Below, one piece after another: positions 1-64,000 of a stretch of 64,000 nucleotides of DNA; position 1 is the first letter of the stretch; every line of letters starts with the position of its first letter. Origin of the DNA: Leptogorgia sarmentosa. Taxonomy: Eukaryota. The stretch lies in assembly GCA_964658305.1 (NCBI GenBank), contig OZ210885.1, positions 2,728,001-2,792,000 on the forward strand, given 5' to 3'. Both the position numbers and the translations under genes were made by a program. The notes beneath the pieces are model-generated. The model was given only the letters and a program-made list of their open reading frames with translations. It had not been told where the DNA came from and did not search any database.

Positions 1-203
1 TATTCGGGGGCGGAGTATAGTCGGAGGTTCACGGTAGTGCTTTTCTTTCCTGTGCGAGATCGTGATTTTAATTTTGTTGGGATTTGCCGGCATTGAAAAA
101 CAGAGTGGAAACACAGAACACGACTAGCACGACGTCCTCCTCTCTCCCCCTCATGGTCATCCTGCTCCACTGTCTTTGATTTCGACATATCATTCATAAC
201 TAC

Positions 204-1783
204 CTGATTTCTGCTCGGCCTTCTCGTTTATTGCCTGGATTTTGTCAAACGCTGAGTTGTCTTCTGAATTGTCGTCAAAATTTTCTATGGAAAAAATTAA
301 CAATGAATTTTAGATGAAACCTAGTCCAACAATTTTGAAGATGCAATTTCATGAAATCGTACATCTTCCATCTTCTTATATAAAGAGTGAAACTATACGC
401 CAATTACGAAAACAGTATATGTGTTTATACAAAACAGATTATTTCAAGATCATGATAAAATCGCTTTAATTCACTTACCATTTTCAAAATTTTCATAAAT
501 TTCTGACTTGGGGAACCCTAAAATGGGGAAGATTACAAAATTATCGCGTCTTTCTGTCCTCAATATATTATATATATTTATAATGGATATAAATATATTC
601 TTATAATAAGGTTTTGAAATGGGTAAATTTGGTTTTTAGAAAGTCACATTTTTCACAAACAATCGCAAAGCGCTGTCTCTATTTTATCTATATCATAATA
701 ATTATGTTGTCAAGTTTCAATTCCTTATGCAATTTGATATGATCGCGCGAATTCCGAAATGCGAGTCATGAAAGCTTATATCAAGTATTGAATACGTCTC
801 ACGTTTTAACCACGCAAAACCTCACGTCTTGAAAGGAATTAGTATTTGCGCTGTTCGCCTATTCCCTAGCAGTAAACCATTTTATACATGCATGCAAGAT
901 CACGTATTAGGGACAGGTAAGATGCGTGTAACAAAAAGCTGAAAACAAATAAGAGTTGATCACCAAGCTACATAGGCGCAGATACATGTCACTTTGTGTA
1001 CCTATTTTTTGGTGTTATCACAACACTGCCAGATTTTCAGTATGCAGTTTCGAAACCGGAAAACAAAGCAATAAAAGCCAAAATGGCCGACGCAAACTGT
1101 TTAATCTAATATTATTTTAATCTAATAAATGTTGAATTATTAGAAATACATGCAGTTGTGTGTCGTATAATAAATTCCCTCGGGCTCGGAAAAATACTTA
1201 CGAAACTCGTAAAATACCAGGCCGTATTGCATTTCAAACCATTCAATAAGCTATATGTACATGTAAGTCGCATGCAATAAACTGCAAGATATAAATATTG
1301 GATCTGAGATCTCATGGCTCGTCTGCCCAAACAATTCCATAGATAAAAAATGCTCAGTTGGAATAGTCTGTAATGTGTGTGCACTACCTGTTAAGATAAA
1401 TTTTGGGAATATAGCCCTCAATTCATTCCATGTTAAAAATCTCGCGAAACCTAAACCGCTTTAAGACTTTTCATCCGTTTAAAAATTATGGAAAACTTTT
1501 GGGAAACCTATGATATTATATGAACCTACTAAAGACGGACGGCTTGTCGTTTAGACCGCTATACCCTATACCTGTCGAAGGGGCCCCAATATCAGTTGGC
1601 AAAATCGGCCCGACCGCAAATCACTGTTTGTAGCTAAACCTACGGCTTTCAGCAAGCTATAAAATTTTGCCAATTTCGAAAACTGCGCAAAATAATTTTC
1701 AAAAATTCTATCTTACCTTCACTGCCGGGCAAAAATCCAAGACAGAATAACAGAGGTAAGATTGTCAATGATGCAAACTTCAT
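204..1783 (-). CDS. Astacin-family metalloprotease C, 5' part only (exons 1-2; gene continues off the left edge)
   Basis: Exon 1 1783-1717 [22 protein letters not shown](G)|gtaag is a signal peptide. Exon 2 284-204 [27 protein letters not shown](G)|gtag is 81 nt, phase 1-1. Both closely match exons 1-2 of the complete astacins at 30.5 kb and 45.2 kb, and intron/promoter sequence 1260-1925 matches 29955-30625. Confidence 0.8.
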
Positions 1784-1849
1784 GACCACAGCGATCCTTC
1801 GTACTTCACTTCCAAAGCGATTTGAACTTTCCAGTCTTTCTTTGCCCGA

Positions 1850-1856
1850 TTTTATA
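1850..1856 (-). promoter_or_regulatory. TATA box of astacin C
   Basis: TATAAAA on the minus strand about 70 bp upstream of the ATG, at an equivalent position in all five signal-exon copies. Confidence 0.55.
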
Positions 1857-2253
1857 TTCTCCCTTTCTTTATCTCTTTATCATTTTGTGAAAAACAGGAA
1901 CATTTTTTCCCTGCATGTTGTCCAGCAATTTACATACCGGATCATCCGCCAAGCCATGTGAAAGGAACTTAATTGGGGGGTGGTCTCGCACGAGGCGCCA
2001 AATAATTATTATAATTGCATAAAAAAATTGAACTGCAAGTACAATAATTGATTTTAAAATATTGTGCGCAGAGATAGTGGGTATCCATTCGCAATATTGC
2101 AAAGCTCACGTCCCTTGTGGTCGTTTGAGCACTCTGGCCCCATGCCTCTCTGCGCATGTGTGGATGCGTTGGCGTCTCAGCGTGAACCACATGCGTCAGG
2201 TGTGAGCAGTCTCATGTGGTTATATGCTTAGCGTCACGAACGCGCACATGTAC

Positions 2254-5200
2254 AATGGCACTTTCGATGCCTGCAGTGTGTTTAAAAAAATGCACCCGGC
2301 ATAATATTAATGTTGACGAATTCGCTTTGTTGTATGACATGCGGAGAGAAACGGTTTTTCTTTGCCTGACAACAAACGTGGCGGAAGACCTCTACTTCCC
2401 ATCAATCTTCGCACGGCACATTAAGAACGTACTCAAAACTCAAAGATTGAATGAGCTCTCAGCGCTTGCTGTCAAGTACTAGTAGCTATGTTTGTGCGCT
2501 TAATCCTCTTTACATCTGGCCAATTTGGCGCTGATAGTGGGTTGGGGCACTCGACAAATTCTAATTATAGAAAATGTGTCGTCTTGATTTTAACTACGTT
2601 AGTCTCTATAGAATCACATGGATAAATGTAAATATTCCCATCTCATACTTTGAATGATGTAGTATGTGTTTTATTAATAAAAATTAATGAAATACAGAGG
2701 TATGCGTACACACAACACGTAACGCGTTAACTTTTCCAATAATGTTTCTATCAATGTTGATAAATTTATTCAAATCAACCAGTTATTTATCGGTTTCGAT
2801 AACCCTGATATATTATCGGTCAAAGGAAAAGGACATGCCATGGATAGCTGATGTACTTTTATCTGATAAATTGTGACCTGCATGCCAAACCTAATGCAAA
2901 TGAGCTCAAACAAAGGACTCAGATCATTAAGATTTGATTCGGCGCATGAAAAATTGAATGTCTGAACTAGCTAGGCCGTAATTTCAATTTGTTTTGGCGC
3001 AATTTAATTAGATAGAATGGTACACTTTCAACAGGACAAGCAGCAAAAGTTCTACTAACTATATCTGAACGATACAGTTTATAAAAATTTTAAGATTTGA
3101 CGTTTTCCCAGCAAAACTAGTCAGGACGTTTAAAAATAAAAGCTGATTGTTTCAGCTCTAAAAGTTTTCGAAATTATAACAATTATGTAAGACAATAAAA
3201 ATTCCACCCCTAGGGAAACTGGAATCCTTTAAATTTTTTTCCGTAGGCGGTAGCTACGTTGACGCAAAGGATATGATGGAATTCGTCCCCGAGCGCCCCT
3301 AATTTTATCAAGCTGAAGCTTTTGAAATTTTAATATGATAATATTTTGCTGCACAAATTGTGTTAGAGGATTGAATGTTGCATCGTCGTAACTGACTATT
3401 CTTTGTCGGGTTTGGGATGTGAAGTGTATCAAAAGCTTCCAAGCTCAACCAAGTAAAGCGAAAGTATTCATTCAATCGAGTAATGTCGATATTCATTAAC
3501 TGAAGATTTGATGTATATGAATATATACTTAACTGTAATAACCACTTCAAAAATATTTGCTAATCGTAGTCAAGCAAATGATTCCGATTCATATTATTAA
3601 CTAACTGTCCTAGCTATAAATGACGCACACAAAAATTATATGCAAATCAAAGACAAAATTATAGCACAGTTGGAATGCATCAACTCCAATTAACCTTTCT
3701 CCTAATCCCCCAAAAATGTGACTTAAAGTGAGTTCGGTTTTCTTGACTGCCGGAAATCATACAGACAAAACTTTTCATCTTTTGTATAGAGCTAATAAAG
3801 AAACAAGCAAACAGAGAAAGAATAAAACATCGGCCTTCTACACAGCTTTATCATCATCTGACAGACACGCCAGTAAGCTGAACACAAAAACTAAACATAC
3901 ACAAAGATCCTTTGTTCTGGAATGTAAAAATTAATGTATATATGACATGTTGCGGATAAAGATCTTTCTTAGTGCAGAAGTACTTGGAAAGTGCTTATCA
4001 ATTAGTTTTAAGAACTCTTTGGCGATGCTTGTTTGCACGTTTTTACAAAATGGTGGGTTCAACCAGATGACATTTCCTGAACGTTCAAGTTTTTGGGAAT
4101 TGGTTGGTTTAGTGCTTTAGTTGTAAATGTCGGCAAAAGATTCGAATGCTTTTTGGTTATAAATATATTATATACATATCTGGTTGAACCCACCATTTAG
4201 TAAAAACGTGCAAACCAGCATCGCTAAAGAGTTGTTAAAACTAATCGATAAGCACTTTCCAAGTACATCTGCACTAAGAAAGATCTTTATCCGCAACATG
4301 TCATATATACATAAATGTTAACATTCCAAAACAAATTATCTTTGTGTATGCATGTACAGTGTTTAATTTATGACTGTTCAGCTTACTGATAATTTATATA
4401 TATATACTAGAATTTAAAAAGCTTTAGCTTGATAAACGTAGGGCTGGGGCGTCTCGGGGACGAATTCCATCAATCCGTTGCGTCAACGTAACTATCGGCC
4501 AAGGGAAAAAAATTGAACAGATTCCAGTTTCCCAAGGTTGAAATTTTTATTGTCTTACGTAATTGTTATAATTTCGAAAACTTTTTGAGCTGAAATAATC
4601 GCTGCAATTATTTTTAAACTGACTTGTTTTGCTGGCAAAAAATCAAATCTTACAATTTTTATAAACTGCGTCGTTCAGATAGCTAGTAGAACTTTTGCTG
4701 CTTGTCCTGTGGAAAAGGTACCATTCTATCTAATTAAATTACGGCAAAACAAATTGAAATTACGGCCTAGCTAGTTCAGACGTTCAATTTTTCATGCGCT
4801 GAATCTAATCTTTATGCTAGACCTGTGTTCTTTGTTTGAGCTCATTTGCATTAGGTTTGGCATGCAGGTCACAATTTATCAGATAAAGAAAGTATACATT
4901 AGCTTTCCAATGAAAGATTTTCTCAATGTAACTATGTATTAATATATTTAAAGTCAAAATGGCAAGATTAGCCAAGAATAGGATACAGATACCTTGGTTA
5001 TTAATAAAAGTATTTATTTCGATAAATACTTTGAGTATTTATTAATAAAAGTATTTATTTATTTTAGCCCATGATAAAGCATTGAAATTATGAACATTTA
5101 GCGATGATGACTGGAAGACAGATTAATCAGCGTGGTACAGAGATTTGTTAGAAACACTGCTATAGATCAGAGAGCAAAGATTCTTTGCACACATTCAAAG

Positions 5201-5475
5201 ATTCTTTTTTTGCTTGACTTGGCTATTGTCAGCGAGATGATGGCAATTATTATCTACAACAGTTGAATTTGAACATTCTGTGATGTAATGAACTTGACGT
5301 TCTGTGCCTCTGAGATTTCATATGTTTTGTGTGCAGTATAGAACAAAGCAAGACGAGTTAAAAATACCGCATGTCATACAACAAAGCGATTTCGTTTTTA
5401 ATGTACTAATTAAAACATCAATATTAATGCGGGGTGCATTTTTTTAAACATTCTGTAGGCATCGAAAGTGCCATT
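2254..5475. repeat. Large imperfect nested inverted duplication (fold-back)
   Basis: Reverse-complement arm pairs: ~2254-2345/~5367-5475, ~2857-3340/~4407-4887, ~3871-4075/~4180-4389 (e.g. tttatctgataaattgtgacctgcatgccaaacc versus ggtttggcatgcaggtcacaatttatcagataaa). Confidence 0.85.
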
Positions 5476-7995
5476 AACGCTAGACCCAAATCATCTTTGT
5501 GTTCGACGATCTCAGTTGTGTTTGTCCATCGCAACTTTGTACGGACATCGCCTCACTTCAGTGTCACTGAAACAACGAAGTCTTAATTTAATATATTGAA
5601 TCGAGAGCACGGTTGGACAGAGTATAATTGTTGACATTGCCGTAAACAGTCGATTTGCTTATATGAAGGTCAAATCTATCTTACTTGGAAACATTGTTAT
5701 TTTTAGAAACGATAAAACGAACCATAATTTCTGAAAACTAAAGGGAATCTATAAAATTTATGATAAATAGCTATATATAGTGAATAAAGTTTTTTCATTA
5801 TATATAAAGTTATATATATAAAGTTAAGCGCACCCAGAAGAGTACATTTTTGTTTGAAATTATATCCTCAAAATTTTCATTTTCGCAGGCTTAACTTTCC
5901 ATCCGGCTACCTGCTTCCTTCATAGATCCTTGAACACTTAGAGATTGATCCGTCTGTAATCGTGACTAAAGTGTGCTATCACAACGTGTTGTACTCAACA
6001 AAGCCCCCTGTTGAAACGGAATTATCACAAGTCACGATTTATGGTAATATTATAGAGAGCAGTTTGTTCTTAAAATGAAAAAGTTCATTTCAAAGCAAAA
6101 TAATTATATTAGTGTGTATACTATTATGTTAAATTTTATGTTCCTATTACCGACATGATAATTGTGATATAGCTAACGCAGTTTGCGGTATAGTAGAAGT
6201 ACAGTTTCTTTAATTTCAACTGTAAAAGCAACAAACATTTTGTTCACATCTAATTTCACATTAGGCAACATCTAATAAATATTTAAAAGCATCATCGCCA
6301 GAAATTACGGACATTGGAATCCCGAAACATCCCTCAATTGTACACCTCCATTATCCCTATCTATCCCTAAACATTTTATCCAAAATGGCGTCTCTTAGGA
6401 GAGTAACTAATCCCGCTTGAATACTTAACACATTGCATTGCAATGTAGCGTAAATATATCTTGATATTGAAATATAGTGTAAAATATAGAGTAAACCTCA
6501 GTAGTAGATGATCACAATAGTTGGAAGTATTTTTGTCAGAAGAATATTTGCCAGTCCACATCATCGTTCGCATTTGATGCAGTTGATTGCAGTCCACGAA
6601 ACAAAAATTATGATATCTGAACAAAGTACAACTTGAGAGTGAAATTGTACCACTGTCTAAAACGATCGGCAAATGACAATTATTATAAATACAAGTGTTT
6701 AAAAGATGGATTATTGTCATTTCAGTAAATCATCCCCGAACCACCCCGAGAGGGTAATGCTTCCGCACGCCTATTTACACAAATGATTTGCACCCCGGGG
6801 CCCGGGAAAAGGCAGCATCAACCTCGTCCCCAGGGCTATTTGTGCGAGGAGGGGCGAAATAACCCTGGCAACTGCTAGCCATTGACACCTCTTATTTTGG
6901 GGTGTCATAATTTAAATCCGAATTAATTTGGCATACATGCGTAATTATATTTATTTTTAATATAAGCTAATTCAGCACACAGCAATTGTACAAGAGTATC
7001 ATTAAATATTTCGTAATAATGTCCATAGTTTCGGTTTAAAACGAAAGAAAGTGTATTGAATACAAGCAGCGAGGTTTCGATTTCTTTGTTGTTCCCACGG
7101 GCTTCGGGAAATCACTTCCGTTCAAACTTTGGCGGACTTTTGGCCGGTGATGGCGGTGAAATTATGTCAAAACATTGTCTTTGTCGTATCTCCACTTCAA
7201 TATTCCCGGAAAACAAGTTTCGCGGCTAAATAATCGCTTTTTTGCAGTTGTTTGATGACCATTGGGCGTCAAGTGAGTATTTACAATTAACAAATGCAAC
7301 GATCATGTATAATTATCATAATTAATAACGACTCCTGCTAGCCGATGCCAGGGCTATTTCGCGCCTTCTCCGGCAAATGGCCCTGGGGCGAGGTTGGGGC
7401 AGCATAGCGCATGCAGTCCATTTAATGGCGGAGCCTGAAAGAGAAAAGTTTTTCTTTCTTTGGAATATTCTGGATTTGTTTTTTTAAGGCATTCTGCAAT
7501 CCTGGAAAAAAATTAGTGGACTTTTTCAATTTCTCAACGTTTCCCCCCCCCCCCTCCCCCCGCCCCCCCTAAACAATGTTGGTGTTTAGATGATGTGTGT
7601 TGAAAATTGACTTCATTTTATTCAACATTGTTCCAAGGGAAGGGGAGATTTAACATTTAACATCATTCACTAAGTTATTCAGGCGAAAATGTATTATTTT
7701 AACAGTTAATAATTTAATTTTGGTGTAATTAACAAATAGTCTCCATATATTTTTTCCAAAATTGTGGATACTATTTGGAGAATAGCATGTTTCGTTGAAT
7801 GATTGGCAAGAAATGTAATATTAATTATAAAGCAGCTACTATGCAACAATTTTCCATTATTTTATTAAAAACATAACATAGTATAGATAGCATACACATG
7901 GTAAAACTTAACCTCTATACAACCTGGATGTTGCAAACTAAGTTCAAAATATTAATAACCAGATTAGAAATGAAAAAGTAAGTACAACAGAGTTT

Positions 7996-8130
7996 TCAAC
8001 TTAAACGCAAACTAAAGCCACATGATTTGCAACAATTGGCCGCCATGAATGGTACGTATCCTTGCACACAATGTCCACGTTTTTTTCCAAGATTGGCAGT
8101 TCTGATAAGACCGCCTGTCACCACTACAAC
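7996..8130 (-). pseudogene. Orphan ShKT/PLAC-like terminal exon with a +1 frameshift
   Basis: Acceptor ...ttctgaag|GT TGT. Reads GCSGDRRSYQNCQSWKK/RGHCVQGYVPFMAANCCKSCGFSLRLS* once one A is removed from an A7 run. Its flanks 6.8-8.2 kb duplicate 17.8-19.9 kb. I found no astacin catalytic exons between 8.2 and 19.4 kb. Confidence 0.7.
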
Positions 8131-9634
8131 CTTCAGAAGCTGAAAAGAAGACGATTATTTGACGCGTGAATCAGCAATGCTAGCGACTTTAAAGCGTTTA
8201 TTTTGGGTGGTGATTGCTATAGCTATAGTTCTTCCAAAAAATATTCATAATAACAGATACCAAAAATTTCAGACGTGGTTGCCCTCACTTTTTGAATAAA
8301 TTAACTCTATAAGTCGATAATGGTGCCGTGAAAGCTATACATCAATTAAATGGCAGAAAAAAGTTACAAGCATTTATGATCAATTTTAGGCTACATTTAC
8401 ACGAATCGGACAAAATTAATATTACTCCGGATAAATATTCGTTCGCAGGAATGCGTTTATACGAGTCTGCAAGAAATTCGTACGCGTTCGCTTTCCGTTT
8501 ACACGAGTAACATTTTCGGGCAATGATTGCAGTATATTTACCCCCGATTCTCGACGACATGTAAATGCGATTTATGTTGTCAAAATATACCAAAATGGCG
8601 GCAGCTTGCAATAAGAAACCTTTTGTTATTTTGGTATTATATAACAAATATTGAAAGTTTTTATTCCTGCAATATAATGTGCCTCGTTGAATAGAACATT
8701 CCATCTTTCACCGAATGAAAATATTATACCATTGCACTCATGAACATTCATTATTCGTATAATAGCTTCCATGCCACCTTTTTTGACTTGTATAGAGTTA
8801 ATTTATTTAAAACGTGTAAGCAACCATGTCTGACATTTCTGGTGATGACCTAGCAATGTAAAACTTTTCTTACCGGGATTAACCCATCCCAGGGCCCCGG
8901 GGGCAACTATGGGACCATGATTCGGTGAATATGAAACATGCTCAAATCAAAATTAAAATCTTGTCCATTAGGACTACATCATTAAAAATTAGGAGCACAG
9001 TTAAAATAATAAACAGGCATTTTCTATGATTTCAGCGGCAAAACCGCATTTTGTGTTTAATACTATACGTATGTAGGTTGAGGTTTGATATCTCATTGTT
9101 TTCCACAAACGTAGATAGTTCCTTATTTGTTTAGGACGCTAGAAATTTTTAGTTAGCTTTGACTGGCTTGTGCATTTTTCGGGCCGGTAAGCAAGCCTTT
9201 GAGCTGGGGCCGCCGGACCGCATAACGTTTCCGATCACGTTCTAGCACCATTTTTTGGAAATAACTACCCGTGCTGAAGGTTTTGGATGAAAATTGTGCA
9301 ATTTGAATGGAATTAACCCCGAAATAATCGATCGTAAAGTGCTGCCAAGGCAGTCACATTGTTGTTTCAAGACGTTCGAGCCTATCAACCGGTAAACTAA
9401 CTTATTTTTCTTGAACTAATCGTTGCCAGAAAGAATATGTTTTGTAAACTTTGGTCCTTCCTCCGACAACTCGGTCGCCGAAACGACGACTAAATATACA
9501 GTGAGAATTGTGGACGACAAATCGCTTCCTGTTTCTCTACCAACACGCCGCTTTCTATTTCTTATCTTTCACAGAAGTCCTATAGAATATTCCAACAACT
9601 CAAAGTTATCCAAAAGCTTCATTCTTGACCTGAA

Positions 9635-11938
9635 ATTTATTTATTTATTTATTTATTTAAAAATATTTAAACACGGTAGCCTTTCAGCTAAAAAATGTAC
9701 AAATAATAAGTGCTGATTTTCAAAGGGCCGTGTATTTACGCCTACTTACATATCTATACGTTAGGCTTACTATAAAAATTTAAACAAACTATATAATATA
9801 CACACTACTTAACTACAATTTCTAACGCTACTAATTATCTCGACTCTCTTAGTTTTACTTTGCGAATTCCAGATTTTGGCGGCCGCATAACTAAAGGATC
9901 TTTTCATTGCATTTGTATTTGGTTTTGATAGCCCCAGCACCAAGTCATTGCTCCGAAGATTATAGTTGTCATTATCACTAACATGAAACATTTGATTAAT
10001 CCCTTCAGGACATTTTTTAAAAAGAGCCTGTGTAACATAATTGATAGTTTGCGAGTTTCGTCTATCCTGGAGATTGTTCCACCCTAACTTTTTGAGAATG
10101 TCACTCGATCGAATATCATAATTATCTCCAGTTATAACTCTTGCCGCTCTGTTTTGTAACTTTTGTACTTTATCTTTTAACGTCTGACTACAATTATCCC
10201 AGACAAGAGAACAATAATCAAAATACGGGAGAACTAAGGAACAATACATTAGCTCTAACGTATCTTGTGAAACATATTTTTTTACGCGTCTAATAATTCC
10301 AATAGCTCTTGACACCTTGGTGCTGATACTATCAATTTGTTCTTTCCACCTTAAGTGCTCATCAATTATAACCCCTAAACTTTTGGTAGCGTTTGTGCGG
10401 GTAATTTCCTTACCTCCAAGCTTTATTTTAATTTCACTCTGGTTCTGAATGTTGCTAAGCTTCTTATATGATCCAATGATCATATATTCGGTCTTCTCAA
10501 CATTCAGAGTTAATTTATTTGCAACTAGCCAATCATGTACTAATTCTAACTCACAATTTAATTTCATCTCTACATCAGTAGCTGAGGTTCCCGTCACAGA
10601 TAGGTTAGTATCATCCGCATACATAGCAGGCATAGATTTATTTAGGCAATTTGGCAAGTCATTTACATATAAAAGGAATAATAAAGGGCCCAAGTTAGAC
10701 CCTTGTGGAACACCGCATGATACGTATTTGGATGATGAGGTGACATTATTTACTCTACATACTTGTGTTCTTCTATCTAAATATGAGGAAAGCAATGCTA
10801 GCGCATTATTTCTAATTCCGTATAATTCTAGTTTTCTGATTAAAATCTGGTGGTCAACTGTGTCAAATGCCTTTTTGAGATCGAGGAAAAGAACTCCATT
10901 AATTAGGCCAGAATCCATATTAATAAGCCAAGAGTTTGTCGTGCTAAGTAGAGAAGATGTGGTGGAATGGCCTTTCCTAAATCCTGATTGAGATTTAGTC
11001 AAAATATTTTCCTTTCTCAAATAGCCATTTAGTTGATCACTCATCAATTTTTCAAATACTTTAGCAGCGACAGACAAGACTGATATTGGCCGATAATTTC
11101 CACACTCTTGCTTATCACCAGATTTATAAATGGGAGAAATTCTGGCAACTTTCCAATCATCAGGAAAGATACCAGTAGCAAGAGAACAATTATATATAAA
11201 TGTTAGGTAATAGGCAGATATCTCACACGAATCCTTTAATAATGTTGAAGGTATTTTATCCTGTCCACACGACTTGGATGTTTTGAGTTTATTCAATACT
11301 GCTTCTACTTCACCAACAGAAATTACTTTGAACTCAAAGATACAATTAACTGGTTTTATATAATCTTCGAACCTTTTGGAACCTTTAGGAATCTGCTTTG
11401 ATAAATCTATTCCCACTTTAGTAAAATAATTGTTAAATATTTCAGCCATATCACCACTATCTGTCGCTATATTTTCATTAAATTTAACACTAGTTACATT
11501 CGTTGTTTTTGAACTTTTGTTGATCATCTGATTAATATTTCTCCACAATTCCTTTGAATTATTTTTAGAGTCACTTATAACCTGCTGGAAATATTTTGTT
11601 TTAGTGTTCTCAATAAGTTTATTCAATTTGTTCCTGGCAATTTTATAGGCATCATTATAAAAACTAGATTTGGTTTTTACAGCTTTCCTTTTCATAACAT
11701 CACGAAAATTCATGAGGTTTTTTATCTCATTATTTAACCAAGGTGCGTATTTACTTCTGACTCGCCTTTGTCTAATTGGAGCATGTATTTCAGCGACTTC
11801 GTTGAACCTGTCCCTAAATTGTTCCCATAGTGCATTCGGATTATCAGTGTACGCCCAATCACAATTCGAAAGGGAAACCAAAAGGTCATGCTTAAACTCA
11901 AAAGATTTATAATATTTATAATTTCTGGTTTCAATCAA
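9635..11938 (-). mobile_element. 5'-truncated CR1/L2-group non-LTR retrotransposon
   Basis: Contains the RT ORF, a 3'UTR and a (TAAA)n tail at 9635-9658. A near-identical 3' fragment lies at 38350-38718. Confidence 0.9.
9809..11938 (-). CDS. LINE ORF2 reverse transcriptase (709 aa; endonuclease domain lost by 5' truncation)
   Basis: Motifs NYRPISVL, QSGFRKGHST, FLDLKKAFDTVDH, GVPQGSNLGPLLF, YADD, LGVIIDEHL and LQNRAARVITG. The ORF is uninterrupted. Confidence 0.92.
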   Translation of the reverse strand: MIETRNYKYYKSFEFKHDLLVSLSNCDWAYTDNPNALWEQFRDRFNEVAEIHAPIRQRRVRSKYAPWLNNEIKNLMNFRDVMKRKAVKTKSSFYNDAYKIARNKLNKLIENTKTKYFQQVISDSKNNSKELWRNINQMINKSSKTTNVTSVKFNENIATDSGDMAEIFNNYFTKVGIDLSKQIPKGSKRFEDYIKPVNCIFEFKVISVGEVEAVLNKLKTSKSCGQDKIPSTLLKDSCEISAYYLTFIYNCSLATGIFPDDWKVARISPIYKSGDKQECGNYRPISVLSVAAKVFEKLMSDQLNGYLRKENILTKSQSGFRKGHSTTSSLLSTTNSWLINMDSGLINGVLFLDLKKAFDTVDHQILIRKLELYGIRNNALALLSSYLDRRTQVCRVNNVTSSSKYVSCGVPQGSNLGPLLFLLYVNDLPNCLNKSMPAMYADDTNLSVTGTSATDVEMKLNCELELVHDWLVANKLTLNVEKTEYMIIGSYKKLSNIQNQSEIKIKLGGKEITRTNATKSLGVIIDEHLRWKEQIDSISTKVSRAIGIIRRVKKYVSQDTLELMYCSLVLPYFDYCSLVWDNCSQTLKDKVQKLQNRAARVITGDNYDIRSSDILKKLGWNNLQDRRNSQTINYVTQALFKKCPEGINQMFHVSDNDNYNLRSNDLVLGLSKPNTNAMKRSFSYAAAKIWNSQSKTKRVEIISSVRNCS

Positions 11939-12383
11939 ATGTCTCGAACCAAGTCAAGTGACTGTTTTGGCAGCACTTTACGATCGATTATTTCGGGGTT
12001 AATTCCATTCAAATTGCACAATTTTCATCCAAAACCTTCAGCACGGGTAGTTATTTCCAAAAAAATAGTGCTAGAACGTGATCGAAAACGTTATGCGGTC
12101 GTAAAATGCGAAAAACATGGTTTTTCCTATACTAGCTCCTTTTAATTTGACCGGTTGAGCAGCCATCTTGGATTTTCAAAAGTTGCCACACATTTTATAC
12201 GGAGTCAGCAATCTAGGCTTCCTATATCTATGGTTCCATTGCACGATCATGAAACTGGAATTTCTATTTTATATCACGTGATCGTAAATAACCAATTAAA
12301 TAGCGTTAATTTAACAAAGTGTTATATAATAAAGGAAATCCTATTGTGCACTTTATTTTCAAGGGGTGGCTTTCTGTCACTTA

Positions 12384-12589
12384 GGCCTGTTTCAGACGTC
12401 GAACTTCTCATGTGCCGAACTCAATTGTTTTAGTGAAGCACATGATAAGTTCGACGTATGAAACGAATTAGGTTCGACCTAAATGTTAAGCTCGACCTAA
12501 ACGTTAGGTTCAACTGCTCTGGTCGAGCTTGGTCGAACCTAATAAACATTAAGTTCGGCACATGAAAAGTTCGACGTCTGAAACGGGCC
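12384..12589. mobile_element. PIF/Harbinger-like palindromic MITE
   Basis: TIRs ggcctgtttcagacgtcgaac.../...gttcgacgtctgaaacgggcc, flanked by TTA on both sides. A decayed copy lies at ~59440-59545. Confidence 0.7.
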
Positions 12590-12643
12590 TTAATAGTGTC
12601 TTGAGGTATATGTTCACAGGCAACATACATTTAGAAAACTTTA

Positions 12644-12752
12644 CCGCGACAAAAATTTCCGACCCACGACAAAGATTTTCGACCCGCGACAAAAACCCGC
12701 GACAAAAACCCGCGACCCGCGACAAAAAACCCGCGACAAAAACCCGCGACAA
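12644..12752. repeat. Short tandem repeat built on a CCCGCGACAAAA motif
   Basis: Repeated ccgcgacaaaaa/cccgcgac units. Confidence 0.8.
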
Positions 12753-12764
12753 TTAGATTCTCTC

Positions 12765-13625
12765 TGACAAAAGCGGAATAACGCAATAGCGAGAAGCGGC
12801 GGGAAATAGCTGTGTTTACATAATCTCACATCAACACTGCTGTTAGCCAATCCTTATCACTTACTTCCGGTTATTTTATAAATACTCAGAGTAACATCAC
12901 AATAATATTCTGCACATCACAACATCATCAACATTCCGATGCTCTCCCTATTTGTGATAGGTTCATCACTGTTGGAAAGCTACATCTTTCTACAATTTAC
13001 CCATTTCTAACATTCAAAAACGACTATGGTTCAAGAAGAAAGACGACACCGTGAATTCAGCGTGAAAGCAAATCATAATTAACTTCTTGAAATCGATTGA
13101 AACAGCTCGAAGATGGCCGAGATGTACCTCAAAACATGCTCTAAATTTCGCCCGAAAAGAGCTTTTTAATCATTTTCTTACTGTTGTCTAATGAATAAGC
13201 GATGAATAGTTTCAATCAAAAAACGAGCGAATGATATCTTGCCGAGCAAATTGCCTGCAAATTAATTTTGTGAACGTTATGCACGTAAGATCTTGTAAAA
13301 ATTTTTTACACTTTAAAGACACTTTTCCTTTAACAGGCAGATTTCGGGAAGTTATTCATCGAAATATTTCCAAGTGAACGTACATTGAGCACATGTTAGA
13401 ATTATTAGCAACAATCTATTTTTAAATTTCAATTATTTAGTTCAGGCGTTATTATTTCACCCACCTGCATATTATATGGATAATTCCATAAAGATTGTTA
13501 TACGATTTTTTTCAATGGTAAAAATTTATCCTATGAGCATTTTGCTTGATTGACATTTTCTTGTCTCCACCTGTTCGCAAGCTAGTTTAAACATGGAGTC
13601 TGTCTTTGCGAACTGATTTGGGGCA
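12765..13625 (+). repeat. Segmental duplicate of 32686-35005
   Basis: Colinear match (gacaaaagcggaataacgc..., ctacaatttacccatttctaacattcaaaaacgactatgg..., gtttaaacatggagtctgtctttgcgaactgattt). The 33-kb copy carries an extra LINE insertion. Confidence 0.8.
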
Positions 13626-15121
13626 GAGATTAATTTAGGAAATTCTCATTCAGGGGCGGATCCAGCAAAAAATCTGACTGTAGCAAATCGTAAGACTGCA
13701 CATAATTAGGGGTGTCCGGGGATATGCCCCCAAAAAATTTTGAAATTTGAACCCCGGAAATCCCATTTACTGCGTTCTGAGCATTGATTTTTGTGTATAA
13801 TTATTGTATGACTATGTCCAGCTTTATTATGGCTTATACAGGGTACTTAATCAACCTGTGCACAGCAGACGAGCTGTTGATATACCGCGACCATTTGTAT
13901 TAAATTTACATACGGTCGATTATAAATGGAAACAAGAAGCTCTGGCGAGCTTTCAGTCGCTTGGGGGAGTTTATGTAATACTAGGCAATTCTAGGCCATT
14001 CAACAATATACTTCTACTCGTCTAAGCCGGTAAGCCGAAGGACTTGCTGTTTCGAAGTCTATTGATGTAAAATTCCTTCGTAAAATTGTACAAATTTCCT
14101 CAAAAAATTAAAAATAGGTACACAAGGTGTACATGATCTGCGCCCATACTACCAGCTAGCGCGGTGATGCAAACTTGCGGCAACTATGCCGCTAGCAGAT
14201 AGCGCGACTGTTTTTCTGAAAATACTGTTTCCTAAAACGCGAGGTTGTGCGTTGAATACTTGATATAAGCTTTCATAAATATATCGCATTCCAAATATCA
14301 AATTTCAATGGCCAATGGAATTCAACTGGGCGATATACGATATGGCATATTTTAAAGGCCTCCTTCAACTTTATTGATGTTGTCGCGTCTTGCGATTGCT
14401 TTGCGAAATATGTGGCTTTCTAGTGACCAAGTTTTTTACCCTTTGTATAAAACCACTTACATACAACATAATTTATTATTCTGTCCATGTCGTGTTAAGA
14501 CACTTACTAAGATGCAGAATGTGAAGATTGCCTAAACTTTCGTATTTGAAGACTACACTTTACATTCTATCGGGGCAATGCAACATACCATGCTGCTATT
14601 TTGAATATTTTTCGAACTGTAATGGCACATTTACTGGGATTTATATTGTACAATGCAACCGCAATACTGCGAGAGAGGGTAAATTTACAGAATCGCAACT
14701 TCTAATTAGACGAAATAACATGCTGAGATTCATCCCCGAGCCACGGCGCGAAGCGCCGTCCGGGCGTTAGCCCGGGGCGAGGGTAATAATTCCGCATAGC
14801 GAGTCCAAAGTTGCTCGATTTGGCCGCCATTTTGGGTTACTGTGTATGGGTGGTCATCACTGATCTCAAAATTATGGTGGACTATCATGAAGAGCCGAAG
14901 TTTTTTAAAGCTTTTGTTCCTTTGGAAAGGGGAAAACAAAGACAAGACCTACGCTGTGAGACTTGGAAAGCCTCCTCAGAAGATATAAAACGCTGAGAAA
15001 GGGGAACAAACGGCTACGGATTGAAACACAAGATAAGTTCGTCAATATGTTGCCGGCAGTGAACTTTTGTTTTGCGTATTTACTATCTACAGTCTACTAT
15101 TTGTTATGAAAGGTCGCCGTA

Positions 15122-16455
15122 GCAATTTTCCGTTTCGTAAACCGCCAGGGTCACCAGTTACAATCAGTGTCACCACTTTTAACATACGTCACATCCGGCT
15201 TTAAATTTAGTAATACATGAAGTCCATTTATTCTTATAAATAGCCGCTTTTTAGCGGATTTTCAGCGAGCAAATTACACGCCTAAAAATTATGAGCCCAC
15301 TATCAACAGCATTGAACAATGTTGTGCTGCCGATATTGTTCACGCTTGTTAACAATGTTGAACAATGTTGTTGAGACTGAATCTGGTGTAACAATATTGC
15401 ATCAATGTTGTTGACAACTGCGAACAATGTGGGCAGCACAACATTGTTCAATCCTGTTTCATCAATGTTGCATCATGAGCGTTTTTAGCCGTGTACGAAC
15501 GTGTTGGTATGGGTGCTGTACTCGACATAGCTTAATTAATCGGAGCCGGGCGAAGGTTGCTTTCTCTTGCATAACTTCCGATTTGTTTCTTTTTGGAAAA
15601 ATTTAAAAACATTTTTTTAAAACCCTAAACTGCTTTAAGTGTTTAGAGTTTGACTGTTATAAGGTTAGGGTTAGCTTTAGCGTTTGGGTTTAGTTTAATT
15701 TATAAGAATAAATGACTTCATGTATTACTAAATTTAAAGCCGGATGTGACGTATGTTAAAAGTGGTGACACTGATTGTAACTGGTGACCCTGGCGGTTTA
15801 CGAAACGGAAAATTGCGGCGCCGACTGCGAGAAGATGTCGAACATTTAAAACCTTTAGTGCTGGAAACGACCATTTCAGAGTCCTAAGTCTAGTTCAAGT
15901 TCAGACTCAGTTAGTAAGTTGATACTTTACGTTAGGGCAAATATTGTTATATTGCAAGTGAAACAATACGCATGTGAAGGGAAAGATAGAGAGACATTCT
16001 TGGCTTCAAAAGATACGTAAATGTGAAGTAAATAATATCTTCGAAACTACACAGAATGTCAAATGCCATGTTTGGATACTGTCAAAGTTTATAAACACAA
16101 AGCGACGGCGGAGCATTTTGGGGATTGGTGGGGCTTTTGCGAGCGTGGAAGTCTGGAAGGTCTGAAAGAGCCATCGGGCTGTCTGAGAGCATGCCTCCGA
16201 GAACATTTTGAAATTCATCTATCTCTCTATCTATCTACGCGCCTTATCTATTCGCGCATAAAACAAACTTGACGAGTGCGACAACACCCTAAGTTTATAT
16301 CTTCAATTCTCAGAAGTCATTTATAGGCTTGCAGCGATAGTTTTCGTCTTTGTTTTCGCCCGTCGAAAGCTTTTAGTGTTCGCCCTTCATGACAATTTGC
16401 CATATTTTTGAGATTAGTGATGATAACTACTACGTTACACGAAACGGAAAATTGC
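15122..16455. mobile_element. Composite non-autonomous DNA transposon with a 9-bp TSD (MULE-like)
   Basis: Ends gcaattttccgtttcgt...acgaaacggaaaattgc flanked by the direct repeat gtcgccgta (15113-15121, 16456-16464). An internal ~100-bp inverted pair lies at 15122-15224/15714-15815. The paralogous empty site is at ~20668-20700. Confidence 0.75.
15277..15493. mobile_element. Small MITE with TA TSD, nested in the MULE-like element
   Basis: ta-cacgcctaaaaat...tttttagccgtg-ta, with repeated internal aacaatgttg motifs. Confidence 0.6.
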
Positions 16456-19400
16456 GTCGCCGTAGCCGCATTTAATCTATTCACGGCTCAATTCCAGAGT
16501 ATAAGTTTATCTTTTTAAAAGGCAAGACTTCGCAAAATATTTACAAATTTTACCCCAAAGAACACGAGCGAACATTGGCCGGAAATTGTTTCATATCAAA
16601 GACTGACTTAATTAAACCGTTTTATGCAAATAAATGTAGTATTTCGCACCAAATTCAAGTTTATATTAGTCCTAATAACGTACGGTAACAAATATTTTGA
16701 CTGTTTTCAAAAAATTTCAGAAATGATTATTGATTTTCCGATCGTGTTGCCATGACAACAACCTCAGGCAGCCTTTGAAGTACTTCATGTTCCAAAAATA
16801 TAGTTGCATTAATTGGTTAATAAGGCGATCGCGAGGGGTTGCTGCATATATGTATTTCTAGTATTGCGCAGTACAACCGCAATACTACGAGATCAAGTTT
16901 ACAGGATCTCAACTTCTACTGCGATGAAATAACACGCTGCCTTATAAACACTTGTATATACATGTGCAATTGTATATTTACTAGGACTTAGAAAGACAAA
17001 ATTGTTTGTCTAAACGTTCAAATTTCAACAGTACACTTCGCATTTTATCAGCAAAAACATTGCAACATCGCCTCCGCTTCTCCCACGGCCGCCATCTTGT
17101 CGTTCCAATTCAATATACTCAATTTCCTTAAATTCGTGACGTGTCATAATGGAAATTTGTGTACAACGGAGATTTGCGATTTGCGATCCGGTGCCGAAAC
17201 CTAGAGTCGCTGTGGGCACCAGTGCCCCAGCGACTAATTAATATTAAAAGTATTCAACGCGCACTGAATACGAAATTGATCTTCAACAGAAGATAAAATA
17301 TTATAGATTATTCATGACGAACCTGGCTTGCCTGACGGGGAAATGATTTTTGGCTCGCAACTGTTCGCTGACGGGGGACTGCAACTGCGCGAAATTACAA
17401 ACAAACAACTTTCAAATCAGCAGACAAAGCTTCTACACACACATCCCTAATCTCCATTAACTTCTGTGCCTTATCGCCGAAAGAAACTCGCTGACGTACA
17501 GTTAACTGAGTTAAGGCTAACAAAGCATTAGACGCCATGGCTGCCAAATAAACTGCTATATCAGAGATAGAAGAGCTATTCGACACTGTGAATTCACTGT
17601 GGCTATTAAACATCGCTCATAGGGGCAGCATAAGATTGCGCAACTGTATCTGACTGTAGCAAGCCATGGCCACTGTAGCAGAAATGCAGTATTCTGATTG
17701 GTTAGCTACAGTCGAACTGACGTAAATAACCCCGGCTGACTGTTGCAAAACTCATAGTAACCACCGCTGACTGTAGCAAAATCTCCAAGATCGTCAACCT
17801 CGTCCCCAGGGCTATTTGTGCGAGAACGCGCGAAATTAAATCCGAATTAATTTGGCATGCATGCGTAATTATATTTAGTTTTAGTATAAGGATCCCGGAG
17901 CGATAGTATCAGTTCCATTTGAAGGAAATTTCCTTCTGAAAGGATTTTTTGGCAAAATGAAGGAAATGGAAAGGAAATAATTTTTGAAAAAAATTTGAAG
18001 GAAATTGTAGAAAAATAAAGGAAAGTTGAAGGAAAATACAAAAATATCTTAAAATTAGTTAAATCTTGGAAATAAAGTGTATAATAAGTCTCAATTCGAT
18101 TTGCGGAAGCAGAGTAACCAGACAGGCAACCGCATAAGTCATAACCGCATTCTATCTACAGTATAGTATTAATAAATTCAAATTCTAAACCTTTCAAATT
18201 TCAAAGCAAAATGGACAATTCGTAAATTAAAAAAGGAACGTTCAAAAGACAAACGAAGGAACTTAGAGTCCATTAACCATTCTGCCTACGAAATCGATTC
18301 TGAAATTTTTCTTACGATGACATGTCATATTATGTAGCTACCAAACCTTGATCGATGTGTTAGTTCCTAGTTTCTTCATATTTGTCACTAAAAATTGGTT
18401 AAAATTGGCTGTAAGTAGTGTATAATTTATAGTAAATTACACATTTTCTTCGATGAGAGTTTGTTGAACACTGATTTTGAGAAGGAAATTTGAAGGAATT
18501 TTTGATATTTTTTGAACGAAATTCCGGTAAAAAAAGGAAAAAATTAATAAGGGAATTAATTAAAATTACCAAGTTCGGAAATGGAAGGATTGGTAGTATT
18601 TATATTTTATACACCAATAAATTCAGCACACAATAATTGTACAACAGTATTATTAGTATTAAAGATTTCGATATTTAACCAACTATATCTGGTATTTGCC
18701 AGAAATAACGTCCATAGTTTCGGTTTAAACGAAAGAAAGTGTATTGAAGACAAGCAGCGAGGTTTCGATTTCTTAGTTCTTCAATCGGGCTTCGGGAAAT
18801 CACTTCCGTTCAAACCTTTGGCGGACTTTTGGCCGGTGAAATTATGTCAAAACATTGTCTTTGTCGTATCTCCACTGCAATATTCCCGGAAAACAAGTTT
18901 CGCGGTTAAATAATCGTTTTTTGCAGTTGTTAATTTGATGTCCATTACCAGGCATTGCACGTCAAGTGTGTATTTACAAATTACAATTAACAACGATCAT
19001 GTATAATCATTATAACTAGACGCCTATCAGGCGTTCACTCGGGCTACATGAAGTTTATAAATGACGAACCCACTGGCAGTGCGCGTGGCATGACCATGAA
19101 ACCCACGCGTGAAACGATTCAACGAAGATTTTCATTGGTTCAAAGACATCGTGTCGCTCACGCGTGTTTTTTGCAAACTCGCGACCGAAAAAAAGGAAAA
19201 TCGAAGCCTAATTTTAAACTCGGTCTACCTACGGTAGCAGGTAGCCCAAGTAATTAATAACGACTCCTGCTAGCCGATGCTATTTTGCGCCTCCTCCCGC
19301 AAATAGCCCTGGGGACGAGGTTGGGGCACATAGTGCAGTCCATTCAATGGCGGAGACTGAAAGAGAAAAGTCTTTTTTTCTTTGGAATATTTTGGATTTG

Positions 19401-19692
19401 TTTTTTTAACGCATTCTGGATATACTATTTGGAGAATAGCATGTTTCGTTGAATAATTAGCAAGAAATTCACTATTAATTATACAGCAGCTAGCTACATC
19501 ATTCTTCCGGAAAAAAATCAAGGCTCCTATACAATAATTTTCCATTATTTTTTTGAAAACATTACATTAGATAGCATACACATGGTAAAACTTAACCTCT
19601 GCAACCTGGATGTTGCAAACAAAGTTCAAAATATTAGTAACCAGATAGGAAATGAAAAAGTAAGTACGACAGAATATTCAACTTAAAAGCAA

Positions 19693-22600
19693 TTAACTAA
19701 AGCTACATGTTTTGCAACAATTTTCCTCCATGTATCCTGCATATTTATGTCCTTGCTGACAATATCCACGGCTTTTCCCATATCGGCAAATCCTCTCAGT
19801 CTGCAGGTCAGCTTTACAACCTTCAGAAATAATGAGGACGATTATTCTACGCGTGAATCAACAATGCTATAGAGATTTTAAGGCCTTTACGCGTCGTAGC
19901 AATAAGGAAAAGAATAATGGAAATAAAAAAAGGAAAAATGGAGAGAATGCACTGAATTTTTACAACGATCACAAAACATGAGATCCACCTGGTATTACCT
20001 ATATTGAAGGGTTATTGACTGAGCGTTAAAATCTGTACTGTGAAATATCAGACCGGTTTTTTTTAATATGGACCGAGCGATGAAGGAGCGAGGTCAATGC
20101 GAACAGCCGAGGTCTGATGATCCACAGTACAGACCGAACAACCGAGGTCAATAATCTGTTTATTATATGGCTGAATTGAGTCTGAGCATATGCATTTCCC
20201 GCGAATTAAATCGGCTATCATCAGTTTCAATTGGTAACAGTACGTAAACACACATGCTCAATCGAAAAGAATTTGGTTGTTTGAAATTTTATCTTTAAAT
20301 GTGAAATGTGAAATCTGAAAATTAATTAGCAAAAATGTTTTCTGTTTGCAAAGCAAATTCCCGCCGGATATACGACAAGGCGCCGCAGGCGAGGGTACTA
20401 ATTCCTCACGACTATTTGTCCCCGGACAAAGTAAAGCATAGCGGATAGCGAATTTCAAAGCCATATCGCCACCAATTTGAGTTATTGATCAAAGTGTAAG
20501 GGAGGTCTTCACCGATCTTAAATATATGGCGGACTTTCAAGAGCTAACTGCTGCAAGAAAGTCACATAATCCCTTTTGGAAATCAGCTTTCGCTGAAAAG
20601 GCTAATGTGTTTAAATAAAGTTGATCACACTTCTGAGAAAATAGAAATTATGCGTAATTGCTATTTGTATGAAAGGTCGTCGAAGCCGCATTTTAATGTA
20701 TTCACGCTTTAATTCCACAGTATAAGTTTATTTTTCTAAATGCAAGACTTTACAAAATATTGACCTTCAAGAAATTAAATCAATCGAAGATTGGCTAGAG
20801 CCTAGAAATCGTTCCATTTCAGAACTTAACTTAAATATTTCATAACGTTTTGTGCAAATAATTGTACTTTTTCTCACAGTGGCCATTTTGAAGTTCATAA
20901 TTAATTTTATTACACATAATAATAACGTACGGACAACGAATGGTCCTCCAAATTAAAAGAAAAGGTCGACAATAAAACCAAGATAAAAGCTGATAATTTA
21001 TCCGTCTTGAAGAAATGTACAGGAATATGATTATATGAATTCCCGAATATAATAAATTACACAATTCCTTTATGACAGAGTACGTGCCGTATTTGAAATA
21101 GCTTGTTCTTTCGTAGATGCCCAAATTTTCAGGTAAATTTTTAGGACGGCAATGCCGAAACATAAACATGATAATTAATTTAGCTAATGAGCTTAATATG
21201 AAAAAGAAAACAAGGACCAAATATTAGCTGAGTGTGAACTTTGAAGTCTGTACTGGAAAGAAATGACTGAGGAGTTTTATCGCGAAGTCTGTTCGATAAA
21301 AATCGAAGCAATACATTCCCGTACAGACCGAGCAAACAGGTTATTGAAGGATTTATTATAATTATGGCTTTGTTCGATCGGAGTTTCTTTAATCGGCTTT
21401 GTATAGAAAGAACCAGAAACACTTTCACTGCTGAAACTTTTAGCCCTTTTTTCGCTATTTCCCTCCAGGCAATCTATATATAGATGCTTTGCGCTTCGCT
21501 AATCAAGTTCCCGGCTCGATTGGGAAAAGCCTAATTTACATCTTACAATACCTACCTGTGCCTGCGCCAGTCCCTGTGCCTGTCTCTGTGCCTGTCCCTG
21601 TGCAAGTGCCAGTGCCAGTCCCTGTGCCTCCCGTTGATCCGCAATACATTGTATTCGCTTGTGCAACATCACCCTCACTTAGTCCTTGCTTCTGTCCAAT
21701 ACTAGCACCATTTTTTGCAGTTATTGTTTTCTCTCCATTTTTTGAGAATGCATATGCACCATATTGCATTAAACTCGCGGTATCATACCCATGCGATTTG
21801 TCGTCTGTTCGACCGGTAAATTTTTCAAAATTATTATCCTTCCCTGAAAGGTTAACAAAATTTAACACATTCGTGTCAATGTATATATATATATATATAA
21901 TTATCATATTACATAGAGCATAATTATATAGGAGTTACCCGTTACCGTTGTTGTAAATTTCGTGATGCGAAAGCACTTTCGGAAGTTGAGAACATGAGGG
22001 TTTAGTCTACGGTAAAACACAGACCACAAGGCGTGTTTTTCTTTGTCCCACCATCATGTGTTTTTGGGTGAAAAATACATCTTGAGAACAGTGAAATAGC
22101 TTTGCCGAGTTCTCTGTCCTAAATTGGCGAGGTTCCGGTCGATTGCATTTGCACTGAGGTTGGTTTCACGTAGTTAGTTATTACAGTGCCGCTGAATTTC
22201 AGTCAGTTGTGAAATTAATCAAGCCAAATACTTAAGGGTAGTGCCAGCAATTCGCTAAGCTTTGTATAACAGAATGAAAGCACATAAGAGTATACTAAAT
22301 GTTGTTAGTAGAATCATACTCGTATACTATTGCAAATGCTGCAATTTGATTGGCTACTCTACTCGATATCTATTCCTCGATAGAAAGCGAGTAGCAAAAT
22401 ATGTGAATTTTCGTTCAAGAAAATGTCTTCTGAGGCGCGGTTTTGAATTATTTTTTGCAATATTTTCATGTTTGATCTCTGATTCTACTAAAACAATTAG
22501 ATTACTCGCTCTCGATTTCTACGAGATGATAGTTGATTCGGGCTTCGCCCTTATCAACTATCACCTCATAGAAATCTCGAGCTCGTAATCTAATTGTTAA

Positions 22601-25600
22601 TTACATAATATATAATAGTAGCTAAATTATAAAACTTTACCGGGTTCGATATTTTCCCAATGTATCGTTAGACATTCATCACGATCTGAGCGAGACTGTT
22701 CGTGCCAAAATCCCAAAGCATGGCCTAAAATACATTTTAAAGAAACAATTGAGCAAAAAGAACAGAAAGTTTGGAGAATTAATCACAGTTGCCTAACAGG
22801 TTAAATAAGTAAAATATATTTTAGCGCCACAAGACCGCAGCGTAAGACTTTCACAGGGAAGGTGAGCATCACCTTTACTGTAGTTCAAATATGCGACAGA
22901 CTGATAAAAATACCATTTCTTTTTTCATAGAAACTTAGAAGGTAGAAATAGAAAGAGGCTGCTAATCATGATCATGCGTGTTACTGTATTCAGAAAATTC
23001 ATTATATTCATTACTGATTTCCACATTATGATGTATATTTAGTAAACTGTGAAGTTTGGTTGCAAAATATCGTAAAATGTGGAAACTACATAATATTATG
23101 CAGTCATGTAAGCCCAGGTTGCAAAATTCCAAATTAAACTATTATTAAATTTTGGTTCCTTTTTCCAGGTGTGATAATGATATGACTGGTAATTAATATA
23201 ATTCCGAATTCAAAAGTTTGTCTAACTGTGCAATGGTCCGTTGATTTGATCGTAAATAAATGGACAACATTTTACGAACCGATTTCGTGAACAATAATTC
23301 CATGTTGCATACATCCTGGGTCAAGAGAAATCTCTTGCCGACGATTTTGGAAACCAACATATGACCGGCACCTGAATTGATATATAACAATCCTCGATTA
23401 GATCTTTGTTGTTCTTTATACGGTCGTTAATATTTGTTCTCTAATATTGATATGTGCTCTACGTACGCTTGCCATGACCTAACAGCGGAACTCACCCCAA
23501 TCCCGTAACAAAGACAATACATGCTTCGCAGCTGCTCAAACTTCGCAATTGTACGAAACGTAAACACGGAACCTTATCCATCCACTCTTCTGTTGCGTTA
23601 TAGATTAGTTGGTGATCTTTTGACGATGGAATCTCTGCATGAAAATGTAAGTATATATAAAAATTAAAATTTAGAACGCAAAATAGAAATCAAAATGACA
23701 ATTAAATCTACAAATCTTTAAAAAAAATCAAGAAGTAATAATGACATTCAAAGACTTAAATGTCTTCACAACTGTTCCCAGATTCTTAAAAACAAACAAA
23801 TATTAATGTAGTTCTAGGGCGATTATGAGAGACAGTATGTCTATACGGTATTGCTATTGCATATATACCACTGATTTGATTGATGAATTGTCTCGTGATA
23901 TCGAATAGAAAGTTCCATTTTTTGAATGTCGGCTCTCGTCTCGTTGAATAGAATATTCCATCGTTCACCTCATGAAAGTAATCTTACCATTGCACTCACA
24001 AACATTCATTATTTGTATACGTCACTTTAAAAAATGGCAGCTCTGAGTGCTTTAACGTGTTTCGGAAAAGGCGACAATCCATCACCAAAAGTGGGTTTCT
24101 CGCTAGACGGATTCTCTTATGGGTTTTTTTGGGTGACAAACTCTGGAAATATATCATTAAATTTCGAAAGTGATGAATTCCCTGCATTTTGAGGAATGCA
24201 TTCCACGGTTCCACCAGATTCAACGCCATTCCCTTTGGGATATCAAAAGCGCTTGATAAGGATGTCTTTGAATTTATTAGGAAAATTTTGTGTGGTGTAG
24301 AACGAATTTGGCTGATTTTCAGCTTCAATGTAATAGCTGATAAATGTATTAATCACAATTAACGTAGAGAACAGCTATGGAAACATACACTACCATTCAC
24401 GTGATCGATATTTTATATATTTATACAGTATATTTGCACTGGACAACCTTCATATCCATTCAAACTTCCTATCTTGATACAACCATTACCACAATGCAGC
24501 GCGATCGACTTTTTTACTGTGATGGACTTGACCCTATAGCTGTGCAAATAAATTTTATTCAAATTTAGAAGATGGCTTACGTGACGAGATGTAATAAGGT
24601 ATTTCGTGTTTGCCATTCTTTTCAGGCCAAATATCGCCTTTGTAGTTTGAGGCCGCCCCACGTTTCCGATTTTCAATCATTTCTTTCGACGATTTTGTCA
24701 AGATGATGTCTCCCTCAAAATATCCTTTCTTATTTCCTGAAAAATGTTTTTTTATTGTTGAGCGCTTGTCAACATAATGAGGACTCATACAAAGCCGGTT
24801 TTCCACTTGCGAATTTTGTCGCGAGAATCGGATTTTTTCGTGGCAAAATAGTTCGCGCGAATAACTCTTTGTTTCGACTTTGAAGTCTACGTACGTCGCG
24901 ACTTTTTTCGCCATGAAAAAGAGCGAACGGGTAGAAATCATTCGAACTCCTTTTTTTACCGTAGCGAACGATTCGAGAATTTTATCGCGATATAACATTT
25001 ATGAACACGCATGCGCGAGAGGGAAAAAATCGCTTCGCGCGACAAAATTCACAAGTGGAAAATCGGCTTAACAGTCCCCTGCATTTCAATATTTCGTGCG
25101 AAAAAAACCGGGTTTAGCCATAGGGAACCCAAATAGTTACGCACGTCAGGTTAATTCCGCGCGAGTTCAGATGCGTGACATTCTCGCTTGTTCGGAAAAC
25201 AAAGAATGATTTGTTTTGACTGTGTTTACATTGCGTGAAAAGATTGGGGCCGATACTGCATATTTTGACTTAAAATTTCCGGCCGGAAGTAGCCTTCCAG
25301 TTTTATTTAGTTCAATGGCGGAGTCCAAAGTTGCTCGATTTGGCGGCCAGCAGAAAAAATTTTTGGGATCACTTCGCGGCTTGGTTACTAAGCATTCATT
25401 TCATTTACATTACGTATTGCAAAATTTTATTCATATAAAAGGTTTTTACCGCCAAATTTGTCGAGCTTCGTTAACTCAGACGATATGGTCACGACTCGCC
25501 AGTAGCGACCCTGCAGGTTGATAATATAAACATTTAATAGATGATTAAATGTTTATAATCATCAATTATGTTTGCAGGCAGAGCGCCAGAGCTGGAAATA

Positions 25601-28600
25601 CAGGGTGTCTCAAAAAAAAGGTAATCGAACTTTGGCATGCCATTGTGCGTTAATTACTGGGTGTACGAACGTGATTTTTGCATGGTCATAAAGATCAAGG
25701 TCTTAGCAGTTGAATGACATATTTCTTGTACGATATGGAAGAAAATCAGGCAAATGCGAGCGTGTTGAAAAATCTCGGTGAAAAACGCATTCTTTCACCT
25801 CTGTGCCTAATTAAAGCAGTGCATAACAAAAGAAAAATGCAATTCATATCACGAATGTGTCATGGTAACAAAGATTTTATCAGGATTATTAGTAATTATG
25901 CATAATCAGGTCGATTGTTGAAGGGAAGGTCGTCATCTTCGAGTCCCAGAGGGAGTTAATTTTGAATAAGTTTAGCTGCAATTCTCAGAGGTGAAAGAAT
26001 GCGTTTTTCACCGAGATTTTTCAACACGCTCGCATTTGCCTGATTTTCTTCCATATCGTACAACAAATATGTCATTCAACTGCTAAGACCTTGATCTTTA
26101 TGACCATGCAAAAATCACGTTCGTACACCCAGTAATTAACGCACAATGGCATGCCAAAGTTCGATTACCTTTTTTTTGAGACACCCTGTAGTACCGTCAC
26201 GTACCTTTTCATCGATGCAATGTCACCCATTTGAGAATTTTGTTATGTCAGGATACATTATTAAATTGTTCGAACGTATTTATATCTTTAGCGTAAACTA
26301 CTAAAATTCGCTGAAAATTTAGAAAGGAAACATCGATAGAACCAATGCGAAAAGTTCGTACGCGCCAGCGCAGAATTCAGTCAGCAACATACTTTGACCC
26401 TACCGCGCATGCGATAAGATTCCAAGAATCTTGGAATGTTCAACGTATTTTACCAGGGTCACTTCTCCTCGCCACGGCCAGGACCACAGTGACCCTGGGG
26501 CCGAGGTTGCCCCTCATAGTCGTCCTGCGGCATTGTCTTTGATTTCGAGATATCATCCATAACTACCTGATTTCTGCTCGACCTTCTCGTTTACTGCCAG
26601 GAGCTTGTCAAATGCTGAGTTGTCTTCTGAATTTTCGTCAAAATTTTCTATGGTAAAATGAATTTTAAAGTGAATTTTAAATCAAACCTAATCCAACAAT
26701 AAGGAAGATGTAATTTCATTACATGTTACATCTTCCATCGTCCTATTAAGAGAAAAACTATATGCCAACTAGGAAAACAGTATATGCGTTTATACTAAAC
26801 AGATTATTTCAAAATCATGATAAAATCGCTGCATTTCACTTACCATTTTCAACATTTTCATAAATTTCTGACATGGGGAAGCCTAAAATCGGGAAGATTA
26901 CAAAATTATCGCGTCTTCTGTCCTCAATTATGCAAACAATATACTGTTACACATTAAAATTCAGAGCACACGTTACTTGAAAATGTGCTTTTATAAGCGC
27001 ATGCATTTTCTGGAAAACTTGCCAAACAATTATTGTATAATAGTTTAATGTGGGCGTAGGCAGAACGTGATAATCGGTATTTTGCCGTTGTAAACAGAGT
27101 AACGACGTCGTATAAAACTGCCGCGGTATTTCAATCGCCAAAGCTGCTCATTTTCTTTCATTGATATGATATAAATAACTGACCAAGTTTCATCTTCATC
27201 TTGCTTATTAAAGTTCTTAATGAGTGTTTTTCTTTACTTACACTTATTAAAAAAGAGTGTTCTATATTTTACACTAAACAGGTGTTTATTTACACTCTCA
27301 CAGTTTACATAATTATTATGTTACCTCCCCCCATGCATTTGTGTACGTTTACACCAAAATAAGTGTCAGCAAGGTATTTTCATACTTTACACTAAAGCAA
27401 TGTTATTTCTACACTACACATTGGAGGCGATGTTGCGATGTTTTTGCTGATGTAAAATGTTAACGATTTTCGTTGAAACGTTAACGGCAAAACAAACGGT
27501 AAACGAACGGATAGCAAACGCTTTGTATAAACGTTTCAACGATCTTTCAAAACGTTCGAACGATATCGGCAAAAAAATTTAACGGAAAATCCCAAAAATT
27601 TTAACGGTTTGAAAAACGTTTTCGTGAAGCCGTTCAAACTATATATTTTGAAACGTTTATCGACACAGTCGAACGCTTTTTTTTGTGTGCAAGCGTTAAA
27701 AACTTAAGAATTGCAAATGGCAACATCATTGCCACAAAATTTAGCTTTATAACTCCAATCTGAGACAGAAGCTATATGTGTAGGATATACATATGCTACA
27801 ACGCGGCATTAATCATATACTCGCGAATTTATATCGAAAATGTATATTGATTTTTGTGTTTATAAGCTAAATACAAGGTCTGTGATATACGAAACCCATA
27901 CAATGTGTTTGTTACCAGACACGCCGTGGTTGGTTCAAAAACAGTTTCAGACCAATATAAAATTGAGTAAAAATCAATGAAACAATTAAGGCGCCGCGAG
28001 CATATAATCATACAAATAAAAATGTTGATCACATTAATGACCGCAATAAAATCAAGTCCGAATTTGAAACATGCAAGATGGTGATCATCATGTGTATATG
28101 ATCGAGTAAGCACCGTGTATTATGATTAAAGCACCGCGTATAATTATGTAAGCACAGAATAAAATAACATTTGATCACTTAAGACAGCTATGGCTTTCCA
28201 AAGTTGTTGCATGAATATTTTGGTCATTATACTATACGGATTGTTCGGCGTTGACATATTTTGTACAAACCCAACTATAATTGAACTCGGTTATCTCGAA
28301 TCTTGCGTTATCTCGCGAACTGAAAGCCAGTTCCGTTGAAACTCATAGTACATTTATATCAACCCTCACTATGTCGAACTCCCGCTATCTCCAATAAATT
28401 TTTGTTGCCCTTGAGAGTTCGAGATAGCGGGATTATACTGTATATGCATACAGAACTTAATATAGGTTGATATGCCAACACCAAGCAAAATTAAAACTTC
28501 GTTGCAGTGAAATATCTGTGTTAATTAAGAAGACCAGTGCTGACATCTATAGAGCAGATCTAATTAGCTCTTACTAATATGTAGTGATGTAGCAGAAAGG

Positions 28601-30485
28601 CAATGAGATACAACGCAAATATCTACAAATTTGGCAAAAGGCGCGTATCTTTTATTTGAATTTCATGAAAGACAGTAAAAGGTATAGGGGTTTTTAGCCT
28701 TCGACCTTTGCATTTGAAAAACAAGCCAGAGGCTCTTCGCTGTATATAAACACGAAATGTTAGAATTTTCGAATGAGATACTATCAAACCTAAATGGTGT
28801 AGTTTTACCTGAAAGAAGAGAAATCACCTATTTCATACATACTTCACCAGATGCCACGATATAGCTACGATTCACAATCGCTGTTTTCCGTGCTTTGTCA
28901 GACGTATAAATCGGGCCTCAGAGAATGAATGATTCCGGTAGGTTATATAACTGTATCCGACGTGTTATGCGACGCGCATGCATGACTGAGAAATCATGAC
29001 TTACTCAGGTAATAATATTTTTTATATACCTTCTGTCCACTATCAAAATAAACTGTTTTTAAATATCGTGTACATGCAATCAAATTCATCACATTGTAAT
29101 CATCCTTAACTTAAATATCTACACAGTGGGTAAACTTGGTGACTAGAAAGCCACATAATTATTTCCACACATATTATAGCGACATACTATTTTATACATG
29201 CAAGGTGACACATATTCTGGAAAGATCCAACAAGTCGCTCATTTACAAGTTTGTATCACCGCGCTGGTCAGCCGTTGAACAAAGACCTCAACGGGTAGTA
29301 CCCAATATTTCTCAATTGAGAACACGGGTAATGCCTACGCTGGACTATCGCCTAAGATTGATGGTCGGCGTTTCAGTATTACTCTTGATATAGTTATATT
29401 AGTGTTAGATATAAACCATTTTTCTATATACTAAGAGTTTCCTTAATCCCAACCCAAACCCTAGAATCCTAACCCTGACGATTGTGGTCGGAAAAATATT
29501 GAGGAAAAAAATGTTTTAATCACTAACGCTGAGAAAATGTGTCGAACTGGGGCTTGAACTATAGAACTGCAACGCACGCACCGCGCCCCTTACCACTTGA
29601 GCTAAATCGAGCTCGCTGCTCACCACTCTGGCTTAGCTAAATGCATATGAGTATAAACCCGGGCAATCACTGTTCATTAATTACCAGGCCAGGCTACTTA
29701 GACGATAGTCCAGCGTGGGCATTACCCATGTTCTCAATTGAGAAATATCGGGTACTATCCGTTGAGGTCTTTGTTTAACGGGTGCGCTGGTAGCTTGAGC
29801 GCAGATACATGTACATTTTGTGTACTTTTGATGTTGTCACAACCCTGCCAGATTTTCAGTATGCAGGGTAATTTTAAATCCCTCATCAGAGACACTTGTC
29901 ATTAGAATCGTTTCAGATTAAATACATCTACGAACGAACACATCAATAAAGTAACTTTACATGTAAGTCGCATGCAATAAACTGCAAGATATAAATATTT
30001 GGATCTGAGATCTCTGGCTTGTCCTCGCAAGCAAATTCCATAGATAAAAAATTCTCAGTTGGAATAGTCTGTAAAGTGTGTTGCCTGTAAACATAAATTT
30101 TGGGAATATAGGGCTCAGTTCATTCCACATTAAGAATCTCGCGAAACCTAAACCGCTTTTAAGATTTTTCATCCGCTTAAAAATTGTCGGAAACTTTTGG
30201 GACGCAGAAACCTATGATATATGAACATACAAAAGAACGGACGGCTTGCCGTTTAATTAGATCTCTACAGGCTATACCTGTCAAAGAAAGGGGCCCCAAT
30301 CAGTTGCCAAAATCGGCCCGACCGCAAATCACTGTTTGTAGCTAAACGTATGGCTTTCAGCAAGCTATAACATTTTGCCAATTTCGAAAGCTACGCTAAA
30401 TTATTTTCAAAAGTTCTATCTTACCTTCACTGCCGGGCAAAAACCCAAGACAGAATAACAGAAGTAAGATTGATGCAAACTTCAT
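19693..30485 (-). CDS. Astacin-family (M12A) zinc metalloprotease A with Gly/Thr linker and C-terminal ShKT/PLAC-like domain, 342 aa, 8 exons
   Basis: Exons 30485-30425, 26647-26567, 24736-24581, 23634-23496, 23371-23280, 22724-22641, 21843-21556 and 19820-19693; all GT-AG and phase-consistent, 1029 nt in total. Signal [20 protein letters not shown]; propeptide FEGDI and RKR|GAA cleavage site; zinc motif [19 protein letters not shown]; Met-turn SLMQY; tail [38 protein letters not shown]. Confidence 0.9.
21556..21632 (-). repeat. Coding hexamer repeat encoding a (GT)n Gly/Thr linker
   Basis: GGC ACA/GGG ACT units encode [27 protein letters not shown]; the paralog at 38.9 kb has only GSTGGTG. 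Confidence 0.85.
25601..26188. mobile_element. Tc1/mariner-type MITE in astacin A intron 2
   Basis: TA-CAGGGTGTCTCAAAAAAAAGG...CCTTTTTTTTGAGACACCCTG-TA with near-perfect ~200-bp TIRs, suggesting a recent insertion. Confidence 0.88.
28277..28443. mobile_element. Degenerate Tc1/pogo-like MITE
   Basis: tataattgaactcggttatctcgaa...ttcgagatagcgggattatactgta, an imperfect TIR pair ending in ACTG-TA. Confidence 0.45.
29269..29784. mobile_element. MITE with ~80-bp TIRs, CA...TG ends and 7-bp TSD (P-superfamily-like), astacin A intron 1
   Basis: TSD cgctggt (29262-29268, 29785-29791); TIR cagccgttgaacaaagacctcaacggg.../...ccgttgaggtctttgtttaacgggtg. Same family as 44417-44931. Confidence 0.82.
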
Positions 30486-30551
30486 GACCACAGCGATCCT
30501 TCGTACTTCACTTCCAAAGCGATTTGAACTTTTCAGTCTTTCTTTGCCCGA

Positions 30552-30558
30552 TTTTATA
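30552..30558 (-). promoter_or_regulatory. TATA box of astacin A
   Basis: TATAAAA about 70 bp upstream of the ATG at 30485; position conserved among the copies. Confidence 0.55.
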
Positions 30559-31321
30559 TTCTTCCTTTGTTTACCTTTTTATCATTTTGTGATAAACAGG
30601 AACATTTTATCCCTGCATGTTGTCCTGACAGTTTAATCAGTGTGGTAGATTTATCAAATAAACACTTAGCTACACTTATTTAAGTACACTTACTCCATAG
30701 CAAAGATTCTTTGCACACATTATTTTTTTGTGTTTGACTTGGCTATTGTCAACGAGATGATTGCGATAAAGCTATGACACATTAAAATAAATTTTAAAGA
30801 TAAAACAAAATTGCACAATAGCTACTTTTATTCTTTTATTGCTTTAAGCGGTGTGTAAAAGCTTTACAAACTTAGGGGGTCGTCTCGCACGAAAGATCGA
30901 AATCTATACCTGCGTAATTACAAAAAGATATCGTTAAAGAATCTTAATAATAGTTGAAACTAAAATTCTAATTATCTTGGACAGTTCAACTTTCAAGAGT
31001 ATTAGGTAGGAACATCGTATCTTATTGTGAATTCAGATAATGAGTAACACATTAGCTACTTGTTGGTGCCCAATTACGATAAGCTAGATCACGATTTTCT
31101 AAGGAGTTGAAGGACTTGCGTCGTTAATGAGATAAAATTTACATTTGCATCCCATAGAAGACCGGAAACAATCTTTCTCTGTTTGCTTCTTTATCACCTC
31201 TGCATGTACAAAAGATAAAAAGTTTTCTCTGTATCCTTTCGCCAGTCACGAAAATATATAGATATATACATATATATAAAGCGTGTGAAAGCTTTCTGAA
31301 CTTTAGAGGTTTAAAATAGCA

Positions 31322-31676
31322 TTGAAATTTAAAAATAGATTGTTGCGAAATATTTTAATTGGAATTATCGGGTTTAAAATCGTAAAAGCATGTAGTTAAA
31401 AATGCCCTGAAGCAATAGCAATTACTATTGCTTCAGGGCATTTTTAACTACATGCTTTTACGATTTTAAACACGATAATTCCAATTATAATATAAGTAGG
31501 ATAAAAGCTGCAACGTGATTGGCTAATGAGCGTGCATTATAACAGCGTAATGCACGCATCTAGCTTTTAAATTTCTCCCAACATTTCCCTCGTGCATTAT
31601 AACAGCATAATGGCACGCGACTCGTTATCTATTTCTTAATTAAAATATTTGGCAACAATCTATTTTTAAATTTCAA
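31322..31676. repeat. Fold-back hairpin centred near 31420
   Basis: ...catgtagttaaaaatgccctgaagcaatag-caatta-ctattgcttcagggcatttttaactacatg...; the right arm is interrupted by ~145 bp of another repeat. Confidence 0.8.
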
Positions 31677-32237
31677 CTATTTATTTCAGGCGTTATTATT
31701 TCATCCACTTGCAAATTATCTGGATAATTCCATAAAGATTGTGATCGATAAGATCACGTTTTGCTTATCCACCTTTTAGGCTAAACGCCTTTGGTACAAC
31801 CGGGCCCTGAATATCTACTGGATTGGACAGAATAATAATGGTTGGCGGTAATTTTTGTAGTTGCGGAGTTGGAGGACTGCTGTCTACAACACGATTTAAA
31901 AGTTGAGGACTGCTGTCTACAACACCGAATTTAAAGCTTGCTATGCTAACAATCGCAAGAATGACCTGAGTTTTTTGTTTGAGCTCATGGGCATTAAGTT
32001 TGAGCTCATTTGGCATGCAGGTCACCATGGCGAGAAATAATGGATATGATTGCGAAATTGTAATGGCCGTGGAATGTTAATTAGCCGCGTTCACTCGCAC
32101 GCAATGTATTGCAATTAAGTCTTATTTTGCACCGAAAGATGACTAAGTACTTGGTCTCCTGTCTCAGCCTGTTTTAAAATGTATTCAACTTAATTCTTTG
32201 GGTTTTCTCGGTTAATTAAAGCGATGATCTCGTTGTT

Positions 32238-32845
32238 ATTGTGATGTTACTCAGAGTATCCACACCGGGCAAGCTGAAAAATTAGCCTGGCCTTGGTGGG
32301 AATCGAACCCACGACCTTTGGTTTGCTAGTTTCCACAATAACATTCTGCACCTGAGCTAGTACATCACAACATCATGAATATTTGTATTATATTAGAAAA
32401 CTTACAGATATTGAAGGAACTAGTGAGTTCCAAAATATCATATAAATGCGAACTGACTTGACCTGGTAGCTCAGTTGGTGGAGCATTGGACTAGCAAACC
32501 AAAGGTCGCGGGTTCCATTCCCTCCGAGGCAAGGCTAATTTTTAAGACTGCCCGCGGTGTGGATATATAAGGACTAGAAAATATTTTCCATGTTTACAAC
32601 GAGTTTTGTAAACACGAGTGCAAGTTTGGGAGAACGAGAAATATGTGGAAAGAGTTTTTTATTAATTTAATTTAATAACACGATGACAAAAGCGGAATAA
32701 CGCGATAGCGAGAAGCAGCGGGAAATAGCTGTGTTTACATAATCTCACACCAACACTGCTGTTAGCCAATCACGCGCGCGCAATCCTTATCACTTACTTC
32801 CGGTTATTTTATAAATACTCAGAGTAACATCACAATAATATTCTG
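32238..32845. mobile_element. tRNA-derived (Ala-AGC-like) SINE-like unit present as an inverted pair
   Basis: Plus-strand head gacctggtagctcagttggtggagcattggactagcaaaccaaaggtcgcgggttccattccctccgaggc (~32460-32530) has A- and B-box-like motifs. Its reverse complement, including the same tail, is at ~32238-32330. Confidence 0.65.
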
Positions 32846-32914
32846 CACATCACAACATCATCAACATTCGGATGCTCTCGTTATTTGTGATAGGTCCATC
32901 ACCGTTGGAAAGCT

Positions 32915-33757
32915 ATTAGATTAGATTAGATTAGATTAGATTAGATTAGATTAGATTAGAGACTTTATTTCAAGAGGGTAACACTTGACATTAATAAAAA
33001 TGATAAACCTGTGTCCCTCCATATTCCTAATTACAAAATATACACACAGTGAACTATACTGAATAGACAATGCTAAGACTATTTACATTAAGTAGGTAAT
33101 TATACTCATGTTATATTTACATTATATTAAGAATATTTAGGATAGAATAAGTCAAAGAGCTAAAAAGTCGGTGCTAAACCGTTTATTCGTTTATAAACTA
33201 AGGTACAACGGTTTATGTGCGCCTCGATGTAAAATGGCAGCCAACCGAGCGTGTTAAACAGATCCACAGAGCAGGCTTTACGATCAGCATCCAGTATTAC
33301 TCTTGCAGCTCGTTTTTGCAATTTGAGCTCTCTTTGTAGATCATCTTGTTTACAGGAGCACCATACAGTACTACCATAGAGTAAAACAGGTTTGATTATT
33401 GCAGAGTAATAATCTCACGTTGTTTTTGTTTCAAATATGGACATATATGGCGAAGAAGACCAATGCGTTTCGATAACTTCTTGCATAGCTCATCGATTTG
33501 GGTGGTAAATGACAGGTCTTGATCCAAGCTAACACCAAGTAGTTTGTAACTGAGTACTTGATCAATTACAGCGTCATTTAGTTTAGCATCTATAGAGATG
33601 AAAGAGGTGTTGGTGTTATTTCAAATGCGTTTACCAGCGATTGCCATTGACTTTGTTTTTGACGTGTTTATAACCATGCCATTTTCATTACACCATCTCT
33701 CTAGGCAGATCAAATCTTGGTTTATCATTCGATATAATACATTCGCTATTAATAATA
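32915..33757 (-). mobile_element. 5'-truncated, degenerate CR1/L2-type LINE with (TCTAA)n tail (second family)
   Basis: Minus-strand remnant peptide ...KLLGVSLDQDLSF...KLSKRIGLLR...KPVLLYGSTVW...LQKRAARVIL...LGWLP; nine ttaga units at 32916-32960. The empty site (gaaagcta|catctttctac) is seen at ~12975-12992. Confidence 0.85.
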
Positions 33758-36483
33758 CATCTTTCTACAATTTACCCATTTCTAACATTCAAAAACGACT
33801 ATGGTTCAAGAAGAAAGACAACACCGTGATTTCAGCGTGAAAGCAACTCATAATTAACTTGTTCTTGAAATCGATTGAAACAGCTCGAAGATGGCCGAGA
33901 TATACCTCAAAATATGCTTTGAATTTCGCCCGAAAAGAGCTATTTTATCATTTCTTACTGTTGTCTAATGTATAAGCCATGAATATTTTCAATCAAAAAA
34001 CGGGTGAATGATGTCTTTCTGAGCAAATCGCCTGCAATATTTGTAAACGTTATGCATCGTTAGCTAGATTTTGTAAAAATTGAAACAGACACTTTTCCTT
34101 AAGAGGCAGATTTCGGGAAGTAATTTATCGGTTTTATCATTCGGTTATTCATGTAATTCTTGTCTCACATTTTCACTCAAAATATTTCCAAGTGAACGTA
34201 CGTTGAGCGCATGCGTGTTCGTTATTTTTCGGCATGCAGTTTATCAGATAAAAAAGTACATTAGCTCTCCATGGCAAAGAATTTCTCTTCAATCGCATAA
34301 AAATCAGGAACATTTTAATCTGAACTTTTTGCGTTACTGTTTTAGTGATGAAGACGGGAAGACAGATTAATCAGCGTGGTAGATTTAGCTATCAGATAAA
34401 CACCTATACTTGTATTATAGCAAAGATTCTTTGCACACATTAATTTTTTGTGCTTGACTTGGCTATTGTCAACGAGATGATGGCGATAAAGCTATGACAC
34501 ACTAAAACAGATTTTAAAGATAAAACAAGATTGCACAATATTCTTATTCTTTCATTGCTATAAATATGGGTGTTGTAAAAGCTTTACAAACTTAGGGGGT
34601 CGTCTCGCACGAAAGATCGAAATCTATACCTGCGTAATTACGCAGGTATACAATACGTAATAAAGCGTGTGAAAGCTTTATGAACTTTAGAAGGTTTAAA
34701 ATAGTTATTGTTATTGCTTCAGGACATTTTTAAAATACATGCTTTTAATTACGATTTTAAACACGATAATTTGAATTAAAATATTTCGCAACAATCTATT
34801 TTTAAATTTCAATTATTTATTTCAGGCGTTATTATTTCACCCACCTGCATATTATATGGTAATTCCATAAAGATTGTTATACGATTTTTTTCACTAGTGA
34901 AAATTTATCTTATGAGCATTTTGCTTGATTGACACTTTCTTGTCTCCACCTGTTCGCAAGGTAGCTGCTAGTTTAAACATGGAGTCTGTCTTTGCGAACT
35001 GATTTAATTGGGGAAGAGATTTATGAAATTTCATTAATAAATCAGGGGTATATGGGGGCCTCCCTTTTCTGGTCAACTTCGGGGGATTGAGCCCGCATTT
35101 AGCAAGCGTTGTTGCTATGATAGGTCAAACCCACAATAGCATGATGAGATAAGTAACAAGTAAGTAAAATTGGAAGGAAATCCATATTCGTGCTGCGAGA
35201 TTTGAGCTAGCAGGGCAAAGCCAGTGGAGATGTAGCGTATGTAAACGGTTCACATTTTCTCCAGGTAAGATCCAGGCCAGGTACGGGAAAAAAATCACTG
35301 TGGTGTAAACGCGGCTATTGAAACGCTTCCACATGCAAACAATCACAATTACTCTTTCAAAACATCTCTTCCACCACGCACCCTAACATTTATTTGCCTC
35401 AAGCAACATTGGCAATACATTGAAAACTATCCAGTTGTAACACAAATATGGCCAAATCAACCACAAAAATAGGCACGCACGATGCGTGCATGCGTCTACG
35501 TTGATGTCTTCCATTTGAAACTCGCCGTATGATCAGTATAATACAATCTGAAAATATGTGACGCATTTGAACTTCGTAGCTTTGAACTTCGTTTTAACAC
35601 GATTCCAGTAAGATTCGATGTTTTGTGTGTGGACGCCTGTTAATTTGAATTTGTTTCGAAAATGGAATGTTAAAAAATAAAAATGTCACAGTTAATCCAC
35701 AACACAATAAATTATTTCAATGTCTTTCAAACAATAACAATATATAGGTGTGAGTAGAACGCGCTTTGTCAAAACTCTACACTAAATTTTGTTTTAAAAC
35801 CCTTGTATCGCATCAACAACCATGAAAGAAAATACTTCCGATTCCTCAACACACAGTAGTGACAGTACATGAAAACCCCGTTTAGAAATCGCTTTACAAA
35901 GCTTGGAAATTAGACCTTCGAACGAACAACGTTAGAACAACGCACACGGCACACTTGCGATTTGCGAAACACGCCACAGTAAATCGCATACGTCACGAGT
36001 TAATTTGCTGAAAGTTCGATACATCATCGGTAGAGATAACAACGTTTGAGTGTTAGTGTTTACCTTGAGAGCTCGTGACGTCAAAATACGTCATATTCGT
36101 GGGACAAACACAGTCTGTCTGCCTGCCAGAAATTTTACGCTTACATAGCCTCTACGTTGCTTAGCAACGTAGACGCAAAAATGACACAATCAAGTGTTCC
36201 GTTCACCATCACTGACAAAATGAGCTGAGGTGTCACGTGATTATTTTGATCAGGTATAAGAAATGTTTGTATAAAGGGACAGGCAGAAGCTAAATGGTTG
36301 GATTTTTTTCCATTAATATTTTTCCTGCAAAGAGTTGATTTCTTAGATTAAATACCAAAAATAGTGGTATGAGTGGTTCTTAAACTGCAAAAAACTGATT
36401 TTATTTGGAGCTTTGTTATTGAACAAGACGCTGTATGAGCATTAAACTGTAGCCAGTAAGGTAACGAAATTCATAGTCATTAA

Positions 36484-37523
36484 AGGTGGGTTACAGTCCC
36501 TTCTGCGCATGTGCGCTGAGTTTGTTATGAGTAGGCTACTCATGTTACAATCATAACAAGTTCCCAGTCCTACAGAGTAATAACAACACGCGCGGCCGCC
36601 TAATGTTTTCGCTGTCGTGGGCTGCAAGGAGCGATGGCTGATCCAGGCGCGTCGGGTTCCGCAGAAAAACCCTTCAAATACTAAGCGCAAGAAAAGAGAC
36701 GCAACTAAGATATTTTTATTCGAAGCTTTCGAGAGGTGGAGAGCGTTCAAACAAGAACGCAACGTGAAGACTGACCAGAATGTGGCAGATTTTCTGCTCG
36801 ATAATTACGCACGGAGAAACACGTTATGGTGAGTGTGTTGATAATATAACTAAACCTTTGACCTTTTATGATGATTTTACGCTTTAATAATGTACTTCCC
36901 TTTACATATTTTATATGTATTCGGTGTGGAATCCAGTCGTTTCGCCCCCAAGTCGATTCGCCCCAAGTCGTTTCGCCCCCAAGTCATTACATGTCAATTT
37001 GTATTTGTAAGAATACCCCAAAACTTATTCAATATTCGTTAAAGCTTTTTAGCAAAATATATGAATTACGAATAGGGGTTGATTGTTCTTGTGAAGACAA
37101 AGGCCAAAAGCGTAAAATCATCATAAAAGGTCGAAGGTTTAGTTATATTATCAACACGCTCACCATAACGTGTTTCTCCGTCCGTATTAAATGATCGAGC
37201 AGAAAATCTGCCACATTCTGGTCAGTCTTCAGGCTGTGTTCTTGTTTGAACGCTCTCCACCGCCCGAAAGATGCGTCTCTTTTCTTGTCATATACCTTTC
37301 TAGCGTCAGATATGCAACGACGCTTAGTATTTGAAGGTTTTTTGCGGAACTTGACGCGCCTGGATCAGCCATCGCTCCTGGCAGCCCACGACAGCGAAAA
37401 CATTTAGGCGGCCGCGCGTGTTGTTATTACTCTGTAGGACTGGGAACTTGTTATGATTGTAACATGAGTAGCCTACTCATAACAAACTCAGCGCACATGC
37501 GCAGAAGGGACTGTAACCCACCT
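36484..37523. mobile_element. Kolobok-like non-autonomous DNA transposon
   Basis: TTAA-AGGTGGGTTACAGTCCC...GGGACTGTAACCCACCT-TTAA: TTAA TSD, RR...YY ends and long (~300 bp) TIRs. Confidence 0.8.
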
Positions 37524-37618
37524 TTAACTTTAAAATCTTCTTGTCCTATAGTGTCTATGTTATATACTGGTGTTTCGTTAAATCAAGCAGTAGAACGAAT
37601 TTCACATAAGAATTGAAG

Positions 37619-37624
37619 TTTATT
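37619..37624 (-). terminator. Probable polyadenylation signal of astacin B
   Basis: AATAAA on the minus strand about 290 bp after the stop codon, inside a block conserved with the peroxidase 3' end (50485-50490). Confidence 0.5.
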
Positions 37625-37911
37625 GAATACTAAATGAATACACAAAATACATCAATTATAATATGATTGAGGACGTTTACTATATGTAGTTATAAGCATG
37701 CATCTTATTTACTTTTCACATTTAATTACTTTATATGTATCTTATTCAAATTAAAAATTATTATATTGAATGCAATAGGGCCTAAACAATGAACGACATT
37801 CTGCTTGTCATATTATTATTAAGTTTCTAGTTTTATCCAGTTTTAATATTAGCTATGTTTAAAATAATAATGACCAAATTAGAAAACAAAAAGTACAGTA
37901 AAGTTTTTAAC

Positions 37912-45257
<7,346 letters not shown>

Positions 45258-45580
45258 AATTTATTTTATTAGCAGTGATCTTTCGCGCTTTCCTTCCAAA
45301 ACGATTTAAACTTTTCAGCGTTGTCTGCCCTTCTTATACTCTTTCTTTCTTTGCTTTCTTGGCAGTTTTTCAAAAGGACGAGCAGTTTTTCTGCATGTTT
45401 TCCGGCAAAGCAGAACTTACTTCAAGTCACGATTTTTGGTGCATGATTAGGCGGCCTCTTAAGCGGCCAACGTCAATACTTGACTTGCAATTCTATAAAA
45501 AATCCTTTCTCTCTTTCATGTTTAGAAATTCAAACAAACTTGATCTACGATACAAAGGGGCATGAATCAGAATTATTTCC
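45258..45580 (-). promoter_or_regulatory. 5'UTR and promoter of astacin B
   Basis: TATAAGA at 45332-45338. Blocks cagtttttctgcatgttttccggca, aaagc.gaacttactt and gcatgaatcagaatt are shared with the peroxidase promoter at 56524-56815. Confidence 0.6.
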
Positions 45581-45884
45581 TTGAAAACTATTGATGAAAA
45601 TACAGCTGTATATACGTATATGCAATCGATCAGGGGTCGGTTGCTCGAAAGCTCGATAGCGCCATCCGTCAGATGGCGATTTTTCCAAGGTCCCAAAGCA
45701 ACCTGTTAAGCGAGCTGATTTAGATCAAATTTCGACATTTTAAAATATCTTTTTCTATTGCACATATCTGCAATTTTATAGCTTTTTTGAACCTTTTTAC
45801 TGCTGTTGAAAATCACTATCCAGTGAATAATGTTTTATTCGACTTGCGAGCGACCGCTCCTAGAAGAGTTTATTTTTGTTAAAT

Positions 45885-47070
45885 TTGAAATTATATCCTC
45901 AAAATTTTAATTTTTCCAGATGTAACTTTCCATCCGGCTACCTGCTTCCTTCGTAGATCCTTGAACACTTAGAAATTGATCCGTTTGTAATCGTGACTAA
46001 AGTGTGCTATCACAACGTGTTGTACTCAACAAAGCCCCCCTGTTGAAACGGAACTATCATCACTTTACTTACAGTACTCTAAGTCACGATTTATGGTAAT
46101 TTTATAGAGAGCAGTTTGCTCTTAAAATGAAAAAGGATGTATTTTCATTTCAAAGCAAAATATATTAGTGTGTATTTTATATTCAAAATTTTATGTTGCC
46201 AGACATGATAAATGTGATATAGCTAACGCAGTATGCGGTATGGTGCAAGGCTGCAAGCACATTTTTTCTTTCAACTGTAAAAGCAACACACATTTTGTTC
46301 ACATCTAATTGAGAAAACGTGATGAAATATGAATTCCTTTGCTTTCTCTAGCAATGGCTATTTGGTTACGAGCTTACTGACACCATCATAGTGTTTGCTG
46401 ATTCGTCTGTTAATGTTAAAATAATAGCAAAATTAGTTAATAGAATGAATAGCTATATTTCGAAGGGGGGTCTTTACTCCATTTTCCAGCCCAAATTTTG
46501 ACTAAATCCCCGTGTTCAAGCAAGAGCTGAAGATGTTGTGGTGTTTTGAGATTTTTCCCGATCAATTCCGGTCTCAATACATGGTTCGAATCTGCATGAA
46601 ATCCAAATTTCCAGCAAAAAGAAGTAAATTCCAGTTCCCATTTTACCCAATATTCACGACCTTTCCTTTAATTATATGTTCCTATGAATGAACGCAACAT
46701 TATATAAAAAGCGTCATCGCCAAAATTTGCGGACATTGGAACCCCGAAACATCCCTCAATTTTTACACCCCCATTATTCCAATCTAACCCTAAAAAATTT
46801 ATCCAAAATGGAATCCCGTTCGAACACTTTTATATAAATACATTGAATTGCACTGTAGCGTTAATATAACATGACATTGCATTATAGCGTAAAATATGGA
46901 GTAATCCACAGTAATAGATGATCACAATTGGAGCTGTTTTGTCAGAAGTATTTGCCAGTCCGCATCGTTCGCATTTGATGCAGTCCACAGAGCAAAAATT
47001 ATGATATCAAAACAAAGTACGAACAACTTGGGAGTGAAATTACCACGAGCTAAAACGATCGGCAAATGAC
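45885..47070 (+). repeat. Segmental duplicate of 5850-6680
   Basis: Colinear match (ttgaaattatatcctcaaaatttt...catccggctacctgcttcctt...aaaacgatcggcaaatgacaa); each copy lies upstream of an astacin gene. Confidence 0.8.
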
Positions 47071-47677
47071 AAACGTAAACAAAATGGAAGAGGGCCTTCA
47101 AATGATTGGCAGTTTTTTCCTCCTGGAAAACGATTGTCAAACTGCGAAAATATGAACCTTCTGTTTGTATGAAAAAGATTCCGCTATTCTTCACTTTTGG
47201 CATTGAAACGAATAATCATTGAAATAACAAATTTAGGTATGCACACGGGAAAGGGGCAGGATAGCAGAATCCATTCAAGGGCGGAGTCTGCAGTTGCTCG
47301 ATTTGGCCGCCATTTTGGGTCATGGTTCAAGGGTGTGCTCAAAGATATGGCGGACTGTCATGAAGGGCGAACACTAAAGGCTTTCGAAAAGCCAAAACAA
47401 AGACGAAAACCATTGCTGCAGAGTGTCAAAAAAAGTATCCTGAGAAGGCATAAATGGCTGGAAAAGACAGAAAAGCCACGAGAAACGAGAATGCATTGAA
47501 ATGCAAAACAAGCTTATATCCATTGTTTGCATATAAAATAATTATGAATTGTCGTGTTGTATTATACCAATGTCTGAGTTGCACTGAGTTGAATGTAATC
47601 TTGGACTCTTGGTACGTTGTTAGTAAGGCGAGCGAGGTCTTGCTACATGTATGTATTTCTAGTAAAATAAGAAATTC

Positions 47678-47832
47678 TGCGCGTTTTGTGCGCGTTTTGT
47701 GCGCGTTTTGTGCGCGTTTTGTGCGCGTTTTGTGCGCGTTTTGTGCGCGTTTTGTGCGCGTTTTGTGCGCGCTTTGTGCGCGCTTTGTGCGCGTTTTGTG
47801 CGCGCCTTGTGCGCGTTTTGTGCGCGTTTTGT
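47678..47832. repeat. 11-bp minisatellite (TGCGCGTTTTG)n, about 14 units
   Basis: Directly visible tandem array. Confidence 0.95.
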
Positions 47833-49867
47833 GTTTTAACTATAGGCGTGACAATTTAATAATCATTGCGTTTCATCATAGACTATGCCTATAGTTTTCC
47901 TTATTTTTCACTGAATGACTTTAAAGAGTTTTGATTCAACAACGCACATTTTGAATAATTTACAGCTGTTAAAAGATCTTTCATGTAATAAATGGATGAC
48001 CATGCATATACATTTTTTATAAAATTTGAATATCCGAGTGGAACAAAAATCTAAATGTATAAGTTATTGTTACCCTATCATTATTAACACTATGATACAG
48101 TTATCATATAATCTTTTGTGATAACTAAGTACTTTTTTAAAATAGAATCACACTGGTATAGTTTGCATTGATTTCGGTACAATTTAAACAATTACATTAT
48201 TCGTTCAGGCCTCCTCCTCATCAATTCATAGAAATTTCGAGATCGTAATGTAATTGTTAAAAATACAAAATCTCGAAACCCCAATCGAGAGTGGCATCAT
48301 AATAAACTATTATTCATAATTTTGGGTCCTTCACTGAAAATTTAAAACCTACAACCGTTAAGGAGGCGTTATAATTCATTTTGATGACATTTATGGCAAT
48401 ATTCGTAAATTTGTGTTTAAAAATGTATTTATGTGTAATAAAAACCTTTGTGGCGCTTTCATCAATTTAGTGCCAAACTATTCAAGGATCGTGAATTTCT
48501 GTATTTAAAGTTCCTTTCTAGCGGCTTATTAGAACGAGGAACTGCGTCATATCCTAAAAAGCAACTTTCAAGAACTATAATTTATGCATGTACAGTAAAA
48601 TTAACAGTATAGTTACAGTAGTCAACTCAATAGAAACGGTTATTTTAACCACACCAAATGGTTCTCTCTTACTTCAACACATTATTTAAAGTCATTTTGA
48701 ACAATAACCGTATTAAATATTTAATAAATACAGCAAATTAAGCGGTCTATGAAATTGAGAGCACGGATCGATCCTGATGTAGACGTGCTCGCCATAGCGA
48801 AACCTTTTGTAACAATTTACAGAAATATGGCGGAGACAGTAACGATTGAGCTTATGTGAGCATTCGATATGCTTATTATCTGCGGGTCAAATCTATCTTA
48901 GCTGGAGACATTTTTTAAACAACGTTAACTGGTTACGGTAGAGAATCTTTTACGAGGAGATAACAACATACTGATGCAGTGTATAGCGGTCGTTAAGGTC
49001 AACAACAGAAAAACTACAATAATCGCATCGCGAATGATCAACTGCAACGAATACGAAGAACTACATAGCATTTTCTCGCAAGTGATGTCCGAGATGAAGA
49101 GTGAAAAAGCACCAAGTAATTTGCGTAATGAGGATCCAAATGATTGAGCGGAACCAAGAAGCAGCTAGTGGCGGAAACAAGTCATAATAGACAACGACAT
49201 GCAAGGAGGTTTGACGGTAATATTTGAACACTTAAAAAAACTGTCAACATGGGAAGTGTTGTAAACTCTTTGTTATTATGGCTATATTTTCGTGACATTG
49301 AACATGAAGTTCAGGGGCGGGATATAAATTAATAAATATTTTCTGACTCCAATTGAAACTATGCCGACATACAACCCCCCCCCACCCCCCCCCCCCCAAT
49401 CGACGCTCTAGCGACTGTGCTGTTCATGTTGTAGTCAATATATCGGAAAATTTTTTTGCTAATATTTCTGCCGTTGCGTTACAATTATTGATAAATACGT
49501 TTATTTGAGTGGTTTTTCCGTTCTTAGTTCGAGAGATTTCGATAACTTCATAAATTATATAACCAGCTCATGAGTAAACGCCTGTTGCATGTTTCAACTT
49601 TGGAGAATTGGATTAGATTGTGAAAACCGATAGAAGGTCATAAATAGAAGGAGAAAAATAATTGAACAAAGTATACGGAAAATTCTGAAGAATTTCAAAA
49701 TTCTAAAATTGAAGATTCTAGAATCTGCATAATTATTTTGGAGTATACAAAATGTAATTGAGTTATAGGCCACCATATGCTCCTTCGAGCAAAACCCATT
49801 TGTCAGAAATTAATAGTATGACCATACGATTTTTACCTATGCACCGTTTTTAAGCCAAACGCCTTTT

Positions 49868-50240
49868 TACGGATATATTTGAAAACGGAGGTTTCGCGTA
49901 ACGTGTTCGATTCGTTTTCGCCCGTCCACACCTAACGGCAAAAAGAGAGGAAATATGATAGCGCGGCCAGCGTATAGAGCATGCGTATTGCTATAGTAAT
50001 ATGAAATTTTCTAAGCGATGCCATAGACTTCTGACCAATCATCACGCCATCGTTTTTGAAAGTCTCCGTTGCCACCCGTCCACACGTAAACACGAAAACG
50101 GCGTTTTTGAAAACCTCCACTCTCATGGAAAGCTCCGCTTTTGGTTGCCGAAAACGCCGGATACGTGTGGACGCAACGCCAAAACGGAGGAAAAAGCCTC
50201 CGTTTTCAAAAATATCCGGATACGTGTAGACGCAACGCCA
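49868..50240. mobile_element. Degenerate Harbinger-like MITE
   Basis: Internal inverted motifs cgtccacacg/cgtgtggacg and gaaaacggagg/cctccgttttc. Confidence 0.5.
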
Positions 50241-50484
50241 AATATGTCCCCTCATCGTTCACGATCACTGATATAACGAACTGAGTTGTATAAAGGGATT
50301 GGCAGAACCTATACAGGAGGTGGATTTGCTTTTTTCTATTAGTATTTTTCCAGCAAAGACTTGATTCGTTGGATTAAAGCAAGGTTATGTATGAGTGGTT
50401 CAAACTATCAAACTATATTCTATTTGGTGCCTTTAGTGTTTCGTTAAATTAAACAGTAGAACGAATTCCAGATATAAATTGAAT

Positions 50485-50490
50485 TTTATT
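50485..50490 (-). terminator. Probable polyadenylation signal of the peroxidase
   Basis: AATAAA on the minus strand in a block homologous to the astacin B 3' end. Confidence 0.5.
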
Positions 50491-50902
50491 GAATACTAAT
50501 AAAATGAACATACAAAAAATCAATTATAACATGAAAGACGATTACTTAACAATTATAAAGGGGAGCTTCTTATTCTCATTTCCCAACCCAAATTTTGACT
50601 AAATGCCAGTATCCCAGAGAACATGAATGATGCTATCATCTCCGTGGCTGTCCCGCTCAACTCTCATTCCCATTTTCTATTTTTTTTTTTTGCTGATGAA
50701 TCCATGTCCCAGTGCATGAAATTCCATTTTCCCAGCCAAAAATGAGCAAATCTCTGTTCCCCTTTTACCCCCTTCAGGACCTTATATTTACGTTTCACAT
50801 TATTCAAATTAAACATTACATTGTGAACCACATGCAATAGGACTTCAATACGACATTATGCTTGTAATATTAACACCTAGTTTCTACTTTTCAAAGACGT
50901 TA

Positions 50903-53900
50903 CTACTGTTCCTGGAAATACGACGTTTTTAGCGCCCGTATTGTCTTCAATTGGTGAATTTTTTGCATTGATTATAAGCGATGATCGGAACTGTAGGGCC
51001 GCATTGATTGTACGACTTGGAAGAACACTAATAAAGAAATACAAACCATAAATTATAATCAAACATGTATATTCTTTCAGTAGACGACTCCGGCATTCAG
51101 CTTTACGTCTATGCCGACTGGGTTTCACGATCATTATGTAAAATATTGTTTTCAATACACGAAGATTAAATACATTATCTTCGCACCGCCGTGTAATATC
51201 CGCCATATATTTCGGCTCAAAACCGGTGCAAACCACAGTAAGTGATACAGAAATATTTACAAAATTTTCTATAGCTTTATTTTTTCTAGCTTTTTTATCA
51301 CAGCCATATTTTCCGTATTTGACAGCGAAAAAACCGGATGTGAAATCGTCCATTGTGACACGTGAAAGTTATACAGCTATTATTACGGCGAGAGTTCTAC
51401 CAATTCACGAACCACGAACTACTTGTTCGTTAAACCACTATAGTTAACTCGATATCTTAATATAATATGCCTACGGCAATTCATACTTACTTCTCGTCCT
51501 CCGCAAACATAACAGCCCTTGCATTTCCCTTTTTGGCAGACTCCATCGCATTTACAGCTTCGGGAGCAACGTTTCCCATTGACAATTCCTCTCACACAAC
51601 CTGAGCAAGCACCTTTTAACAACAAAAGTTATATTGTAACACTGGATGAAAAAACACAAACTATATTGAGGTTAGGGGAAGGGGTTAGGATTATTCTTCA
51701 CGCCTGCGCATATGGAAAAACGATACGCAGTAGACCTTTTAAAAAAGTTAATGTTACCAAGCCCTGGACGGACAAAATCCTGTATTGAACCGACAAGAGT
51801 ATTTAAAAATGTCACATACCTGCTGATGCTCCAGCACCTGTCGATCCTCCACTTCTCCATTTCCTCAGATCGATGCTGGGTATTTTTTCGCAAACTACTC
51901 GGTTGTACACCGTGCCAGCCTGGAAAGAATTCCTTTGCACCGAGACGATATTCGCTAAATTATCACACAAGATCCTTGACATTGACGCTTTTTTAATTTC
52001 GGCCAACTGTTCATCTGAAAAAACACCCGGTTTCTCGTAGAAAAACCTGTCGCCATCTCGTACACGCCTCGCTTGTTCGCGAATAATACACCCAAATGTT
52101 GCTCCAACGATCCCACCTGGAGCTGGTGCTTCTGCCAAACCTGCAACCCATAAATCAGCCAAGTTTGGATCATCATTATATAACTGAGAAAGCAGTTTCC
52201 TGTTTTTGGAAACCACGATTTCTTTCGATGTATCTCTGAAGGATGTTGCATTCTTCAAACCGCATCGCACCCTAAACGCGTTATAACCAGGTAAGCCATG
52301 ATCTCTGCCTCGCTGGATATTCAGTGCCGCCAGGTTTAAACCAGGAGATTTTGGACGTTCAAATAAGTTATTTAATAATCCATCCGCTAGCTGACGGTCG
52401 ACCGTTTGAGACTGGTTTCCAAGTAAACCCAATAGTAATGGTTCTACGCCAAACTTGTTGATGAAAGTGTTGTTGAAAAATAATTGACGTAAAGGTAAAG
52501 GATCTCCTGTTGGGTTGAAACCTTTATCCAATCGATCAAATGTTGGTCGGATCAAGCTGTGTCCAAATCTAAATGCAGCTGTAGAAAAGGAATTAAGAAT
52601 ACTGGGGTTGACTTTATCATCATAATTCTCATAGTCTGGGAGAGTGTTGCCAATGATGATTGGTAGAAAATCTTTATATGCGATTTTCTGTAGAACAGCT
52701 CCAACGATTTTTCTTGTTTCCTGGAAGGTCGTCTCACTGTCCCATTGTCGGTTAAGCTGCTGTAGTTTTCGTGCAATTCTATTGTGTTCTCGGAGAAACA
52801 AGGTGTGCATACAAGTAAGAGACATCTGTTCGTTGGTTCGGACATCACCAGATAAGAAGCAATCAGGTTGGCAGAAACTGTCTGGAGCCATGAGTCTACT
52901 GTCATCTTCAGGAAGGAATTCTCCATTGATTCCCGTTGTTGTCTTCAGCAATGCTCTATCTAGATATGATGGAAAAGACTGTTGTTGTATTTCTGCACTA
53001 CTTCATGTAGACGAACGGTCATTGTTTACCATCGTGTATAGGGGACAAAGAGTCATAAATTATATGATTTGCGTCTCTTGTCGTGTCTTGAAGTTGCGAA
53101 ATTTTTTTTGTGAAAATGAATATGCCTCTCTGCAAAGGAGCTCAAATATTGATTTGTTTTACAACGATTATAGTTAGCGTACTTACTTTTCGGATCTCTT
53201 AATTCATTTGCCAACTCTTCGGTAGATCCATAAATTTGTGAGCCATCAACAAACGCCGTGTTCACGTTTATTTGCTGTTTCACTGTTATTTCGTTTGCTT
53301 TGTTAATAATACATTCACTTGTTGATCTCGCGAAACGAATAGATCTCGAATTTCCACGTGGTAGGATTGTGTAGCAAGGTACACGAAAATCTTCCTTTGA
53401 TCCATCGCCCCTTCAAAAAGGAAATCAATTAGTTAAGACATTTTGTCACTGAGTGAACGATCTAGTCACGGTGATTCGATGCAGAAGTATTTACTTTGTC
53501 AATGAGATTAACTACCCCCTTCCATGCTACGCACGACTCCGAATCTAGGTGTAGCTATATAGTTTCCTTCTTCCAATCAGATGGGGAATGACAATAATAC
53601 GGTCGGCGTCCGTCAATTGAATACGCCCTCCTCTTCCATACAACCGAATTTTAATACCCAAATAAACCTAATATATGTAATAGACAAACTCCCCAATTGG
53701 CAATGCTTTTGCTTTGTGGTTTTAGTGGTATCACTGATATTCAAGATAACGGGCCTGAATGAAAATATTTTTAGATGCCCAGTAAAGATTTCCCTTTCCT
53801 TAAATTGAAGTAAATCATTTCCGAAGAAACCTGAAACCCTACATTCAAGTTTACCGTAAATCGTTATCGCAACGCAAGACGCAAATGTCATTGATTATGT

Positions 53901-56523
53901 GTTTCAGTCAAACGTGTTCAATTATATTTAAAGTTGGCTGAAAAGTGGATAAAAAAAATTTAAGGTTAACGATCGCTCACGTACTTTGCTTCCATGCAGC
54001 TGTCAGAATTCTCGCTTTCAGGAGAGAGACCAAAATCGTGGTCCAAAAATTGTCCAAATTGCATGACCAAATGAGAAAACCTCCAAATGGGCATCTGAGG
54101 TTTCTTCTGTTGTGCGATAAACTCTTCAACCACTTCAAATGTTGCTGGAATATCAGGGACATTATTTTGACCTGGAAATCCAATGGGATCTTTGAATCCG
54201 TCGGGATCGAAATATCTTGCAGGTAACCAACGATTGAGTCCTCTAGGCGCCGACCCCAACAAAGGATTCTTGAGGTTATTACACGTTCCATCGATTGTTC
54301 TATATTGGTCATTGCTGGGACATCTTGGAGTAGGTTTTCTATTACATTGCGCAGCGTTGGACAATTGTTGTAAAGCTTGTGTTGAAAATAATGTATTTAG
54401 TCTCCAACGAAACACAACTTGCTCGTCTAAAGAGGAAAAAGAGTACAGTTCTTAAAACCTTTTGTAGACCTGATATCTGACTGGATGATATATTACTATA
54501 TAGTTAGGTGTAGAATTCAACATAATATTCTGTCGGTCCATACAACCACACAATATTTCAAACATATCAGCCAATAAAATTATTCTATTTTCTATTCACT
54601 ACTCGTGTTATACCATCAGCTAAATTTGAAGAATTTAGTGTGGCTATGTCAGAGATTTGGGAATTTGGGATATGTGTAATCCAGCTCAGTTATGTGGGCA
54701 GATGAATGCAAGGAACGTAGTCGGTAGTAAAGATCATAAACTTCGTATTGTCTGGTTACACAGCTTCATAAGTCAAATGTGACAAACAAGTCTATGAACT
54801 ATTGACTACAAGCAAACTAGACTTCTAACATAACAACTATTTGCATAGAGGTACACATTTAGTTGATAGAACGACAAGATTGAGTTATTGATCCGCAGCT
54901 TAAGCTAAACACCTTGGATACAATCGGCCCCTAACGTTTGAAATAATCACCTGAATTCGAAGGATTTGTAGTGAATCTATCCTTAATTGTCTTTACTGCT
55001 TCTTGCAATGCGGCGTCAACTCTTGCAGACGCCATCATTTCATTAAATGCTTCCGGATTTTTCTCTTTTTCTACCATCCTCATCATCCTGTGCAAAGAAC
55101 CTGCCATCCCTCTTCCGGTGTTGTACTTTTCGTTTTCTTTTACCAATCTTCCCAATTTACGAATGGACGAACTCAAAAACGAGTCCCCAAACTTTCCAGG
55201 CAAAACAATTAGATTAACCGTTACAAAATCGTAACTTATCGCCGAATACCCACATTTAGTTGAGACTCGTACATGTAATCTTAGCTTATTTAAATTGTGG
55301 TATCGTATCCACAGTTTAAGTTTTATCTCTCCTGTATTACGATCAACACTCAGTTCTTTCCATTTAACGTTCCATAGCTTCTGACATATAAATATCGATG
55401 TACAATGGGTGTTCGGAGTGTCGATCCTTCCAAGCGTGCCAGGCTTCACATCTGGTGTCGCCAAAAACGTAAGGATAGTTCTCTTTCCTACAGTAAACAA
55501 GCGATGAGGAAAAGTCAGTATAGATAAAATCATATATATTAAAGGAACCTTGAAGAGATGAAGAGGGTAATGATAACAGAACTGCATACGTTAATTAATG
55601 CAGAAATCGCATTTCTGAGATTAATTATAATATTTAAGGAATCGAAAACATTTTCCATGTTTACATCGACTTATGTAAACACGAGTGCAAGTTTGGAAGA
55701 ACGAGAAATGTGTGGAAACACAAGCCCGAAGGGCGAGTGCGGGAAATAGCTGTGTTTACATAATCTCACTTCAGCACGGCTGTTAGCCAATCACGCGCAC
55801 GCGATCTTTTTCACTTACTTCCGGTTATTTTATAAAACAGAATTGAATCGTAGCTTGCTTAACGGTGTACACAGACAAACACAATATGTCTGCCTAATTA
55901 CATAAATCCTGCAGTCATGGACCAGTAAACGAGCTACTGTGGACGTTCCTTACTGCTATTATACAAGAATAAGTTACTTTTCTGGTCTGATTTTGCTCCA
56001 CATAATACGTTAATTCGAAACTTCAAGCATGATTAAGACACCTGAAAACTTGTTGCTACCTGGTGCCTATATAATTATCTAATATATGTAAATAGTCACT
56101 TAAAAGGAGTTTTATTTTGGACGTGGAATTAATGGAGATGATGCAACTGAAATTTTACCCAAAAAAATCTGCGTTCGCAGACGCGAATACAATACAGGAT
56201 ATTGGGAATGCCGGAATGGTGATATTGCGCGCTATTGAAATTGAATAACAGAACATTCCACTTTGTTGAAAATTACAGCAGTTCAACCAGCGTATTGAGA
56301 TGTATACTGAACTGATATAGCTATTCCGGCAGAGGAATTCTGAAACTTTGAATTTACTCTCATGCGCAAAATTGCAATGAAAATTGTTTGAAATATGTTT
56401 GAAAAACAATGAAATATGTTTTACTAAAACTGTCGCCAAAGAAATTATTATCATATTAATACCTTTACTACTGGACAAAGACCCAAGACAGAGCAACAGA
56501 ATTGAGAGTGATACAAACTTCAT
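50903..56523 (-). CDS. Secreted animal heme peroxidase (peroxidase-cyclooxygenase superfamily, MPO/LPO/peroxidasin-like) with N-terminal cadherin-like segment and basic Cys-rich C-terminus, ~844 aa
   Basis: Exons 56523-56463, 55487-54951, 54426-53985, 53410-53187, 52959-51820, 51612-51491 and, tentatively, 50911-50903; phases are consistent. Motifs YRTIDGTCNNL, QFGQFLDHD (distal His and ester Asp), TAFVDGSQIYG (Ca site), GDVRTNEQ (distal Arg and ester Glu), FRFGHS (proximal His) and NIQRGRDHGLPGY. Confidence 0.9.
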
Positions 56524-56815
56524 GACCACAGTGATCGTTCGCGCTTTGCTTCAAAAGCAATCTCCGAAGTTTTTCTTTGCGCTATTTTATACTGATCCTA
56601 TTTTATATGTACAAAGACGGATGAAAGACCAGACAGTTTTTCTGCATGTTTTCCGGCAGAAAGACAAAGCGGAACTTACTTGAGGGGACGATCCATTGTA
56701 ATTAGGAGACAGCTTAATAGATGTGGATAATTAATTTGCATTCGAGCTGTAAGAATCTTTGTTAATGATTCGTTTTCCAGTTTGAAGTATAATATAGGAG
56801 CATGAATCAGAATTG
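56524..56815 (-). promoter_or_regulatory. Proximal 5'UTR and promoter of the peroxidase (astacin-B-like)
   Basis: TATAAAA at 56585-56591; several blocks are shared with 45258-45580. Confidence 0.6.
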
Positions 56816-58085
56816 TTGAAAGTGAGAATTTGTTTACATTTTAAATAAATAAATGTGTCTTCAGTGATTTAAGAGGGCTAGATTAGTCAATTGAATGAGT
56901 GATTTAACTTTTAAGAACTAGATGATGTTATACCTGCGGTTACGTAGTTAATTCCAATCAGAAATATAGCATCGTTCACAACAGCATTTTAATTGCCCTA
57001 GATAATTTTCTTTCATCTATGTAGACAGGTTGTATCATGCAAAAAGGTAATTTACGTTACCCATCACCTAGGCTTTGAAGGTTATTTCTATAACTTTTTC
57101 TGAATTATTCGTCCCATGAGGTCTTCTTTTCTTTTTAGAGCATTCAATAAGCTATCAGAACATCTATTTGAAAGGATCGACTTTGTTTTACACACCCTTT
57201 ATTTGCGATGATTTACATGATAATCTGAGTGCCTACTTTGGCTAAACAAAGCCTCCTTCACACCCCATTTTCACGGCAACGGAACCACCCGATATCAAAC
57301 CGAAATGTTTCAAAACGAAACTCTTACATTTTTGATGATAATATTGCAGAATTTAACAAATTTTGATTTGTACTTCAACATAAAGAGATGGTGATGTTCT
57401 CGTGTATATATATTTTCAGAGTCCGAGCCACAAGATCCGCCCAATGTTTTAGAATCTTAATCTTAAACGTTTCCTGCGCATATTAGTATGCAGTTGACTG
57501 TGTGATGTTTCAAAACCGGAATTATGTCTGAGGAAGTTGATGCCACAGCCAGAATTGAACGGGCATGGTGGTAATTGTAGAACAAAAATAGGCCTACGTT
57601 GTAATACTCACATGCAGCACACATGCAGGAACCTCAATGAAAACCTAGATGTATACAGGTTACTTTGTTGCGGAGTTATTACCAACACAATGGTGTTACA
57701 ATGACTGGTCATTAACCTATGATTATACCTCTCCGCAGCGGACTTTTCAGTCGCATAAAATCAAATGTTGATGTAAATAAGGATATGGCGGAAAATGCCA
57801 AATTTGTCAAATCTTATCATGTTACTACTGTGCGTTACTAACTGCAGCTAGAGTAATTCTTGCTATAAGACTTCGCGATTCAGTTTCGCTCTCGAGTTTG
57901 CTGACGTATGATAACCTATCCCGTTATCAGTAGCTTAGCTTATGTTCAAAATTTATTTACGTGGAAATAGTCAACACTGGATTTAGAGTTGCATTTATAT
58001 AAGAGTTGAATTTAATCCCTTGTCTTAACAAGTTAGCTAATGTTTCACCAAAACTGATTGCAAAGTAATTTGATTCAATACATAC

Positions 58086-58146
58086 CTTCACTGCCGGGCA
58101 AAAACCCAACACAAAATAACAGAATTAGAAGCGATGAGATCTTCAT
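58086..58146 (-). CDS. Additional signal-peptide exon (alternative first exon of the peroxidase, or relic of another cassette)
   Basis: MKISSLLILLFCVGFLPGSE(G)|gtatg, 61 nt, phase 1. Its last 28 nt differ at one position from astacin A exon 1. It has its own TATAAAA at 58212-58218. Confidence 0.7.
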
Positions 58147-61100
58147 GGTTGCACTGATGATCCTTCGTACTTTGATTCAAAACTGATTTGAACTCTGTAG
58201 GTTTTGCGCGATTTTATACCCTTTCGCGCCTTCACTTCCTTATCACTTTTCGGTAAGGATTCGGTGAGTTTTTCCTGTTTCGATTCGCTCCAATTAACTC
58301 GATAGGAAGCGGTGGGTGTGTTGGGAACACAACAAACCGAACAAACCTACATCAACGTTGCAGCGCAAAGAATCTTTACTCTTCAGTTTATTTTCGTATC
58401 GACCTCCTGCATTGCCCACATGATACAAAGCTAATTACATAGGACAGCCTCACGCCTACAGTAGTTTAACACATGTGCCAAACCTAAAGTTAATGAGGCG
58501 ATTTCTTTTTCGAGCCTATTTGCAATAAACTAAACTAAACTATATAAACAGAATCGACGTTTTGAGCTAACGCCCCACACATGCATTTGCATCTTTAAGG
58601 CCCACATAGACCGGACGCTATTCGGCAACTCGACGCAATTTTTCATTTTTTACAGGCCATCATAATATTGTCCTTGATGCAATATTTCCCAATAATTTTT
58701 TGCGGCAAAACACTTTAAGTCATTAGGTTCGCATGGCTTCCAAAATTTACTTTCTCGCACAGTTCTCTGTACTTTCAAAAACTGAAAAATCCCGTCGTGT
58801 TACCGAAGACTTTAGGTGGGGGTAGAACTGTTCCTGTTTGATGTTGTTATCCGCTTTCTACACTGCATGGTCACATATTATGAAATATGAACGTGCAGTT
58901 CCGCGTTGAATCTGGGTTCAATCGTTGACTTAAAAATGCTAGCTATATAATTATAACGCAGCAAAGAAAACGGTAACTTTTGTTTTTACACAGGGTAACT
59001 TCAGAAATGCAAAAACTGAAACACTGGCATCAATGATAACTCTGAAAAGATGAACTTTACTGAATTTTATTCAAAGTTATTTTTAGGACTCGCCGTATTT
59101 GGGGACACTTGGCGAGTATCCTGGCAACCACATTGTAAATATTCCTTTTAGTGTAGTAATTGTTGAGCATTATTATAATTATCATTAAATCAAAAAAACT
59201 TCTAGGCAAAATAATGAAATGTGCAAATCTTCATACACATGCACATTTAGGAGAAATACAACGTTAACTTCATAGTTTAATGATTCTTCGCGCTTTGTCT
59301 AAAACTTGATTCCAACTGTATAGTATTTCATCTTCGTATTATTTTGTACTCCCTTCTTTAATATTAATTCCTTGTCGGTATTTTACAAAAATTAAATACA
59401 TTTTTCTTGTTTCCGACAACTTGGTATTTTTACTCACATAGGCCTTTCTGTAGTTGCGACGTCGAACTTTTCATGTCGCAAAGCAAAAGCTCGAACAAGG
59501 AACTTAGGTCCTTAGGGTTCGGCACATCAAAAGCCCGACGTCTTAACTATAGGGTTCATATCCATATTATGTAATCGGTGTGGACTTTCGCCAAAAAAGG
59601 TACTTTCATGTCAGGAGAAAGAATGTTTGTTTAGGCCTAAGTTAGTCCTTGAGTTCGGAAATGTCTTGAAGCCTTTTGTAGATGATATTATAAAACAGTC
59701 TGCATGATATGTGATATTGCATGGTGCATGAATCAAAACGGTTTTATTAAGTATAAAGCCGCAAATAGTACAGAATTTAAAGTTGTACGTCATTTCTTCA
59801 CACATTTTCTGATTTTTTCGTACATTTTGACGCTATTCCTTAACGCTACCGAGGTTGGGTTGCAGTCACTATGGCATTGAAATTAGAATTTTAATTCTCT
59901 TAGTATAGCTATACATATATATAAATTTATATAATAATACATATCCGCAAGGAAGTTGGGAGGGAATAATTTAAGAATGTTGAAAAAAAGCAAAGCTCAT
60001 ACTGTACTGTGTACTGACCTTACATTTTATGGGTTCAAAGCTTAATAATGGGAGCACAAGTTCAAACCTCATAGTGGAATATTGCGAGTACTTCTGAATA
60101 AATTGTTCTCGTAAGGAGACATCAGTCTACCATGTCTCTAACAGTTTCTTATCATTCCTAAAATAATTGAATGTTGCTCTCCTTTATGGTTTGCACGTTT
60201 AGAGTAAGGTTTTAGGTTCAGAGTTTAAAGTCTTCAAATAAAGGACTCGCGCGCGCCTTTTGTGATTTAACTCAATTATACATACTAGCTAAAACAAATA
60301 CCGGCATCAGGATGCATGCATGGTGTATAGTTAAGTATTCTTATAATAAAGTTGCATTATTTTTCAGTTGAAAGTAATATTAGCCTTTTTACCAAATGTG
60401 GCCTTAAAACGTTGTGTGTTAATTTTGGGATGAACAAAACCTTGCCAACCTTTTGTGCCAAACTTCTCAAATCAAAACTACTATATATGTATATATTATC
60501 TCATTTGAGTGTGTTTACCTGGGCTTATTGATAAGGAGGAACTGAATTTGAAGCGTGGGTTTGACAAATTCACCCGAAATGGGCAGTTCGAGTTTTAGTT
60601 TATAAATGCAAGGAATAATGGGAAGTATTAGCCATCATGTGATTATGATATCATTATAATATAATGCCTTGTTTCCATCTCCCTTGCGAGCACAACTATT
60701 GCGCAAGTACAACTATATTGCCTGTTGGTGCAATAAAAATATACCAATATATACCAATCCACAAAGCCAGTACCTATTTTGAGGTTTACACAACTAAGTT
60801 TCAATTGATATAATATCCCTACTAATATTAATTTTCCAGCAGATGTCTTAATTCATAAAGGTCGGATAGGAAGAAAATAGAGGGTGGGGTACACTTGTTT
60901 TTTTTTATATATATTGGATTGTTTGAAAGTTTGAACTTAATAGAGGAAATGCGCGCATATACTCGTCTGTTCAACAGAAAATTAGATATAGCTGTATATG
61001 CGTGGTCCTTGCTCCAATACCAGGTTTCGGTTCCTGTATAATTAATTATATAACTATTGCTGTGCCGCTGTATCACGTTTATACTTAATAGTAGTTGCCA

Positions 61101-64000
61101 AAATTCTCAGAGCACGTTATATTCTTGAACCTGTTGCAGCTATGATTTATGTACATATATATTGTGTGATTAAATTGGATATAGGAACTGAAATTTTGAG
61201 CGCACAGTGGGTAAAGTTATATAGTTTATAACAAAGTGTTTTCTAACTTTTCAGAGGGAATTGGAAGGAAAATGATATTTCGGCATAGCATCTTTCGAAA
61301 ATAGCTACAAATTTAATTAGCTAGGTCCTCAACGTGGGTAAGACGGATACATCAATACCGACCGTTTAGGTAATTACTAGATGATTCCAGCCAACAGATA
61401 ATTCCATTTTGTTCTACGCATATGAAGAAGGAATATATCACCACAGGTAGAATGAGCGTCTTGAAATTAGTGACTGCAAGATGTTTCGTTGCAAAATGTT
61501 GTCAAAAAGAAAAAAAAACATAGCTATAGCTCTTGTGTAGCTTGCAAATTTTATATTACCCACCCAGACCAAAATAACCATGACTTGTGATGCAAAAGTG
61601 CGTAAAACGACCCCACGTAGCTACAACAATATTCAAAATTTTCAGATTTCACTGGACTATGTTTTCCCGCATTTCACAATTTACGACAAAACTTTCACAG
61701 TTCTATACCAAATTTAAAGCCCCATTCACACGACCAATTTTCTTTGAAAAATTTTATATGCCAAATGCATTTTCGCAAAACCTATAGCCTTCAAAAAGGC
61801 CAGCTTTTTGAATTCACGGATCTAGCTGTGTTTCCCAATCATCCATTAACTTCCTTGTTTTCTGTTTTTCCATTTAATTTCCTTGTTCTTGCGGTTTGGA
61901 CATCCTTTTTGGTGCTGAGTGTACCCAAGGACCAATCTCGTCCCCCACGCACTGGCGTAAAACATCAAACAAAATCGACTCGCCGGGAACCAGGTTGCCA
62001 TGGACTTATAACGTTTCAGTTCGTTTACTAAGGCGTCGTGTTTTTATAAATATTTTCAAATACTTGCATATATCAATCACATGTGCATAATTCCAATATG
62101 ATTCCATTTAAAACAGCAGCATTAATGTATCTAATATGATCGCCTGTAAAACAGCAGCATTAATGTATCTAATTTGATCATGAGGCACATGAAGTACATT
62201 GAAACAGTAATATAAAGACAAGTATACAACATTGCATATATGCACACATAATTTATTATATTATATATGATATATGCGCACATAATTTATATAAGCATAA
62301 TTGGAAGTAAAGCAACGACCATATTGAGTTTCATTCTTTGTTCAAGATTATAAATTATATAAGCTACATAATTTTAGTGACATTGGCCAAACAGGTATTC
62401 GCTGAATTCAACTTCAATAGCTATATACTCATATTCGAAATATCATTTCTTATACAATAGAAGCATGATTGCTGTAGTTTATTCGGTGACTAATTACTTC
62501 ACGAACATAAAATATTTCTGATTTGAACCTAAATGATATAATAGGATTCCACGTTTCGAGAAAAAGCCCCTTATGGAGAATTTGTCAATTGGGAATTTCC
62601 CGACGAAGGGCCTTTCCCAAAACTCTTATTAATTTTTATTATTATTACACAAATCTTATTATATCGTTTAGGTAGTGAGTGAAACTTTTACTGCTTCTTA
62701 ACTATAGTCCACAATAGTAAATGGAAGGAACCACTTCTGAACTCCTCATCAATCATTATACTGTTGTTATTCTAGCTATTCAGGGTGTCCCAAAAAAAAG
62801 TCACCGGCCTCTGTAGAAATCAGCTATTTTATTGTCAAACGTGCGTTGTAATGCTTTGAGAATATACTCGGACAGAAGTATTTATTATAACAGCACGCGC
62901 TTTTGTTGCTGTTCGTCAGAAGCTAATTTAAATTTCCAGAGGCGCAATAACCCGAGATTAACAACAAAAGAGTGGTTTTTATAGAGGGGACGTTTTTGGG
63001 TCAATTGCTCAATGCAGCCATGAAAAGGAAGCTAACTGCATGTATAAGCTAATGTAAAAGCATTGGATTGATGAGGAACGCCGAAAAGATTAGGGATATT
63101 AACAAATAAGCGACAAACAAGACACGATTCATAACGGATATTTGAGACACCGGACGAGAATAAGCGTGGTCTCAAGTGGTGCCCTCTTGCGTCCTCTACC
63201 GTCTTGCACAAAGGAGGTTTTGATTATAACAGGAAGATTTTAGATCACGATTTTTTATTAAAATCTGCGTTGGCGAGCCAAAACCAAGGAAAATGAACAT
63301 CTGACTTTAAGACTTAGCTACTTCCTATAGTTCCAATTCAGATGTAGTTTAAATTTAAACATGTGTCGTGGTACAATGCGCGCAGGTTTGTCATAGTAGG
63401 GCCTTCTTACCTTAGAAGTCATAAACCTAGCACTAAAGCTAATTCTATTTCTTCGAAATCTAACATAAGAGAGTCGACGTGATCATGTTGCTTCCTTGTC
63501 GCTGAATAAAATAATGAAATTAGAATTCAATCTAAAAATTCGAAAAACTGACACTATACAATTAACCTAGTTCGAATTCAATATAATTATCCGTGTGGCT
63601 GTTGCTACTCCTACTCCCTATAAGTTTTAAATTCGATATATGTATATATATATATATGGTGTCAACATTTTACTAAGAATTAACAAAGAATAAAGGAATT
63701 GGCCAGTTATATGTTTTCACGCATATTGTAGGTCGTAGTAGAAGCCTTAGCTACTTATTTTCTTATCAATTGGCACAGTGTAGCTATATTTACGCCCGAT
63801 GCGGAATTTTAGGCCATTTAATAGTGTACTGGCTGCCTGGACGCACTAAAAGCTTTATAACTCTATAAATTAACGCAATTGAACTTTTAACCAATTTATG
63901 GGAAAAAAATTCGTTTAGTGACATGACTTTACCAATGATTGTGATATTTTACAGTAATCTTTACAGCGACGGCAAATGAGAACTCAATGAATCTTCGGTA

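Follow-up and report, generated by a model that had tools for sequence, protein, structure and literature searches.

In the evolution of cnidarian cell types, it is still an open question how gland cells come to make new products; for trypsins this has been discussed in terms of domain shuffling (PMC6767649). The stretch of octocoral DNA analysed here (the window, 64 kb; Table 1) raises this question in concrete form. It carries an intact multi-exon heme peroxidase of 868 residues together with astacin metalloprotease genes, and a promoter-type region and signal exon are common to the two. The preliminary description of this DNA reported such a frame around unrelated enzymes. That observation holds, with the join spliced in transcript-like contigs and the sharing of the 3' end confined to astacin B, and we regard the chimerism as almost certainly real.

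Table 1. Features of the peroxidase-astacin locus, in window coordinates
Feature	Position	Strand	Details
5' portion of astacin C, comprising the signal exon (1783-1717) and exons 2-3	199..1928	-	Continues beyond the window edge
Inverted promoter-only relic upstream of astacin C, of the type of B and exon 56523-56463	3701..3834	+	z 19.0 against B, 17.2 against the 56523-56463 unit
Orphan frameshifted ShK exon D, astacin-A-like 3'UTR	7768..8131	-	Window contains no astacin body upstream
Nine-exon astacin A (355 residues), with shared promoter/signal exon at 30485-30425	19693..30628	-	3' end not peroxidase-like
Weak relic, promoter only, 5' of astacin A	31172..31254	-	80% to the 3701..3834 relic; z 4.1 against B, 1.5 against the 56523-56463 unit
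Astacin B 3' region	36200..37911	-	Astacin-type for ~70 nt past the stop, peroxidase-type from 37834; inverted-repeat element 36480-37527
Eight-exon astacin B (321 residues; astacin domain and ShK), with shared promoter/signal exon at 45257-45188	37912..45577	-	Open spliced frame; Pfam Astacin and ShK
Block with the poly(A) signal (AATAAA at 50490) plus the flank downstream of it, both common with astacin B	50256..50546	-	z 38.3, 42.0; fourth short block 50289-50256
Interspersed repeat within peroxidase 3'UTR	50545..50790	-	Matches 46480-46663; very high depth
3'UTR block 1, common to astacin B and L001	50800..50891	-	L001 2912-2937, 92%; covered by RNA-like contigs
Peroxidase exons 6-7 (51612-51491, 51027-50947), encoding the 12-Cys tail, which is neither ShK nor of another known family	50947..51612	-	Spliced contigs
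Peroxidase exons 3-5 (54426-53985, 53410-53187, 52959-51820), encoding the animal heme peroxidase domain and the Gly/Ser linker	51820..54426	-	PF03098, spliced contigs, heme motifs
Peroxidase exon 2, in phase 1-1, encoding a cadherin-like domain and a helical pro-region	54951..55487	-	Model pLDDT 64; top Foldseek matches are cadherins, E 7e-6
Second promoter and signal exon (CDS 56523-56463)	56463..56817	-	Within intron 1 of the X-started transcript; skipped by the joint
Exon X: promoter-type region, TATA (about 58217), signal CDS 58146-58086 with phase-1 donor	58086..58293	-	First exon spliced to the peroxidase
Dead copy Y: promoter with start codon (ATG at 59273) and, 8 codons later, a stop	59252..59413	-	nhmmer E 1.4e-5; z 11.4 against X

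Gene structure and the shared 5' unit

Exon 5 of the peroxidase alone scores 402 bits against PF03098 (curated Pfam cut-off of 25). Heme motifs are found at positions 323, 459 and 551 of the model and comprise distal Gln/His/Arg, a proximal His and heme-linking Asp and Glu residues, in the roles established for such enzymes. Exon 2 has 25 relatives, several of which end at the identical donor. Assignment of the 12-Cys tail to ShK or another known family was rejected, as a Pfam search gave no family; its top ESM Atlas score of 0.79, with low recognition, is a lead at most. The junctions of exons 3-5 and of the Cys-tail exons are seen in spliced contigs. The models of astacins A and B contain the HExxHxxGxxH zinc motif and the Met-turn, and PF01400 scores 54 bits (Pfam astacin cut-off of 22.5).

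The first exon of the peroxidase was assigned from four runs (X8, X9, X10 and X12), none of which is recorded as RNA; they are treated as RNA-like because their contigs are spliced. Exon 2 is joined to exon X (55486 to 58085) in two of the four, X8 and X10. The region 56441-56707, which holds the exon at 56523-56463 (here the proximal exon), is covered in 0/4. X9 and X12 cover neither first exon and so have no bearing on exon choice. The proximal exon had previously been described as the first exon of the peroxidase, which these contigs contradict; it may be an alternative first exon or a decaying one.

The proximal exon is homologous to the first exons of astacins A, B and C (z of 22.0, 12.9 and 13.7, respectively, against 100 dinucleotide shuffles each). 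In agreement with the preliminary description, the homology also runs upstream, 56524-56815 matching 45258-45580. The 400 nt preceding the exon give z scores of 12.0, 14.9 and 15.8 against A, B and C (again with 100 shuffles each), and the upstream blocks are astacin-B-like as far as 56692-56624 (against 45433-45374, z 18.5) and 56817-56796 (against 45577-45556, z 5.7). All of the signal exons compared, in peroxidase and astacins alike, end in the phase-1 GT donor noted before, and the second exons begin in phase 1.

Three tandem copies of this promoter/first-exon unit precede the peroxidase (X, the proximal copy and Y), and eight full or relic copies are present in the 64 kb, some tandem and one inverted. 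The exon X unit matches the unit profile with E 4e-48, being itself part of that profile. A check for a high-copy repeat on the 5' side gave depths of 90.6 and 94.9 for the units, compared with 74-115 in adjoining unique bins (run X1), so that they are not high-copy at 90% likeness; the proximal unit likewise shows single-copy depth in the DNA runs. The spacer upstream of astacin B recurs upstream of C at 78-81%. The spacer between B and A retains almost none of that between the peroxidase and B (two short matches).

The 3' ends

At the 3' end, the peroxidase and astacin B share three collinear blocks: 50891-50800 with 37834-37742 (z 19.8), 50546-50436 with 37681-37570 (z 38.3; AATAAA inside both copies, at 50490 and 37624) and 50433-50286 with 36414-36267 (z 42.0). 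The astacin B series is interrupted by the inverted-repeat element, and its 3'UTR changes from the A/D type to the peroxidase type within ~10 nt. The same match is absent from astacin A (z 1.5) and from the orphan exon D (z 0.3). The 3' match of the preliminary description, including the stretch beyond the element, is confirmed for astacin B and does not extend to A or D. Within the window the blocks occur at the peroxidase and astacin B only, in depth bins that also contain true repeats. RNA-like contigs reach 50528-50581 in the peroxidase 3'UTR; because they stop at a repeat edge at different places, the missing coverage of 50546-50436 is not evidence.

A GSTG linker followed by a Cys-rich exon had also been put forward as an astacin-like feature, and this we reject. 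The linker DNA scores at chance (z of -0.1 against B and 1.3 against A), the linker differs in the homologue L001 described below, and the Cys exon gives z -0.6 against the ShK exon. The single phase-1 payload swap envisaged earlier is unsupported, because the linker and Cys exons belong to the peroxidase itself and the 3' junction falls within the 3'UTR. Insertion of a retrogene into a host gene was considered and discarded, as both bodies retain introns and the bounds of exon 2 recur in relatives.

Relatives, rooting and direction of transfer

One of the two homologous loci found includes the 5' end. This locus, L001, comes from another sample and encodes an open frame of 887 residues with 68% identity to the window peroxidase (dS of 0.55), to which it is sister in the tree (support 100/99). 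The other, L002, is a 29% match and uninformative. L001 spans PF03098 completely (1-530/530) and was aligned to myeloperoxidase. It shares the signal exon, the upstream block, the Cys tail (48% over 73 codons) and the 3'UTR motif, with a similar distance from motif to stop. Its signal scores 58 against a background of 18.8 ± 3.8 (maximum 33.6, n = 108), and exon X and L001 exon 1 have 27 identical nt. An extra 69 nt in L001 was compared with the astacin A mini-exon (score reached by 128/1000 shuffles) and with the start of the exon X intron (19/1000); the first homology was rejected and the second is weak.

The astacins P0121 and P0269 are 60-66% identical to A and B and lie with them in a common clade (99/95). 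The signals of P0121, P0269, P0123 and P0124 are ordinary and unlike the shared exon, ranking 77, 50, 44 and 25 of 108, and the closest full-length outside astacins do not have the shared signal. The signal is also missing from the more distant peroxidases P0049, P0086 and P0101 (scores of 20.2, 33.6 and 19.8); that of P0049 looks alike by eye, yet ranks 35 of 108. Homology between the P0121 and P0123 signals was not significant. The sister protein P0003 is without its N-terminus, and the search for astacin exons returned only two proteins out of 84 candidates.

Exon X and L001 are separated by a distance of 0.55, the same as the dS of the peroxidases, exon X and the astacin exons by 0.44-0.45, and A and B by 0.33 (dS of 0.31-0.34). 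The 3' blocks of the peroxidase and astacin B, which were picked for similarity, differ by 0.17 ± 0.02. Gene conversion could erase such dates. The root of the first-exon tree, which depends on a clock and 203 columns, falls on an exon linked to a peroxidase in 440 of 500 resamples, or 479 of 500 when the proximal exon is omitted. Together with the presence of both ends in L001 and the lack of the signal in the outside astacins, this rooting speaks against the view that the frame was originally astacin, with the peroxidase as its guest.

The astacins thus probably took the frame, which is the promoter and signal exon and in astacin B also the 3' end, from the peroxidase via two separate DNA rearrangements. 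In the first, a duplicated peroxidase 5' unit would have joined astacin exon 2 in place of the promoter and signal exon that the astacin had before. A tandem duplication of the peroxidase, with the body of the copy then deleted, is one way in which this may have happened; the reading frame would be kept because both sides are phase 1. The second and later step would be a tandem duplication with ends in the peroxidase 3'UTR (near 50891) and an astacin 3'UTR (near 37835). Astacin B would thereby have gained a 3' end of the peroxidase type, with A and D retaining that of the astacins. Under this scheme the same gland-type cells may make two kinds of secreted enzyme, zinc proteases and an oxidant generator of the lactoperoxidase type, and the shared frame would place both under one secretory programme.

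The opposite direction appears unlikely. Here the frame would be the astacins' own, a peroxidase body having entered a duplicated astacin locus before the L001 split and later gene conversion having kept the first exons alike. The occurrence of the exon in three astacins, its absence from distant peroxidases and the grouping of the proximal exon with the astacin exons (80/77) are in line with this. The AU test (p of 0.38) does not reject a clock-free tree in which all peroxidase exons stand apart from those of the astacins, and in 59 of the 500 clock resamples the root divides (L001, X) from the other exons. However, an astacin origin sits poorly with the closest outside astacins, with the lack of 3' blocks in A and D, with the 3' motif in the L001 UTR, and with linker and Cys exons that are not astacin-derived.

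We find it quite improbable that some third gene for a secreted protein supplied the unit, or that the unit is a small element that duplicates itself, and that it was added separately to peroxidases and astacins, with the 3' sharing an unrelated local duplication. The eight copies and the absence of the unit from the outgroups of both enzymes would fit such a source, and a dispersed promoter-plus-signal precedent is described for Schistosoma (PMC3434034). Yet every copy lies at, or just upstream of, the 5' ends of these genes, the depth is single-copy at 90% likeness, and exon X and L001 have diverged as much as the peroxidase coding sequence.

An error of assembly, or a resemblance due to chance in AT-rich DNA and in generic signal peptides, is already largely refuted and very improbable. 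None of the contigs listed spans the whole stretch and the astacin B 3' junction is without cover in the read comparisons, but the z scores are 12-42 and the copies differ by 12-30%, too much for duplicates created in assembly. The stretches 50769-51992, 56161-57296 and 57576-58564 (X7) are bridged by contigs from other samples, X8 and X10 splice X to exon 2, the arrangement recurs in L001 and unrelated signals score far lower.

Comparison with known systems

The mammalian REST/WFDC/Kunitz locus (SEMG1/2, Svs2-6, PI3 and SPINT3-5) consists of clustered genes in which a common promoter, signal-peptide exon and 3' noncoding sequence surround unrelated secreted products and the second exon is phase 1 (PMC7556508, PMC3209443). 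In two composite cases, guinea pig Svp1/Svp5 and rabbit SVP200, splicing joins a distal first exon to the exon 2 of a neighbour, and the proximal first exon, termed a pseudo-exon in SVP200, lies in intron 1 (PMC7556508, PMC3209443). The octocoral locus resembles these genes in its homologous promoter and signal exon before unrelated products, in the phase of the second exon and in the position of exon X and the proximal exon. Homology of the 3' untranslated sequence takes in the peroxidase and astacin B and leaves out A and D. It differs in its payloads, which are seven- and six-exon bodies of two unrelated enzymes rather than single exons of repeats or small domains. In place of the three-exon REST layout (signal, one major coding and 3' noncoding), there are 7-9 coding exons with the stop and UTR on the last, no separate 3' noncoding exon, and a junction within the UTR of one astacin only. 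We do not class the locus as a REST family member or claim homology to the mammalian genes. In Schistosoma japonicum, several genes are started by a promoter-plus-signal unit copied through DNA-level recombination, on 18 scaffolds and with products lacking homologues (PMC3434034), whereas the unit described here is local, as far as is visible, and serves two old enzyme families.

The principle is already known from the mammalian REST genes, so the surprise is limited. A literature search found no case of two large unrelated enzymes sharing a frame. The locus is a dated example, open to inspection, of the way in which a single step can give an enzyme both a secretion signal and a new pattern of expression: the proposed donor and recipient, relic promoter copies and both junctions are all found inside 60 kb, with L001 as a putative outgroup copy, which makes promoter capture directly testable. 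More tentatively, the repeatedly duplicated peroxidase promoter and signal exon may be a reusable octocoral secretory frame that recruited a whole protease family, and perhaps other enzymes elsewhere, into one gland-cell programme. If so, the secretome would grow by enzyme bodies moving behind an existing promoter and not by new regulatory sites.

The catalytic domain and motifs of the peroxidase are those of animal heme peroxidases (PF03098; myeloperoxidase/lactoperoxidase type), and the cadherin-like N-terminal part recurs in an anthozoan branch (P0003, P0049 and P0096) with variable C-terminal modules; among the peroxidases compared, the signal exon and 12-Cys tail are seen in the window peroxidase and L001 only. 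The astacins have the signal, pro-region, HExxHxxGxxH domain, Gly/Thr linker and ShK of cnidarian astacin-ShK metalloproteases (M12A; Hydra HAS family, PMC8191133). Unlike their closest outside relatives, they carry a signal exon and promoter homologous to those of a peroxidase.

Genes of the window

The window (36.6% GC) carries, all on the minus strand and in this order, a heme peroxidase gene, astacin B, astacin A, an orphan ShK exon (D) and astacin C, which is incomplete as it extends beyond the window edge. The spliced models of the peroxidase (868 amino acids), B (321) and A (355) are open. The Pfam domain and the heme motifs in the peroxidase, whose residues have established roles, are those of the lactoperoxidase/myeloperoxidase type, and its best named match by identity is from Dendronephthya (67%). 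For the astacins, which have intact zinc motifs and ShK, it is from Paramuricea (69–74% over a fragment); these matches point to an octocoral. A cadherin-like domain is predicted in the N-terminal part of the peroxidase (model pLDDT 64; Foldseek E of 7e-6), as in a Nematostella relative, and the C-terminus is a 12-Cys tail outside any known family. This tail (50947–51612; 2625–2858 in L001, a peroxidase homolog on a metagenome contig) is conserved; its cysteines are spaced in a knottin-like manner, and it matches no family in Pfam. The partner domains of anthozoan peroxidases on the same branch (P0003, P0048, P0049, P0061, P0086 and P0096) vary: fibronectin type II, trypsin-like, tectonin, cadherin and WxxW. 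The middle of P0244 resembles window exon 2 (54952–55485) and its last third is nearly identical to P0243, a mosaic that suggests recombination inside the peroxidase family. The linker of astacin A (21556–21650) has grown to a Gly-Thr repeat with one additional Cys, and the close astacin relative P0121 (ENA, 718 amino acids) has a long FG-GAP-like repeat region between the protease domain and a Cys-rich end.

Shared gene ends

The peroxidase and the astacins are unrelated enzymes with common gene ends; the sharing is real and is backed by transcripts, and chimerism is very likely. The preliminary description had proposed a first exon for the peroxidase. This exon and the 400 nt upstream are indeed homologous to the first-exon regions of all three astacins (z of 12–22 against 100 dinucleotide shuffles), all have the same phase-1 donor, and the far-upstream blocks in common with B lie at the positions first described. 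Intron 1 of this unit does not match the astacins (z of −0.2 to 1.3, dinucleotide shuffles). The window holds eight units of promoter and signal exon or their remnants, three of which precede the peroxidase.

Units of promoter and signal exon, and 3′ blocks of the peroxidase with their counterparts in astacin B
Feature	Position	Strand	Basis
Proposed first exon of the peroxidase	56523–56463	−	
Further unit copy (exon X)	58146–58086	−	sequence comparison
Dead unit copy (Y)	59413–59252	−	sequence comparison
Promoter-only relic, strong	3701–3834	+	sequence comparison
Promoter-only relic, weak	31254–31172	−	sequence comparison
First exon of astacin B	45257–45188	−	
First exon of astacin A	30485–30425	−	
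3′ block 1	50891–50800/37834–37742	−	
Second 3′ block	50546–50436/37681–37570	−	
Third 3′ block	50433–50286/36414–36267	−	

The 3′ sharing holds for B, in three collinear blocks (z of 19.8, 38.3 and 42.0), but not for A and D (z of 1.5 and 0.3). The B UTR is A/D-like for ∼70 nt past the stop codon (74–81%) and peroxidase-like from 37834 on, and the last exon, stop codon and first 55 nt of UTR of the peroxidase are matchless in B; the 3′ junction therefore lies within the UTR and not at a phase-1 intron. The linker and Cys exon had been described as astacin-like. At the DNA level the likeness of the linker does not exceed chance (z of −0.1 and 1.3), nor is there a match between the Cys exon and the ShK exon (z of −0.6).

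Transcripts and read depth

Seventeen runs were listed, none recorded as RNA, and the contigs of seven were compared with the window. Spliced contigs occur in four runs, and these show every one of the six junctions in the transcript model. In two of these four, both from one study, exon 2 is spliced to exon X (depths of 13.5 in run X8 and 6.35 in run X10); this joint bypasses the proposed first exon, which is covered in none of the four. All four cover UTR block 1, with contig ends at 50528–50581, so that the peroxidase's use of the poly(A) block in common with B stays putative. One X8 contig matches exon X and then intron 1 of astacin C, which shows no more than that the bulk sample contains a sequence of this kind. 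At the exon 6–7 boundary (51027/51491), run X9 has a joint variant with three letters changed, either an allele or a paralog.

In the DNA-like run X1, which may come from the source sample, the depths over the proposed unit (90.6) and the B promoter (94.9) are those of unique neighbours, and contigs of run X7 (from a different sample, labelled as a different organism) bridge 50769–51992, 56161–57296 and 57576–58564. The X1 depth over the peroxidase coding bins is raised to 320–1000, which points to close paralogs. Within 51820–55100 the DNA depth is 3–10 times unique over coding exons, excluding exon 6 and the promoters. One X8 contig follows exon 5 to its end with 90% identity before it runs into different sequence. 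Close peroxidase paralogs seem to bear differing 3′ modules.

Probable direction and mechanism of the exchange

Scanning metagenome contigs with an exon-2 alignment reduced 98 pattern matches to two loci. L001 has an uninterrupted frame of 887 amino acids, is 68% identical to the window peroxidase (dS of 0.55; dN/dS of 0.27 for the catalytic part) and is its sister (support of 100/99 in a tree of nine rows). It lacks the intron at five of six sites and has 69 additional in-frame nucleotides at the first, and therefore probably derives from mRNA. Compared with the five window signals, the L001 signal scores 58 (18.8 ± 3.8, maximum 33.6, for 108 signal-like N-termini), with 27 nt identical to exon X and the same upstream block. 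The Cys tail is present too, as is the block 1 UTR motif, ∼50 nt past the stop codon (56 in the window). The peroxidase has thus carried the frame of shared ends at least from the window–L001 split onward. Among more distant peroxidases, P0049 (rank 35 of the 108), P0101 (rank 39) and P0086 (first, yet with a score of 33.6) lack the signal; the P0003 record has no N-terminus.

The frame had been taken as the astacins' own. The reverse direction, from peroxidase to astacins, is the more likely and is favoured with modest confidence, as L001 is a peroxidase with the frame and the closest full-length outside astacins lack the signal. These, P0121 and P0269, are 60–66% identical to A and B and form with them a 99/95 clade (13 rows) of unsettled branching; their signals, and those of the next outside astacins, P0123 and P0124, are unlike the window's (ranks 77, 50, 44 and 25 of 108). 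Over 203 columns, with relics and Y excluded from the trees, 5′ unit distances are 0.49–0.65 from L001 to each window unit, 0.44–0.45 from X to the astacin units and 0.33 between A and B, close to the A–B dS of 0.31–0.34. The best tree is (L001, X, ((proposed exon, (A, C)), B)), with inner splits supported at 77–80. Clock rooting of 500 resamples placed the root on L001 in 375, on X in 47, on the proposed exon in 18, on the branch that parts (L001, X) from all other units in 59 and elsewhere in one; with the proposed exon removed, it fell on a peroxidase exon in 479 of 500. This rooting is weakened by the AU test, which four of five topologies pass, including one in which the exons of the peroxidases and those of the astacins form separate groups (p = 0.38). 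The peroxidase–B distance over the 3′ blocks, which were chosen by similarity, is 0.17 ± 0.02; A–B comparisons span 0.11 to 0.33.

Retroposition is ruled out: both bodies keep their introns and the bounds of exon 2 recur in relatives, which argues for events at the DNA level. The simplest history would have two steps. A copied peroxidase 5′ unit would have fused to astacin exon 2 within intron 1, phase 1 on both sides; a tandem duplication with ends in both 3′ UTRs would then have given B the peroxidase end, A and D keeping the old one. This history is backed by 870 nt of spacer upstream of B that reappears upstream of C (78–81%), followed by a B-type promoter relic, but is opposed by the B–A spacer, which retains next to nothing of it.

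Published accounts describe several parallels. In mammalian REST, WFDC and Kunitz genes, unrelated products lie within common first and last exons, with phase-1 second exons (PMC3209443); the present locus works like the REST genes but is not a family member. In guinea pig and rabbit composites a neighbour's exon 2 receives a distal first exon and the proximal one is bypassed (PMC7556508). For Schistosoma, a common unit of promoter and signal has been described (PMC3434034), and for cnidarian gland-cell trypsins domain shuffling (PMC6767649). Literature searches that reached few subscription papers listed nothing on this locus or on an astacin–peroxidase frame. Gland cells are described as the source of astacins in Hydra (PMC8191133), and one astacin as a marker of endodermal epithelium in Hydractinia (PMC12699878). 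The common promoter DNA suggests that gut or mucus gland cells may secrete the proteases together with an enzyme that makes oxidants.

Several elements and repeats lie among the genes. A non-coding element at 36480–37527, which we take to be Kolobok-like, has inverted arms of ∼400 nt (outer 124 nt 100% complementary) and TTAA on both sides. A 517 nt inverted-repeat element (94%) lies in intron 1 of A (29269–29785) and B (44416–44931) in opposite orientations. A 714-residue reverse-transcriptase-like frame (9812–11953, minus strand) marks a putative non-LTR retroelement, the 3′ end of which reappears in the last intron of B (38348–38724, 92%). Intron 1 of the peroxidase holds a short repeat of very high copy number (55630–55836; X1 depth more than 1000 times unique), which is also present at 32563–32815 and 12799–12882.
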